Source: Mustelus asterias | Lineage: Eukaryota | Direction of reading: 5' to 3' | Length of the DNA: 64,000 nt | Assembly (NCBI RefSeq): GCF_964213995.1 | Contig: NW_027590215.1 | Location: forward strand, 248,001 to 312,000 | Shown here: positions 1-64,000 of the stretch, one piece after another | Position numbering within the stretch: position 1 is the first letter of the stretch | Layout: each line of letters begins with the position of its first letter | Notes under the pieces: model-generated | Database searches by the model: none | Seen by the model: only the letters and a program-made list of their open reading frames with translations | Told to the model about the DNA's origin: nothing | Made by a program: the position numbers and the translations under genes

Positions 1-524
1 AGGTGCTGGTGATGGCAGGAGGTGAGGTTGTGGGGGAATGGGGGAGGTGCTGGTGATGGCAGGAGGAGAGGGATTTTACACATCTATAACTCAGCTGGAG
101 CTTTGACAGAATCTCCCAAACCCTCAACTTCCACCACCTGGAAGGACCAGGATCAGAAGTGTGAATCAACACCTCGAAATTCACCTTCAAGTCTCACACA
201 CTTGGGGATTTTCACAGTAACTTAATCGCAGTGTTAATATAAACCTACTCGTGACATGAATAAATAAACTTTTTTACAAAACGTTAAACACACTGTCCTG
301 ACTTGCCTGCCATCCAGTGCTGGATGAACAGATATTTTATATTTTGGGAAGACTGAAGCCACTGGTTTCAGTCTTTGCTACAAACTTCACTCCCCAGCCA
401 CCGACTCCATCTCTCTCCCTGATAATTGTCCGAGGCTGAACATGATTGTTCACAACCATGGTGACATGTTTCACCTCAGGAATTAGGAGTCGGCCATTCG
501 GTCCATCAGGTCTTTCACCTCTGT

Positions 525-645
525 CACTGTTTCAAGTCTGGATGACCGTTCTCCAAACAGTCAATCAGACTCGAAACGTTGGCTCTGTTCTCTCTCCAAA
601 GATGCTGTCAGACATGCTGAGATTTTCCAGCACTTTGTTTCTGTT
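525..645 (+). mobile_element. Penelope-like pLTR 3' fragment, family 2 (degenerate hammerhead core)
   Basis: ...gactcgaaacgttggctctgttctctctcc..agatgctgtcagac..gctgagattttccagcac... matches the repeat also seen at 16420, 24760, 25955, 41975 and 57678. Confidence 0.55.
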
Positions 646-664
646 AAACATTTACTTGATTGCA

Positions 665-765
665 GTTTGCTGTGGGTAAATCCTCTCCTTCTAACCCATG
701 TAAAATAAGTTTCCAAAACCCATCACTCTCAGTCCAGGATAGAAATTCACAACATTGTGTCTGCC
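665..765 (-). pseudogene. Orphan remnant of the ZNF last-exon splice-acceptor module
   Basis: Reverse complement gaatttctatcctg...gtgatg...aacttattttaca..ttagaagg resembles the module preceding each ZNF coding exon (e.g. 14070-14135); no fingers follow within view. Confidence 0.45.
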
Positions 766-789
766 TGCTTTCCGGCTCAGGATTACTTA

Positions 790-1900
790 AGCTGGGACAC
801 ATTTTCATTGGAAGCAGATGAGAAAATGTTCACCAGGCTGACTCCTGTGATGAGGGGGTTTGGCTTCTGAGGAAAGGTGGAACAGGTTGGGTCTTTACCC
901 ATTGGAATTCAGAAGAATGAGAGGTGATCTTGGTGAAGCATATTAGATCCTGGGGGAGCTTGACCGGGTAGATTCTGAGTGGATGTTTCCCCTCATGGGG
1001 TAATACCGAATTATGGAACAGTTAAAAAATAAGAGGTCTCTCAGTTTACACCATGAGGAGAAACATATTCTCTATGAAGACCATTAGTCTTTGGAAATCC
1101 CTTCTCCAGTAAGTAGGAGGCTTGGTCATTGAATACATTTAAGTCTGTGTTAAGTTCATAAGATATTGGAGCAGAATTAGGCCATTTGGCCCATCGAGTC
1201 TGCTCCGCCATTCGACCATGGCTGATATGCTCCTCATTCCCATTTTCCTGCCTTCTCCCCATAACCAGTTAAAAATCTGTCTAACTCCTCCTTAAATTTA
1301 CTCACTGTCCCAGCATCCACCGCACTTCAGGGGAGCGAATTCCAGATTCACAACCCTTTGGGAGAAGTAGTTTCTCCTCAACTCTGTTTTAAATTTGCTG
1401 CCCCTTATCCTAAGACTATGAGCTCTCATCCTAGAATGCCCCACAAGAGGAAGTATCCACTCCACGTCTACTTTATCCATACCTTTTATCATCTTGTGTA
1501 CCTCAATTTGATCTCCCCTCATTCTTCTAAATTCCAGAGAGTATAGGCCTATATCTCTTCATACGACAAACCCAACATCTCTGGAATCAATCTAGTGAAC
1601 CTCCTCTGAACTGCCTCCAATGCCACGACATCTTTCCTCAAATAAAGGGACCAAAACTATGCACAATACTCCAGGTGCGGCCTCACCAATGCCTTGTATA
1701 GTTCCTTACATTTATATTCTAATCCTTTAGCTATAAATGCCAACATTCCATTCACTTTCTTTATAATCTGCTATACCTGCATGCTGGTTTCCTGTGACTG
1801 GTGAATGAGGACACCCAGATCCTTCTGCACTGGAGCACCCCAAAGTCTCTCCCCATTTAGATAATAAATCGCCTTCCCAACACTCCAGCCCAGGCAACAT
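790..1900. mobile_element. Two CR1 LINE 3' fragments, tail-to-tail (+ at about 790-1155, - at about 1157-1900)
   Basis: Translations such as RGDQIEVHKMIKGMDKVD..RGSKFKTELRRNYFSQRVVNL match the C-terminus of the CR1 ORF2 at 53383-56388. Confidence 0.85.
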
Positions 1901-2519
1901 GCTGGTGACTCCTCTGCACTCTTTCTAGTACAATCACATCCTTCCTATAGTGTTCCTCAGTGTTACGTTCTGTCTGATTCTGTCAGTTGATGTTTCTGAG
2001 ATTCACCTTGGGACACTCTCCTACATTAAAGGTCTGATATAAATGAAAGTTAGTTTTAAATCACATTCTAACAGATTGGGGAAGTCAGGATTAAAACAAT
2101 ATCTGGGTAAATGGAGTTTGGTCACAGATCAGCCGTGACCCCAGTCAATAAGAGAACAGGCTCGAGGGGGATAAATGATTTCCTCCTGTTCCCAATAAAC
2201 TTGGGCTCAAACACCAGCTGATGAATGGAAAGTGATGGGTGAACTGGGTAGAAGACACTTCACCAGGAACCAGCGATGGAGCAGAGTTAAAGAGTAGGAC
2301 AGTCCTGTGGAGAGACTACTCAGGAAATGGAATAGGTTGTTCAGCCCTTCAAGTCTGCTCTGTTATTCAATTACACCCTGGTTGATCCATTAGTCTATCT
2401 GAACTTGAACAAATACCTGAATTATTAACTCAAGCTGGTTACAGCAGTTATTAACAGCAGCAGAAACACACCATAGCTATCAGAATGAACATGGGTCAGT
2501 GCAGGATGTGATTACCTGT

Positions 2520-2753
2520 TCAATAACTGGGGAATCTGCCTCCAGACTTGTGAACTCGCTGGTGTCTCATTAGGTTTTGTGACTGAGTGAATCTGTTCCC
2601 ACATATGGAGCAGGTGAACGGCCTCTCCCCGGAGTGAACTCGCTGGTGTATCAGGAGATCAGATGAGTTAGTGAATCCCTTCCCACACACGGAGCAGGTG
2701 AAAGGCCTTTCCCCAGTGTGAGCACGCTGGTGTTTCAGCAGGTGAGATGAACT
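2520..2753 (-). pseudogene. 3' end (about 2.5 fingers plus stop) of a C2H2 ZNF gene lacking its 5' part
   Basis: Minus strand reads [76 protein letters not shown]; family 3' UTR motif follows at about 2440-2515. Confidence 0.8.
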
Positions 2754-3410
2754 GTTGAGACACCAACCAGTTCACACTGCAGAGAGACCTTTTAAATACA
2801 CAGACTGTGGGAAAGGCTACAAAAGTTCTGGGGAACCGATACGCCATCAACATGTTTCACACTGACACGAGACCGCTCTCACTGTGGGAGTAGGTTCACA
2901 CAATCATCCGACCTCACTGTACACCAGTGGATTCACACTGGGGAGAGGCCGATCACCTGCAAAGAGTGTGGGAAGGGATTTGCTCAGATGTCCACTCTGC
3001 TGACACACCAGTGGATTCACACTGGGAAGAGACCATTCACCTGCCCTGTGTGTGGGAAGGGATTCATTAATTCATCCAACTTGCTGAGGCACCAACACGT
3101 TCACACTGGGGAGAGGCCGTTCACTTGCACGGAGTGTGGGAAGGGATTCACTAATTCATCCCACCTGCTGACGCACCAGCAGATCCACACTGACGAGACT
3201 GAACTGCGGGAAGTGCAACAAAAGTTCTGGGGAACTGCTGTCCCATCAACAAATCCACACTGACTAGAGATGATTCAAGTGTTGTCATTTTTGGTCTGAG
3301 TTCAGGTAATCTCATCTCACTGTACACCAGTGCATTGACACTGAGGAGAGAATGTTCACTTCCTCTGAATGTGGGAAAGGAGTCACTCATTCGTCTCATC
3401 CACTGAGACC
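2752..3410 (+). pseudogene. Degraded C2H2 ZNF array
   Basis: ORF 2988-3263 [36 protein letters not shown]; flanking fingers carry frameshifts and lost Cys. Confidence 0.8.
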
Positions 3411-3790
3411 CAGTGATTTCAGAAATAAATCAGAAATACACTGATTGTATTTTACTTTTAATCACAGCCAGTACTGAATCATATTTTTTGGGGTCTGTTT
3501 CTACTACTGATGATAAACTCCAGGCCAGTTATGTTTTTAATCTTCTGGTTAAAAGTTAAATAAATCAGCTGTATGTTAAGCTGAGTGTCAATCTTTTTGA
3601 TATCTACAACATGTTAGGAGGTTTTGAGGTGCTCTGCCCATTCCCTCTTTCCTGCATCCTCACGTCCAATAATAAGTGTAAGCAGCTCATATAACTTCAA
3701 GATTGTGAACTCGCAATGAACTACCTCCACTATTTCCAACAGCCCACCAGAAAAAACCTGCCTCTAAAGTTCCTCATTGACTGAGCCCTG

Positions 3791-4133
3791 ACACGGTAGC
3801 ACAGTGGTTAGCACTGCTGCTTCACAGCTCCAGGGACCTGGGTTCGATTCCCAGCTTGGGTCACTGCCTGTGTGGAGTTTGCACATTCTCCTCGTGTCTG
3901 CGTGGGTTTCCTCCGGGTGCTCCGGTTTCCTCCCACAGTCCAAAGATGTGCGGGTTAGGTTGATTGGCCATGCTAAAATTGCTCCTTAGTGTCCTGAGAT
4001 GTGTAGATTAGAGTGATTAGCGGGTAAAATATGTAGGGATATGGGGGTAGGGCCTGGGTGGGATTGTGGTCGGTGCAGACTTGATGGGCCGAATGGCCTC
4101 TTTCTGTACTGTAGGGTTTCTATGATTTCTATG
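3791..4133 (+). mobile_element. tRNA-derived SINE (HE1/V-SINE-like) with CR1-type tail
   Basis: A box tagcacagtgg, B box ggttcgattccc, body gtgtggagtttgcacattctcc..gggtttcctccgggtgctccggtttcctcccacagtccaaaga, tail ttctatgatttctatg. Confidence 0.9.
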
Positions 4134-4589
4134 AACCTGCATCTTTTTCTGGGTTTTCTCACCATTTAATTGGGACTGTCAATGGTGGTGTTTTTACCCA
4201 TCATTCCCCTGGTTGAGACCCCTATCCACAGCTCAGGAGAGCAGTGGGCAGGCCTGGTTCTGCCCTGTCTTTGGAACATCCGCAGTGTCAGCCATGATTA
4301 TGAACAGACACTTTTCTCTCGGATCCACGATGGGTAAAGGGGGGATGGCGGGCGCAATGGATCTGTGGGTGGACGAGATTCTCCGGAAACACGTTGTGTA
4401 AATCGCAGACCCCAAATGAGAAGCTACCGAGTGGACACGAGTGGATTTATCCTGGTGACAAAGCTGGAGCAGGAGGAGAGAATGTTGTGAATTTCTATCC
4501 TGGATGGATTTCGGGAACTCCTTTTACAGGGGGTTAGAAGAGGAGGATTTACACATGGCAATCTCAAAATAAAGGTTCATCTCTACAGG

Positions 4590-4840
4590 ATGGTACAGTG
4601 GTTAGCACTGCTGCCTCACTGTCTGTGAGGAGTTTGCACATTCCACCTGTGACTTTAGGGGTTTTCTCCAGGTGCTCTGCTTTCCTCCCACAGTCAAAAG
4701 ATGTGCAGGTTAGAGGATTAGCAGGGTAAATGTGTGCAGTTGCTGGCGGTGGGCCTGTGTAAGATACTCTTTTGCAGAGTCAGTGCAGACTCGATGGGCT
4801 GAATGGCCTCCTTCTACACTGTAGGGGATTCTATGATTCT
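4590..4840 (+). mobile_element. Older HE1/V-SINE-like copy with internal deletions
   Basis: cagtggttagcactgctgcctcac...tttcctcccacagtcaaaagatgtgcaggttag...attctatgattct. Confidence 0.8.
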
Positions 4841-4943
4841 TTGGATACAGGTCTTCAAATGGGATGGACAGGTAGATATGGACAGAATGTTTCCACTGAG
4901 ACATGAATACACAGTAAATAGTAGTAAATCCAATCACTAAAAC

Positions 4944-5165
4944 CCAGACACCAAATCCAGAGACCACTAACATTGAGACACCAAATCCAGGGACCACTGA
5001 CACCAAGACACCAAATCCAGGGACAACTTACACCCAGACACCAAATACAGGGACCACCTATACCAGAACACCAAACCCAGGGACCACTTACACTGAGACG
5101 TCAAATCCAAGGACCACTTACACCGAGATACCAAATCCATGAGATCATTTACACTGAGACAGCAA
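4944..5165 (+). repeat. 30-bp minisatellite, about 7 copies, reading TPNPGTTYTE in one frame
   Basis: Unit approximately gacaccaaatccagggaccacttacacyga repeated with period 30. Confidence 0.85.
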
Positions 5166-5819
5166 ATTTAAGCAATAATAAAAGGACATCTAAGCAAGCA
5201 GCCAATGCCACAATAAAATAAAGCTGCTTACAAACTGCGGAGAACATGTTTTTAAAAAATACATTTCTTAAAGGCACATTAGCGTCACTTTCTTGAAAAC
5301 ATAAAGGGTGCAATCTTCCCCAACAAAAATTATATTTCTCAAAAGAGTCTGACGAGTTTGGCACTGCAATCTTCCCAAACTCTGTCGATTTCTTTAGCAA
5401 TTGGGAGATTTGTGTCCATGGGGGAGCGGGTGGTGTAGAGCTTTTGCATGCCAGGGAAACCATCAAAATCAACTATGACAATTGCAAAGATCAGAACATT
5501 TCAAAGGCTCTCACATGCAGTACGTGTGGTGGAGTTTTAATAAACAAGATTCCAAGAGAGTTGATTGATCCAGAAAATAACAGATTTCTTCTGCAATATA
5601 ATTCTACAATGGGTGGTTCACAAGAACTCCAGATGTGTGTAAAGTGAAACATTACAGGTCAATTTGTCACACCCAAACAGAACACTCAAACAGAAGAAGC
5701 CTGTGGTTTCTTTTCTTCTTCTCCTGTCTGAGAGAAGAAGCAAAAACCGTGTTAAATACTAATCTCTGAGTTAGATATCCAGGTCAAAGCTTCTGGTGTA
5801 AGATTTCTTATGAGTTTCG

Positions 5820-6125
5820 GGGCAGCCAGTGGCGAAGTAATATTGAACAAGTAATCCAGAAACGCAAAGTCATGTTCTGGGGATCTGGGTTCGAATGCCA
5901 CCATGGCAGACGGTGGAATTTGAATTCAATAACAAAAAAAATCCAGAAATAAACTTTTAATGAAACCATTGCCGATCGTCATACAAAACTCAAGTCCTTT
6001 AGGAAAGGAAATCTGCCACCCTTACCCGGTATGTTCCACGTGTGACTCCAGATCCATAGCAATGTGGGTCTTTAAATGGTCCAGCAAACCATTCAGTTCA
6101 AGGGCAATTAGGGTTGAGCAATGAG
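5820..6125 (+). mobile_element. Second tRNA-derived SINE family
   Basis: B box gggttcgaatgcc followed by ggtggaatttgaattcaat...aggaaatctgcc...gtgactccaga; related fragments at about 8030-8125 and 19575-19745. Confidence 0.65.
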
Positions 6126-6129
6126 TATG

Positions 6130-6470
6130 GACAGAGTAAATAGTCAGAAACTGGTTCCACTCAAGAGAGCACCAAGAACTAGGGCACAGATTCAAAGTAT
6201 TTAGCAAAGGAGTAAGAGTGATGTGAGTAAAAATGTTTCACTCAGAGGTGGGTTGGAGTCTGGAACAAATTCACTGAGAAGGTCGTGGAGGCAGGTTCTA
6301 TCGAGGTATTGAAAAGAAAATTAGATTGCTATCCAAAAAGAAAGAATGTGCAATGTTACGGGAATAAGGCAGGGAAGTAGCACTGGGTACAATGCCCTTT
6401 CAGAGACCCAGGACAGACTCAATGGGCTGAATGGTGTCCTTCTGCACTGTGAGGATTCTGTGTTTCTGTC
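6130..6470 (+). mobile_element. Old CR1 3' fragment
   Basis: actagggcacagattcaaa..tttcactcagag..tggaac.. and a gggctgaatgg..cttctgcactgt..attctgtg 3' end. Confidence 0.65.
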
Positions 6471-6944
6471 AGCACAGACCCCACATCATCAGCATTGGAA
6501 CTGAAACTCCCATCATTACATCAACACCAGAACCACGATGGAATTTCAGAAAACTGGGAAATCCTCCGAAAGGCAATTGATACCAACATCAGGTGGGTTT
6601 CACCAAGCACCCAATGTCTTCAATAGATTGATAGGATTGATGAAAGTTTAGAGTTTAATCCGGGAGAAGATGAATCAGAGAACAGAAATAATCTTGAGTA
6701 AGAAAAGGCCCAAATAATGGCACTGTCAAAAACAGGAGATCAATCATTCTCCTCTTATTATTGGAGAAATCCAAAACACTGTGTTTGAATCAAAGCTGAT
6801 TTAATCAACATTTACAAACAACATCACTGCACACACCAGCTTTCATGCTTATTAATATCAGCAGCAACAAACTCCAACTGTCAGAATGAACATGGTTCAG
6901 TCCTGGATGCGATTAACAGCAGATTCTAAATCCAATCCCTTCCG

Positions 6945-7814
6945 TTACTTGTGAACTCGCTGGTGCCTAAGCTGTGTGGATGAACGACTGAATCTCTTTC
7001 CACACACCGAGCAAGGAAATGGCCTCTCCCCGGTGTGAACTCGCTGGTGTGTCAGCAGGGTGGACGACTGAGTGAATCCCTTCCCACACACTGAGCAGAT
7101 GAACGGCCTCTCCCCAGTGTGACTCCTTTGGTGATTAAGTAGGTTGGACATCCAAGTGAAGCCTTTGCCACAGAAAAAGCAGGTGAAGGGCCTCTCCCTG
7201 GTGTGAGTGAGTTGGTGCATCAGCAGATCCATCTGGCTTTCAAAGTACTTCTCACAGTCAGGACATTTAAACAGTCTCTTATCAGTATGAACAAGTTGGT
7301 GTGTCAGTAGGTCGAATGAACGGGTAAATCCCTTCCCACACACGGAGCAGGGGAACAGTCTCTCCCCAGTGTGAGTGCGTTTATGGTTCAACAGATCATT
7401 TTTCCTTTTATAGTTTTTCTCACAGTCAGAGCATTGGAAAGGTCTCTCCTCACTGTGGATTCGATGGTGTGACAGGAGGTGGGATGAGTTTGTGAAGTCT
7501 TTCCCACAGACGGAGCAGGTGAATGGTCTCTCCCCAGTGTGAACACGCCGGTGTCTTAGAAGGTGGGATGATTTAGTGAATCCTTTCTGACACACAGAGC
7601 AAGTGAATGGCCTCTCCCCAGTGTGACTGTGGTGATGAATATGTAACTCAGATGGGTAATCAAATCCCTTCCCACAGTCTCCACATTTCCACGGTTTCTC
7701 CCCAGTGGGACAGCACTTGTGTTTTGACAGGTTTGATGAGCGACTGAAACCTCGTCCACACACAGAACATGTAAACACCTTCTCCCCATTGTGAATGGTG
7801 CTTTTTGATTCCAT
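6945..7814 (-). CDS. C2H2 zinc-finger protein, 289 aa, 10 fingers (first degenerate), no effector domain
   Basis: Uninterrupted ATG-initiated ORF with CxxC-x12-HxxxH repeats and TGERP linkers; splice acceptor ttttacag at about 7922. Confidence 0.85.
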
Positions 7815-8344
7815 GTTCAGAAGCCGATGATGTCCAGGCCCTGATGAATTGGGTGTCTGTCAGATCCTGATGTGATGTTTGATCTGAGTTTCCCACCTAC
7901 AAATCATCCTCTTCTAATATGCTGTAAAATTAATTCAAAAAGGAGGAAAAAACAGTGATAAACACAAAGGTAGGTTGTGAAATTGAGCTGAATGAATCCG
8001 GTAATTTGTGGAGCCGGCACAAGGAAAGAGTGACCACGAAAGCTGCTGGATTGTGATTAAAAACTCAAATGGTTTGTTAATGTCCTTCAATTCAGGAAAC
8101 CTGCCACCCAGTCCAGATCTACACAAGAATTCAACCTTAATGGGAGGAGAAAGATAGAGATGAAACAGGGAGGGAATGAACGGTAAGGACTTTATACATC
8201 GACAACTGGACAAGAACTTTGACAGAACCTGCCAAACCACAACCTTCACCAACTCAAAGGACGCAGGAAAACTATCACCTCCAAATGTCGCTTTCAATCT
8301 CAAAACAACTTGTAATCCTGAGGTAACCTGTAACCTCCTGCATT

Positions 8345-8540
8345 TAAGGGGCAATTTAGCCTGGCCAATCCACTTAACCTGCACACCTTTGGGGTGTGGG
8401 AGGAAACCGGAGCACCTAAAGGAAACTCATGCAGTCACAAGGAGAACATGCAAACTCCACACAGTCACCCAAAGCTGGAATCGAACCCGGGTCCCTGGTG
8501 CTGTGAAACAGCAGTGTTGACCACTGTGCCACCCTGTGCC
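8345..8540 (-). mobile_element. HE1/V-SINE-like copy
   Basis: Reverse complement of the SINE head and body (ggcacagggtggcacagtgg..gggttcgattcc). Confidence 0.8.
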
Positions 8541-9479
8541 ACTGTACTATGTTGCTCAGAAATAAGTTTTAGAATTTTGGCCGAGTGATTGTGAAGGCAG
8601 AGCAGTAAACTACCAAATCAGAATAGTGTGTGATTCTGAAGAGTAAATGCAGGTAGTGGGGTTTCCATGCACAAACTGCCCTAATCCATATTGGAGAAGA
8701 GGTTTGTAGTTTTGGAAGCTGCTGTCAAAGGAGGTTTAGCCAATTGCTGGTAATTCCAGTAATGTCCATGTTCCAGTTATTAATTTGAAAATTTTCTAAA
8801 TGAAAATTTAATGAAAATCCCCGACAGAACTACTTTTTCCTTACTTGAAACACAGCTTTAAATGGTCCGTTTGTTTCTAGATTCAGTTCCATGAGCAACG
8901 CCTTCAACTAAACAAAATCAAAACACTGCAGCTGCTGGAAATCTGAAATGAAAAGAGAAAACGTTGTAAATACTCATCAGGTTAGACAGCACCTATAGAG
9001 ACAGAAATAGAGTTAATGTTTGCAGTCACTGATGCTCCTCTAATAAAACACATACCAATAGCTGCTGTTTAATGGGGCCGTGGATCCCACAATCCCCTGT
9101 GCCCCAGAAACAGCTCTATCCACCACACACATTTCCCATTATGACACTTCTATGTCAAGAGGGCGAGCTGGTTAAAAGTCGTCAAGTTCCATTTTTGCGT
9201 GTTGATGTTCATTAAAGCTACGGATCGACTTCCCCCTCATTATGTATCAATTTCAGATACTTTGGTCGAGAATTTCCATTCCCCTACTTCCTGGTGGATA
9301 ATGGATGCCTTGAGCACTTCGATTACAGTACAATTTGATTCCTAATTTTATTAACTGCACCCCTATCCCTAATTTTCACATCGCAGCAGAAAAAGCTACT
9401 GTTCACAAATGAGGAGTTTCGATGGCGTGCGTTTTACCCACCATTCCTCGCGGTGGGGAATGTCCCCTATCCACAGTGA

Positions 9480-9810
9480 AGCAGTGTTTGACGCATGCGT
9501 AACGTGGACGATGGCAATGGAGAGGGACGTTCCTCTGTCTCATCAACAACCGGTAAGGATGCGGATACATGGAGGGAGGATTGGAACCGGCAGATGGACG
9601 GAGAGGGTTTCTAAATATCTGGTGAAGGTCTCAAACCTCTAATAGTAATCCGCAGGTCCCGTGTTTGCAGCTTCAGGTCTTTTTCCCGAGACGAGGCGAG
9701 GTTAACAGCCGCCATCTTGATTCAGCAGGGAGCGGAGCGCATGCGCTGGTGTCTTGGTGACGCAACAGAGAGTGGGTGGGGCTTAGGCATTTTCTGTTCC
9801 CAACCGGGTC
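9480..9810. promoter_or_regulatory. CpG-rich promoter/first exon between the divergent ZNF genes at 7814(-) and 14486(+)
   Basis: NRF1-type GCGCATGCGC (about 9737), YY1-type GCCGCCATCTTG (about 9708), splice donor ccg|gtaagg at about 9553; same module at 47660-47750. Confidence 0.6.
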
Positions 9811-9899
9811 CTAGTGACCGGAATGCACAGCAATCTGAGCAACAGGTTTTAAACAGCTTCACCCACTCGCAGGCTGCAGCTCATGTTTGCATCCTCGAG

Positions 9900-11935
9900 G
9901 AATCCATGGACCATGTACATACTCCAGAAGTTGTTTATTCCTGTTTGGCGCAAGAGTGGTAAGGGAATTGTGGCCAAGCCATGGCTTACAAGGGAAATTA
10001 GAGATAGTATCAGATTCAAGGAAGAAGCATTCAAATCGGCAAGAAAAAGCAATAGGCCCGAGGATTGGGAGCAGTTTAAAATTCAGCAAAGGAGGACCAA
10101 GGGATTGATTAAGAAGGGAAAAATGGAGTATGAAAGGAAGCAAGCAGGGAACATAAAAACTGACTGTAAAAGTTTCTATAGATATGTAAAGAGAAGAAGA
10201 TTGACAAAGACAAATGTTAGAAATGGGAGAATTCATAATGGGGAATAAAGAAATGGCTGAGGAATTAAATTGGTACTTTGCTTCAGTCTTCACAAAGGAA
10301 GACGTGAATAATGTACCAGAAGTGCTGAAAGAAACATGTGTTAGTCAGGGGCTGAAGGAAATCAGCATCAGTTGAGAAGTTTTTGGGGAAATTGATGGGA
10401 TTGAAGGTGGGTAAATCTCCAGGTCCAGATAAGCTTCATCCCAGAGTACTTAAGGAAGTGGTCCTGGAAATAGTAGATACATTGGTGGTTATTTTCCCAA
10501 ATTCTTTGGAATCGGTAATAGTTCCGACAGATTGGAGGGTAGCTAATGTAAACCCACTATTCAAAAAGGGAGGGAGAGAGAAAACACAGAACTATAGACC
10601 AGTGAGCCTAACATTGGTACTGGGGAAGTTGCTGGTGTTTATTATCAAGGATTTCACAACTCGGCATTTGGAAGGCAGTGGTATAATCAGACAAAGACAG
10701 CATGGATTTATAAAAGGGAAATCATGCTTGACGAATCTATTGGAATTTTGTAAGGATGTAAGTAGTAGAGTTGACCGAGGAAAACCAGTGGATGTGGTTT
10801 ATTTAGACTTTCAGAAGGCTTTCGACAAGGTCTCACATAACAGACTGCCATGTAAAGTTAAAGGACATGGGATTGCAGGTAATGTCTTGAGATGGATAGA
10901 AAGCTGGTTCGCAGATAAGAAGCGAAGAGTTGGCATAAATGAGTCTTTTTCTGAATGGCAGTCAGTGACTCGTGGGGTTTGTCAGGGATCTGTGCTTGGA
11001 CCCCAACTCTTCACATTATATATTAATGATTTGGAAGAGGGAACGGAATGTATTATCTCCAAGTTTGCAGATAATACAAAGTTGGGTGGGAGGGTGAGCT
11101 GTGAGGAGGCTGCAGAGATGCTTTAGCGTGATTTGGACAGGCTGAGTGTGTGGGCATCAGCATTGCAGATGCAGTATAATGTGGATAAATGTGAGATTAT
11201 CCACTTTGGTAGCAATAATAGGAAGACAGATTATTACTTGAATAGGTGTAAATTGAGGGAGGTGTATACTCAACAAGATGTTGGATTCCTCGTGCATCAG
11301 TCACTGAAAGTAAGCGTGCAGGTACAGTAGGCAGTAAAGAACGCAAATGATATGTAGGCCTTCATAGCAAGAGGATTTGAGTATAGGGATAGGGATGTTT
11401 TGCTGCAGTTCTATAGGGCGTTGGTGAGGCCACACCTGGAGTATTGTGTACAATTTTGGTGTCCTTATCTGAGGAAGGATGTCCTTGTTAAAGAGGGAGT
11501 ACAGCGAAGGTTTACCAGGCTGATTCCTGGGATGGCAAGTCTGTCATATGGGGAGAAACTAAATTGGTTAAGATTATATTCACTGGAGTTTGGAAGAGTT
11601 GGATCTCATAGAAACTTATAAAATTGGAACAGGGTTAGACAGGGTAGATTCAGAAAGAATGTTCCCAATGGTGGGGGGAGTCCAGAACCCGGGGCATAGC
11701 TTGAGGATAAGGGGTAAACCTTTTAGAACTGAGGTGAGGAGAAATTTCTTCACCCAGAGGGTGATGAATGTGTGGAATTCACTGCCACAGAATATAGATC
11801 AAGGGATATGGGGGAACGGGGGTGTGGGGGGGGGGGATTAGGATATTGAATTTGATGATCAACCATGACCATAATGAATGGCGGAGCAAGCTCGAAGGGC
11901 TGAATGACCTACCCCCACTTCTAGATTCTATGTTT
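9900..11935 (+). mobile_element. 5'-truncated CR1 LINE, ORF2 RT region with stops
   Basis: ORF 10383-11126 KSPGPDKLHPRVLKE..YLDFQKAFDKV..GSVLGPQLF..ISKFADNTK; CR1 3' tail ttctagattctatg. Confidence 0.93.
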
Positions 11936-12004
11936 CAGTGAGAGAAGTTGCCTGAAGCGGTGGCAAAGAATTTGGTTACACTTCAGCCCCAGGCTCCTCA
12001 TGTT

Positions 12005-12390
12005 TACATAGAAACATACTAGAAAATATAAGTAGGGAGGAGGCCACTCGGCCCTTCGAGCCTGCTCCGCCGTTCATTATGGTCATGGCTGATCATCAAA
12101 TTTAATATCGTAATCCCGCCTCCCCCCACCCCCACCCCCCGTATCCCTTGATCCCCAAGAAATGTATCTAATTCCTTATTGAAATCAGACTCTACTTCTA
12201 CTTTTGAAGAAGGGACTTCCGAAGATTCAAGACTCTGAATGAAATAAAATCTTCTCAGCTCTGTCTTCAATGGGCAACACTGCTTTTTAAACAGTGACCC
12301 CCAGATTCTCCCATAAGAGTAAACATCCTCTCCACATCCAAGACCTTTCAGAATCTTGAAGGTTTAAATTAAATTGCCACTTACTCTCTT
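12005..12390 (-). mobile_element. CR1 3' fragment(s)
   Basis: Minus-strand KTELRRFYF and the gaagggccgagtggcctcctc 3' stem. Confidence 0.7.
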
Positions 12391-12448
12391 AAAGTCGAGC
12401 AGAAGCTAAACTTGAGCAGAGAATGTCTCTGGTGTTATTATGTGGTCA

Positions 12449-12588
12449 TGATGTGGAGATGCCAGCGTTGGACTGGGGTAAACACAGTAACAGTTTTAAC
12501 AACACCAGGTTAAAGTCCAACAGGTTTATTTGGTAGCAAATACCATTAGCTTTCGGAGCGCTGCTCCTTCGTCAGATGGAGTGGAAAT
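12449..12588 (-). mobile_element. Penelope-like pLTR 3' fragment, family 1
   Basis: Same sequence as 17357-17772, 23905-23970, 29881-30080 and 42550-42701; contains a hammerhead core. Confidence 0.75.
12543..12579 (-). ncRNA. Minimal type I hammerhead ribozyme
   Basis: Minus strand CCAU-CUGACGA-A-GGAGC-AGC-GCUCC-GAAA-GC-UA-AUGG: intact CUGANGA and GAAA boxes, stem I CCAU/AUGG, stem II GGAGC/GCUCC. Confidence 0.8.
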
Positions 12589-12989
12589 CAGATTTTCCAG
12601 TCATAGAGTCATTCCAGCACAGAAGGAGTCCATTGGATAACTCGAGTCCATACTGACTCTCACTGTAACTTCATAGTTTTTCACAGTTTTTTTGTGATTT
12701 TCACAGTGAGTTCATTGCAGTGTTAATGTCAGCATGCTTGTGACACGAACTAATAAATTATCAAAAGTAAACTATAAATCCTCTGTCGCGCAATTCTGTC
12801 AGTCTGGAGTGGGTCCCATTCTGTAACCCTGCAGCACCCATCTAATCTCATTTAGAAATTATTGATCATCTCTGCTTGACTACCCCCACAGGCAGCAAGT
12901 TCAAGATCATAATTAATCACAACCCCCTGTATCTTAACCAACTGGAGCCATCCGATCCATTAAATATATTTTTAGTTCAGTCATAGCAG

Positions 12990-13840
12990 AGATATTTGTA
13001 TCATCGATAGTCACAGGTGAGGTGCCTGAAGGTTGGAGAGTGGCAAATGTTGTGCCTTTGTTTGAAAAGGGCTGCAGGGAAAAGCCTGGGAACTGCAGGC
13101 CAGTGAGCCTCACATCTGTGGTGGGTAAGTTGTTGGAAGGTATTTTGAGAGACAGGATCTACAGGCATTTAGAGATGCAATGACTGATTAGGGACAGTCA
13201 GCATGGCTTTGTGAGTGGTGAAGAAGGCATTCAGCGTGCTTGGTTTCATTGGTCACAACATTGAATACAGGAGTTGGGATGTCTTGTTGAAGTTGTACAA
13301 AACATTGGTAAGGCCACACTTGGAATGCTGTGTACAGTTCTGGTCACCCTATTATAGAAAGGATATTATTAAACCAGAAAGAGTGCAGAAAATAATTATT
13401 AGGATGCTACTGGGACTTGATGGTTTGAGTTATAAGGAGAGGCTGGATAGACTGGAACTTTTTTGTCTGGAGTGTCGGAGGCTTAGGGGTGATCTTATAG
13501 AGGTCTATAAAATAATGAGGGGCATAGATCAGCTAGATAGTCAATATCTTTTCCCAAAGTAGGGGAGTCTAAAACTAGAGGGCATAGGTTTAAGGTGAGA
13601 GGGGCAATTTTTTCATACAGAGAATGGTGAGTGTCTTGAACAAGCTGCCAGAGGTAGTAGTAGAGGCGGGTACAATTTTGATTTTTAAAAAGCATTTAGA
13701 CAGTTACATGGGTACGATGGGTATGGAGGGATATGGGCCAAACGCGGGCAATTGGGACTAGCTTAGGGGTTAAAAAAAAAGGCGGCATGGACAAATTGGG
13801 CCGAAGGGCCTGTTTCCATGCTGTAAACCTCTATGACTCT
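12990..13840 (+). mobile_element. CR1 fragment with internal deletion
   Basis: WRVANVVPLF..QHGF joined at about 13215 to VKKAFSVLGFI..LVRPHLECCVQFWSPYY; 3' tail ctatgactct. Confidence 0.85.
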
Positions 13841-13889
13841 CGAGACTGTCTGGCAGCCTGCATGGAGATTTTCAGCTCTCTGTGTCCAG

Positions 13890-13955
13890 GGCAGGAAGCA
13901 GTGAGCATGGATCTGTCAATCAGCCTCAATCAGCACCTTCAGGAGAATTGGGAGG
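13890..13955 (+). other. Putative short 5'-UTR exon of the ZNF gene at 14486
   Basis: ctctctgtgtccAG|...gggagg|GTgaat; homologs at about 48608-48663 (+), 60553-60610 (-) and, more degraded, 30770-30830. Confidence 0.5.
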
Positions 13956-14485
13956 GTGAATGTTAGATACAGCAGAGTGAGAATGGAGGGAGAGTGTGTG
14001 GGATGGAGATTCACAGCTTTTGGGGAACGAGAGAGGAAAGAATGTTCTATAGAAACGAGAATTGTCTGTTCTGAATTTCGATCCTGTATTGACAGTGATG
14101 ACTTTTGTAAACTCCTTTTACAGGCTATCAGAAGGTGAGGATTTACAGACAGAAATCTTAAACCAAACGTCACATCAACATCTGACAGAGTCACTCAATT
14201 CAACGGGACCTGAATATCATCGGCCTTTGAATCTAGTAGGAGAAATGTTTTTCTGTTCTGTCTGCTTCAGGAGATTTTAAACATCAGTGTGACTGGAAAA
14301 GCACCGAGTCACACACACACCAGAGTGAGAGTGTTCCAGTGCATTGCGTGTGGAAAACGCTTCAGTTGCACAGCCTGAAAAAACATCGCAGCATTCACAG
14401 CGGGGAGAGACTGTACCCGTGTTCTGTGTATGGATGAGGTTTCAACTGATTGTCCGACCTGGAGAGTCACAAGGACACCTGCACC

Positions 14486-15076
14486 ATGGAAAAACGGTGG
14501 AAATGTGGGGACTGTGGGAAGGGATTTAGATACCCTTCTCACCTGGAAACTCATCGACGCAGTCACACTGGGGAGAGACCGTTCACCTGTTCTCAGTGTG
14601 GGAATGGATTCAGTCGATTATCCACTCTGCAGACACACCAGAGAGTTCACAATGAGGAGAGGCCATTCATCTGCTTTCATTGTGGGAAGAGATTCACTCA
14701 GTCATCCGCCCTGCAGACACACCAGCGAGTTCACAATGAGGAGAGACCATTCATCTGCTCTCAGTGTGGGAAGGGATTCAGTCAGTCATCCAGCCTGCAG
14801 ACACACCAGCGAGTTCACACTAGGGAGAGGCCGTTTACCTGCTCTCTGTGTGGGAAGGGATTCACTCAGTTATCCCATCTGAAGACACACCAACGGTTTC
14901 ACACTGGGGAGAGGCCGTTCACCTGCCCTCAGTGCGAGAAGGGATTTGCTCAGTTATCCACTCTTCAGACACACCAGCGAGTTCACACCAAGGAGAGACC
15001 GTTCACCTGCTCTCAGTGTGGGAAAGGATTCACTCAGTTATCCAACCTGCGGAGACACCAGCGAGTTCACATGTGA
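14486..15076 (+). CDS. C2H2 zinc-finger protein, 196 aa, 7 fingers
   Basis: Kozak accATGg start MEKRWKC within ORF 14450-15076; seven canonical fingers; acceptor ttttacag at 14123. Confidence 0.85.
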
Positions 15077-15319
15077 TTCCAGGGGTTGGATTCTGCTGTT
15101 ATTGTTTCTGCTCTCAGTTACATCCAGGACTGCATTTTGTTCATTCTCACAGTTGGTCACTGGGGAGAATTGGAGGCTCTCTGTCTGCTGGACTGGCCGG
15201 TCTCACCACTTTGTCTCCAGTGGGCTGATAATCTTTTAACCTTGTTTTGAATATCTGGCTTTGGATTTCTCAAGGATCACAGAGTGAAAGGGTGTTCGGA
15301 AGTTTAAAGATATTTTGTT

Positions 15320-16410
15320 CACAATACTGTTTGGAAGGCTCGCAAAGCATGCAGAGGGAGTAGTGAGCATGAGGAACTGAAAGAGATTAGTATTAGTGAA
15401 AAAGTAGCACTGGAGAAATTAATGGGGTTGGAAGTGAATAAATCCCCAAAAGCTGCTGATCTACATCCCAGAGTGTTGGAAGAGGTGGCTGTGGAGATAG
15501 TGGATACATTGGTGGTCATCTTTCCAAATTCTATAGATTGTGGAATGGTTGCTGCAGATTGGAAGGTGGTAAATGAAACCCCACTGTTTAAGGAGGGAGA
15601 GAGAAAACGGGGAACCACAGACCCACCAGCCTGACATCAGCCAGAGGGAAAATGCTCCAATCTATTGTACAGGATGTGATAACAGATGAATGTGCACATT
15701 CAGAACAGGGGTACGTCCCTCGTGCCTGCTTCACCATTCAATATGTGCACAGCTGATCTGATTGTAACCTCAACTTCACATTCCCGCCGACCCCCCGATA
15801 ACCTTTCAGCCCCTTGCTTATTAAGGAATCTATCCAGCTCTGCCTTCAGAATATTCAGAGACTCTGCGTCCACTGCCCTTTGAGGAAGAGAGTTCCAGAC
15901 ATTCAGACCCTCTGAGAGGAAGACGTTCTCCTGTTATTTGTTTTAATCGAGCCGCCTCTTACTCTTCTAAACTCCAGTCGATACAAGCCTAGCCTGTCCA
16001 ATCATTCCTCATTAGACAAACCAGCCATTTCAGGTATTAGTCCAGTAAACCTTCTCTGAGCTGTTTCCAATGTGTTTACATCTTTCCTAAGTGAGAGCCA
16101 TACTGTACACAGTACTCCAGATGGTTTCACCAATATCCTGTATAATCTCCCTACTTTTTTATTCAATTCCCTTCGCAATAAACAGCAACATTCCATTAGC
16201 TTTCCCAATTCCTTGCTGTACCTGTATACCGGCCTTGTGTGATTCATGCACTGGGACACCCAGATCCCTCTGCAATCCCAGCTCTGCAATCTCACACCAT
16301 TTAAATGATAAGCTTCTCTTTTTATTCTTCCTGCCAAAATGGATGATTTGACTTTTTGCCACATTATATTCCATTTCGCAGATCTTTGCCCCGGTCTTAA
16401 CCTATCTATA
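15320..16410. mobile_element. CR1 fragments (+ at about 15320-15690, - at about 15700-16410)
   Basis: KSPKAADLHPRVLEEVAVEIVD and MEYNVAK..LQRDLGVPVHES..KANGML. Confidence 0.8.
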
Positions 16411-16419
16411 TATTTTTGT

Positions 16420-16850
16420 AACCAAAAAGAGAAGATGCTGGAAAATCTCAGCAGGTCTGGCAGCATCTGTAAGGAGAGAAAAGAGCTGACGTTTCGAGTC
16501 CAGACGGCCCTTTGTTAAAGCTAAAAGGCAGAGAAAGTGGGAGATGTTTATACTGCCGGGTGAGGGAATTAAAAATGAGTCATAGCCACAGAAACCAGGG
16601 GGAAAGACTGCTCATAGCTGTCCACAGAGAGAATAAAGGGTGTGAATGGCCAAAAGATAGAGAAGCTAAAATGAACATGTTTGGGAGTCGGGGGGGGGGG
16701 GGGGGGGCGGCGTGGTGGATGGAATGAATGGGACGAGGTAAGATTTAGCAAAGAGGGAGAAAAGGTCAGGGAAGGGGAATAAAGTAGGGAGAAAGAGTGG
16801 GAGGGAGGAAGAAAAATGAAGAAACACAATCAAGAAATAAAAATATACAT
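16420..16850 (-). mobile_element. Penelope-like family 2 fragment
   Basis: Minus strand ..agctttaacaaagggccgtctggactcgaaacgtcagct..acagatgctgccagacctgctgagattttccagc; purine/pyrimidine-skewed body. Confidence 0.55.
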
Positions 16851-17419
16851 TTTTGTAGTCTCCTTATGTCGTCTTCACAACTTTCCTACCTATCTTTATG
16901 CCATTAGCAAATTTAGCAACCACCCCCTCAGTCCTTTCACCTCAGTCTAAGGGCTAAAAGGGGTCACGAGAAAGCATTGGGCAGCAGGATTAAGGAAAAT
17001 CCCAAGGCTTTTTATACATATATAAAGAGCAACAGGGAGAGGGTTGGTCCACTCAAGGACAGTGGAGGGAATCTGCGTGGAGCCAGAGGAAATGGCGATG
17101 TATTAAATGAGTACTTTGCGTCTGTATTCATCAAAGAGAAGGACTTGGTGGATGATGAGTCTGGGAAAGGGTGTGTGGATAGTTTGAGTCATGTTGAGAT
17201 CAAAAAGGAGGAGGTATTGGGGTTCTTGAGAAACATTAAGGTAGACAAGTCCCCAGGGCCTGATGGGATATACCCCAGAATACTGAGAGAGGCAAGGGAG
17301 GAAATTGCTGGGGCCTTGAGAGAAATCTTTGTATCATCACTGGCTACAGAGGAGGTAAACACAGTAAGAAGTTTAACAACACCACGTTAAAGTCCAACAC
17401 GTTTATGTGGTAGCAAATG

Positions 17420-17456
17420 CCACTAGCTTTCGGAGCGCTGCCCCTTCGTCAGGTGG
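17420..17456 (-). ncRNA. Minimal type I hammerhead ribozyme
   Basis: CCAC-CUGACGA-A-GGGGC-AGC-GCUCC-GAAA-GC-UA-GUGG. Confidence 0.8.
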
Positions 17457-17643
17457 ACTTGCAAAATCTCACTCGCCCTCCTGTCTGGAGACAATACACA
17501 TCTCTTTAAGCTGTGCTTAATGCTCTCTCCACTCACATTGTCTGTATCTTTAAGACTTGATTAGCTGTATTAGCATTCCAATCATTATTCTGTAAATTGA
17601 GTTGGTGTCTCTGTATGTCCTGTTTGTGAGCACATCTCCCACT

Positions 17644-17680
17644 CCACCTGACGAAGGGGCAGCGCTCCGAAATCTAGTGG
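17644..17680 (+). ncRNA. Minimal hammerhead ribozyme, variant in the stem III loop
   Basis: CCAC-CUGACGA-A-GGGGC-AGC-GCUCC-GAAA-UC-UA-GUGG; the AGCU palindrome is changed to AUCU. Confidence 0.65.
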
Positions 17681-19183
17681 CATTTGCTACCAAATAAACC
17701 TGTTGGACTTTACACTGGTGTTGTTAGACTTCTTACTGTGTTTAGCCCAGTCCAACACCGGCATCTCCACAAACAGAGGAGGTCCCAGAGGATTGGAGAA
17801 TAGCCAATATTGTTCCTTTGTTTAAGAAGCGTAGCAAGAACAATCCAGGTAATTACAGGCTGGTGAGCATTACATCAGTGGTAGGGAAATTATTGGAGTG
17901 GATTCTTCAAGATAGGATTTATTCCCACTTGGAAACAGATGTATTAGCAAGAGACAACATGGTTTTGTGAAGGGGAGGTCGTGTCTCATTAAATTGATTG
18001 AGTTTTTTGAGGAAGTGACGAAGATGATTGATGAGGGTAGGGCAATGGATGTTCTCTACATGGATTTCAGTAAGGCCTTTGACAAGGTCCCTCAAAATGT
18101 AACTGGTTTGATTAGTAAGTTTGCAGACGACTCAAAGGTTGATGGATTTGCAGATAGTGATGAGGACCATCAGAGGATACAGCAGGATATAGATCGGTTG
18201 GAGACTTGGGCGGAGAGATGGCAGATGGAGTTTAATCTGGACAAATGTGAGGTAATGCATTTTGGAAGGTCTAACACAGATAGGAAATATACAGTAAATG
18301 GCAGAACCCTTTAGAGCATTGATAGGCAGAGGGATCTGGGTGTACAGGTACACAGGTCACTGAAAGTGGCAATGCAGGTGGAGAATGTAGTCAAGAAGAC
18401 ATACAGCATGCTTGCCTTCATCGGCCGCGGTATTGAGTTTAAAAATTGGCAAGTCATGTTGCAGCTTTATAGAACCTTAGTTAGGCCGCACTTGGAATAT
18501 AGTGTTCAATTCCCGTTGTCACACTCCCAGAGAATGTGTAGGCTTGGAGAGGGTGCAGAAAAGATTTACCAGGATGTTGCCTGGTATGGAGGGCATTAGC
18601 TATGAGGAGAGGTTGGAGAAACTTGGTTTGTTCTCACTGGAATGACAGAGGTTGAGGGGCGACCTGATAGAAGTCTACAAGATTATGAGAGGCATAGAGA
18701 GAGTGGATAGTCAGAAGCTTTTTCCCAGGGTGGAAGACCCAATTACTAGGGGGCACAGGTTTAAGGTGCGAGGGGCAAGATTTAAAGGAGATGTACAAGG
18801 CAGGTTTTTTTTACACAGAGGGTGGTGAGTGCCTGGAACTCGCTGCCGGGGGAGGTAGTGGAAGCAGATACGATAGTGACTTTTAAGGGGCGTCTTTACA
18901 AATACATGAATAGGATGTGAATGGAGAGATATGGCCCCCGGAAGGTAGGGGTTTTAGTTAGGTCAGGCAGCATGGTCAGTGCAGGCTTGGAGGGCCGAAG
19001 GACCTGTTCCTGTGCTGTAATTTTCTTTGTTCTTTGTAAGTCATCTATATCAATTGTAAAATGTTGGAGCCCCAGCACTATACCCTGTGACAGCTCTCAT
19101 TACATTTTGACAACCAGAAAATGACCTACATATGCCGAGTGTTTCCTGCTAGCTAGCCAATCTTCTATCCAAGCCAATATGAT

Positions 19184-19485
19184 GGGGCGACACGGTAGCA
19201 CAGTGGTTAGCACTGCTGCTTCACAGCTCCAGGGACCTGGGTTTGATCCCGGCTCGGGTCACGTGGAGTTTGCACATTCTCCTCGTGTCTGCGTGGGTTT
19301 CCTCTGGGTGCTCCGGTTTCCTCCCACAGTCCAAAGATGTGCGGGTTAGATTGATTGGCCATGCTAAAATTGCCCCTTAATGTCCTAAAATGCATAGGTT
19401 AGAGGGATTGGGTGGGATTGTGGTTGGTGCAGACTCGATGGGCCGAATGGCCTCTTTCTGCACTGTGGGGATTCTGTGATTGTAT
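19184..19485 (+). mobile_element. HE1/V-SINE-like copy inserted in a minus-strand CR1 fragment (about 19040-19565)
   Basis: SINE head and body; flanks encode LDFQKAFDKV on the minus strand. Confidence 0.85.
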
Positions 19486-19764
19486 GTTATCCCCACAGCT
19501 TTTATTTGTTGCAATAACCTTTGATGTTGTACCTTATCAAATGCTTTCTGGAAATCTAAGTGCATTAAAATGTACTTTAGGGAAGGAAATCTGCCATACT
19601 TACTGGGCCTGTTCTACATGTGACTCGAGAGCCACAGCAATGTGTTTGACTCGCAAATGTCCTCCAAGGATATCAAGGGATGGGCAGTAAATGTTACCCC
19701 AATAAATGTTGCCCAGCCAGGGACGTGTCCCATGAATGAATAAAAATATGTGGAATGTACAGAC

Positions 19765-20150
19765 TGGGGAACAATGGGTGGGGGCGGCGCTCCCGGGTCC
19801 GCGCGCCTGAACCCGGAGACGTCACCGCGAAGCAGAGTGATTGCTATTGGCTGATTCAGGCAGGGCTCCATTGTGCCGTCACAATGACTCAGAGGGGCGT
19901 TCCCAGCACACAGTGTCCCATTGGCAGCAATGTCACTGGTTACAGAAGCAAAACACTGCGGATTGGACACCAGCTCAGCGCGGCTGGCGGTCAAAGCCCC
20001 GCCCACCCCCACGTGGGCTCGGGTTCCGCCCTCTCATTGTCTATATGCGGCAGATTGACCAATGGCAACGTGTGGAGGACCGGATGGGCGCTGGTCCTCC
20101 AGCCAATCAGAGTCCGGGCTTTGTATCAATGACCGCGTGGAGCTCCCTGT
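19765..20150 (+). promoter_or_regulatory. CpG-island promoter of the ZNF gene at 21.8 kb
   Basis: GC boxes, several CCAAT/ATTGG boxes, GACGTCA, GGAGGACC-N11-GGTCCTCC at 20074-20100; homologous to 28800-28932(-) and 62480-62620(-). Confidence 0.7.
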
Positions 20151-21045
20151 GGACCTGAATGTGGGGGGTTCGATCAGTAAGTTTGTTGATGATACAAAAA
20201 TTGGTGGTAAATAGCGAGGAGGAAAGCCTGAGATTACAGGAGGATATGGACGGGCTGGTCAGATGAGCAGAACAGTGGCAAATGTAATTTAACCCCCTAA
20301 AGTCCGAGGTGATGCGTTTTGGGCGGACTAACAAGGCAAGGGAATAGACAATGAACAATAGGACACCAGGAAGTACAGAGGACCAGAGGGACCTTGGGGC
20401 GCATGTCCATAGGACCCTGAAGACAGTCGGACAAATTGATAAAGTGGTTAAGAAGGATATGGGATACTTGCCTTTTTTAACCGAGGCATAGAATATTAGA
20501 GCAAACAAGTTATGATTGAGCTGTATAAAAAGCTGGAGTACTGTCTGCAGTTCGGGTCGCCACATTTTAGCAAGGATGTGATTGCGCTAGAGAAGGTGCA
20601 GAGCAGATTCACCAGGATGCTGCCTGGGCTGGAAAGTTTCAGCCATGAAGAGAGGCTGGTGAGGCTGGAATTGTTCTCCCTAATTCAGAGAAGGCTGAGG
20701 GGGCCCTGATTGGGATGTACAAAAATATGAACCCTTAGTTCAAGTAACTTTAGTAGCTGGGTCAACATCCAGATTTAAGGTGAGGGGCAGGAGATTTAGA
20801 GGGGAATTGAGGGAAAAGATTTTCACCCTGAGGATTGTGGAATCAGGAACTCGCTGCCTGAAAGGGTGGGAGAGGTGGGAACGCTCAACATTAAGAAGCA
20901 TTTAGATGAGCACTTGAAATGCCATCGCTTACAAGGCTACTACTGACCAAATGGTGGAAGGTGGGATTAGAACAGATCGATGCTTGAGAGCTGGCACAAA
21001 TTCGATGGGCCAAAGGGCCTCTTGCTGTGCTTTAAAACTCTGAGG
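20150..21045 (+). mobile_element. Old CR1 3' fragment
   Basis: ISKFVDDTK..LEYCLQFGSPHFSKDVIALEKVQSRFTRMLPGL. Confidence 0.8.
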
Positions 21046-21797
21046 ACAGAAATATGACCAGTGTTGTTATGTGATAAATATCGGATGGTTCTGCAATAAA
21101 GTACATTTATTATTATTTCTAGTCTTGTAATATAGTACTGTAGCTCCGTCATATATTTCCAGTCAGAGTCATTACAGCATAGGAGGAGTTCATTGGACAA
21201 CTCCAGTCCCTGCCGAGCAATTCTGTCAGTCTGGAGTGGGTCCCATTCTGTAACCCTGCAGCACCCATCCAATCACATTCAAAATTACTGACCATCTCTG
21301 CTTGACTCCCCTCATAGGCAGCAAGGTCAAGAACATGACCAATCACAACCCCCTGTATCTTAACCAACTTACAGATTTAGTGGAATGAGTGGGGAAAGAA
21401 TGTTCCTTAGAAACTAGAATTCTAGTTCTGAATTTTGATCCTGTACTGACTGTGATTTCTGTCGCAAACTCCTTTACAGGAATATCAGAAGGTTAAGATC
21501 CATAGACGGAAATCCCAAACCAAACATCACATCAAGATCTGACAGTCGCTCAATTCATCTGGACCTCAACATCATCGACCTTTGAATCTGGAAGGAGAAA
21601 TATTTCTGTTTTTTCTGCTTCAGAATGTTTAAACATCAGTGTGACTGGAAAGCACCGAGACACAAACACACCCGAGTGAGAGTGTTCCAGTGCACTGAGT
21701 GTGGAAAGAGCTTCAACCAGTTACACAGCCTGAAAATACATCGCAGCATTCACAGCGGGGAGAGACTGTACCCGTGTTCTGTGTGAGATTTAACTGA

Positions 21798-23093
21798 TTG
21801 TTTACCTGGAGAGTCACAAGGACACCCGAACCATGGAGAAACTGGAAATGTGGGGACTGTGGGAAGGGATACAGGTTCCCATCTCAGCTGGAAACTCATC
21901 GATGCAGTCACACCGGGGAGCGGCCATTCACCTGCTCTGTGTGTGGGAAGGGATTCACTCGGTCATCCAATCTGCTGAGTCACAATCTCACTCATGCCAG
22001 TGAGAGACCCTTTAAATGCTCTGACTGTGGGACTGGTTTCAAAAGCTCTCGGGATCTGGTGTCCCACCAGCGCATTCACACTGAGGAGAGACCGTTCAGC
22101 TGCTCTCACTGCACAAAGCAGTTTCAAACATCATCCAACCTGCGGAAACACCAGCAAGTTCACACCGAGGAGAGGCCGTTCACCTGCTCTGTGTGTGGGA
22201 AGAGATTCACTCTGTCATCCAATCTGCTGAGACACCAGCAAGTTCACACTGGGGAAAGACCGTTCACCTGCTCCGAGTGTGGGAACAGATTCACCCGGTT
22301 ATCCAGCCTGCAGAGACACAACGTCATTCACAACAGCGAGAGACCCTTTAAATGCTCTGACTGTGGGAGCGGATTCAAAAGGTCTCAGGATCTGATGGAT
22401 CACCAGCGCACTCACACTGTGGAGAGACCGTTCAGCTGCTCTCACTGCTCAAAGACATTTAGAAGATCATCCCACCTGCGGAATCACCAACGAGTTCACA
22501 CGAGGGAGCGGCCATTCACCTGCTCAGTGTGTGGGAGGGGATTCACTCAGTCATCCAGCCTGCAGAGACACAAAGTCACTCACAGCAATGAGCGACCCTT
22601 TAAATGCTCTGACTGCGGGAAAGATTTCAAAAGGTCTCACCAACTGTTGGTCCACCAGCGCATTCACACTGAGGAGAGACCATTCAGCTGCTCTCACTGC
22701 ACAAAGAGATTTACAACATCATCCTACCTGTGGGAACACCAGCGAGTTCACACCAATGAGCGACCATTTAAATGCTCTGACTGTGGGAGTGGCTTCAAAA
22801 GGTCTCAGGATCTGGTGTCCCACCAGCGCATTCACACTGAGGAGAGACCGTTCAGCTGCTCTCACTGCACAAAGAGATTTAGAACTTCATCCAACCTGCG
22901 GAAACATGAGCGAGTTCACACCGGAGCGAAACCGTTCACATGCTCTCTGTGTGGGAAGGGATTCAGTGATTCATGCAACCTGCGAGAACACCAGCGAGTT
23001 CACGCCAGGGAGAGGCCATTCACCCGCTCGAAGTGTGGGAAAGGATTTAGTGATTCATCCCTCCTGCTGAGACACCAGCGAGTTCACAATTGA
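21798..23093 (+). CDS. C2H2 ZNF with 15 fingers (last lacks first Cys); family ATG at 21833 is out of frame, so possibly a pseudogene
   Basis: Open 431-codon frame starting at TTG; ATGGAGAAAC--TGGAAATGT lacks 2 nt compared with paralog ATGGAGAAACCGTGGAAATGT. Confidence 0.65.
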   Translation: MFTWRVTRTPEPWRNWKCGDCGKGYRFPSQLETHRCSHTGERPFTCSVCGKGFTRSSNLLSHNLTHASERPFKCSDCGTGFKSSRDLVSHQRIHTEERPFSCSHCTKQFQTSSNLRKHQQVHTEERPFTCSVCGKRFTLSSNLLRHQQVHTGERPFTCSECGNRFTRLSSLQRHNVIHNSERPFKCSDCGSGFKRSQDLMDHQRTHTVERPFSCSHCSKTFRRSSHLRNHQRVHTRERPFTCSVCGRGFTQSSSLQRHKVTHSNERPFKCSDCGKDFKRSHQLLVHQRIHTEERPFSCSHCTKRFTTSSYLWEHQRVHTNERPFKCSDCGSGFKRSQDLVSHQRIHTEERPFSCSHCTKRFRTSSNLRKHERVHTGAKPFTCSLCGKGFSDSCNLREHQRVHARERPFTRSKCGKGFSDSSLLLRHQRVHN

Positions 23094-23292
23094 TTACTGG
23101 GGTTGGATTCTGCTGTTATTGCTGCTGTTAATCACATCCAGGACTGAACCATGTTCACTCTGACAGTTGGTGAAGTGGGAGGGTCGGAGGGTTTCTTTCT
23201 GTTGGACTGGCTGGTCTCACGACTTTGCTTCCAGTGGGCTGATGCTCTTTGAGCCTGGGAGAGCACATTTCCACTGAAATGATCCACTAAAG

Positions 23293-23622
23293 CGGCACGG
23301 TAGCACAGTGGTTAGCACTGCTGCTTCACAGCTCCAGGGTCCTGGGTTCGATTCCCGGCTCGGGTCACTGTCTGTGTGGAGTTTGCACATTCTCCTCGTG
23401 TCTGCGTGGGTTTCCTCCCAGTGCTCCGGTTTCCTCCCACAGTCCAAAGATGTGCGGGTTAGGTTGATTGGCCAGGTTAAAAATTGCCCCTTAGAGTCCT
23501 GAGATGCGAGGATTAGCGGGTAAATGTGTGGGGGTAGGGCCTGGGTGGGATTGTGGTCGGTGCAGACTCGATGGGCCGAATGGCCTCCTTCTGCACTGTA
23601 GGGTTTCTATGTTTCTATGTTT
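23293..23622 (+). mobile_element. Young HE1/V-SINE-like copy with CTAAAG TSD in the ZNF 3' flank
   Basis: CTAAAG at 23287-23292 and 23623-23628; the paralogous site at about 50255 is empty. Confidence 0.92.
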
Positions 23623-23904
23623 CTAAAGATGATGAAGGACATTTATTTTATCCTGGATCGTAAAGAGTGCTTTTCCTACGACTAAGGTAGATTTAAAATA
23701 AATACAGAACTGAAAAAACGCAGCTGGTCTGGCAGCATCTGTGGAGAGAGAAATAGAGTTAATGTTTCACGTCCAATGTAACTCTACTTCAGAACTAAAG
23801 AGAGGGAGAAATATGATGGGTTTGATGCTGCTGAGAAAGGGGGGAGGGGCAGGTAGAACTAAAGGGAGAGTCAGGGATTGGTTAGAGGATGGGTGAGATT
23901 AAAT

Positions 23905-23970
23905 GACTTTAACCTGGTGTTGTTAAAACTCTTACTGTGTTTACCCCAGTCCAACGCCGGCATCTCCACA
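23905..23970 (+). mobile_element. Penelope-like family 1 extreme 3' end nested in a family 2 remnant (about 23705-24180)
   Basis: gactttaacctggtgttgttaaa..tgtgtttaccccagtccaacgccggcatctccaca. Confidence 0.75.
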
Positions 23971-26900
23971 TTGTAAAGAAACAAAGCATTGGTCCAGAGT
24001 AAGTGTTAATGGCAGAATAAAGGACAGCTCTGTCTGGAAGGAAAAAAACATGAAAACAAGATGCAGACTGGCACTCGGCAAAAAAAAAACTGGCTGTCAT
24101 TGACACGAGCAATAGAGAGACAGAAAGATGCCCCAGGCTCAAATGGGAAATCAAAACGTGTGGCTTTAAATGAACTGTTAGGATCTCTGTAACGATCAAC
24201 AATTTTTTAAAAAATGAATTCTAAACCCAGTAAGTAAAGAATCACACGACAAAGCTTCAAGTTTATGGCGTTGATTCTAACAAACTGGAGGCAACAATGA
24301 CTAAACACCTTTTTGAAGGGAACATAGCCCTTGAACTGTAAAATTAACCTTGCCGTTTTACTCTTAACACAATCAAATATCCACTCAATGGATATATTTT
24401 ACCCTGCCTTGGAATGTTGACACTCTTTCTCCAAAAACTCGCCCAAAGTGATTCTTCACTCCCCGAGTGTTTATTTCCTTTTCCAGTCTGGCAACCTTTA
24501 ATCCCAGAACTGTCTTTCACAGTGATGGTTCTCCTGGACATTTTCCCACTAACACAAGCAAGGCGAATCTTCCAGCCTTGTTTCACAATTCTCAGGAATT
24601 TGTGACCAACATTCGACATCGGAGCAGAAGTCGGCCATTTGGCCCTTTGAGTCGGCTCCACCGTTTATTTACATCATGGCTGATCTGTTTGTGTTGCGTT
24701 CTCGTGCTATACCCGATACTTTTGATGCCCTTATCCAACAAGAATTAGTATAAAGGCAAAATTCTGCTGTTGTTGGAATCTGAAACAAAAACAGAAAATG
24801 CTGGACAATCTCAGCAAGTCTGACAGCATCTGTAGAGAGAGAATAGAGACAACATTTTGAGTCAGGATTACTCTTTGTCAGAGGTGAAGGCAAGGAAAAT
24901 CGGACAAAATTGGGAAGCAATCTATTAAACCTCCTCTGAACCACTTTCAATGCATTTGTATCATTTCTTAAATAGGAGACAAAGCTGCACCGAGTGTTCA
25001 AGATGCAGTCTCAGCAACGCCCTGTATAACTGAAGCAGAACATCTTTACTCCTGTGTTCACTTTCTCTCATAATAAAGGATAACATTCCATTTGTAAGAA
25101 CTTTGATTTATTTGAACTAAGATTTATGGGGGTTCTCTTGTTTACAATAACCTCCCTCATCGTAAATCACACCAGGTTCCAGTGTCTTAACCATGTGGTA
25201 AGAAAGAACACATTAAATGGTGAATTCAGAAAGTTTATTTATCATTAAAAATGTAACAAGTCAGAAAGATAAAAACGGAGTGTCGATTAACAGTTAATAG
25301 AGAAAGTTTAACATTAACAATTGAACAGACTTCTCTCCATCCCTCTCAGACCAGGACATGAAGTGACCGCTCCAAAAACATGGATAACTTGTAAAACCAA
25401 CAGCTCTCCACACCTCTCTGTAAACATCTCTCCCTCCACCTCTCTCTACCAAATTGCCTTCTCAAGACCACTTTTTTATACTTTAAAAATGCCGAAAGCC
25501 CATCTTAGCCAATTCCCATAAATCTTCAATTATAAACTAAAATAGACATGAGTTTTCAGATGATTTGAAAAGAAATGAACTGTCTGCTGAAAGGGTTAAC
25601 TTTTCTACAGAACCTAAAGGGATGGGGAGTGAGCAGAAAAAATTGGCACACAATAATACTTCTTTGCACAAGTATAAAAATCAAAACAAACTAGATTGTA
25701 AACTTCATCTCTGAATTTTTTTGTTATATTCCATAACTTAATTATTTTTATTTGATCAGTTTTTGTTCGGGATGGATAACTTCTGTTCTTTATAAACTGA
25801 TTCACTCATTTTGTTTATTCTACATGGGCTCGGAGAATCAGAACCCAGACTTTATCATCCTTATCCTTTTTCCCCTTTTGCCACCACTCCCTCTGTTTTG
25901 CGGGAGGGTCGTGGGGTTTCCAATCAGACCGAATCATTTCATCATAAAAGTTAAATACTGCGGATGCTGGAATCTGAAACAACAACAGAAAATGCTGGAA
26001 AAGTTCAGCAGGTCTGACAGCATCTGTGGAGAGAGAATAGAGCCAATGTTTCAGGTATGGATGACCCTTCATAAGAGCTGTTATGAAGTGTCTTCCAGAC
26101 TTGAAATGTTGGCTGTATTCTCTAATAATGTTATCAATAAGTTTCTTGTTCTTAGTTTCCAAACAGCAGGTAAGAGACTTGTCCAGTCCTCACTCGAGCT
26201 CTGATTTTTTCACTGGCCATGCTTGGGTAAGATTATAACCATTAGAATCTACTCAGAGGTCTGCTTTTCAGTCCAGTGCTATTTGGAGTATACCGTTACT
26301 GCACCGACTAACGGGTCACATGTCCCTCACAGGTCTTATCACAAATTTGGGATAAAATAATTTAAACAATGCCTGAGAACGCTTTTTAACTTCTTAACCA
26401 ACTATCTGCCACTGTTTGTTGATTGGTCAGACCTCCTCTTCACAGATTCGGGAATCTCAGCCGCTGAACACCAGCCGGTCCTGGAATAAGATTAATTCTA
26501 ACTCATTTTGAATAAATATTCTCACCAGGTCCTCTGTCGGGGCCCTGCTAAGCAGCTTTAATGGTCCGTGATTGCAGAAACTGAGCAGTCACAGAAATGT
26601 GGTCAAGATAGTCCAGTCGCATAATGCCTCACATTCAATCTGCTGTCCTTCAATTATAACAGAATATGTGGCTGTATGTAGCTGCCTCGGCCACGATCAG
26701 CGCCAAAACTGCCTTCCTGAACTGCTACAATGCCTGAGGTGTAAGTACACCCACAGTGCTGTTAGGGAGGGATTTCCAGCTACACATTCCAGACTTTCAC
26801 TGGACTGTAGGTGGATACCAGATTGATATATTCCATTCAACCACACCCAAGGTGAGTTATTCCAATTCCTTTATTGTCCAGGACAATATATTCACAATAT

Positions 26901-27636
26901 CTTCAAAATAGAAATTAAACATTCCCATTTGGTTTCAGGTATTAACATATTCTGTTAGTTTGTTCTTTATTGTCAATGTCAGGCTGGGGTTGTTCCCCTT
27001 GGAGCAAAGGAGGTTGAGGGGAGATTTGATAGAGGTGGACAAGATTCTGACAGGTTTAGATAAGGTGGACAAAGAAAAGCTGTTCCCATTAGCTGATGAG
27101 ACAAGGATGAGGGGGACACAGATTTATGGTTTTGGGTCAGAGACGCGGGGCGGGGGGGAATGGGAGGAAGAATATTTTGATGGAGTGAATGATAATGACC
27201 TGGAACTCGCTGCCTATGAGGGTGGAGGAAGTGGAGACAATAAACAATTACAAAGGAAATTGGATGGGCTTCTGGGGGAGTTTCAAACAGAAATGCTGAT
27301 TAAATATCTCTGAACTTCCTCACTCCCTGTCACTCTGTGATCCTTGTGAAATTTAAAACCAGGTATTCACAACAAGACTCAAAGAGCATCAGCCCATTGG
27401 AGGCAAAGTTGTGAGACCGGCCAGTCCAGCAGAAAGAAACCCTCCGACCCTCCGCATTGACTAACTGTGAGAAGGAACAAAATGCAGTCCCGGATGTAAT
27501 TGAGAGCAGAAACAATAACAGCAGAATCCAACCCCTGTGAACTTGTTGGTGCCTCAGCAGCCGTGATGAAATTCTGAACACTTTTTATACACTGAGCAGG
27601 TGGACAGTTTCTCCCCAGTGTAACTTCACTGATGTC

Positions 27637-28539
27637 TCAACAGGTGGGATAACTGAGTGAATTCCTTCCCACACTCAGAGCAGGTGAATGGTCTCTCCCC
27701 ATGTGAATTTGCTGGTGTCTCTGCAGGTTGGATAACTGACTGAAACCCTTTCCACACTGAGAGCAAGTAAATGGCCTCTCCCCAGTGTGAACTCGCTGGT
27801 GTCTCCGCAGGTGGGATGACTGAGTGAATCTCTTCCCACACTGAGAGCAGGTGAACGGCCTCTCTCCAGTGTGAATTTGCTGGTGTTTCTGCTGGGTGGA
27901 TAACTGACTGAAACCCTTCCCACACTGAGAGCAGGTGAATGGCCTCTCCCCAGTGTGAACTCGCTGGTGTCTCCGCAGGTCGGATGACCAAATGAATCTC
28001 TTCCCACACTGAGAGCAGGTGAACAGCCTCTCCCCAGTGTGAACTCGCTGGTGTCTCCGCAGCTCGGATGACCGAGTGAATCTCTTCTCACACTGAGAGC
28101 AGGTGAATGGCCTCTCCCCGGTGTGAACTCGCTGGTGTGTCCGCAGGTCGGATGACCGAGTGAATCTCTTCCCACACTGAGAGCAGGCGAATGGCCTCTC
28201 CCCAGTATGAATTCGCATGTGTGTCCATAGATTGGATAACTGGTTGAATCCCTTCCTACACCGAGAGCAGATAAACAGCCTCTCCCCGGTGTGAATTCGC
28301 TGGTGTCTCTGCAAAGTGGATAACACAGTGAATCCCTTTCCACACTGAGAGCAGGTGAACGGTCTCTCTCCAGTGTGAACTCGCTTGTGTGACTGCAGGC
28401 TGGGCAACAGAGCGAATCCCTCCTCACACTGAGAGCAGATGAATGGCCTCTCCCCAGTGTGGCTGCGCCGATGAGCATCCAGCAGAGAGGGGGCTCTGTA
28501 TCCCTTCCCACAGTCCGCACATTTCCATGGTTTCTCCAT
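27637..28539 (-). CDS. C2H2 ZNF, 10 intact fingers, then a frameshift and two decayed fingers
   Basis: accATGg MEKPWKC at 28539; ORF shifts at HMG; decayed fingers continue to about 27535. Confidence 0.75.
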
Positions 28540-29090
28540 GGTGCAGGTGTCCTTGCCTCTCCGTTGGGTGACCAATCAGTTGAAGCCTTGTCCACACACA
28601 GAACACGGGTACAGTCTCTCCCTGCTGTGAATGGTGTGATATTTATTCAGGCTGTGTCACTGGTTAAAGCTCTTTAGTCAGTGCTCTGGAACACTCTCAC
28701 TCGGGTGTGGCAGTGTGTTGGTGCTTTTCCACTCACTGATGGCCGAAGTCTTTTCAAATCCAAGTGGAAGCTTTAATCTGAAGCTCAGTGGCCAACTTCC
28801 GCATTGAGACGTCACAATAAAGCGCTGCCTGAATCAGCCAATAGGAATTACTCGGCTCCGCAGGGCCGCGTCGGGGTTCCATGGCGCAGGCCCGGCTCGC
28901 GGACCCGGGAGCCCCGCCCCCGCCCATTGTTCCCCCTCCCCCTGCATCTCCTCCAGCCACGGTTTCCAGGCAACCGGCTGGCGGCTCCGGCCAGAGCGAG
29001 AAGCCGCTCGGTGATCTCCCCCTCCCCCCTCTCTCTCTGCGGCTGCTGCTCCAAAAAGAGATCGAGAACGACCGCTGGCGGCAGCCGCAC

Positions 29091-29251
29091 TGCGCCTGCT
29101 CCGGACAGCTGGGCTCAGCAGCGCTCTCTGCGCCTGCTCCGGACAGCTCGGCCCAGCAGCGCTCTCTGCGCCTGCTCCGGACAGGTCGGCGCAGCAGCGC
29201 TCTCTGCGCCTGCTCCGGACAGCTCGGCTCAGCAGCGCTCTCTGCGCCTGC
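29091..29251 (+). repeat. 38-bp GC-rich tandem repeat, 4 full copies plus a partial
   Basis: tgcgcctgctccggacagctcggctcagcagcgctctc at 29091, 29129, 29167, 29205. Confidence 0.95.
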
Positions 29252-29363
29252 GTGCTGGGCTGCCAGCTGAGGGAGTGGGGGAGGGGACTTTGCAAAATCT
29301 CTTCCCATCATTTTCTTCCAAGTCCCGCAGTTTGATTTGAAACAGAACAGTTTCTGTTTGTAG

Positions 29364-29528
29364 CTTCACCACAGACTCAAACTTCACCACAGACTCAAAC
29401 TTCACACACAGACTCAAACTTCACCACAGACTCAAACTTCACACATAGACTCAAACTTCACCACAGACTCAAACTTCACACATAGACTCAAACTTCACCA
29501 CAGACTCAAACTTCACCACAGACTCAAA
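29364..29528 (+). repeat. 18/19-bp tandem repeat, 9 copies
   Basis: cttcaccacagactcaaa / cttcacaca(c/t)agactcaaa. Confidence 0.95.
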
Positions 29529-29880
29529 CCTCCTCCTCTGGGCAACATCTGTGAGGAAAACACTTTCTTTCTCCCCCTGGGAAATACAGAGACAGAGAAA
29601 TTCTCTGGAACTGGAATTAGAGCTAAATATACTGAGGGGGAAAATGTGATTTTGTGGAACCTGTTTTTATTGTCTGAGCTTTTTAAAGTGTAATTTATCC
29701 TGTCTATTCAAACACTGTTTCTTAATGCATGATTCAGTGATGTTAATTTTAGATTAATTTTTTAAATGAAACATTGTCTTTCAGTTTATTCTATTGGGAT
29801 TTGTGGAATTTGTTTATTATAAGGTGACCATGAGGATCGTAACAACATTGATATGTCTGGTGTTGTTATATGGTGCATAA

Positions 29881-30080
29881 GATGTGGAGATGCCGGTGTT
29901 GGACTGGGGTGGGCACAGTAAGAAGTCTCACAACACCTGGTTAAAATCCAACAGGTTTATTTGGAATCATGAGCTTTCAGCGCGCTGCTCCTTCTCACCT
30001 GATGAAGGGGCAGCGCTCTGAAAGCTTGTGATTCCAAATAAACCTGTTGGACTTTAACCTGGTGTTGGGAGACTTCTTAC
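29881..30080. mobile_element. Penelope-like fold-back insertion with 10-bp TSD
   Basis: Inverted arms; TATATGGTGC at 29867-29876 and 30081-30090. Confidence 0.85.
29995..30031 (+). ncRNA. Minimal type I hammerhead ribozyme
   Basis: UCAC-CUGAUGA-A-GGGGC-AGC-GCUCU-GAAA-GC-UU-GUGA; stem I UCAC/GUGA. Confidence 0.75.
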
Positions 30081-30427
30081 TATATGGTGCGTATTAGGTA
30101 TGTTATTTATGGATTTGTATTGCAGTTGATGTTGTTTAATTCCAGAATAGTATTGTAACTACTCTGTATATTTTCCAGTCAAAGAGTCATCAGAGCACAA
30201 GATAAATCAATTCAGCAGCTTGAGTCCGTGCCAAGTCTCTGTCGGGGAATCCACTCAGTGCCATTTTTCCTCGATATCCCTGTTCCCCAGTACGTTTAAT
30301 TCCTTCAAGTGCCCGACAAATTTTATTTTGAAATCACTGGTCGTCTCCACTTCCACCACTTTCATCGTCAGTGAGTTCCAGAACATGGTTGCTTGCTCCC
30401 TAAGTCAAGTTCTTCCGCATCCATCTG

Positions 30428-30624
30428 TCATAGAATCATAGAAACCCTACAGTACAGAAAGAGGCCATTCGGCCCATCGATTCTGCACCGACCACAATCC
30501 CACCCAGGCTCTACCCCCATATCCCTACATATTTTACCCACTAATCCCTCTAATCTATGCATCCCAGGACACTAAGGGGCAATTTTAACATGGCCAATCA
30601 ACCTAACCCGCACATCTTTGGACT
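30428..30624 (-). mobile_element. 5'-truncated HE1/V-SINE-like copy
   Basis: Reverse complement of the SINE 3' half and tail. Confidence 0.85.
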
Positions 30625-30979
30625 TTAATCTCTAATCTCTAATCATGTATCTCTAATCATGTAATAGAGTTCTGAATATTGCTTACATTTTTAGTCCACT
30701 AAATATGCAAATTTTTTATATGCTTAGACACAAGCCTGTGTGAAGATTTCGGGAATATGTGTCCTGTACATGAAACAGTCAGCACGGATCTGTCGATTAG
30801 GATGAATCAGCACCCTCAGGACAATGTCTATTTCAGGTCCAGCAAAGTGAGAATGGAGGGATGAAGGTTTACAAATTTTCAAGAATGAGAGGAAAGAATG
30901 TTCCACAGAAACTAGAATTGTCTGTTCTGAGTTTTTATCCTGTACTGACAGCAATGATTCTTGTGAATTTCTTTCACAG

Positions 30980-32286
30980 GCTATTAGAAGGGGAGAATTT
31001 ACAGACACAAATCTCAACAAACATGACGTTAGCATCTGACAGAGTCACCCAATTATTCAGGATCTGAATACCATCGGCATTTGAAACTAGAATGGGAAAT
31101 GTTTGTCTGTCCCTTCAAACTGTTTAAACATCAGTGTGACTGGAAAATCACAGACACATTCACTCGAGTGAGAGTATTCCAGTGAACTGACTGTGGAAAG
31201 AGCTTTAACCAGTTACACAGCCTGGAAAAGATTGAAGGATTCACAGTGAGGAGAGACCATGTATGTGTTATCTGTGGGGTCAAACCTTCATCTGAACCTG
31301 GAGATGTACAAAGACACTCAGACCATGGAAATGTAGGGACTGTGGGAAGGGATTCAATTGTCCCTCGAAGCTGGAAACCCTTCGATGCAGCCACACTGTG
31401 GAGACACCGTTCACCTGCTTTGAGTTTGGAAGGGGATTTCGTGATTCATCCACCCTGAAGAATCACCAGCGACTTCACATCAGGGAGAGGCCATTCACCT
31501 GCTCTGAGTGTGGGAAGAAATTCAGCGATTCGTCTGCCCTGCTGACACACCAGCGGGTTCACAATGGGGAGAGACCATTCACCTGTTGTGTGTGTGGAAA
31601 GGGATTCACTCAGTCATCTACCCTGTAGAACCACCAGCGATTTCACACGGGTGAGGGACTGTTCCCCTGCTCAGAGCGTGGGAAGGGATTCACTCGCTCA
31701 TCCTTCCCGCTGACAAACCAACGCATTCACACTGGGCCGAGGCCATTCATCTGCTCCGAGTGTGGGAAGAGATTCACTCAATTATCTAGTCTGCTGAGAC
31801 ACAAACGATTACACACTGGGGAAAGGCCATTCATCTGATGTGTGTGTGGGAAGTGACTCAGTCAATCATCCAGTCTGCTGGAATACTGAGGCACCTCCCC
31901 CAATAAGAAACCTGTTCAATGCTCTGACTGTGGGAGCTGCTTTAAAACCTGAGCCTACCTGAGGGTCGACCAGCGCATTCACACTGAGGAGACCCCGTTC
32001 AGGCGCTCTCACTGTGCAAAGAGGTTTAGAACATCATCTGACCTACTGAAACATCAGGGAATTCACACTGGGGAGAGACCCTGATAATTCCCACTCACTT
32101 TCAGCGATTAATCATAAAACCTACCAGATTGGAAGCTTCTGCCTGAAATTTTATTTTCCCTCAGTTTCCAAACTGAGACCATTCACCTGCTCAGTGTGTG
32201 GGAAAGGATTCACTTGTTCATCCAAGCTGCTGAAACACCAGGGCAGTCACACCCATTAGTGATCTTTCGGATGCTCTGACTGTGGC
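30980..32286 (+). pseudogene. C2H2 ZNF pseudogene
   Basis: Finger repeats from about 31322 with several stops (e.g. TAG 31626) and frameshifts; cut by an LTR at 32287. Confidence 0.85.
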
Positions 32287-32945
32287 TGTTAATTATATCA
32301 ATAGAGGTGAAGTTTATTCAGATGGAGGGCACTGATTAGATAGTTATAATGAGCGGGTAAAAAGTGGGGCTCACTAATATAACTTGGAGTCAGAGTTCAA
32401 CCTGTAATGTTTGATTCTGTGAACAAATCTAGACCAAATAAAGATTGACTCCACCCCAAGGCTGTCAGGATTATAACATGGTAACAGAAAATGCTTGTCT
32501 AATGGTGAAGGTTGGAAACTAAAAGAAAGTATATTTCAGACAGAAGCTTCCAATCCCAGCAGCTTTTGTGAGAAATGACTGAAAGGCAGTGGGAATTGTC
32601 AGGGTCTGATTACCTGCTGATGCTCTCGGAGTCTGAACCATACAACCAGTGGAAGAATGAAGTGGCGATGTGGACACGGGTTACATCCCAATCAAGGAGG
32701 AAACAAGATCTGGCCTTGGCATTGTCACTTCCTAACACAAGGAAAATCAGCAACAAAGCATTTTCTGATCAGTCAAACTGCAAATTGATAACTGCACTGG
32801 CACGGATGATTCATGTAAAGAATTCACTTCAGGTGGTTGGAGGGTAGAATCCCTGTCAATTGGTCTATGGGAGAAATCCCTAATTCCCCTCTGTGCCGGG
32901 CGATCGATCGCCCTCCTGCTTTAAAGGGATACAATTAGTTCCATT
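32287..32945 (+). mobile_element. Internally deleted LTR retrotransposon, Copia GalEa-like: 5' LTR 32287-32478, PBS, gag start fused to an integrase fragment
   Basis: TGTTA...TAACA LTR with AATAAA; PBS-like TGGTAACAGA at 32479; SEPYNQWKNEVAMWTRVT..KQDLALALSLP (gag-like) then ITALA..HVKNSLQVVGG*NPCQLVYGRNP (integrase-like). Clade is from recalled motif similarity. Confidence 0.7.
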
Positions 32946-34749
32946 TTCAGTCATCAATTATCTGATTGTTCCATGAAAAGAATTGCTCGAAGCAACAAAT
33001 TATTGGAGAAACCAGAAGAGGGTTTCTTCATGTGTAACGTTTGGACTGAAAAAGAAAAACCATCTTTTTCTTCAATTTGTTTTGAAACACTGTTTGTGTG
33101 AATTTTTGCGATCCCGGTCAGGACTGTTAACGTTTGCAGAGAAATTCGAACACCCAGTGATTAACTGAAAGAATTACATCACAAGATTCCACATTGTTAA
33201 ACAAAGACAAACTGTACTGTATGTTTAAATAAAATTTAAAAAGACAACACTACAAATTGAATACTACACTCAATAAAGATTTATGATCGAAACCGAGTTC
33301 TATTTTTTTACCTCACCCCAAGAGTTTCTTTATACTTAACAATATCTTGAAGGTTCAGTCACTTCTGTTCCTAGGACCATCCCAAAGGTATGTCAAAGCT
33401 CTCCACAATTCACTTTAATTCTCCCCAGTACTCCAGATATTCTCCGAGCTCCAAGAGTTTATGGGAGTCCATCCATTATCTTTTCATTAAACAAGCTTCC
33501 AATTTTCCTTTAAGCTCTCAAACTGTGGACTCCTCAGTCCAAACATGAGCTTCACTGCATTCTTGCTGAGGGATTTAAATGTTGGAAACACCCCTGGTTT
33601 CTAATGGTCCTCGAGGCTTCTAGTCTCACAGCTCCTGGTCCCACAACTGGTGGCTTCCAAGCTAACTGCAGACTGTCCGCTGGAACCAGGTCATTGATTG
33701 GAAAGGACTCAAAGGTTACGGGGAAAAGGCAGGAGAATGGGATTGAGATTTATCAGCCATGATCGAATGGCACAGCAGATTCGATGGGCCGAATAGCCTA
33801 ATTCTGCTCCTATATCTTATGGTCTAATTCTAACCAAGGCTCCACCCTGAATCACATATCCCCATGGTAACAGAGACCAGGTGGAATGTCCGACAGATAT
33901 TTAGCTTCAAAACTAAACCTTTTTCCTGAGGTCTTCATGAAGAATTCACCTAACAAAAACAGTACAATAATTGTCAGTCCCAATGTCTCCAGCTAAAAGA
34001 TCCAGCTGACCTTTTACAGTTCTTACCTCTCGAGTTTTGACTTCTTAAACCAACACGGGCCATGCTTTGTGACTGCGAATTCCCTGAGGGTGTTTTCATC
34101 AGATTCTCAATCCAGGTTTTCCATTTTTTAAAAGCAATTCTTGCAACTAATTCTTATTTCTAAAACATAGGAATTATGAAATTAGATTTTTGGAACAAAA
34201 ACAGGAAAAAATGGAAATGTATCACCTTCATAATATCCCAGTTAGAATATTACAATATACAACATGCTGTATATCTTAACAACAGCCATGATCTTATTGA
34301 ATGGTGGAGCAGGCTCGAAGGGCCAAATGGCCTCCTCCTGTTCCTAAATCCACTGTTTTCCTCTGTTGATCTATCTTATAACCTGCAATAGACATAATAA
34401 TCCCTCCATTGTCCACTTCACATTCACAAGTCCAGCTTGGTAACAGCACACTGCTGGGTTCCATGTCCAGGAATTCAGTCCACTGAAGATGGAAATTACT
34501 GCTTGCAGTCTTTTCTGAAAGTTTTCTTTTTACAATAATTATAGTCCAAAGTTCCTCCTGCAAAAGGAGAGTCTTCATTGCTGTTCATTTGTGAATTTTC
34601 AAGTTCTATTTTGAAAACAGTCTGTCCAGAGTTCACATTTTGAAATTTATTTTCTTCCATGTTTGTAGTTCCTCCATTGTTTAAATCCAGAGACAATATT
34701 CCACTCAATTCCACATTGAAACTGTCTTCTTCTTGCTCAGTTATAGCTG

Positions 34750-35190
34750 ATTCCTTTATTGTCCAGGACAATATATTCACAATATCTTTAAAACAGAAAT
34801 TAAACATTCCCATTTGATTTCAGGTATTAACATATTCTGTTAGTTTGTTCTTTATTGTCGATGTCAGGCTGGGGTTATTCCCCTTGGAGCAAAGGAGATT
34901 GAAGGGAGATTTGATAGAGGTGGACAAGATTCTGACAGGTTTAGATAAGGTGGACAAAGAAAAGCTGTTCCCATTAGCTGAAGGGACAAGGACGAGGGGG
35001 GACACAGATTTCTTGTTTTGGGTCAGAGATGCAAGGGGGGCGGTGGTGGGGGGGGTGGAGATGTGAGGAAGAATATTCTGATGCAGCGAATGGTGATGAC
35101 CTGGAACTCGCTGCCTACGAGGGTGGAGGAAGTGGAGACAATAAACAATTAAAAAGGAAATTGGATGGGCATTTGGGATGTTCCAAACAG
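34750..35190 (+). repeat. Third copy of the block at 26865-27295 and 58558-59000, including a CR1 3' fragment
   Basis: Near-identical ttcctttattgtccaggacaatatattcac...gacaaagaaaagctgttcccattagctga. Confidence 0.9.
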
Positions 35191-35702
35191 AACGAAGAAC
35201 AAAGAAAATTTTGTTTTCTTTAAACAAAAAAAACAAAACAAAACAAAAAAAACCAAAGAAAATCCATCAAGATATCATTTGACTGAGTTTGGCAGAAAGG
35301 GACCTACACAGGGTTGGAATCGGTGGGAGTTGGGGGGCGGGGGGAACTCTCCACCGGTTGGGGATATACCAGGTACAGACGATGATGGCTGTGGTTGTTA
35401 GAGGTCAGTCATCACTGCAAGGGTCACTGCAGGGTTCATCTAAAACTCTGCTGGCCATGTTTAAACTCACATTAAGTGTTATTCCACTATCACCCTTGTG
35501 CACGATGATCCACCCAGTAAAGCAACAACTTAACATTAAAATTCTCATCCTTGGTTTCAAATCACTCCATGACCTTGCCTGTCCCAATATCTATAATCTC
35601 CTATCAGCCCCACAACCCTCAATATATTACACAGCTCTAATTCTGGTCTTTAGTTTGTCCCTGACCTTGCTTCACCATTGCAAGCTCTACCTTCAGTTGC
35701 TT

Positions 35703-36036
35703 CGGCACGGTAGCACAGTGGTTAGCACTGCTGCTTCACAGCTCCAGGGTCCCGGGTTTGATTCCCGGCTCGGGTCAATGTCTGTGTGGAGTTTGCACAT
35801 TCTCCTCGTGTCTGCGTGGGTTTCCTCCGGGTGCTCCGGTTTCCTCCCACAGTCCAAAGATGTGCGGGTTAGGTTGATTGGCCAGGTTAAAAATTGTCCC
35901 TTAGAGTCCTGGGATGCGTAGGTTAGAGGGATTAGCGGGTAAAATATGTGGGGGTAGGGCCTGGGTGGGATTGTGGTCGGTGCAGACTCGATGGGCCGAA
36001 TGGCCTCCTTCTGCACTGTAGGGTTTCTATGATTCT
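35703..36036 (+). mobile_element. Young HE1/V-SINE-like copy
   Basis: Nearly identical to 23293-23622. Confidence 0.92.
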
Positions 36037-36229
36037 AACCTCTGGAATACCATCCCGACACGTCTCCAACTCTCCACCTTGCTTTACTCCCTTAAAATCT
36101 ACCACTTTGATCAAACCTTTGGTCATCTAACCTAATATCTTCTTTGTGGCCCAATGTCATACTTTATTTTACAATGCTCCTTGGATGTTTTATTACTTTC
36201 AGGCGCTATATAAATATATTTTGTTGTTC

Positions 36230-37960
36230 CTCATGTCTCCTGGGCCTAATCATTTTCAGCGGCTTCATTAATTACCGTCTCCCCACCGTAGGGTGGGAAA
36301 CGGGGATGCACACTGATGATTGCAGTGTATATGACCATTCACAACTCTGAATACTGAAGCTGCCCGCATGCAGCGCAGGACCAGGACAACATTCAGGTTG
36401 GAGCTGATTGTCAATTCATATTGACACCACATAATTATCAGGAAATATCTATTTCCAGCAAGAAAATCGAACCATCTTCCCATGATATTCAATGGCATTA
36501 CCATCAGGGAATGCCCCACCAGCAATAACTTTGGGCTTACCATTGACCAGTCAATTAAATACTGAGGTTACAAGAGCAGATCAGAGGTTGGGAGTTTTGT
36601 GGCAGGTTACTCACTTAATGACTCCCCAAAGGCTTGCCATGATTCACAAGGTATAAATCAGGAGTAAGGGGGAATATTCTTTACCTGGATGAGTGTATCT
36701 GCAACAATTTTGTAGATCCTATCCAGGACAAAGTAGCTCGCCTGATCAGCATTTCAAATACCACCTTAAACATTCACTCTCCACCATTAGCCCACAATGG
36801 TGGCAGTATATCCCACTGATTAGATGCACTGCAAGAAATCACCAAGGCTGTTTTCACAGCATGTTCCAACCTCTAACTTCTACCACTTGAAAAACAAGTG
36901 CAGCCAGCGTTTGGGAATGCCACCATCTGCAAATTGTACTCCACATCACACACCATTCTGACTTGAAAATCAATCACCATTCCTTCTCTGTCACTGCATC
37001 AAATTCCTGGAACTCCCTAACAGCGTTGTGGGTATACCTACACCAGATGGATTGCCGCGATTCAAGAAAGTGGCTCACTTTCTTCACAAGGGCAATCAGT
37101 GATGCGCAATGAATGTTGGCCTTGCCGCCACATTCACATCCCCTGAAAGAATAAAACAAAATCCTCATCCCTGGTATCATTCTCAGCCATGAGGACTGTA
37201 ATTATCAATGAACAGCTCCGCTTTCGACTTTATGATGGGGGGGAAGGTCATTGGTGGAGCAAGTGAGGATGGATGGGCCTCGGACCCTACCCTGGGGCTG
37301 AGATGATTGGCCTCCAACAACCGCGATCATCCTCCTCTGTGCGGGATGTGGCTCTCGCCGGTGGAGAGTTTCCCCCTGATTCCCATTGACTTCAATGTTA
37401 ATAGGGTTGCTTGATGCCACGCACAGTCAAATGCTGCCTTGATGTCAATGGCAATCACTCCAACATCACCCAGTTCAACTCTTTTGTCCATGTTTGGACA
37501 AAGGCTGTAAATGAGGCAGGAGGTGAGTGGTCCTCGGTGGAACCCAAAATGAGCATCAGTGAGCAGGTTATTGCTGTATAAATGCTGCTTGATCGCACCG
37601 TTGGCAACAACATCTTCCATCATTTTGCTGATGATCGAGACGAGAGACATTGGAGGGCAGTTGGCCAGTTTGGATTTTTCCTTATCCATCGCCTTCAGCT
37701 GTTTATTGATATCCCTTGAAGTGAATCGAATTGGCTGAAGATGGGCATCTGTGATACTCGGGACCTCAGGATGGATAATCCATATGGAGAGATTAGAGAA
37801 GCTGGAATTGCACTCTATAGAGCAGGAAAGGTTAAGGAAAGATTTAATAGTGATATTCAAACTTTTGCGAGGTTTTGATAAAATGCATGTCTGTTTCCAT
37901 TGGTTTAGAACCAAAAGACATCGGGTGGAATTTCATGAAAAAAATTCGAAGTGCTGAATG
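36230..37960. mobile_element. Old CR1-group LINE fragments of another family, both strands
   Basis: Minus ORF 37327-37914 SLVSIISKMME..AHFGF..IAIDIKAAFDCAWH; plus-strand RT 3' remnant at 36230-37150. Confidence 0.65.
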
Positions 37961-38199
37961 AGTGAGAAAAGTTTCAAACTCGTTTCCTGGGCAAATTTAA
38001 AAAATCAATCTTGTGGCACTTAGTCAAAAACAGTCACAATATAATACTCACTGCAGGAGGAAGGGGAGGAACCTAAACTTGCTGGGGAAGCCAGCTGCTG
38101 ATCTGGAGGGGTGTCATTGTGCATGCGCTCCATCCTCCCAGTTTCCATCTTCAGTGGACAGCCCCCCTCCCCACAGAAATCGCCCCGCCAATCTCCTCA

Positions 38200-38570
38200 T
38201 CTGTAGCGTTTCCCCCAAATCACCAACCCCTCCTCCCAATCAGCATCCCTGCAGAGTTCCCCCTCTCGCCCCCTCCCCGATCGCCACCCCTGCAGAGTTT
38301 CTCCGACAACCAGCTCCCTCCCCCATCAGGACTCCTGCAGAGCTCCCCCCGTAACCCCCTCCTCAATCACCACCCCTGCAGAGTTTCCCCGATCACCAGC
38401 TCCCTGCCCCATCAGGACTCCTGCAGAGCTCCCCCCACTAACCCTCTCCTCAATCACCACCCCTGCAGAGTTTCTCCGACAACCAGCTCCCTCCCCCATC
38501 AGGACTCCTGCAGAGCTCCCCCCACTAACCCCCTCCTCAATCACCACCCCTGCAGAATTTCCCAATCACC
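38200..38570 (+). repeat. C-rich minisatellite, about 43-bp subunits in about 87-bp dimers
   Basis: cctgcagagtttc..caggact / cctgcagagctccccc..aatcaccacc alternate. Confidence 0.85.
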
Positions 38571-39094
38571 ACTCCCTCCCCCGAGTCAGCTTCACCGTCC
38601 CACGGAGTGACCCAGGGGTCCATTGGCGCCTCGAGGGAGGAGGGGGACCTGGGGACGGTGCTGGGGCCTTCCACCTGGGGGATTCTGGCCGATGGGATGC
38701 AGGGCTTTCCGACTCCCCCATTCCTGACACCGGTGCATCTCAAGAGCAGCAGGGTGAACAGCAAGGCAAGGATACATCCATATCACCAGGAAGACGGCTG
38801 GACCCCTCTAGGTCCCAGCTCTCCAGCAGACGCCTGCCAGGGACATCACAGGCAAATGGGTGCGGAGTGCAGCTGGCTGCCTCCAGTTCTGATGTGCATC
38901 CTGGGGGGACGTGCTGATGTGGCGCTGGACCACGGGAGATGGAGATGTTGTGGGGTCGCCAGGAGGGCACGGGTGAAAGTCTATATGAGAAAGGTTTAGG
39001 GAATTGGGCTCTGTTGATGATCACATCCACCTGTTTTATAGCACTGTTAACTATCGGCCCTTCGTGTTATTGCATTGTTAGTTTCACCAATAAA

Positions 39095-39272
39095 TGTCCA
39101 AAGATGTGCAGGTTAGGTTGATTGGCCATACTAAATTGATCCTAGTGTCAGGGGGATTAGCAGGGTAAATGTGAGTTTACGGGAGTAGGGCCTGGGTGGG
39201 ATTGTGGTCGGAACAGGCTCGATGGGCTGAATGGCCTCCTTCTGTACTGGAGGGATTCTATTCTATTCTCTA
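39095..39272 (+). mobile_element. SINE 3' half
   Basis: gtccaaagatgtgcaggttagg..ggattctattctattct. Confidence 0.8.
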
Positions 39273-39279
39273 TAAAATT

Positions 39280-40310
39280 ACAGCACAGAAACAAGCCCTT
39301 TGGCCCTCCAAGCCTGTAGCAACCATGCTGCCCGTCTGAACTAAAACCCCCTACCTTTCCGGGGACCATATCCCTCTATTCCTATGCTATTCATATATTT
39401 GTCAAGACACATCTTAAAGTCACTATCGTATCTGCTTCCACTACCTTCCCCGGCAACGAGTTCCAGGCACCCACCACCCTCTGTGTAAAAAACCTGCCTT
39501 GTACATCTCCTTTAAACCTTGCCACTCACACCTTAAACCTATGCCCCTGGGAATTGACTCTTCCACCCTGGGAAAAAGCTTCTGATTATCCACTCTGTCC
39601 ATGCCCCTCATAATCTTGTAGACTTCTATCAGGTTGCCCTCCTCAACCTCCGTTGTTCCAGTGAGAACAAACCAAGTTTCTCCAACTTCTCCTCATAGCT
39701 AATGCCCTCCACACCAGGCAACATCCTGATAAATATTTTCCATACCCTCTCCAAAGTCTCCACATCCTTCTGGTAGTGTGGTGACCAGAATTGAACACTA
39801 GATTCCAAGTGCGGTCTATAAAGCTGCAACATGACTTACCAATTTTTAAACTCAATGCCCCCGGCCGATGAAGGCAAGCATGCCATATGCCTTCTTGATT
39901 ATCTTCTCCACCTGCATTGCCACTTTCAGTGACCTGTGTACCTGTACACCCAGATCCCTCTGCCTATCAATACTCTTAAGGGTTCTGCCATTTACTGTAA
40001 ATTTCCCATCTGTATTAGACCTTCCAAAATGCATTACCTCACATTTGTCCAGACTAAACTTCATCTGCCATCTCTCCGCCCAAGTCTCCAACTGATCTAT
40101 ATCCTGCTGTATCCTCTGCCAGTCCCCATCGCTATCCACAATTCCACCAACCTTTGTGTCGTCCACAAACTTACCAATCAAACCAGTTACATTTTCCTCC
40201 AAATCATTTATATATATTACAAACAGCAAAAGTCCCAGCACTGATCCCTGAGGAATGTCACTTGTCACAGCCCTCCATTCAGAAATGTACCTTTGCACTG
40301 CCAACCTCTG
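39280..40310 (-). mobile_element. CR1 3' fragment, same subfamily as 18095-19035 and 45905-46865
   Basis: [28 protein letters not shown]. Confidence 0.9.
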
Positions 40311-40554
40311 TTTTCTTCTGACTAAATAGCTCGAAACTTCCTAACACCCTGTCACTCTGTGATCCTTGTGACATTTGAAACCAGGTATTCACAAAAAGAC
40401 TCAAAGAGCATCAGCCCACTGGAGGCTGAGACCAGCCAGTCCAGCACAAAGAAACCCTCTGACCTTCCCATTGACCAACTGTGAGAATGAACAAAATGCA
40501 GTCCTGGAGGCAACTGAGAGCAGAGACAATAACAGCAGAATCCAACCACTGTCA

Positions 40555-41481
40555 TCACTCGTGAACTTGCTGGTGTCTCAGCAGCTCCGATGAAACTCTG
40601 AAACGCTTTCCACACTGAGAGCAGGTGAATGGCCTCTCCCCTGTGTGAACTCGCTGGTGTGTCTGCAGGTCAGATGAGTTCGTAAATCCCTTCCCACACT
40701 GAGAGCAGATGAATGGTCTCTCCCCAGTGTGAACTCGCTGGTGTATCTGCAGGTGGGATGACCGAATGAATCCCTTCCCACACTGAGAGCAGGTGAACGG
40801 CCTCTCCCCTGTGTGACGGCGCTGGTGTCTCTGCAGGTCGGCTGACTGAGTGAATTCTTGCCCACACTGAGAGCAGATGAACGGTCTCTCCCCAGTGTGA
40901 ACTCGTTCGTGCGTCCGCAGGTTGGATGAGTTCATGAATCCCTTCCCACACTGAGAACAGGTGAATGGCCTCTCCCCAGTGTGAACTCGTTGGTGTCTCT
41001 GCAGGCTGAATGACCGAGTGAATCCCTCTCCACACTGAGAGCAGGTGAACGGCCTCTCCCCAGTGTGAACTCGCTGGTGTCTCTGCAGGTGGGATGATCG
41101 AGTGAATCCCTTCCCACACTGAGAGCAGGTGAATGGTCTCTCTCCAGTGTGAACTCGCTGGTGTGTCAGCAGGCTGGATGACTGAATGAATCCCTGCCCA
41201 CATTGAGAGCAGGTGAATGGCCTCTCCCCAGTGTGAACTCGCTGGTGTGACTGCAGGTTGGATAACCGAGTGAATCCCTCCCCACACTGCGAGCAGGTGA
41301 ATGGCCTCTCCCCTGTGTGACGTAGCTGGTGTGATTGCAGGTTGGATACCCGAGTGAATCCCTTCCCACACTGAGAGCAGATGAACGGCCTCTCCCCAGT
41401 GTGGCTGCGCCGATGATCTTCCAGCAGGGATGGGTATCTGTATCCCTTCCCACAGTCCACACATTTCCATGGTTTCTCCAT
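40555..41481 (-). CDS. C2H2 zinc-finger protein, 308 aa, 11 fingers
   Basis: accATGg MEKPWKC at 41481 within ORF 40555-41541; acceptor ttttacag at about 41833. Confidence 0.87.
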
Positions 41482-42154
41482 GGTGCAGGTGTCCTTACCT
41501 CTCTCTTGAGTGAACAATTCGTTGAAACTTCGTCCACACACACAACAAGATTACAGTCTCTACCCGCTGTGAATGGTGTGATATTTATTCAGACTGTGTA
41601 ACTGGTTAAAGCTCTTTAGTCAGTGCATTGGAACACTCTCACTCAAGTGTGTCAGAGTGTTGATGCTTTTTCACTCACACTGACATTTCAAATCTTTTCA
41701 AATCGACAGACTGGACAATCATTTCTCCTTCTGGATTCAAAGTTCGATGGTATTGAGGTCCCAAGGAATATGACTCTGTCAGATCTAGACGTGAAGTTTG
41801 AGATTTCAGCCTGTGATTCCTCTTTCAATATCCTGTAAAATGAGTTTACAAAAGTCATCAGTGTCAGTACAGGATAGAAATTCAGAACAGACAATTTCTA
41901 TGGAACATTCTTTCCTCTCTCATTCCCCAAAAGCTGGAAATCTCCATCCCACACACTCTCTCCCCATTCTCATCAGGTCTGGCAGCATCTGTATGGAGAG
42001 AAAATAACTGATGTTTCAGAGCTTTGACAAAGGGTCATCTAGACAAGAAACATCAGCTCTTTTCTCTCCTTACAGATGCTGCCAGACCTGCTGACATTTT
42101 CCAGCATTTTCTCTCTTGGTTTCAAACTCCTGCATCCGCAGTAATTTGCTTTTA

Positions 42155-43350
42155 TAAGGCTGCAGATACCTCCTCCCAAGTAACATGGCGCGTGTGCCCA
42201 AGACATCACCACTTGTTTCCCTTATTTCTTTAGCACCCATGGTGCTCTCCGCAGTAAACACAGAGGAGAAGTATTCATTAAAAATCTCACCCATCTCCTG
42301 TGGCTCCACACACAGATGGCCATACTGATTTTTAAGGGGATCTCTTCTCTCTCTAGCCACCTTTTTACTCTTAATATAGCTATAGAACCTCTTGGAATTG
42401 TCTTTAATCTTACCTGCCAGATCCATATCATACCCTCTTTTTGTCCTCCTGATTTCCCTCTTCAGTATTTTCTTACACTTTTTATAGTCAGAGTGATTCA
42501 CTTGTCCCCGATTGCCGAAACCCAATGTCTGCTTCCTTCTTTTACCTGATGTGGAGATGCCGGCGTTGGACTGGGGTAAACACAGTAAGAAGTTTAACAA
42601 CACCAGGTTAAAGTCCAACAGGTTTATTTGCTGGCAAAAGGTGTGGCTTTTGCTACCAAATAAACCTGTTGGACTTTAACCTGGTGTTGTTAAACTTCTT
42701 ACTTCTTTTACCTGACCAGAGCCTCAATGTCCCTTGTCTGCCAGAGATCCCTAAATTTACCATTCTTTCCCTTCATCTTAACAGGAATATACTGCCCCTG
42801 GACTCTTGATATCACACTTTCAAAGCCTCCCAATTGCCAGTCATTCCTTTCCCTTCAAACAAACTCACCTCATCGACATCTGCTCGATCCTGCCTAATGC
42901 CCACAAAAGTGGCCCCGCTCCAGTTTAGGGCCTTGACCTGTGGACCTGTCCTATCTGTTTCCAGAACTATTTTGAAACTATTGGTGCTCCCAATAGTGCT
43001 CCCTGACTGACACTTCAGTCACTTGCTCCACCTCATTTCTTAACTGTCTAATAGAAAGTGAGTCCAGGAATTGATGATGAAAAATAAGGAGCTGGGAGAT
43101 GAATTGAACAAGTATTTTGCCTCGGTCTTCACAATAGAGGATACAGTTAAAACTCAGAAACAGCTGGAAATCAGAAAACAGAAGTGTGGGATGAACTCTG
43201 AAAAAGCACAATTCCCAGGGTCCTCAGCAAACTGTTGGAGCTGTGGGCTGATGAGTCCTCGGGTCCTGCTGGGCTTCATTCTCGGGTCCTGCTGGGCTTC
43301 ATTCTCGGGTCCTGCTGGGCTCCATTCCCGGGTCTTAACAGAGGGAGATA
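42155..43350. mobile_element. CR1 fragments (- at about 42155-43030, + at about 43070-43350) with a 23-bp triplication at 43260-43330
   Basis: IKDNSKRFYSYIKSK..EIFNEYFSSVFT; ELNKYFASVFT. Confidence 0.8.
42550..42701. mobile_element. Penelope-like fold-back insertion without a ribozyme core, about 14-bp TSD
   Basis: CTTCTTTTACCTGA at 42536-42549 and 42702-42715; inverted arms. Confidence 0.85.
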
Positions 43351-43384
43351 GTTGGTGTTGTTCAATTTTCTAAACCGTCTGTCG

Positions 43385-43760
43385 CCATTACCCGCACTGC
43401 GCATGCTTCAGGTCCCGCCCCTCATTCACTCCGATTGGTTGGAGGACCAGCCACTCCCGCTCGGTCCTCCAGCCCCGCCCCATCTTCCTATTGGCCCGGA
43501 GCTGCCGTCAATCAGTCCCCCGGGCATTGTGATGTGGAGCATGCGCAGTGTCATTGCTGTCCTTGGCGCTTGTTTGTCCCGGAGAAGCGGAGTCAGCGTT
43601 AGGCGGTGGCTGGGAGGATTTGGAAACACTTTGTGGATCCGCAAACCCTTCAGAATCATTGTCAGCTCCCTGGTTTGCAGCTGCGGGGCTTCTCCCTCCC
43701 TCCCTCCCGGGAACAGGCCCAGGTTAACGGCCCCATCCTGGCTCAGCCACTGGAGGATGG
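43385..43760. promoter_or_regulatory. CpG promoter between the divergent ZNFs at 41481(-) and 45471(+)
   Basis: TGCGCATG twice, GC boxes, ATTGG twice, GGAGGACC-N14-GGTCCTCC at 43441-43470. Confidence 0.65.
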
Positions 43761-44172
43761 TTCACATCAGAGGATGGGGGAGGGGGACAATAAATAAGAG
43801 GTTACACTTTGGCCTCAAATCAATGAGGACTCTGATCTCTGGGAAGGAAGGAAACCCTGGGAGGTGGGCGGGGAGGATTCACAAACACCCACTGGAGGCC
43901 CCAACACCCCCAGTAAAAAGCTGCAGCTCCCGGGTTTGCAGCTTTTTCCCGGGAGGGAGTTGGGGAAGTTTTGTGGAGACAATTCCCGGCTGGTTCAGTT
44001 AGTGGTTCCTGGAGCTCAGAAACCCTGAGTTAGAATCCTGAACCCCACATTGGGTGGTTGTTTTATGAAATACTTTTTATTTATTAATCATTAAAATATT
44101 AATTTGTTTTGAAAAATCATTTTATAGCATTTGTGAAAATGCGCATTGAAATAGCAATTCTCCCAATGTATT

Positions 44173-44502
44173 TCATAGAATCCCTACAGTGCTGAAGGAG
44201 GTTATTCGGCCCATCGAGTCTGCACCGACAACAATCCCACCTAAGCCCTATTCCCATAACCCCACATATGTAACCTGCGAATCCCTCGAACCTACTCATC
44301 CCAGGACACTAAGGGGCAATTTAGCATAGCCAATGCACCTAACTGGCATATCTTTGGACGATGGGAGGAAACCGGAGCATCTGGAGAAAATCCACGCAGA
44401 CATGGGGAGAACGGGCAGACTCCACACAGACAGTGACCCAAGTTGGGAATCGAACCCAGGTCCCTGGAGCTGTGAGGCAGCAGTGCTAACCACTGTGCTG
44501 CC
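44173..44502 (-). mobile_element. HE1/V-SINE-like copy
   Basis: Reverse complement of the SINE head, body and tail. Confidence 0.88.
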
Positions 44503-45470
44503 TACATTGCTGATGAGAATTTTAATTTACTGACTTAGGAATTAATTCTCGGGAATAGTCATTCTGAAAATGACCATTAAAATGTGTTTAATTTACCCCA
44601 CTTTGCCAGATTTCAGTTTGCATTTCAAAATTGAATTGAGAATGTCTGGGAGCAAATGGTAAAATGAGGTTTGAGACACCAGCTGCAATTATTTTCTGTG
44701 ACTGATGATACCTTTGTGCCTGTGCAGGAGGTAATTCCCCTGCTGTTGTGGCACAAATAAAATGGAGCTTTTCCAAGGAACAGGCCCATGTTAATGGTCA
44801 TCGTGGTGTTTCATTGGTGAGCAGAGCACGTGTGCCCATTGTGGTAACAACAGAGTCAGTGGGGCTGCACGTCCCCTGACTTGGAAGGAAAATAATTGAC
44901 TCCTTGATTGTACTCTCAATCTGCACATGGCCTGCAGGACTGAATCCAGCTGGAGGGAGAGGGAGCTGAGCTCAGAGTGGAGTTGGGGCAATGAGTTTGA
45001 TTTCAGCTCAGGGACAAGAGAGAGTGTGTGGGATGGGGATTACAGCTCAAGATAAATGAGACAGAGAAATGTTTCGTGGAAACTGAAATTGTCTGTTCTG
45101 AAGCAGTTTTTTAAAACTCTTTGTGCAGGGAACTAGAAGAGGAAGATTCACAGACAGGAAACTCAAACTAAACTTCACATCAAAGTCTGACAGAGCCATT
45201 CGATTCAGCATGACCTAAATATGATTGCTTTTGACAGTGGAGGGATAAATCGTTCCCTGTTTTGTCAGTGGAAGAAAATTTCAAAATTCAATGTGACAGA
45301 AAAAGAACTGAGACACACACATACACCCAAGTGAGAGTGCTCCAGTGAACTGACTGTGGATAGAGCTTTAACCAGTTACATAGCCTGAAAAACATCACAC
45401 CATGGTCTGTAGGTGGATGAGGCTTCAACTAATCATCCAACCTGGAGAGAGACAGAAGGACACCAGCACC

Positions 45471-45900
45471 ATGGACAAACCGTGGAAATGTGAGGATTGT
45501 GGTAAAGGATTCAATTATCCATCCTGGTTGGAAACCCATCGACACGGTCACATTGGGGCTGGGAAAATGGAGAAACCATGGAAATGTGATGATTGTGATA
45601 AAGGATTCAATTATCTGTACTTGCTGGAAAACCATAGACACAGTCACACTGGAGAGAGGCCATCTGTTCTGTGTTTGGGAAAGGATTCACTATCTCATCC
45701 CACCTGCTGTTACACCAGCAAATTCACACTGAGGAGAGGCCGTTCAGTTGCTCCACCTGTGGAAAGGGGTTCTCATGTTCATCCAACCTCAGTGCACATC
45801 AGCGAGTTCACACTGGGGAGAGATTGTTCACCTGCTCCTTGTGTGGGAAGGATTTTGCTGGGCCATCCAGTCTTTGGACACAACAGCGAATTCACACAGG
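45471..45900 (+). pseudogene. C2H2 ZNF pseudogene, frameshifted and truncated by CR1
   Basis: MDKPWKC..MEKPWKC (duplicated first finger), frameshift near 45660, CR1 begins at about 45905. Confidence 0.8.
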
Positions 45901-45904
45901 ATAT

Positions 45905-46865
45905 ATATAATATATATAAATGATTTGGAGGAAAATGTAACTGGATTGATAGGTAAGTTTGCGGACGACACAAAGGTTGGTGGATTTGCGGATAGCGATG
46001 AGGACCATCAGAGGATACAGCAGGATATAGACCAGTTGGAGACTTGGGTGGAGAGATGGAGTTTAATCCGGACAAATGTGAGGTAATGCAGTTTGGAAGG
46101 TCTAATACAGATAGGAAATATACAGTAAATGGCAGAACCTTTAACAATATTGATAGGCAAAGGGACCTGGGTGTACAGGAGCACAGATTACTGAAAGTGG
46201 CAATGCAGGTGGAGAAGGTCGTCAAGAAGGTATACGGCATGCTTACCTTCATCGGCTGGGGCATTGAGTTTAAAAATTGGCAAGTCATGTTGCAGCTTTA
46301 TAGAACCTTAGTTAGGCCGCACGTGGAATATAGTGTTCAATTCTGGTCGCCACACTACCAGAAGGATGTGGAGGCTTTGGAGAGGGTCCAGAAAAGATTT
46401 ACCAGGATGTTGCCTGGTATGGGGGGCATTAGCTATGAGGAGAGGTTGGGAAACTTGGTTTGTTCTCACTTGAGCGATGGAGGTTGAGGGGAGACCTGAT
46501 AGAAGTCGACAAGATATGAGAGGCATGGAAAGAGTGGATAGTCAGAAACTTTTTCCCAGGGTGGAAGAGTCAATTACTAGGGGGAATAGGTTTAAGGTGC
46601 GAGGGGTAAAGTTTAAAAGAGATGTACAAGGCAGATGTTTTACACAGAGAGTAGTGGGTGCCTGGTATTCATTGCCGGGGGAGGTAGTGGAAGCAGATAC
46701 GGTCTTGACTTTTAAGCGGCGTCTTGACAAGTACATGGATGAGATGAGAATAGAGGGATATGGTCCCTGGAAGGGTAGTGGGTTTTAGTTAAGTCGGGCA
46801 GTATGGTCGGTGCAGGCTTGGAGTGCCAAAGGGCCTGTTCCTGTGCTGCAATTTTCTTTGTTCTT
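45905..46865 (+). mobile_element. CR1 3' fragment
   Basis: [38 protein letters not shown]; tail ttttctttgttct. Confidence 0.9.
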
Positions 46866-47399
46866 AGTACACAGGCCAATTTATCTTTCTAGGGGTGTGT
46901 GTCTGAGAGGTATGCAACTGGAAAACATTTTCCATTCACCTTCTGCATTGCTGCAGTATAAATAGATGTTGTTCTCACTCTGCCAGCAGGGCTGTGGGAT
47001 TAATTGGACAGATCTTAAAGACAGCCCGACTGGGCAGGATGTGCCAAGTGGTTTCCATCTGTGATGTATCATTCCATAAAACAGAATATTTAGCATCAGG
47101 AGAAAGAAAGTGAAAGAAACCAGTCTCTGTGGGATTTACCCAACCAGCATAAGCACCTTCAGGAGAGCAGAGAGAGGGGAGGAATCCAGTGGGAAAAGTT
47201 TTAAAAACTCGGGGTATTCCCACAGGAGAGCACTGGTTTAAATCAATTTTAGAAATAGAGAATGGCAGCGCACAAATTCCGAGGAATGCATTTTTTAAAA
47301 TTAATTGATCTTAATTGCACAAGATAATTTTCTATTATTGTCTTTGATTGACAATGACGCCATTAATTCCCAGGTGCCCCTGCGGGTGTGAAAGTGTCC

Positions 47400-47760
47400 T
47401 ATTCATTCCACAGGAGCCTATTGCGCAGGCGCAGTGCTATATCTGGAGCGTGCGCAGTGTCACTTTGCCCGGAGCCCTATGAATGCGGGAGCGGCTTTTT
47501 TCAGAGGGTGAGTCAGTGGGGCTGCGGGAGAAATGTAGCCGGGAGTCGGGGTAGGGAGGGAGCTATGGCTTCACAAACATCCGCTGTAGGCCGCACGGCC
47601 CGAATAAGACCCTGCAGGTCCCGGGTTTACAGCTCCCAGGCTTTTATCCCGGGAACAGGCCCCGGTTATCGGCCGCCATCTTGTTTCAGCGGGGAAGGAG
47701 AGCGCATGCGCCGCTGTCGGTGGCGGGTCACAATGGGCGTGGTTTCAGGGGCTGGTTCAG
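47400..47760 (+). promoter_or_regulatory. CpG promoter/first exon of the ZNF gene at 49218
   Basis: TGCGCAGGCGCA, donor cagagg|gtgagt at about 47508, YY1 GCCGCCATCTTG and NRF1 GCGCATGCGC downstream. Confidence 0.65.
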
Positions 47761-47782
47761 AACCTCTGTCTTCAGAGGGACA

Positions 47783-48019
47783 ATAGAATCATAGAAACCC
47801 TACAGCACAGAAAGAGGCCATTCGGCCCATCAAGTCTGCACCGACCACAATCCCACCCAGGCCCGACCCCCATATCCCTACGTATTTTACCCGCTAATCC
47901 CTCTAATTTACGCATCCCAAGATACTAAGGGGCAATTTATTTAGCATAGCCAATCGACCTAACCCGCACATCTTTGGACTGTGGGAGGAAACCGGAGCAC
48001 TCGGAGGAAACCCACGCAG
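47783..48019 (-). mobile_element. HE1/V-SINE-like copy lacking its 5' head
   Basis: Reverse complement of the SINE body and tail. Confidence 0.85.
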
Positions 48020-48405
48020 AGAGGGGCGGGTCAGGATGGTGACCTCCTCGTGAACCTGCTCCTGGGCCTGGCGAAGCGCTCCATTTATAGGTCCAGGCAG
48101 CAGACGATCGAGGGGGCCGTCCATCCTGACTGTCTGCCCCTCTACCGTGGCTACGTTCGCGGCCAGGTGTCCCTGGAGAGGGAACATGCGATGTCCATGG
48201 GCGCGGTTGACGACTTCCACCCCCGTTGGGCACTACAGGGGTTGGGGTGCGTTATCGACCCGAATAATCACATTATGATTTGATGTTTTTAAGTTTCCTT
48301 TGTACTTTGATTTTTGTTCGGGCTGCTCCCCCTCCTTTTGGGGAGCTGCTCCTTTTACTTTGTCCTGATTTAACTTGAGTTTGTTTATTTGGTTTGACCT
48401 TAAAA
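48020..48405 (+). mobile_element. Tx1/L1-clade LINE 3' end
   Basis: DLLVNLLLGLAKRSIYRSR..DCLPLYRGYVRGQVSLE..FHPRWA* resembles a Tx1 ORF2 C-terminus, followed by a T-rich 3' UTR. Confidence 0.65.
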
Positions 48406-49016
48406 GAGGCCAACATCTGTGAGTAAAACACTTTCTTTTCTCCCCCTTTCCATTTCTTTTCTCATTCTGGGGGAAATTGGGGAGTTGCAGCAACTGAAGG
48501 GAAAGGAAGTGAATCCAGTCGGTATGTTCCACACATTGTTAGTCCAGTCAGATAGACATATATCTGTCTGGCAGCCTGCATGGAGATTTCCAGCTCTCTG
48601 TGTCCAGGACAGGAAGCAGTGAGCATAGATCTATCAATCAGCACCGACAGGAGAATTGGGAGGGTGAATATTAGATACAGCAGAGTGAGAATGGAGGGAG
48701 AGTGTGTGGGATGGAGATTTGCAGCTCTTGGGGAATGAGAGTGGAAATAATGTTCCATGGAAACTCGAATTGTCTGTTCTGAATTTCTATCCTGTACTGA
48801 CAGTGATAACCTTTGTAAACTCCTTTTACAGGATATCAGAAGTTGAGGATTTTACAGACAGAAATCTCAAACCAAACATCACATCAACATCTGACAGAGT
48901 CACTCAATTCATCGGGACCTGAATATCTTGGGTCTTTGTATCCAGAAGGAAAAATGTTTCTCTGTTCTGTCGGCTTTAGCAGTCTTTAAACATCAGTGTG
49001 ACTGGAACAGGACTCA

Positions 49017-49018
<2 letters not shown>

Positions 49019-49057
<39 letters not shown>
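49019..49057 (+). repeat. (CA)n microsatellite in the ZNF 5' UTR
   Basis: About 19 CA units. Confidence 0.95.
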
Positions 49058-49062
<5 letters not shown>

Positions 49063-49217
49063 CAACTGAGATTTTCCCATGCAGTGACTGTGGAAAGAGC
49101 CTCCCAGTTACACAGCCTGAAAAAATATTGCACCATCGCAGCAGGGCACTATAATCTTGTTCTGTGTGAGACTTCAACTGATGGTCAAACCTGGAGCAAC
49201 ACAAGGACACCTGCAAC

Positions 49218-50060
49218 ATGGAGAAACCGTGGAAATGTGGGGACTGTGGAAAGGGTTGCAAAACCCCCTCTGAGCTGCAAATTCATCGACGTGTTCACAC
49301 TGGAGAGAAGCCGCACACCTGTTCTGTGTGCGGGAAGGGATTCACTCGGTTATATCATCTGCAGCGACATCGGCTGGTTCACACTGGAGAAAGAGCGTTC
49401 ATCTGCTTTGAGTGTGGGAACGGATTCGCTCATTTACCTGATCTGCAGAGACACCAGCGCGTTCACACTGGAGAGAGACCATTCATCTGCTTGGTGTGTG
49501 GGAAAGGATTTATGCAGTTATCCAACCTGTCAAAACACAAAGTCACTCACACCAATGAGAAACCCTTTAAATGCTCTGACTGTGGAAATGGTTTCAAAAG
49601 CTCTCGGGAACTGATGATCCACCAGCGGATTCACACTGGGGAGAGACCGTTCAGCTGCTCTCACTGCACAAAGACATTTAGAACATCATCCCACCTGCGG
49701 GAGCACCAGCGAATTCACACCAGGGAGAGACCGTTCACCTGCTCTGTGTGTGGGAAGGGATTCACTCATTCCTCCAGCCTGCTGAGTCACAATCTCACTC
49801 ACATTCAGGAGAGACCCTTTAAATGCTCTGACTGTGGCAGTGGTTTCAAAAGTTCTCGGGATCTGGTTATCCACCAGCGCATTCACACTGAGGAGAGACC
49901 GTTCAGCTGCTCTCACTGCACAAAGAGATTTAGAACGTCATCCAGCCTGCGGGAGCACCAGCGAGTTCACACTGGGGGGAGACCATTCACCTGCTGTTTG
50001 TGTGGGAAGGGATTCACTCAGTCATCCAGCCTGCGGAGACACCAACGAGTTCACAAGTGA
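49218..50060 (+). CDS. C2H2 zinc-finger protein, 280 aa, 10 fingers
   Basis: ATG-initiated MEKPWKC ORF, all fingers canonical; acceptor ttttacag at about 48831. Confidence 0.88.
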   Translation: MEKPWKCGDCGKGCKTPSELQIHRRVHTGEKPHTCSVCGKGFTRLYHLQRHRLVHTGERAFICFECGNGFAHLPDLQRHQRVHTGERPFICLVCGKGFMQLSNLSKHKVTHTNEKPFKCSDCGNGFKSSRELMIHQRIHTGERPFSCSHCTKTFRTSSHLREHQRIHTRERPFTCSVCGKGFTHSSSLLSHNLTHIQERPFKCSDCGSGFKSSRDLVIHQRIHTEERPFSCSHCTKRFRTSSSLREHQRVHTGGRPFTCCLCGKGFTQSSSLRRHQRVHK

Positions 50061-50470
50061 TGACAGGGGTTGAATTCTGCTGTTATTGCTGCTGTTAATC
50101 ACATCCAGGACTGAACCATGTTCATTCTGACAGTTGGTGAAGTGGGAGGGTCGGAGGGTTTCTTTCTGCTGGACTGGCCGGTCTCACGACTTTGCTTCCA
50201 GTGGGCTGATGCTCTTTGAGCCTGGGAGAGCACATTGCCACTGAAATGATCCACAAAAGCTGATGAAGGACATTTATTTTATCCTGGATAGTAAATAGTG
50301 TTTTTCCTACCACTACAGGGAGATCTAAAATAAATACAGAAAGGACTGCAAAAATGCATTAGGTCTGGCAGCATCTGTGGAGAGAGAAACAGTGTTAATA
50401 TTTCACACTACTGGATTGGGAATCAATCTAGTAAATCTCCTCTGAACTGTTTCCATGGTATTTATAAAAT

Positions 50471-50785
50471 GGGGCAGCACAGTGGTTAGCACTGCTGCCT
50501 CACAACGCCAGGGACCCAGGTTCAATTCCAGCCTGGGTCACTGTCTGTGTGGAGTTTGCACATTCTCCCTGTGTCTGCGTGGGTTTCCTCCGGGTGCTCC
50601 GGTTTCCTCCCACAGTCCAAAGATGTGTGGGTTAGGTTGATTTGGCCGTGTTAAATTGACCTTTAGTGTCAGGCGGACTGGCTGGAGTAAATGCATGTGG
50701 TTATGGGAATAGGGCCTGGGTGGGATGGTGTTTGGTACAGACTCGATGGACAGAACGGCCTCTGTCTGTACTGTAGGGATTCTCC
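50471..50785 (+). mobile_element. HE1/V-SINE-like copy
   Basis: SINE head, body and tail. Confidence 0.85.
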
Positions 50786-51240
50786 AATCCTTTGTTTAAT
50801 AGGAGACAAAAACTGCAGCCCCTATTCAAGATGCAGTTCCAGCAACGCCCTGTATAACTGAAGCATAACGTCTTTACTTCAATGTTCAATTTCTCTCAGA
50901 ATAAAGGATTGCATTCCATATGTAAGAATTTTGATTTGTTTGAACTAAGATTTATGGGGTTCACTTGTTTACAACAACCTCCCTAATCATAACTCACCCA
51001 GGTTCCAGTGACTCAACCATATGGCAAGAAAGAACACTTTCAATGGTGAATTCAGAAAGTTTATTCACCATTAAAAATGTAACAAGTCAGAAAGATTTAA
51101 AAAAGCAAAGTATCGATCAACAGTAAAGGAGAAAGCTTAACTTTAACTTCTCTCCATCCCTCTCAGACCAGTACATGAAGTGGTGGCACTGAAAACACGG
51201 ATAACTTGTAAAATCAACAGCTCCCAACACCTCTCTGTAG

Positions 51241-51500
51241 GACACAGTGGTTCGCACTGCTGCCTCACAGCGCCAGAGACCCAGGTTTGAGTTCTGCCTT
51301 CGGTCACTGTCTGTGCAGAGTCTGTATATTCCCCCTGTCTGTGTGGGTTTTCTCCCACAGACCGAAGGACTTGCTGGTTAGGTACATTGAGCATGCTAAA
51401 TTCTCCCTCAGTTTACCCGAACAGGCGCCAGAGTGGCGACTAGGGGATTTTCAGAGTAACTTCATTGCAGTGTGAATGTGTGACACTAATAAATAAACTT
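51241..51500 (+). mobile_element. tRNA SINE with an alternative tail (..ggggattttcacagtaacttcattgcagtg..aataaataaac)
   Basis: SINE head plus a tail shared with 51825-52122(-), 203-272 and 12700-12770. Confidence 0.75.
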
Positions 51501-51824
51501 AAAAAAACCTTGAACTTTTAAAAACTTCTGCCAAATTGGTTTCTCGAATCCCCTTTTTTATACTTTCAGAATGTAGAAAGCCCAGCTCAGCCAATTGTTG
51601 GGAATTAGCCAATTGGTCTATAACTTGTCAATAATGAAACTGGTTTGGTTTTTAGCTAGTTGCACAAATTGTCTGAATTTTAAGACAATTCTTTCTCTCA
51701 ACCGATATCTCTTAGCTTGGGGGAGCCTGAGTGTTGACCAATAATTGGTTAACATCAGTCATTCAATGTTGAGACATCTTGAACAGGAGCTGATTCATTC
51801 CCTCCAGTCAATGTTAACAATGTT

Positions 51825-52122
51825 TTAAAGTTTATTTATTAGTGTCACAAGTAGGCTGACATTAACACTGCAATGAAGTTATTGGGAAAATCCCCCTAGT
51901 CGCAACACTCCGGCATCTGTTCGGGTTCACTGAGGGAGAATTTACCATCGTCAATCCACCTAACCAGCACGTCCTTTGGACTGTGGGAACAAACTGGAGC
52001 ACCCAGAGGAAACCCACGCAGACACGGGTGAGAACGTGCAGACTCCGCATAGTCACCCAAGCCGGGAATTGAACCCAGGTCCCTGGCGCTGTGAGGCAGC
52101 AGTGCTAACCACTGTGGCACCG
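51825..52122 (-). mobile_element. tRNA SINE with the alternative tail
   Basis: Inverted homolog of 51241-51500. Confidence 0.78.
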
Positions 52123-53382
52123 CACCACGCTAACAAGTCTTGTTATCTGTTTTTTTTCTATTCTGTTGGCCTCAGAAGGGAACATTTTATAATTCCCACA
52201 GCATTTTAAACATTCTTTATATCTTTATAATTCTAAACGTTATAAACTTTTGTGTTCAAATTTACATTTCCAGCCTAACAACTGTATTAATGAATCATTT
52301 ATTCTTTAATTGTCTCTCAATTCAGGCTGTCCATTTAACTAATCTCCTGCTTTACAATTGTGGGAACTTCAGTCACAGATAAGGTCGGCAAATGCATTGT
52401 TAAAAGCAGGATGTTCTTTATATAAATAAATAACAAAGTTTAAAAATCATTGGCAAACAAAAGGAAACAGGAGCATTGGAACCAGCCTGGACTTGCAGAC
52501 TGAAACCCTGCCCAAAGTCCGCACGTGCTCAGAAGGGAGAGAGGTTGAGAAGAACACTCTGTAACACTTCTCCTCCCCTTAAATTTCAATCCCCCATCAG
52601 GACAGAAATACAACAAAGTAATGTCTTTAACAATACGGAAGTCTGTCAGAAGCTTTGTGGTTGCATTGCGACCTGTACAATACCACTGGTAAATCTTGTA
52701 ATGGTGTTTCTGGAATGGGAGGTGAAGAGGTAGTTTGAGAATCTGTACATAAACATTCCTCTTCCACTCCCACAGCAGAGTCAACTGGCAAAGCTGGAAC
52801 CATTTCCTGGTGAACATCCACAGCAGCATGACCCTCTGCCATGTTCTCAGGAACAGGTTGTTGACTCTGAAACTGTTCCTGACTCGGGGTCACACCGCAA
52901 GCAAATATGGTCTTAGTGGCTATGCTTAAAATTTCCACATTTAACTGGTTCCCATAAATCCTCAATTATAAAGCAAAATAGACATAAGTTTCCGGGCGAT
53001 TTAAAAACAAATTAACTTTTCTACTGAACCTAAAGGGGTGGGGAGTGAGCAGAAAAAAACTTGGCACACAATTACATCACTTTACATAATTTAAAAAATC
53101 TCTAACAACAAAACAATCTTAATTTTAAACTTCATCTATTATTCTTTTTGTTTTCTTCCTCAACCGAATTATTTTAATTTGATCAGTTTTTGTTAGGGAT
53201 GGGTCACTTCTGTTCTTTATAAACTGATTCATTCGTTTTGTTAGTTCTACATGAGAATCAGAACCCAGACTTTATCATCCTTATAAGAACATAAGAACAT
53301 AAGAAATAGGAGCAGGAGTAGGCCATCTAGCCCCTCGAGCCTGCCCCGCCATTCAATAAGATCATGGCTGATCTGACGTGGA

Positions 53383-56300
53383 TCAGTACCACTTACCCGC
53401 CTGATCCCCATAACCCTTAATTCCCTTACCGATCAGGAATCCATCCATCCGCGCTTTAAACATATTCAGCGAGGTAGCCTCCACCACCTCAGTGGGCAGA
53501 GAATTCCAGAGATTCACCACCCTCTGGGAGAAGAAGTTCCTCCTCAACTCTGTCTTAAACCGACCCCCCTTTATTTTGAGGCTGTGTCCTCTAGTTTTAA
53601 CTTCCTTACTAAGTGGAAAGAATCTCTCCGCCTCCACCCTATCCAGCCCCTGCATTATCTTATAAGTCTCCATAAGATCCCCCCTCATCCTTCTAAACTC
53701 CAACAAGTACAAACCCAATCTCCTCAGCCTCTCCTCATAATCCAAACCCCTCATCTCCGGTATCAACCTGGTGAACCTTCTCTGCACTCCCTCCAATGCC
53801 AATATATCCTTCCTCATACAAGGGGACCAATACTGCACACAGTATTCCAGCTGCGGTCTCACCAATGCCCTGTACAGGTGCATCAAGACATCCCTGCTTT
53901 TATATTCTATCCCCCTCGCAATATAGGCCAACATCCCATTTGCCTTCTTGATCACCTGTTGTACCTGCAGACTGGGCTTTTGCGTCTCATGCACAAGGAC
54001 CCCCAGGTCCCTTTGCACGGTAGCATGTTTTAATTTGTTTCCATTGAGATAGTAATCCCATTTGTTATTATTTCCTCCAAAGTGTATAACCTCGCATTTC
54101 TCAACGTTATACTCCATTTGCCATATCCTCGCCCACTCACTCAGCCTGTCCAAATCTCTCTGCAGATCTTCTCCGTCCTCCACACGATTCACTTTTCCAC
54201 TTATCTTTGTGTCGTCTGCAAACTTCGTTACCCTACACTCCGTCCCCTCCTCCAGATCATCTATATAAATGGTAAACAGTTGCGGCCCGAGTACCGATCC
54301 CTGCGGCACGCCACTAGTTACCTTCCTCCAACCGGAAAAACACCCATTTATTCCGACTCTTTGCTTCCTGTCGGATAGCCAGTCCCCAATCCACTTTAAC
54401 ACACTACCCCCAACTCCGTGTGCCCTAATCTTCTTCAGCAGCCTTTTATGGGGCACCTTATCAAACGTCTTTTGGAAATCCAAAAACACCGCATCCACCG
54501 GTTCTCCTCCATCAACCGCCCTAGTCACATCTTCATAAAAATCCAACATGTTCGTCAAGCACGACTTTCCCCTCATGAATCCATGCTGCGTCTGATTGAT
54601 CGAACCATTTCTATCCAGATGCCCTGCTATCTCCTCTTTAATAATGGATTCCAGCATTTTCCCTACTACAGACGTTAAGCTGACCGGCCTATAGTTACCC
54701 GCCTTTTGTCTCCTTCCTTTTTTAAACAGCGGCGTAACATTAGCCGTTTTCCAATCAACCGGCACTACCCCAGAATGCAACGAGTTTTGATAAATAATCA
54801 CTAACGCATCCTCTATTACCTCTGACGTTTCTTTCAATACCCTGGGATGCATTCCATCCGGACCCGGGGACTTGTCCACCTTCAGTCCCATTAGTCTACC
54901 CAGCACTGCCTCTCTGGTAACATTAATTGTATTAAGTATTTCTCCTGCTGCCAACCCTCTATCGTTAATATTTGGCAAACTATTTGTGTCGTCCACCGTG
55001 AAGACCGACACAAAAAACTTATTTAAAGACTCAGCCATATCCTCATTTCCCACTATTAACTCCCCCCTCTCGTCCTCCAAGGGTCCAACATTCACTCTAG
55101 CCACTCTATTCCTTTTTATATATTTATAAAAACTTTTACTATCATTTTTTATATTAATTGCTAGCCTAGCTTCATAGTCTATCCTTCCTTTCTTTATCGC
55201 TTTCTTAGTCTCTCTTTGTTGTTTCTTAAATTTTTCCCAATCACTTGTTTCTCCACTATTTTTGGCCACTCTGTACGCAGCTGTTTTTATTTTAATACTC
55301 TCCTTTATTTCCTTCGTTGTCCACGGCTGGTTCTCCCTTTTCTTACAATCCTTGTTTTTTGCTGGAATATATTTTTGCTGAGAACTGAAAAGGATCTCCT
55401 TAAAAATCCTCCACTGTTCCTCAGCTATCCTACCTGCCAGCCTGCTCTCCCAGTCTACCTTAGCCAATTCATCCCTCATCCTATCATATTTCCCTCTGTT
55501 CAAACAGAGGACACTGGTTTGGGACCAAACTTTCTCCTCTTCCATCTGAATCAGAAATTCGACCATATTGTGGTCACTAGACCCAAGAGGGTCCTTCACA
55601 ATAAGATCCTTAATTCTACCTACCTCGTTACACAATACCAGATCCAAAATAGCTCGTTCCCTCGTCGGTTCCGTAACATGCTGTTCAAGGAAACTATCCC
55701 GACAGCATTCTAAGAACTCTTCCTCCATTCCACCCTTACTGACTTGAGTCTGCCAGTCAATGTGCATGTTGAAGTCCCCCATGATTATTGCCGTTCCGTT
55801 TTTACACGCATCCCTTATCTGCTTGTTTATAGCCCTCCCTACCTCAACATTATTATTTGGGGGCCTATATACCACACCTACTAGTGTCTTTCTCCCTCTA
55901 CTATTCCTCATCTCTACCCATAATGATTCCACGTTTTGTTCCTCAGAGCCTATGTCATCCCTCAGTACTACCCTGATATTATCTCTTATTAATAGCGCGA
56001 CCCCACCACCTTTTCCTTCCTGTCTATTCTTCCTAAACGCCTGATACCCCTGGATATTCATCTCCCAGTCCTGGTCACCTTTCAGCCACGTTTCTGTAAT
56101 GGCCACTAGATCGTACCCACTTGTGCTGATTTGCACCATCAACTCATTTACCTTGTTCCGAATGCTTCGTGCATTCAGGCAAAGTGTCCTTATTCCAGCT
56201 TTTATCTGGACCCGCTTTGATGAGTCGCGAACACCCTCTCCCTCTACTCCCTTTTCTAAATTACCGCCTTCATTCACTTGCACCCTCTCCTCTACCATTA

Positions 56301-56388
56301 ATTTTGTAATTCCCCTTACCCCTGCATCCTCCCCCCCATCAATTAGTTCCTTGATCCTGGTCAACTCTTCTAGCTCCCCTCCCCCCAA
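53383..56388 (-). CDS. CR1 ORF2: APE endonuclease plus reverse transcriptase
   Basis: NARSI, ITETW, GGGVA, VYRPP, MGDFN, SDH (APE); KSPGPDG, LDFQKTFDKV, VPQGSVLGP, FADDTK (RT); no stops in 1001 codons. Confidence 0.96.
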   Translation of the reverse strand: MGGGELEELTRIKELIDGGEDAGVRGITKLMVEERVQVNEGGNLEKGVEGEGVRDSSKRVQIKAGIRTLCLNARSIRNKVNELMVQISTSGYDLVAITETWLKGDQDWEMNIQGYQAFRKNRQEGKGGGVALLIRDNIRVVLRDDIGSEEQNVESLWVEMRNSRGRKTLVGVVYRPPNNNVEVGRAINKQIRDACKNGTAIIMGDFNMHIDWQTQVSKGGMEEEFLECCRDSFLEQHVTEPTRERAILDLVLCNEVGRIKDLIVKDPLGSSDHNMVEFLIQMEEEKVWSQTSVLCLNRGKYDRMRDELAKVDWESRLAGRIAEEQWRIFKEILFSSQQKYIPAKNKDCKKRENQPWTTKEIKESIKIKTAAYRVAKNSGETSDWEKFKKQQRETKKAIKKGRIDYEARLAINIKNDSKSFYKYIKRNRVARVNVGPLEDERGELIVGNEDMAESLNKFFVSVFTVDDTNSLPNINDRGLAAGEILNTINVTREAVLGRLMGLKVDKSPGPDGMHPRVLKETSEVIEDALVIIYQNSLHSGVVPVDWKTANVTPLFKKGRRQKAGNYRPVSLTSVVGKMLESIIKEEIAGHLDRNGSINQTQHGFMRGKSCLTNMLDFYEDVTRAVDGGEPVDAVFLDFQKTFDKVPHKRLLKKIRAHGVGGSVLKWIGDWLSDRKQRVGINGCFSGWRKVTSGVPQGSVLGPQLFTIYIDDLEEGTECRVTKFADDTKISGKVNRVEDGEDLQRDLDRLSEWARIWQMEYNVEKCEVIHFGGNNNKWDYYLNGNKLKHATVQRDLGVLVHETQKPSLQVQQVIKKANGMLAYIARGIEYKSRDVLMHLYRALVRPQLEYCVQYWSPCMRKDILALEGVQRRFTRLIPEMRGLDYEERLRRLGLYLLEFRRMRGDLMETYKIMQGLDRVEAERFFPLSKEVKTRGHSLKIKGGRFKTELRRNFFSQRVVNLWNSLPTEVVEATSLNMFKARMDGFLIGKGIKGYGDQAGKWY

Positions 56389-56393
56389 CCTAT

Positions 56394-57323
56394 CTAGTTT
56401 AAATTCTCCCCAGTAGCCTTAGCCAACCTACCGGCCAGGATATTGGTCCCCGTGTGATTCAAGTTCCACCCGTTTTTTGTATACAGATCACCCCTGCCCC
56501 TAAAGAGGTCCCAATGGTCCAGGAACCTGAATCCCTGCCCCCTGCACCAGTCCCTCAGCCACACATTCATCCTCCACCTCACTCCATTCCTGCCCTCACC
56601 TTCCCGTGGCACAGGCAGTAATCCTGAGATTACTACCTTTGCTTTCCTCTTTCTCAGCTGTCTCCCTAATTCCCTGTACTCCTTTTTCATGACCCCTTCT
56701 CCCTTCCTACCCACATCAGCGGTACCAATATGTACCGCTACCTCAGGCTCCTCTCCCTCCCACCTCAGGATTTCCGGGACGCGACGAGCGACATCCTGGA
56801 TCCCGGCCCCAGGGAGGCAGACCACCATGCGAGAATCCCGCCTACCTCCGCAGAAACGCCTGTCTGTCCCCTTCACCATCGAGTCCCCGATTAATACCGC
56901 CTTCCTCCTCTTTTCCTTAGCCCTCTGAGTTACAGGGCTGGACTCCACTGCGGAGACACGGCCACTGCTGCTTCCCCCAGGCGGGCTGTCCCCCCCAGCA
57001 GTACTCAAGCAGGAGTACTTGTTGTGCAGGGGCAAATCCACCGGGGTGCTCTCAACCACCCTAGCCTTACCCTTCCTGGCCGTCACCCACTTGGCCTCCT
57101 CCCGTGGCCCTGGTGTGACCACCTGATGATAGCTCTTGTCTATCACCTCCTCATTCTCCCTCATCAGCCTAAGATCCTCGAGCTGCAGTTCCAGCTCCCT
57201 AACACGGTCCCTCAGGAACCGCAGCTCGACACACCCCTCACAGATGTGGATGTCCGGGAGGCCAGATGCCTCCAGGACCTCCCACATCCTACACTGGGAA
57301 CAGCACACTGGTTTCACACTCAT
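56394..57323 (-). CDS. CR1 ORF1: Cys zinc-binding motif, coiled coil, SGNH esterase-like domain
   Basis: CSQC..CEGC, LRDRVRELELQLEDL, LIGDSMV, LPGA, VHIGT, LNHTG; first ATG at 57323. Confidence 0.92.
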   Translation of the reverse strand: MSVKPVCCSQCRMWEVLEASGLPDIHICEGCVELRFLRDRVRELELQLEDLRLMRENEEVIDKSYHQVVTPGPREEAKWVTARKGKARVVESTPVDLPLHNKYSCLSTAGGDSPPGGSSSGRVSAVESSPVTQRAKEKRRKAVLIGDSMVKGTDRRFCGGRRDSRMVVCLPGAGIQDVARRVPEILRWEGEEPEVAVHIGTADVGRKGEGVMKKEYRELGRQLRKRKAKVVISGLLPVPREGEGRNGVRWRMNVWLRDWCRGQGFRFLDHWDLFRGRGDLYTKNGWNLNHTGTNILAGRLAKATGENLN

Positions 57324-59181
57324 ACTGGACACTTTATGTCAAGTAAGACCGTGAAAAGTTAATAAGAGTGTAAGGAAACAAAAACTCACCCCTGCTCGTC
57401 CAAGCCCTGTGAGCCAAAGCCCTGACAGCTCACTCAACTTCCCACTCACTCTGCTGCCCGCTACGATGCTGCCCGCTGTATACTTTGGTGCACTTTTAAA
57501 CCCTCCAAAAACTTCCCCTGGCCTCTCCTGGCCCTACTTCCGGTTATGAAAAAAACCTCCGATTTTAAACCCTTTATCTCCTTTTTATCCTTTATCTCCT
57601 TTTGCCACCACTCCCTCTGTTTTGCGGGAGGGTCGTGGGGATTCCAATCAGAACTAATCATTTTATCATAAAAGTAAAATACTGCAGATTCTGGAATCTG
57701 AAACAAAAACAGAAAATGCTGGAAAATCTCAGCAGGTCTGACAGCATCTGTGGAGAGAGAATAGAGCCAATGTTTCGAGTCTGGATGACCCTTCATAAGA
57801 GCTCTTCTGAAATGTAATCCAGACTCGAAAGATTGGCTCTATTCTCTTATCATTTTAATCAATATGTTTCTTGTTCTTAGTTTCCAAATGGCAGGTAAGA
57901 GACCTGTCCAGTCCCCAATTGAGCTCTGATTTTTCACTGGCCATGCTTGGGTAAGATTATAACTATTAGAATCTACTCTCAGAGGTCCGCTTTTCAGTCC
58001 ATTGCTACTTGGAGTATGCCGTCACTTCACCGACTATCAGGTCACAAATATATGATAAAATAATTTAAATAATGCCTGAAAACGCTTTGAACCAACTACC
58101 TATCATCGTTTGTTGATTGGTCAGACCCCCTTTTTACAGATTCAAGTATCTCAGCCGCTGAACACCAGCCAGTCCTGGAATAAGTTTAATTCTCACTCAT
58201 TCTGAGTAAATATTCTCACCAGGTCCTCTATCAGGGCCCTGCTAAGCAGCTTTCATGGTCCGTGATTGCAGAAACTGAGCAGTCACAGGAATGTGGTCAA
58301 GATAGTCCAGTCCCATAATGCCTCACATTCAATCTGCAGTCCTTCAATTATAACAGAATATGTGGCTGTGTGTAGCTGCCTCGGCCGTGGTCAACCCCAA
58401 CACTGCCTTCCTGAACTGCTACAATGCCTGAGGTGTAAGTACACCCACAGTGCTGTTAGGGAGGGATTTCCAGCTACACATTCCAGACTTTCACTGGACT
58501 GTAGGTGGATACCAGATTGATATATTCCATTCAACCACACCCAAGGTGAGTTATTCCAATTCCTTTATTGTCCAGGAAAGTATAATCACAATATCTTTAA
58601 AACAGAAATTAAACATTCCTATTTAATTTCAGGTATTAACACATTCTGTTAGTTTGTTCTTTATTGTCAAGGTCAGGCTGGGGTTGTTCCCCTTGGAGCA
58701 AAGGAGGTTGAGGGGAGATTTGATAGAGGTGGACAAGATTCGGACAGGTTTAGATAAGGTGGACAAAGAAAAGCTGTTCCCATTAGCTGATGGGACAAGG
58801 ACGAAGGGGGTGCAGATTTTGGTTCAGATATGTGGGATGGGGGGTGGAGGGGCGGGGAGGGGGGCGATGTGAGGAAGAATATTTTGATGCAGCGAATGGT
58901 AATGACCTGGAACTTGCTGCCTACGAGGGTGGAGGAAGTGGAGACAATAAACAATTACAAAGGAAATTGGATGAGCATTTGGGGGCTTTCAAACAGAAAT
59001 ACTAACTAAATATCTCTTAACTACCGAGCACCAGCCACTGGAGGCAAAATCGTGAGACCGGCCAGTCCAGCAGAAAGAAACCCTCTGACCCTCCCCATTG
59101 ACCAACTGTGAGAATGAACAAAATGCAGTCCTGGATGTAACTGAGAGCAGAAACAACAACAGCAGAATCCAACCCCTGGAA

Positions 59182-60024
59182 TCACTCGTGAATTTGCTGG
59201 TGTCTCAGCAGCTGGGATGAAACTCTGAATCCCTTCCCACACTGAGAGCAGGTGAACGGCCTCTCCCCAGTGTGAACTCGCTGGTGTGTCCGCAGGCTGG
59301 ATGAGTTAGTGAATCCCTTCTCACACTTCGGGCAGGTGAATGGCCTCTGTCCGGTGTGAACTCGCTGGTGTGTCTGCAGACTGGATGAGGCAATAAATCC
59401 CTTCCCACACTGAGAGCAGGTGAATGGTCTCTCCCCAGTGTGAACTCGCTGGTGTGTCTGCAGGCTGGAAGACTTGGTGAATCCTTTCTCACGCTGAGAG
59501 CAGGTGAACGGCCTCTCTCCGGTATGAACTCGCTGATGTTTCTGCAGGGTGGATAATTGAGTGAATCCCTTCCCACACACAGTGCAGGTGAATGGTCTCT
59601 CCCCAGTGTGAACTCGCTGGTGTGTCCGCAGGGTGGATAACTGACGGAATCCCTTCCCACACACAGGGCAGGTGAATGGTCTCTCCCCAGTGTGAACTCG
59701 CTGGTGTCTCTGCTGGTTGGATAACTGACTGAATCTCTTCCCACACACGCAGCAGGTGAATGGCTTCTTCCCAGTGTGAACCCGCTGGTGTTTCTGCAGG
59801 CTGGATGACTGAGTGAATCCCTTCCTACACACAGAGCAGGTGAATGGCCTCTTCCCAGTGTGAACTAGTTGGTGTGTCCGCAGTTCGGATGACTGAGTGA
59901 ATCCCTTTCCACACACACAGCAGCTGAAGGGCCTCTCCCCAGTGTGACTGCGTCGATGAATTTCCAGCCGAGATGGGCACATGTATCCCTTCCCACAGTC
60001 CCCACATTTCCACAGTTTCCCCAT
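59182..60024 (-). CDS. C2H2 zinc-finger protein, 280 aa, 10 fingers (7th has CSQR)
   Basis: accATGg MGKLWKC ORF; acceptor ttttacag at about 60386. Confidence 0.85.
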   Translation of the reverse strand: MGKLWKCGDCGKGYMCPSRLEIHRRSHTGERPFSCCVCGKGFTQSSELRTHQLVHTGKRPFTCSVCRKGFTQSSSLQKHQRVHTGKKPFTCCVCGKRFSQLSNQQRHQRVHTGERPFTCPVCGKGFRQLSTLRTHQRVHTGERPFTCTVCGKGFTQLSTLQKHQRVHTGERPFTCSQREKGFTKSSSLQTHQRVHTGERPFTCSQCGKGFIASSSLQTHQRVHTGQRPFTCPKCEKGFTNSSSLRTHQRVHTGERPFTCSQCGKGFRVSSQLLRHQQIHE

Positions 60025-60072
60025 GGTTCGGGTCCTTGTGACTCTGTAGTTTAAACAATCAGTTAAATCTCA

Positions 60073-60180
<108 letters not shown>

Positions 60181-60779
60181 TCAGGTGTGTGTGTGTGTGT
60201 CTTGGTGCTTTTCCAGTCACACAGTTACTTAAAATCTTCAGAAGCTGACAGAACAGAGAAACATTTCCCCTTCTAGATTCAAAGGTCAGTGATATTGAGG
60301 TCCCGATGAATTGGGTGATTCTGTCAGATGTTGATGTGACGTTTGGTTTGAGATTTCTGTCTGTAAATTCTCACCTTCTGATATGCTGTAAAAGGAATTT
60401 ACAAAAGTCATCAGTGTCAGCACAGGATAGAAATTCCGAACAGACAAATCAAGTTTCTAAGGAACATTCTTTTCTCTCTCATTCCCCAAAAGCTGTGAAT
60501 CTCCATCCCACACACTCTCCCTCCATTCTCACTCTGCTGTATCTAATATTCACCCTCCATATTCTCCTGAAGGTGCTGATTGACAGATCCATGCTCACTG
60601 CTTCCTGTCCTGGACACAGAGAGCTGGAAATCTCCATGCAGGCTGCCAGACAGATGTATGTCTATATGACTGGACCAAAAATGTATGGATTATATAGACT
60701 GGACTCACTTCCTTTCCCTTCAGTGACTAAGGGCGGACAAATCACCAGGACCCAATGAACTGCGTGCCAGCTTTTTAAT

Positions 60780-62245
60780 GGAGGTTGCTGAAGAGATAGT
60801 GGAGAATTTTGTTGAAATTTTTTGTAACTTGCTAGATTCCGGGAGAGTATCAGAAGATTGGCAGTCAGCCAATGTGACTCCCTTGGTCAAAAAGGGAGAA
60901 AGGCAGAAGGCAGGGAACTAGAGGCCAGTTAATTTAACATCTATTATTGGCAAGACGCTGGAGTCAATAATCAAAGAGCAAATAGCTAATCATTTAGGAA
61001 AGCTGAATATAATCAAACCTCGTCAACATGGTTCTCAGAAAGATAAATTATGTTTGACAAATTTGCTTGAATTGTTTGAGGATATAAGAAGGAGGGTAGA
61101 TCGCGAGAAATCTGTAGTTTATTTAGATATGGCGCCATGGCAGCACAGTGGTTAGCACTGCTGCCTCAGTGCCAGGGACCTGCGTTCAATCCCAGCCTTG
61201 GGTGACAGTCTGTGTGGAGTATGCACATTCTCTCCATGTCTGTGTGGATTTCTGAGTTCTCCAGGTTCTTCCCACAGTCCAAAGATGTGCGGGTTAGATT
61301 GATTGGCCATGCTAAATTGCCCCTTTGTGTCCCAATAGATGTAGATTAGGTGGATTAGTGGGGTAAAAATGTAGGGCTACAGGGATAGGGCCGGGAAAGA
61401 TAAGTCGAGAGTTGGGGAAGATGCAATAAAGTCACCCCTCTGTCTTCTAAACCTGGCAAATGGAGTTTAAAGTGGGGAAGTGTGAGGTCATGTATTTCAG
61501 TAGGAGGAATCAACAGGGAGATTATCTAAATGGAGAGAGGCTGCCGGTGAGTGAAGTACAGAGGGATCTTGGTGTTCTTGTGCATGAATCACAAAAAGCT
61601 AGCAGGCAGGTCCCACACGAGTTAAGGAGGAAAATGGCATTTTGGCTTTTATTGCAAAGGGGTTGGAGTTTAAAAACAGGGAGGTTTTGTTGCAACTGTA
61701 CAGTGTGTTGGTGATGCCTCACCTGGGATAATGCATACAGTTTTGATCCCCTTACCTAAGTAAGGATATAGTAATATTGGACATAGTCCAAAGGAAATTC
61801 ACCAGGCTAATTCCTGGGATAGGAGGGTTGTCCTATCAAGAGGGAGTAAATTGTCAAGGTCTGTGTTCCTTGACGTTTTGAAGACAAGGGAGTTATTGAA
61901 ACATTTCAGATCCTGAGGGGGCTTGACAGGGTAGATGGTGAGATATTGTCACGAGTGGGAGAGTCTCAAACAAAATAAAGGGTCAGTCATTTAAAACTGA
62001 GGTGTGCAGGAATTTCTTCTCATAGAGGATGATGAAGCTCTGGAATTCCCCGCCCCAAAGGGTGGTGGAGGCTGGATCGTTAGAAGTATTTAAAGTGGAG
62101 GGGGATACATATTTGATAGATCGGGGAATACAGGGCTATGGGGAAATGGCACAGTAAAGGAGTTGAAACCGGCATCAGTCAGCTATGATCGGATTGAATG
62201 GCGGGACAGGCTTCAAGGGCCTGGTGGCCGCTCCTGTTTCTATTT
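60780..62245 (+). mobile_element. Old CR1 fragment with internal deletion and a SINE insert (61133-61400)
   Basis: DWQSANVTPL..QHGF..; MEFKVGKCEVM..QRDLGVLVHES; 3' stem. Confidence 0.8.
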
Positions 62246-62249
62246 CTCG

Positions 62250-62960
62250 TGATCAGTTGCTGCAAGTCAACAATTTCCCCCAGAATGAGAAACAAAATGG
62301 AAAGGGTGAGAAAAGAAAGTGTTTTACTCACAGATGTTGAAGACAGAAGGAAGTTTGAGCCTGTCTGAAGCTCAATCTTCATTCAGAGAAAGAGCAGCAG
62401 CAGCTTCGCTGGGCAGGAATGAGCAGTTGAACAAGCTCATTGTGCAACTTCCGCATTCAGACAATGTGGGAGCTCTGATTGGCTGGAGGATCAGAGGCCT
62501 TCCGGTCCTCCAGAGTTCCCATTGGTCAATCCCCCGCAGACAGACAATGAGGGGCGGAGCCCCACGTGGGGATGGGCGGGCCTGTGCCCTCCAGCCGCGC
62601 TGAGCTGTTGTCCAATTGGAAAGGCTGGAAGACCCAGACAGACAATGGTCAGTGCGCCGGCTTTGTCCCGGGCCCCGCCCCACACCCGCACATGCGCATT
62701 CCCCCAAAACCCGCACATGCGCACTTCTGATTCACTTCCGCTCACCAGCTCTGGCCAATGGGAAGACTTGGAGGACCGGAAAGACCGTGGTCCTCCAGCC
62801 AATCAGAGCGCGGGCTTTGTGTGCGTGAAGATTGAGCTTCAGACAGACTCAAACTTCCTTCAGTCTCAACCTAAAAGAGGCCAACATCTGTGAGTAAAAC
62901 ACTTTCTTTTCTCATTCTGGGGGTAATTGGAGAATTGCAACAACTGAAGGAAAAGGAAGT
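62250..62960. promoter_or_regulatory. Mirror-image bidirectional promoter with two first exons (donors at about 62331(-) and 62890(+))
   Basis: 62252-62530(-) and 62750-62950(+) are homologous inverted copies; GC boxes and GCACATGCGCA twice in the centre. Confidence 0.75.
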
Positions 62961-63024
62961 GAATCCAGGGAGAGTGCAGACTCAGGAAAGGTTGGCCCAG
63001 GTCTCTCTCTTAAAGAAATTTAAG

Positions 63025-63520
63025 AGAAACATAGAAGATCGGAGCAGGAGGAAGCCATTTGGCCCTTCGAGCCTGCTCTGCCATTCATTAAGATCATGGA
63101 TGATCAAGCAACTCAATAGTCTAATCCTGCTTTCTCCCCATAACCTTTGATCCCATTCACCCCAAGTGCTATATCTAGCTGCTTTTGAATACATTCAATG
63201 TTTTGGCATCAATTACTTCCTGTGGTCATGAATTTCAGAGACTCACCACTCTTTGGGTGAAGAAATGTCTCCTCACCTCTGTCCTAAATGGTCTACCCTG
63301 AATCCTCAGACTGTGACCCTTGGTTCTGGACTCCCCCACCATCAGAAACATCCTCCCTGCATCTATCCTGTCTCGACCTGTTAGAATTTTATAAGTCTCT
63401 ATGAGATCCCCCCTCATTCATCTGAACTCCAGCGAAAACAATCCTAACCGAGTCAGTCTCTCCTCATACATCAGTCCCGCCATTCCCTGAATCAGCCTGG
63501 TAAACATCCTTTGCTCCCTC
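63025..63520 (-). mobile_element. CR1 3' fragment
   Basis: MRGDLIETYKILTGRDRID..RPFRTEVRRHFFTQRVV. Confidence 0.88.
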
Positions 63521-63919
63521 AGCTTGACACATTTATTTGTCTGTCTAAAAGGATGGTCTTTTTTCTAATGTTCACAATTAAAGGGCAGCTTGCCCCAGGA
63601 GATGGCTGACATTTACGTTAATATAGGACAGAGATATGTCTAGTGTTGTTATAAGGTACCCAGATTAAATATATTATTTATGTTCCTGTATTCAAATACT
63701 TTTATTATTATTTCTTGCATTTTAATATAATGCTGTAGCGATGTTATACATTTCCAGTCATAAAGCCATTACAGCACAGAAGGAATTCATTCGGTAACTC
63801 GAGCCCAGGCTGACTCTCTGTATAACATTCCAGTCCCGTTCCCACTCTATATCCCCATTGTCCTGAAAGTTTATTTCCTTCAATTGCCCATCCACTTTCA
63901 TTTTTAAATAGAATCCATA

Positions 63920-64000
63920 GATATGGATGGAGATTTACAACTTTTTGGGAATGAAATAGGAAAGAATGTTCCATAGAAACTAGAATTGTCTACTCTGAAT
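63920..64000 (+). other. Start of the conserved pre-acceptor intron module, implying another ZNF exon just beyond the window
   Basis: ggatggagatttaca..gaatgttccatagaaactagaattgtc matches 14000-14075 and 48709-48785. Confidence 0.7.

Follow-up and report, generated by a model that had tools for sequence, protein, structure and literature searches.

Minimal type I hammerhead ribozymes in truncated, high-copy Penelope-like insertions of Mustelus asterias, with a fold probably selected in active parent elements

Minimal hammerhead ribozymes have been described from metazoan Penelope-like elements (PLEs) by Cervera and De la Pena (2014, PMC4209133). These combine a type I fold and a short stem I with an extra base between A9 and stem II, a G10.1-C11.1 pair and a palindrome at 15.2-16.2 without a loop 3, and they occur in the thousands, mostly alone or on opposite strands, and fall into sequence subfamilies. 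The C-terminal EN+ PLEs of the Neptune/Nematis type (PMC8557442, PMC3846280) have a single RT-EN ORF with a Cys-rich linker and pseudo-LTRs (pLTRs) formed from partial tandems, and their insertions show an inverted 5′-truncated arm, a one-sided tail of 30–40 bp, target duplications and palindromic junctions. In PAc Poseidon of Anolis (Frangieh et al. 2024, PMC11167929) the tail lies between two internal RT start sites, and the hammerhead, close to the ORF start, was reported to be dispensable in vitro. Type I hammerheads and pLTR ancestry also characterize the non-LTR retrozymes, and in vertebrates cleavage of these retrozymes is dimer-dependent (PMC7229834; bioRxiv 10.64898/2026.07.22.740005). 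The in vivo role of PLE hammerheads has been called unclear (PMC8557442, PMC4209133).

The structural features listed above for PLEs are shared by the shark elements analysed here, as the two RT start sites probably are too, and the motifs belong to the hammerhead kind already known from PLEs, with a stem II of 5–6 bp compared with 7–8 bp in Schistosoma (PMC4209133). We analysed a 64,000-nt stretch of the Mustelus asterias genome (the window). A sequence check of the window found four 37-mers with CUGA(C/U)GA, GAAA, a 4-bp stem I and a 5-bp stem II, at the coordinates and on the strands given by the initial annotation:

12543–12579, minus strand: hammerhead of the U-A/CCAU subfamily, intact core, AGCU; predicted cut 12547/12546
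17420–17456, minus strand: hammerhead, intact core, AGCU; predicted sequestration by the opposite arm; predicted cut 17424/17423
17644–17680, plus strand: hammerhead with the non-palindromic AUCU (homodimer 2/4 pairs); predicted sequestration
29995–30031, plus strand: hammerhead with C11.1>U, at the tip of a long hairpin; predicted cut 30027/30028

Stem I is CCAU/AUGG in one copy, CCAC/GUGG in two and UCAC/GUGA in one, and the helix III tetramer is AGCU in all but the 17644 copy. The components of the minimal PLE hammerhead core (CUGANGA, GAAA, UH and stems I and II) are present, the 29995 copy having G10.1-U11.1. The bare hammerhead pattern gave six matches in the window against 2.27 expected, a weak excess since 3 of 100 shuffles were equally high. 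A descriptor that required stems I and II gave exactly four matches, these same copies, whereas 200 dinucleotide shuffles averaged 0.01 matches each and never gave more than one, confirming the four minimal type I hammerheads. The Infernal- or RNAmotif-type scan suggested earlier had a divided outcome: the stem-aware descriptor recovered the motifs, but an Rfam scan of the window at E≤1 matched no hammerhead family; these minimal forms are without helix III.

The four motifs represent three insertions, all truncated, as 17420(−) and 17644(+) are the inverted arms of a single insertion. The window holds the following PLE insertions:

12446–12589, minus strand: insertion A, single pLTR arm with tail, 5′-truncated just upstream of the hammerhead
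17357–17772, no single strand: insertion B, two head-to-head pLTR arms, located in a LINE fragment
23905–23971, plus strand: insertion C, pLTR end with tail, without hammerhead
29880–30080, no single strand: insertion D, near-perfect fold-back arm pair of an older subfamily
42550–42702, no single strand: insertion E, two short arms without hammerhead, 13-bp target duplication

Insertion A lies antisense to a ZNF gene at 13855–15076. The minus arm of insertion B has no tail, the plus arm carries the 3′UTR and tail, and the insertion is flanked by an 11-bp target duplication (17346–17356 and 17773–17783). Insertion D, which holds the 29995 motif, has a partly deleted inverted arm and a 13-bp target duplication with one mismatch (29867–29879 and 30081–30093). 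The plus arm of insertion E begins at 42641, immediately 3′ of the predicted cut.

The search for an autonomous GIY-YIG/RT parent, proposed together with the motifs, succeeded. The full-length parent, exemplified by loci L105 and L106, consists of a pLTR with hammerhead, an 893-aa ORF and a second pLTR with hammerhead, bearing out the claim that these minimal ribozymes belong to a PLE and placing them in its pLTRs. At both loci the hammerheads lie in direct repeat, 3097 nt apart, on either side of the open 893-aa frame, which is the geometry needed by a dimer. The ATG is 130 nt after the first core base of the hammerhead and follows the tail, whereas that of PAc Poseidon lies inside stem II (PMC11167929). 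The parent protein matches Pfam RVT_1 at E 9.4e-10 and has a YIDD motif and a Cys-rich linker with the CX2-5CxxC motif of the Neptune clade, which by itself suggests a possible Neptune/Nematis-type placement. The Atlas neighbours of its C-terminal part include GIY-YIG clusters (score 0.96; 31% of that cluster's members), and GIY-YIG endonuclease motifs were recognised there by eye; Pfam GIY-YIG itself did not match the protein, and a PDB sequence search at E≤1 returned nothing. These features point to an EN+ PLE with a single ORF encoding an RT followed by a putative GIY-YIG-type domain. The insertions display the hallmarks of such elements, namely an inverted 5′ arm, a one-sided tail and a target duplication. 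Two-arm events made up 23 of 95 in an even sample, each with its own target duplication; the 23 candidate duplications were 8–14 bp long (mode 12) and revealed no clear target motif by eye. The 3′ ends of sampled copies fell into two modes ~35 nt apart.

Sampling of 140 evenly spaced 10-kb stretches of the genome yielded 123 arms and 93 parsed hammerheads. The 54 fully intact cores in this sample correspond to ~140,000 genome-wide (107,000–185,000), compared with 4,000–9,000 in coelacanth and Xenopus (PMC4209133), and a young subfamily alone has 49,966 exact matches genome-wide. AGCU was the helix III tetramer in 53 of 56 descriptor matches in the sample. Of 13 copies of a second, older family, seven have the palindrome ACGU and five more have CpG-decayed forms of it.

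Covariation between subfamilies had been taken to show selection for the fold. Variants of stems I and II do exist, but the argument was overstated. On a tree of the flanking UTR (39 of 54 rows after thinning of near-copies), the C-G/U-A exchange at stem I pair 1 is a single change, and it is the only double-sided change in the stem. Pair 4 is not conserved among the 93 copies (C-G 24, U-G 17, U-U 16, U-A 16, U-C 13) and is U-U in the youngest subfamily. Stem II pair 3 (A-U 66, G-U 19, G-C 6) reflects one stepwise change, and the G-U pairs seen in the window motifs arose by simple transitions, A>G in one case and C>T at a CpG in the other. Selection on the master elements is better indicated by the free N7 (C35/U32/A24/G2), by the presence of G at H17 in only two of the 93 copies (U48/A23/C20/G2) and by the different palindrome of the second family. 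The copies themselves decay in a neutral-like manner, with G12>A in 13 and C11.1>U in eight of the 93. Non-CpG mismatches numbered 12/837 in the core and 83/3255 in the flank, figures that are both biased by the match filters, and we rejected their difference as a sign of selection on copies.

Genome-wide, copies that start at the predicted cut, after GCUA/GCUU, are in excess, in agreement with that prediction. In the young subfamily, 1148 copies start at the predicted cut compared with 363 at −1 and 343 at −2, and under one filter 701 start at the cut compared with 165 at +1; cut-site starts are thus 3–4 times commoner than starts at neighbouring bases, in counts that used three-letter filters differing in pass rate. 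In the even sample, none of 118 arms began exactly at the cut in one count and one did so in another. Some cut-site calls are ambiguous by one base through junction microhomology. A second, broader pile-up of starts lies at the front edge of the ribozyme, 27–46 nt upstream of the cut, where genome-wide counts, which have no comparator, fall from 31,281 to 24,515 over 10 nt. The excess at the cut site may be a trace of cutting in the living animal; it contrasts with Anolis, for which no RNA-seq reads ending there were reported (PMC11167929). Among the matches listed for the parent pLTR, from sequencing-run contigs whose RNA status is a guess, there were no RNA ends. We tentatively suggest, at somewhat less than even odds, that copy 5′ ends form a fossil map of germline RNA ends, on which the cut-site peak would record that a minimal PLE ribozyme cleaved in vivo and the upstream pile-up, over an initiator-like pyrimidine tract, would mark the transcription start.

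Very probably, three truncated insertions of a high-copy Penelope-like element account for the four motifs, each being a minimal type I hammerhead in a pseudo-LTR end. The fold is likely to be selected only in active parents, where two pLTR copies per transcript would pair via AGCU and cut. Transcription would begin in the upstream pLTR; the paired hammerheads would then cleave, perhaps with protein assistance, trimming a minority of RNAs. The RT would initiate internally, at either of two sites that flank the tail, and copy mostly uncut RNA, through the hammerhead, and short arms would represent RT run-off at a cut 5′ end. There is a small chance that selection in the masters instead keeps the hammerhead as a signal for folding or protein binding, that cutting in vivo is rare or absent, and that the cut-site excess stems from junction microhomology. 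Consistent with this, 93 of the 123 sampled arms traverse the hammerhead, which means that the majority of templates had either stayed uncut or been re-ligated; activity is reportedly low even for dimers (PMC4209133), Naiads thrive without hammerheads (PMC8557442), and AAA, the commonest prefix among 100 listed cut-site matches, can be read with a one-base shift. However, G is avoided at H17 and N7 varies freely, as needed for catalysis, unambiguous junctions at the cut are also common, and none of the 10 loci examined was a simple internal deletion. The idea that the short inserts form a non-autonomous retrozyme family of their own, spreading as small circular RNAs, is largely excluded. Many inserts are short and ORF-less, and retrozymes derive from pLTRs (bioRxiv 10.64898/2026.07.22.740005), but 5′ breakpoints differ between copies, in a continuum that extends to ORF-bearing ones, and the two-arm inserts have target duplications of their own. 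A retrozyme consists of fixed monomers in a direct tandem array, whereas the arms here are dispersed, variably truncated, and single or inverted, with no direct tandem arrays in the window; we rejected membership of the non-LTR retrozymes.

It had also been proposed that the 29995 copy could cut the pre-mRNA of a surrounding ZNF gene, an apparent pseudogene, as its exon confirms:

29550–30177, plus strand: putative GT...AG intron of the ZNF pseudogene, holding insertion D, based on splice motifs and a paralogous exon
30979–32081, plus strand: decayed C2H2 zinc-finger exon, five in-frame stops within the finger array

The sense-strand position holds, for an intron deduced from splice motifs and paralogues rather than from RNA. 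No spliced joint over 28600–32300 was present among the matches listed, which come from sequencing-run contigs of guessed RNA status and have no bearing on expression. A contig of another organism covers 29694–29912 unspliced, which likewise says nothing on expression. Cis-cutting of host ZNF pre-mRNA by the window copies, above all by that at 29995, is very unlikely. This copy keeps its core letters except for C11.1>U, but folding models pair it completely with the antisense arm upstream of it, inside a −143 kcal/mol hairpin formed by insertion D (stem I/II pairing probability in context 0.00), and it has the G10.1-U11.1 pair, no same-strand partner hammerhead nearby and a host exon with five stops. 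The 12543 copy is antisense to its neighbouring gene, the 17644 copy has lost the palindrome, and decay of the kind seen in the genome sample also argues against such cutting. Folding predictions gave in-context stem probabilities of 0.00–0.01 for the window copies, and monomer folds did not differ significantly from shuffles (z −1.9 to +0.2). In the modelled dimer the AGCU helix contributes only ~0.5–1 kcal/mol, and for the three AGCU copies the unconstrained cofold is ~9–11 kcal/mol lower. On these models the four window copies are likely to be inactive passengers.

We found no mention of sharks in PMC4209133, and the open literature searched gave no earlier shark report of these hammerheads and no prior report of a cut-site footprint. 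The window motifs are an expected feature of PLEs and give no pointer to host gene regulation. If the fossil map is true, the mRNA would carry the hammerhead at its extreme 5′ end, and the map would provide in vivo evidence absent from the papers cited here. The young subfamily, which has open reading frames and ~50,000 copies that are nearly identical, makes the in vivo role of the hammerhead testable from the genome alone, and is well suited as a substrate for cleavage assays on dimers and with added protein.

The window contains four 37-nt motifs with hammerhead ribozyme features, at 12543-12579(-), 17420-17456(-), 17644-17680(+) and 29995-30031(+), just as the initial annotation gave them. 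A descriptor requiring the core, at least four stem II pairs, UH and at least three stem I pairs matched exactly these four (mean of 0.01 in 200 shuffled controls); the Rfam scan of the window did not detect them. The motifs lie in three insertions (A, B and D) of a Penelope-like element (PLE), whose pseudo-LTR (pLTR) copies are here called arms.

PLE features of the window
12446-12589, minus strand: insertion A, single arm
17357-17772: insertion B, two arms head-to-head, 11-bp target duplication
29880-30080: insertion D, fold-back pair, 13-bp duplication, minus-arm hammerhead damaged
23905-23971: pLTR piece without motif
42550-42702: pLTR piece without motif

Several further contigs (loci L002-L006, L008, L009 and L011) carry insertion B and its flanks with 91-100% identity, and the insertion was thus multiplied through segmental duplication of the ZNF cluster. 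Insertions A and D, of different subfamilies, occupy the same homologous site within a few bases (12430-12450 and 29855-29880), in each case ahead of a small exon of a ZNF gene; the two genes are paralogues, and the paralogous sites near 21043 and 63633 are empty. The site adjoins a 12-nt stretch resembling one within the pLTR itself, and with n=2 is either a target hotspot or a coincidence.

The autonomous parent element envisaged by the initial annotation was found. Upstream sequence in longer copies codes for a reverse transcriptase (RT) and an endonuclease-like end. A 259-aa RT piece gave 26,561 first-look candidates; of the 147 that were scored, many lie in open reading frames 800-990 codons long. 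Among 20 long-frame loci retrieved, L105 and L106 are complete. Both run from a pLTR with hammerhead, through an ATG directly past its tail and an 893-aa ORF, to a second pLTR, the hammerheads forming a direct repeat spaced by 3097 nt. The protein carries an RVT_1 domain, YIDD and a C-x4-C-x2-C linker, which passages of PMC8557442 and PMC3846280 describe as a mark of Neptune/Nematis. Its C-terminal part has GIY-YIG clusters among its Atlas neighbours, and Pfam GIY-YIG found no match in the protein. The pLTR tail opens with a splice-acceptor-like pyrimidine tract ending in CAG, just ahead of the ATG (L106:2190-2223), and AAUAAA lies ~15 nt past the predicted cut; no spliced joint appeared among the listed matches of public contigs to the parent pLTR.

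We sampled the large contigs at even spacing (140 stretches of 10 kb; the even sample) and counted 123 pLTR arms, 93 with a parsable hammerhead and 54 fully intact. If this sample is typical, the 3.68 Gb genome holds ~140,000 intact hammerheads (107,000-185,000). Two-arm events made up 23 of 95, with the tail confined to one arm in nearly all, matching the PLE insertion pattern in the relevant parts of PMC8557442 and PMC3846280. Arm 3' ends fall into two modes ~35 nt apart, like the two RT start sites described for the Anolis element in a portion of PMC11167929.

Stem I covariation between subfamilies had been read as selection for the fold. The pair 1 change exists (C-G 56, U-A 23, other 14 of 93 copies), but when a tree is built from the upstream UTR (39 rows, hammerhead left out), all 10 U-A rows fall into a single clade with support 100/99, and the change is therefore one event. 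Pair 4 is spread over C-G 24, U-G 17, U-U 16, U-A 16, U-C 13 and other 7, so the contrast of CCAC/GUGG with UCAC/GUGA is not that of a conserved pair. The G-U pairs of stem II in the window go back to one A>G change and one CpG C>T change; CpG decay in other copies disrupts pairs or core (pair 5 C-A in 11/93, G12>A in 13/93). Hammerhead cleavage is blocked by G at position 17, and N7 is free. All four letters occur at N7 among the 93 copies, and H17 is G in only two. Stem II pair 3 steps from A-U through G-U to G-C, with a longer stem II in the young subfamily, and a second, older family has ACGU in place of the AGCU palindrome (7/13 copies; five more CpG-decayed). These four features offer better support than covariation for selection on master elements.

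The window also holds decayed copies of the older hammerhead-like family, which has ACGU as its helix III palindrome and, next to it, a pyrimidine tract and then CAG. Fold-back pairs occur among these copies, none in the window has an intact core, and weak miRNA-like Rfam matches arise from them.

Older-family copies, decayed
560-645
8914-9027
16420-16512
23696-23768
24750-24883
25932-26133
42018-42155
50323-50388
57702-57847

The plus arm of insertion E, the motif-less piece at 42550-42702, begins at the first base past the predicted cut. The even sample showed no peak of arm starts there (0/118 in one count, 1/118 in another). For the young subfamily, with 49,966 exact matches genome-wide, a count that required three mismatching letters in front gave 1148 starts at the cut, against 363 at position -1 and 343 at position -2; one shared filter gave 701 at the cut versus 165 at +1. 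The excess is 3-4-fold and involves a few percent of copies. Simple deletion explained none of ten cut-site loci read, which were mostly two-arm junctions, some movable by one base via microhomology.

A further pile-up lies at the hammerhead front edge, 27-46 nt upstream of the cut, where 34/118 arms of the even sample break. Break density is 0.019 per nt there, 0.006 just downstream and <=0.004 upstream (per event, p ~1e-6 when compared with a uniform spread and 0.002 when compared with only the downstream stretch); single arms show a weaker excess, 12 in 20 nt versus 13 in 45 nt. The front-edge tract resembles an initiator. Sections of two papers name an Inr-like TCACT in a rotifer pLTR (PMC3846280) and place the Drosophila transcription start within the pLTR (PMC2377424). 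These breaks could instead stem from fold-back at short palindromes near -44.

Each of the four window copies is predicted to form stems I and II in isolation, not significantly against shuffles; with 300 nt of upstream context, predicted stem probabilities drop to 0.00-0.01 in all. In B and D this is because a long duplex forms with the opposite arm (predicted hairpin of D, -143 kcal/mol, z -16.9); for A, with a weaker competing fold, predicted stem loss is less sure. The 17644 copy has lost its palindrome and the 29995 copy carries G10.1-U11.1. Splice motifs and a paralogous exon place D on the sense strand of a putative ZNF intron, in a gene with five stops in its finger array; A is antisense to the adjoining ZNF gene. 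Cutting of host pre-mRNA by the window copies, proposed earlier for the 29995 copy, is thus unlikely. Public sequencing runs, available as contigs only, yielded no RNA ends among the matches listed.

Elsewhere in the window, 28750-29550 is GC-rich with tandem repeats. It separates two divergently oriented ZNF genes, at 27637-28575 on the minus strand and 30979-32081 on the plus strand, and is likely their shared promoter region. A LINE is probably young, judging by its CpG-rich sequence.

LINE features
53386-56418, minus strand: LINE, open 1011-aa endonuclease-RT frame
56394-57338, minus strand: upstream 314-aa frame, resembling esterase-type ORF1

The element belongs to the known kind of PLE with minimal hammerheads, as part of PMC4209133 describes. 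Searches of the open literature, covering main texts, yielded no shark report and no report of a cut-site footprint. Anatomy and counts are observed here; for cleavage, start site and order of steps, we infer the following. Transcription of the parent likely begins in its upstream pLTR. When a transcript contains two hammerheads, they would pair through AGCU, and a minority of RNAs would be cut, perhaps with assistance from the parent protein, an effect shown for Anolis. The RT probably starts at either tail edge, and run-off at the cut or at a capped 5' end would yield short arms. In most cases the RT likely reads through the hammerhead of an uncut RNA, and dead copies like these four are dispersed in this way.

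Follow-up and report, generated by a model that had tools for sequence, protein, structure and literature searches.

The stretch of DNA analysed here, 64,000 nucleotides from the shark Mustelus asterias and referred to below as the window, carries clustered C2H2 zinc-finger (ZNF) exons interspersed with LINE fragments. A CR1-like LINE on the minus strand (53383-57338) is apparently full-length: its first ORF encodes 314 aa, and behind it an unbroken ORF of 1011 aa contains endonuclease and reverse-transcriptase domains. Among the 120 homologues listed for one ZNF, the two highest identities (58% and 55%) belong to cartilaginous fishes, and the leader that precedes the fingers in the window's ZNF exons is present in those two proteins alone. 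Moreover, neither KRAB nor any other effector family appears among the Pfam matches listed for three ZNF exons (25 of 29 for one of them). A sawshark database protein (P0055) carries a histone-domain segment fused to this ZNF family, probably through a join of gene models, a hint that clusters of histone and ZNF genes adjoin each other; PMC11979771 describes clusters of both on catshark chromosome 13. Four copies of a promoter cassette, designated A to D, together with a decayed fifth copy, are found in the window, and their positions relative to the associated exons are as follows:

19962..20058, plus strand: upstream promoter of A, with CCAAT, GC boxes and E-box
20059..20107, plus strand: copy A, with CCAAT 20059-20063, left arm 20073-20081, 11-nt spacer, right arm 20093-20101 and CCAAT 20103-20107
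21480..23455, plus strand: C2H2 ZNF exon downstream of A, acceptor AG ending at 21479, 16 fingers over several frames
40555..41832, minus strand: C2H2 ZNF exon downstream of D, 11 fingers
43434..43494, minus strand: copy D, with CCAAT 43494-43490, left arm 43471-43463, 14-nt spacer, right arm 43448-43440 and CCAAT 43438-43434
59182..60385, minus strand: C2H2 ZNF exon downstream of C, 10 fingers
62332..62440, minus strand: probable non-coding exon 1 of the C gene, GT donor 62331-62330, 5' end approximate
62478..62525, minus strand: copy C, with CCAAT 62525-62521, left arm 62512-62504, 11-nt spacer, right arm 62492-62484 and CCAAT 62482-62478
62607..62650, plus strand: decayed fifth copy, with CCAAT and a left arm with one mismatch (nhmmer E=0.014)
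62755..62803, plus strand: copy B, with CCAAT 62755-62759, left arm 62769-62777, 11-nt spacer, right arm 62789-62797 and CCAAT 62799-62803
62815..62889, plus strand: probable non-coding exon 1 of the B gene, GT donor 62890, 79% like that of C, 5' end approximate

The elements in the promoter of A comprise CCAAT, GC box, E-box and PBX-type GATTGAC motifs. An earlier note on this DNA had reported a palindrome between CCAAT boxes at 20074-20100, 43441-43470, 62485-62511 and 62770-62796, and all four sites were recovered with the spacers it had given; a motif search of the window returned seven strand-matches, corresponding to these four sites, versus none in each of 100 dinucleotide shuffles. The palindromic character of the arms also stands, with the arm length corrected to 9 bp (TGGAGGACC and GGTCCTCCA) and a closing G-T pair on the arms in all four copies. 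Sites A and B lie on the plus strand and sites C and D on the minus strand, and once each is read on the right strand, all four become one oriented cassette composed of CCAAT, TGGAGGACC, spacer, GGTCCTCCA, one base and CCAATC. The linker from the first CCAAT to the left arm ranges from 8 to 18 nt across the copies, and the right arm is located exactly one base before the second CCAAT in all four. From start to start, the CCAAT boxes are 44 bp apart in A (20059/20103), 44 bp in B (62755/62799) and 43 bp in C, which agrees with the 43-44 bp previously noted at three sites, and 56 bp in D, whose linker contains an inserted GC box. The right arm of C carries one mismatch.

Perfect inverted repeats of at least 9 bp with short spacers number 16 in the window versus 0-6 in 10 shuffles, and what stands out is that one arm is common to three of the 16. 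Another perfect 9-bp inverted repeat, with a 15-nt spacer, is found at 43915-43947, on the plus-strand side of the promoter of D. The fifth copy was detected by searching the whole window with an nhmmer profile of the four copies; its right arm and second CCAAT are absent within 62607-62650, and the other 11 rows of that search were reverse matches of palindromes or had E > 0.1.

Copies A, C and D are each oriented toward a ZNF exon within the window, with acceptors 1.4-2.1 kb away, and copy B precedes a family exon 1 whose ZNF exon would lie past the window edge. B and C are arranged head to head, and downstream of each comes a short exon 1 that has a GT donor and is related to its counterpart. 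The cassette promoters have a GC content of 0.61 and a CpG observed/expected ratio of 0.60-0.72, versus 0.38 for the window, and no TATA-like hexamer was found downstream of the sites. The second CCAAT is separated from the exon-1 donor by 93 bp in B and 151 bp in C, which fits the typical location of CCAAT boxes 60-100 bp before the transcription start site (TSS; PMC11802806). However, of 11 finger arrays located in the window, only three lie downstream of a cassette copy, and two of the four family exon-1 donors have a cassette upstream, whereas the other two (29543 and 48411) do not. One presumed-RNA contig joins the end of exon 1 to sequence matching the start of a ZNF exon at 48832, two others read on into the GT past the end of exon 1 and are ambiguous, and some such contigs cover the arms; the RNA status of both contig sets (X15 and X16) is a guess.

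A LINE-like fragment (20165-21480, plus strand) starts about 60 bp past copy A, no family exon-1 donor was found between this copy and its ZNF exon, and the ZNF frame downstream is shifted right after the likely start codon; the gene of A may be damaged. On the minus strand, the promoter at 28740-28935 is 76% like the upstream half of the promoter of A, runs directly into a ZNF exon with no obvious intron and shares a 30-bp piece with exon 1 of C. Two tandem arrays (29081-29251 and 29362-29532) are present within a promoter/exon-1 region, and the second of them reiterates a short segment of the family exon 1. Moreover, a second, palindrome-free promoter family comprises 9574-9753, 43705-43944 and 47567-47718, which are related to one another; two of its members contain GCCATCTT and GCGCATGCGC motifs, and one is the plus-strand side of the promoter of D.

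The cassette recurs within longer blocks of homology. Identity is 84% over 151 bp between A and C and 81% over 69 bp between A and B; upstream of A and C, 80 of 91 aligned bases agree, and the region of exon 1 is 79% identical between B and C over 100 bp. D resembles the other copies over only about 44 bp, and the rest of its promoter is not alignable to those of A, B and C. Four of 24 sequencing runs were mapped onto the window. In whole-genome reads of a related species (X21; 1,922.5 Mb, 1,711 reads placed at 80% likeness), read depth reaches 352 on the cassette of C and 387 on that of B; it is 310 and 252 at the two donors of exon 1, but 114 and 83 immediately upstream of the cassettes. With shark genome sizes of 2.9-4.3 Gb (PMC11979771), these depths correspond to about 530-870 copies per pile-up, or 1,100-1,650 if the pile-ups add, an estimate that uses the general range for sharks, which may not be that of the X21 species. 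In the relative's reads the cassette is as abundant as the family exon 1, and, therefore, its recurrence reflects gene duplication: judging by sequence comparison, the cassette has spread together with exon 1, and the sequence farther upstream varies among subfamilies. The proposal of a family-wide cis element beside NF-Y-type CCAAT boxes is supported by the CpG-rich promoters, the orientation toward ZNF exons and an abundance equal to that of exon 1. A scan of metagenome contigs for the full cassette gave no matches. An 18-mer of the right arm plus CCAAT matched at 26 loci, where the left arm occurred in none (best 3-5 mismatches) and none aligned much past the seed, and these loci were treated as chance.

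Conservation within the cassette is uneven. Across the four copies, 17 of 18 arm columns are invariant versus three of nine in the linker and three of 11 in the spacer (6/20 together). Relative to the majority base, A, B and C have one mismatch among 54 arm bases versus seven among 33 spacer bases (Fisher p=0.004, post hoc), a comparison made without D on account of its different spacer length; moreover, the four copies were found by their intact arms, which bears on any such contrast. The earlier view that arms are conserved and spacers differ holds in the four window copies and is not clearly family-wide in the relative's reads. The spacers are not independent of one another either: with all read on one strand, any two of A, B and C agree at 6-8 of 11 bases, C having previously been compared on the wrong strand, and the majority spacer GGAAGGACTCT is seen in both X21 pile-ups (on B and on C). 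The listed spacer positions match the consensus in 335/347, 284/342, 289/342 and 233/347 reads (67-97%), and arm positions carry 6-28% variants; one arm position is about as variable as the spacer positions. This is a right-arm position in the pile-up on C, with 250/345 = 72.5% consensus, where variability is inflated by C itself carrying the variant; two other arm positions have 20/332 (6.0%) and 34/389 (8.7%) variant reads. These variants are among 40 of 158 rows listed, and the 80% likeness selects against divergent spacers. The family-wide contrast between arms and spacer, accordingly, looks weak in the relative's reads. Despite its 14-nt spacer and unrelated flanks, D retains both arms and the single base between right arm and CCAAT, and on its sequence it is the most telling copy for arm constraint. 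Extra constraint on the arms is likely, as judged from the four copies.

The reading that we prefer, and to which we would give an even chance, is that the motif constitutes a cassette in the proximal promoters of a shark C2H2 ZNF family that has greatly expanded, and would act as double-stranded DNA, probably marking a predicted protein-binding site. Two NF-Y trimers on the same-strand CCAAT boxes, 43-44 bp or about four helical turns apart, would hold the promoter open, and the two inverted half-sites of 9-10 bp between the boxes would be read as sequence by two copies of one putative factor, which would tolerate a spacing of 11-14 nt and for which a zinc-finger protein is the most plausible candidate. 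The lack of compensatory change between the arms and this tolerance of 11-14 nt together suggest two half-sites and one flexible factor. Of the dimeric factor proposed earlier, the two inverted half-sites are retained, and a rigid dimer is unlikely because the spacer, 11 nt in A, B and C, is 14 nt in D. NF-Y-type CCAAT boxes have the flank consensus RRCCAATSR, which, compared by eye, fits seven of the eight boxes, the upstream box of D having A in place of S. An ETS core (GGAA/T) would, in the majority form, overlap the left arm-spacer junction, and it is proposed that this part of the spacer is conserved because the ETS core overlaps there. Directly after the left arm, A has GGAT and both B and C have GGAA, and the change in A keeps the core valid, ETS cores being GGA(A/T) (PMC2905244); in D the ETS core is absent. 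Counted against the module are several ZNF promoters in the window without the cassette and a fifth copy without a right arm.

Similar arrangements are known elsewhere. Human NF-Y-bound regions show a peak of double CCAAT boxes 43 bp apart, for which the authors state that associated factors, if any, remain to be seen (PMC4889920). The shark promoters resemble this class in their two CCAAT boxes 43-44 bp apart (PMC4889920), A, B and C fitting it and D (56 bp) not. They also resemble the 26- and 36-bp classes, in which factor sites, there Sp1 sites and E-boxes, are found between the boxes (PMC4889920); however, the shark cassette has a 9-bp inverted repeat in that position instead of a GC box or E-box, and the PMC4889920 data are human. 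The FiNZ-ZNF/znf genes of zebrafish chromosome 4 are likewise a large, clustered C2H2 family in which subsets share a promoter type (PMC10547256; bioRxiv 10.1101/2021.08.09.455629), although the promoter classes there are TATA/sharp versus broad initiation (PMC10547256), and the retrieved portion of the preprint text (bioRxiv 10.1101/2021.08.09.455629) does not mention CCAAT or NF-Y. In A, B and C, the ETS site is matched by ACC-GGA(A/T) at the left arm-spacer junction (PMC2905244). However, such a site covers just the last three bases of one arm and leaves the symmetry unexplained. ZBTB7A/FBI-1 binds variably spaced inverted repeats, a likeness to flexible half-sites, and its motif presumably differs from the cassette half-site at two of seven bases. 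A GGGAGGAC-like motif that we attribute to ZNF263, a tetrapod KRAB-SCAN protein, resembles the half-site, and what we take to be the NFI palindrome has a similar TGG...GCCAA pattern with spacing off by one base; nothing in the literature searched bore out these three likenesses. Histone H4 GGTCCG, REST, CTCF and nuclear-receptor half-sites were dropped by eye for mismatches at core positions. No description of the palindrome or of shark ZNF promoters was found in the literature searched, most subscription journals being outside its coverage. Double-CCAAT modules and promoter types common within ZNF clusters are already known (PMC4889920; PMC10547256; bioRxiv 10.1101/2021.08.09.455629). The shark ZNF promoter cassette with its palindrome is a real and, within the literature searched, previously undescribed feature.

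The main rival, unlikely in our judgement, is that the palindrome is a functionless passenger, an ancestral small inverted duplication between functional CCAAT boxes that was spread by ZNF duplication and whose copies stay similar through recent amplification or gene conversion. In its favour, the flanks of A and C are nearly as conserved as the motif (80/91 upstream), a consensus spacer exists across the family, reads frequently carry arm variants, and other promoters have lost the copy or hold a decayed one. In the majority form the pairing reaches 12 pairs with one G-T mismatch, as expected of a longer palindrome in decay. Nevertheless, D keeps exactly the arms and CCAAT boxes with spacer, linker and flanks diverged, and the contrast of 17/18 with 6/20 invariant columns is hard to reach neutrally. 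The arms could also be conserved for separate reasons, with a merely historical symmetry, the left one as the flank of an ETS site and the right one as an extended proximal NF-Y flank or a monomer site phased to NF-Y. This is quite improbable: the ETS core is present in three of four copies, the spacer base after GGAA is G in 96.5% of reads (335/347) and the right arm is always one base from CCAAT, but D keeps the whole left arm without an ETS core, and the flank preferences of ETS and NF-Y span 2-3 bases, not nine. Far less credible is an unrelated transposon remnant at ZNF promoters, with MITE-like terminal inverted repeats or an LTR promoter. The copy number is high, and NF-Y-bound double CCAAT boxes do occur in LTRs, although in a 19-bp class (PMC4889920). 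However, the shared sequence runs past both arms, the aligned copies show no target-site duplication, each copy is directed toward a ZNF gene, and X21 depth continues across exon 1 and the donor. The motif is very unlikely to belong to an unrelated transposable element; the whole promoter might still descend from one in the remote past.

The 5' RNA hairpin considered by the earlier note, in transcripts starting upstream, fares poorly, and we see little chance for it or for its DNA counterpart, a cruciform opening the promoter. Every copy does fold into a stem of 10-12 pairs (as RNA, -14.6 to -20.8 kcal/mol), on the sense strand the closing G-U pair does not vary, spacer length varies among copies, and some presumed-RNA contigs (records 15, 21 and 22) span both arms. 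Against this, none of the 10 arm pairs changes on both sides, nine never varying and one being broken in C, a weak test with four near-invariant copies; folding z-scores are just -0.9 to -2.3, and no Rfam family matches at the gathering score in the window. Moreover, the normal position of CCAAT at -60/-100 from the TSS (PMC11802806) would place the motif upstream of the RNA. Contig depth in X15 is 114-206 over exon 1 versus 16-42 over the arms, a poor measure, and the X16 contigs have no such step at B. A six-read variant with a left-arm change complementing the right-arm change of C was not counted, its right arm not being visible.

Returning to a protein-bound cassette, ZNFs of zebrafish have been proposed to exert negative feedback on ZNF genes (PMC10547256), which makes autoregulation a reasonable hypothesis for the shark family. 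The half-sites might be the target of a ZNF from the same family, so that one member, bound between NF-Y trimers, would control hundreds of paralogues in a feedback loop, a speculative proposal with a slim chance of being right. The recognition-helix residues of seven ZNF arrays in the window were compared with a zinc-finger recognition code, and none clearly spells the half-site, a comparison too weak to decide either way.

The wider question addressed by these promoters is how large, fast-evolving ZNF clusters are switched jointly. Without a bound factor, the cassette would be an ordinary promoter motif, specific to the lineage and spread by gene duplication. As an element of hundreds of shark ZNF promoters, it would provide a DNA bait for pull-down together with many natural variants, and it might point to a partner for the 43-bp double-CCAAT class.

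Follow-up and report, generated by a model that had tools for sequence, protein, structure and literature searches.

A conserved slippery heptamer at the ORF1 stop codon points to programmed −1 frameshifting in esterase-type CR1 retrotransposons

Sequence comparison suggests that CR1-type LINEs of the shark Mustelus asterias likely produce ORF2 by programmed −1 ribosomal frameshifting, as a minor ORF1–ORF2 fusion protein, a reading to which we assign a probability of roughly 0.82. The slippery heptamer U_UUA_AAC lies directly before the ORF1 stop codon and is conserved at the nucleotide level, and no ORF2 start codon is conserved. Since heptamer and stop are kept together, with ORF2 one base back and usually without a start of its own, the reverse transcriptase is likely reached through a ribosomal slip.

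The element studied is a young, full-length CR1-type LINE of about 4.29 kb on the minus strand (57572-53283) of the window, the whole 64-kb stretch of DNA that was analysed. Its 5’ end falls exactly at 57572 in 20 of the 29 aligned family copies, at 98.4–99.5% identity, and both ORFs are open, in agreement with the preliminary description of an intact CR1 LINE. From this common 5’ end, a 249-nt 5’ UTR (57324..57572) leads to the ATG of ORF1 (56394..57323, 309 aa; PF13472, E 1.3e-10), which combines an N-terminal Cys motif and a coiled coil with an SGNH esterase and ends in ...GENLN*. The catalytic block of the esterase is altered, with NGWN in place of D-x-x-H and GTAD in place of GxND, and NGWNLN and HIGTAD were found in 27 of 27 family copies. 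The ORF2 frame (53383..56418, 1011 aa) comprises a 74-codon linker, an APE endonuclease and a reverse transcriptase (PF03372, PF14529, PF00078). The motif-I Asn of the endonuclease (56175-56173) aligns with residue 14 of the L1 endonuclease, and a profile search matched L1 endonuclease structures (E about 4e-9), while phmmer with the N-terminal 301 aa of ORF2 gave no match in the PDB. Pfam revealed no protease domain in the element that could cut an ORF1–ORF2 fusion. The 3’ tail (53283..53306) consists of short TTCTTATG repeats without poly(A). Proteins of rays, sharks, reptiles and birds are the nearest named relatives of ORF1, and the element is classed as a vertebrate CR1 with an esterase ORF1 on its domains and 3’ tail.

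The 3’ end of ORF1 reads GAG AAT TTA AAC TAG, which places TTTAAAC (56397..56403) in the X XXY YYZ register abutting the stop (56394..56396). As had been claimed from the letters alone, ORF2 occupies the −1 frame relative to ORF1 and is open from the heptamer onward, through the endonuclease and the reverse transcriptase. The same frame is closed five codons upstream by a TAA (56419..56421) found at this place in 27/27 family copies. The first ATG of the ORF2 frame, within KLMVEE (56296..56298), lies 34 codons past TTT AAA, close to the 35 or so estimated at first. A region of G-tracts also follows the heptamer as described, comprising a G5-N2-G3 motif (56376..56386), a G7 run (56337-56331) and two G4 runs. 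Counting both strands, the window contains 36 copies of TTTAAAC, so the heptamer alone is not rare, and the weight rests on its position and conservation rather than on its mere occurrence.

Among the ORF1 clusters sampled from the M. asterias genome, the slip site is kept in 13/13. The exact heptamer stands at the place predicted from an upstream anchor in 171 of 202 distinct copies, with nine more having it within 9 nt. Copies from 11 of the 13 clusters have a −1 frame without a stop between the heptamer and the endonuclease, the catalytic Asn being 47–78 codons away, and in most copies this frame is closed 1–13 codons upstream of the heptamer. Both the heptamer and its −1 register, whose conservation across families had been proposed as a check, are thus conserved in this genome, with protein sequences arguing for the same in birds and reptiles. 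A DGLHP-type ORF1 used as a negative-control query returned only CR1 families that were already known.

Beyond these families, a C-terminal dipeptide compatible with slippage was present in 61 of 97 distant ORF1 representatives (51 LN, 9 GN and 1 KN), against a background of 8%, and snake, swallow and turtle proteins were among them. The 36 representatives without a compatible dipeptide included 8 of the 10 of DGLHP type. Five stork gene models carry SFKLD-x-KGEG ahead of the endonuclease, which at the DNA level would correspond to T TTA AAY TAG followed by a G-rich motif. These proteins imply that bird and reptile CR1 elements share the junction. As for junction DNA from tetrapod CR1, none was found in viral contigs or plasmids, and genome contigs gave one weak, unrelated match, which was set aside. 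At 32–34% ORF1 identity, three of the four relatives with readable junctions have G GGA AAC, and the fourth has G AAT TTT.

The question of where ORF2 starts bears on the most serious of the alternatives, namely that ribosomes terminate at the ORF1 stop and reinitiate, either at an AUG in the linker or without an AUG as in L1, the heptamer being a termination or reinitiation signal. Such a mechanism is described for the bicistronic RNAs of mammalian L1 and silkworm SART1, where ORF2 depends on ORF1 translation (PMC2881922, PMC3708506, PMC5009743). It would also suit the constant adjacency of stop and heptamer and the presence of a linker Met in all 21 open copies of the family of the window element, in 7/9 of family F2, in the single open copy of F8, in half of family F1 and in the five stork models. 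In F1, whose ORF2 is the closest to that of the window element, the KLMVEE ATG is missing in 7 of 14 open copies, and 76 of 114 open copies overall have no Met ahead of the first catalytic Asn of the endonuclease. Seven clusters mostly lack one, and the position of the linker Met differs between copies that have it; in one case, L165, the −1 frame contains an ATG three codons upstream of the heptamer. The KLMVEE ATG is thus not conserved, whereas an ORF2 start at a conserved ATG there had been named as an outcome that would tell against frameshifting, and these counts do not fit a SART1-like stop-start arrangement with an AUG overlapping or adjoining the ORF1 stop. Reinitiation also leaves unexplained why the linker, despite its many lengths, is in frame back to the heptamer, why the slippery word is in register and why it is exchanged for G GGA AAC in distant relatives. 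It therefore appears unlikely, although it keeps some small share of the probability.

A lower probability attaches to protein constraint alone, according to which the heptamer would have been preserved by a required Leu-Asn at the C terminus of the esterase, with the remainder due to common descent or to an ORF2 start that overlaps ORF1. LN is indeed invariant in 22/22 sequences of a tetrapod-type alignment, which were chosen partly for that ending, and the families are related by descent. A codon-by-codon comparison of 12 families nevertheless largely refutes this explanation, since a protein requirement cannot fix TTA over the five other Leu codons, nor the wobble T of the preceding codon. 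TTA, AAC and this T are unchanged in 12/12 families, and the residue before Leu-Asn takes six values with its wobble T constant. Upstream, 20 of the 21 degenerate codons whose amino acid is invariant vary across the same families. On the tree, the heptamer sites require no change, compared with 4–8 at upstream Leu codons, the Poisson chance of zero changes at the heptamer sites being roughly 6e-5. Divergence between families in ORF1 DNA has a median of 31% and reaches 44%. Other wobble sites are invariant too (13/107), two of them close upstream of the heptamer. The ORF1 terminus, moreover, lies 7–25 residues past the anchor and changes to GN, and the closure of the −1 frame just upstream means that in most families ORF2 cannot begin inside ORF1. 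The families compared share ancestry.

Poly(A) sites are known to be followed by G-rich elements, and TTTAAA is known as a rare signal variant, so that the junction might be thought to reflect RNA processing, as a weak poly(A) signal, a CTAG splice acceptor or polymerase slippage on T and A runs, but this is the least credible explanation of all: GGGAAAC is not a poly(A) signal, the stop is TAG in 6/12 families and TAA in 6/12, which removes the acceptor AG from half of them, the single joint seen in contigs lacked splice ends and came from one run, the stretches of T and A span no more than three bases each, and neither the codon register nor a start for an AUG-less ORF2 would be accounted for.

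With regard to what might stimulate slippage, the G5-N2-G3 motif begins at +11 after the heptamer, and at each of the positions +11..+15 and +18..+20 between 11 and 13 of the 13 representatives have G. Its wobble positions are G in 13/13, 11/13 and 12/13, compared with 133/390 in the linker. The motif is a candidate stimulator. No conserved hairpin or stem was found downstream among the representatives, pseudoknots not being modelled as such: folding z-scores ranged from −1.05 to +1.45, and the consensus energy was −0.11 kcal/mol, without a compensatory pair. Searches for a long-range partner of the motif, upstream over about −1300 to +650 and downstream of the motif, returned no shared partner, the best duplexes being mostly no stronger than those of shuffled sequences and differing in position. 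A conserved G-quadruplex was considered as stimulator and rejected. Only two G-tracts are conserved, four conserved tracts at spacer distance were not found, and a two-tier G-quadruplex is predicted in 3/13 representatives. The frameshift reading of the preliminary description has thus withstood the sequence comparisons that could have overturned it, whereas its suggestion of G-quadruplex stimulation is unsupported.

The later G-tracts of the window element can be traced to its chimeric origin. Its ORF2 is 86–88% identical to that of F1, against 44% for ORF1. A second junction in the linker (56314..56348), with AAC TAA and the G7 run but without the heptamer, is, judging by its match to the F1 junction, a recombination relic from F1 as ORF2 donor. 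The extra G-tracts accordingly belong to this family alone.

Under the frameshift reading, most ribosomes would stop at the end of ORF1 and release the 309-aa protein, and a minority would slip by −1, with the heptamer occupied by the Leu and Asn tRNAs, and then read CUA GAU..., giving a 1313-aa esterase-linker-APE-RT fusion. Slippage of two tRNAs on U UUA AAC inserts Leu and Asn before CUA is read, yielding ...GENLN-LDRLGG. Of the two junction peptides first put forward, GENLK-LDRLGG would consequently arise only as a minor, single-slip product, and GENFK-LDRLGG is not expected. Such slippage would set a low ORF2:ORF1 ratio and tether the enzyme to the ORF1 particle, in the manner of Gag-Pol. 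The pause may perhaps come from the adjacent stop and the unstructured G5-N2-G3 10 nt downstream, possibly bound by protein, and from neither a pseudoknot nor a conserved G-quadruplex. A broader proposal, to which we give slightly less than even odds, is that esterase-type CR1 elements have made a Gag-Pol-like reverse transcriptase fusion by a −1 shift since before the shark–bird split, with a structure-free stimulator (the adjacent stop and a G5-N2-G3 recognised by a protein of the host or of the element) and with the slip cassette also serving as the point of exchange for ORF1 and ORF2 modules between families.

CR1 is a very common LINE, dominant in most vertebrates. If the frameshift reading is true, the commonest LINE of most vertebrates would use a retrovirus-like strategy to make an esterase-endonuclease-RT fusion, the ORF2 start would move in annotations and in CR1 retrotransposition constructs, and host factors acting on frameshifting could influence CR1 activity. 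The absence of a classical RNA structure suggests that the stimulator is an unusual one. For LINE ORF2, reviews describe translation by reinitiation in L1 and SART1. No report of −1 frameshifting in CR1 was found in the literature searched, which excluded the primary papers on turtle CR1, SART1 and L1 ORF2.

The element resembles the canonical vertebrate CR1 with an esterase ORF1 (type IVB, CR1 subgroup 7, PMC4120745; PMC13343379) in its zinc-finger/coiled-coil and SGNH ORF1, its APE-RT ORF2 and its short-repeat 3’ tail; the word frameshift occurs in neither paper. Compared with L1 and SART1, CR1 has no UAAUG overlap or conserved AUG, and at the heptamer its ORF2 overlaps ORF1 in the −1 frame. 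Among non-LTR elements, ORF2 of the Dictyostelium APE-type TRE5-A and TRE3-A depends on a −1 frameshift, according to a review legend (PMC5911963), and Drosophila HeT-A needs a frameshift in gag (PMC5009743); these belong to other clades and have other ORF1 types. Retroviral and coronaviral −1 sites and PEG10 share with CR1 an in-register X_XXY_YYZ where the structural ORF ends, with the polymerase ORF in −1, and U_UUA_AAC and G_GGA_AAC are listed among the heptamers on which mammalian ribosomes shift most readily (PMC5009743). CR1 differs from them in being non-LTR, without a conserved stem-loop or covarying stem downstream and without a Pfam protease. A further likeness, by analogy only, is to two viral sites (PMC5009743): in PRRSV nsp2, slippage is stimulated by an unstructured C-rich motif 11 nt 3’ of the site, bound by nsp1beta and a poly(C)-binding protein, and the PEMV site needs a stop just 3’ as stimulator. 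The CR1 motif, G-rich rather than C-rich, likewise begins at +11, and the ORF1 stop adjoins the heptamer.

The ORF1 of the CR1 element under study, which runs from 57572 to 53283 on the minus strand of the window, encodes an SGNH esterase of 309 residues (57323-56394, minus strand) and ends in GAG AAT TTA AAC TAG. The ORF2, with its APE endonuclease and reverse transcriptase (56418-53383, minus strand), lies in the -1 frame relative to it. The reading of this strand thus agrees with the preliminary description, in which the heptamer T TTA AAC (56403-56397, minus strand) stood directly before the ORF1 stop with ORF2 in the -1 frame. The ORF2 frame is shut by a TAA five codons 5' of the heptamer, and its first ATG comes 34 codons past TTT AAA. 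This CR1 is a young, full-length element, with 20 of the 29 family copies starting to align at 57572 at 98.4-99.5% identity, and its close ORF1 relatives that bear names come from rays and sharks. Since TTTAAAC occurs 36 times within the 64-kb window, the case for the heptamer depends on its position and its conservation. Judged from sequence, this ordinary intact CR1 carries a real and deeply conserved recoding-type signal.

The element is flanked by an imperfect target-site duplication, AAGGAGATAAAG versus AAGGATGATAAAG (57573-57585 and 53270-53282), and on either side by ORFs of C2H2 zinc-finger arrays (49182-50060, plus strand; 59182-60069, minus strand). By its appearance the window belongs to a cluster of zinc-finger genes in which numerous older fragments of CR1 are scattered. 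Two other loci, L001 (G000:C128) and L003 (G000:C112), match the window including the flanks, at 100% and 99.7% over 3504 bases, and may represent a duplicated segment or redundant assembly, possibly of one and the same insertion.

With regard to conservation, 211 loci were gathered from the same genome (3.68 Gb) by ORF1 searches and from regions hand-picked from the resulting match lists. The queries were mixed, some stopping short of the last ten residues, one being a Pfam model, some lacking the LN end and two including it, and the junction was placed by an esterase profile whose last position lies ten codons 5' of the stop. The anchor given by this profile is present in 206 loci and missing in five; the distinct loci number 202 and fall into 13 clusters, whose medoids are 13-44% apart (median 31%) in ORF1 DNA. 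TTTAAAC stands at the exact predicted place in 171 of the 202 and at most 9 nt off in nine more; the 22 copies that lack it chiefly carry single substitutions or are disrupted. The codon comparison covered 12 families and omitted L125, a cluster of one copy, because of an indel upstream. In that locus (G000:C12:51334500-51339400) the indel, 5' of the heptamer, merges ORF1 and ORF2 into one open frame of about 1290 codons, which is probably a mutation after insertion, seen in one copy.

The final two ORF1 codons are TTA and AAC in 12/12 families, and the preceding codon ends in T in all of them, though it encodes six different residues across the families (R, S, N, A, G, D). Six families use TAG as the stop and six use TAA, and 20 of the 21 upstream degenerate codons with an invariant amino acid are variable. 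On the family tree the heptamer sites show no changes, against 4-8 at upstream leucine codons (rough Poisson estimate 6e-5). As counter-evidence, invariance extends to 13 of 107 other wobble positions, never to three of them consecutively. The conservation of heptamer and -1 register among CR1 copies, which the preliminary description had proposed as a check, is found within this genome. The 13 invariant wobble positions include T at codon -9 and G at codon -4 (about 56421 and 56406), each kept in 12/12 families; the T belongs to the frequent -1-frame stop, and the pair could be a 5' context element or reflect selection closing that frame.

The production of ORF2 by -1 ribosomal frameshifting at the heptamer is likely, at a probability of about 0.82. 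Most ribosomes would terminate after Leu-Asn, while in a minority both tRNAs would slip back by one base and CUA GAU would be read next. A slip of two tRNAs determines the residues at the junction, so the predicted product would be a 1313-residue fusion reading GENLN-LDRLGG there; what the sequences show is the layout, the conservation and the lack of starts, and the slippage, its rate, the fusion protein and the stimulator are proposed.

Reinitiation in place of frameshifting appears improbable. In 11 clusters, 114 copies keep the -1 frame free of stops between heptamer and endonuclease motif, two clusters having no open copy, and the motif-I Asn, the first catalytic Asn of the endonuclease, lies 47-78 codons from the heptamer. 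A conserved ORF2 ATG downstream, which would have spoken against frameshifting, was not found: 76 of the 114 open copies have no Met ahead of this Asn (32/32, 14/14, 8/9, 6/6, 5/6, 1/1 and 1/1 in seven clusters, and 7/14 in family F1). A Met is mostly present in the window family (0/21 Met-less), F2 (2/9) and F8 (0/1), at differing places. As this Asn corresponds to residue 14 in L1 endonuclease structures, a start further downstream would truncate the domain. Upstream of the heptamer the -1 frame is shut within 1-13 codons, with no ATG, in most copies, with some exceptions in F8, F9 and F10.

Frameshifting also agrees with evidence from beyond this genome. Close ORF1 homologues end in LN in 23 of 30 cases, and two indel-fused ones run through FKL into ORF2. 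Among 150 distant representatives, 111 have the anchor and 97 end 7-25 residues past it; 61 of these 97 close with a slippery-compatible dipeptide (51 LN, 9 GN, 1 KN), against a background of 8%. In the DGLHP type, to which a loach family belongs, the ending is compatible in 2/10 only, and LN endings occur in snake, swallow and turtle proteins. Four distant proteins (P0085, P0115, P0135, P0150) end in FF plus one residue, as a U-rich heptamer set one codon ahead of the stop would allow. An endonuclease motif is present in seven of 26 long proteins inspected; in five stork gene models SFKLD-x-KGEG precedes the endonuclease, with a Met in the linker, and FKLD together with a zero-frame L-N-stop implies T TTA AAY TAG, as deduced from proteins rather than DNA. 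Of five loci from metagenomes, at 32-34% identity in ORF1 as measured for three of them, three close ORF1 with G GGA AAC, in one case with an additional codon ahead of the stop; a fourth has G AAT TTT TAG and the last ends too early. Where the contig is long enough (L165, L169), the -1 frame is open as far as the endonuclease; L169 has no Met in between, and L165 carries linker Mets as well as an ATG three codons 5' of the heptamer. A heptamer that is swapped with position and frame retained is expected from slippage, not from protein constraint.

A stimulator of slippage may lie just 3' of the heptamer, in the motif G5-N2-G3 (56386-56376, minus strand). Counted from the end of the heptamer, G stands at +11 to +15 and at +18 to +20 in 11-13 of the 13 representatives, the -1-frame wobble G within the motif is kept in 13/13, 11/13 and 12/13, against 133/390 in the linker, and conservation fades near +24. 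No conserved stem-loop was found in the 13 representatives (z -1.05 to +1.45; consensus -0.11 kcal/mol; no compensatory pair), and a search for a shared long-range pairing partner of the G motif gave none in common. The G-quadruplex proposed earlier is not borne out, a two-tier one being predicted in only 3/13 representatives and the extra G-tracts of the window family tracing to an F1 junction.

That family is, by its identities, a chimera of an F5-like ORF1 (73% identical to F5, 44% to F1) and an F1-like ORF2 (86-88% to F1, about 46% to F5), joined just past the G motif. The stretch 56348-56314 (minus strand) matches the F1 junction with the heptamer gone, and the extra G-tracts, by the same comparison, are of separate origin, through that junction. 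The comparison concerns the region 56314-56386 (minus strand), where the dead F1 junction is retained, and the loci L084, L175, L219 and L220. Contigs from three other runs diverge from the window at 56377, immediately 3' of the first G motif, consistent with a crossover there. The esterase catalytic block is lost in 27/27 window-family copies, with NGWNLN for DGLHLN and GTAD for GTND (56474-56457 and about 56733-56716, minus strand), and F1 has DGLRLN in 18 of 25 copies. As a young family with open ORFs has spread recently without the catalytic His, the sequences suggest that esterase activity is dispensable.

Among the papers listed by full-text literature searches, none deals with frameshifting in CR1; the first publications on CR1 of chicken and turtle may have proposed it. 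Of two papers that name CR1, ribosomal frameshift and retrotransposition together, the one checked speaks of ALV in its passages. The literature consulted further comprised PMC2881922, PMC9004415, PMC3708506, PMC2734521, PMC3905857, PMC4120745 and PMC13343379. With regard to stimulation, the relevant passages of a review (PMC5009743) know of no natural G-quadruplex stimulator and offer two precedents for structure-free stimulation, a protein-bound motif 11 nt downstream in PRRSV and a stop immediately 3' of the shift site in PEMV. Furthermore, a -1 frameshift is stated for Dictyostelium TRE5-A and TRE3-A in a passage of PMC5911963, so that the mechanism appears to have a precedent among non-LTR elements.
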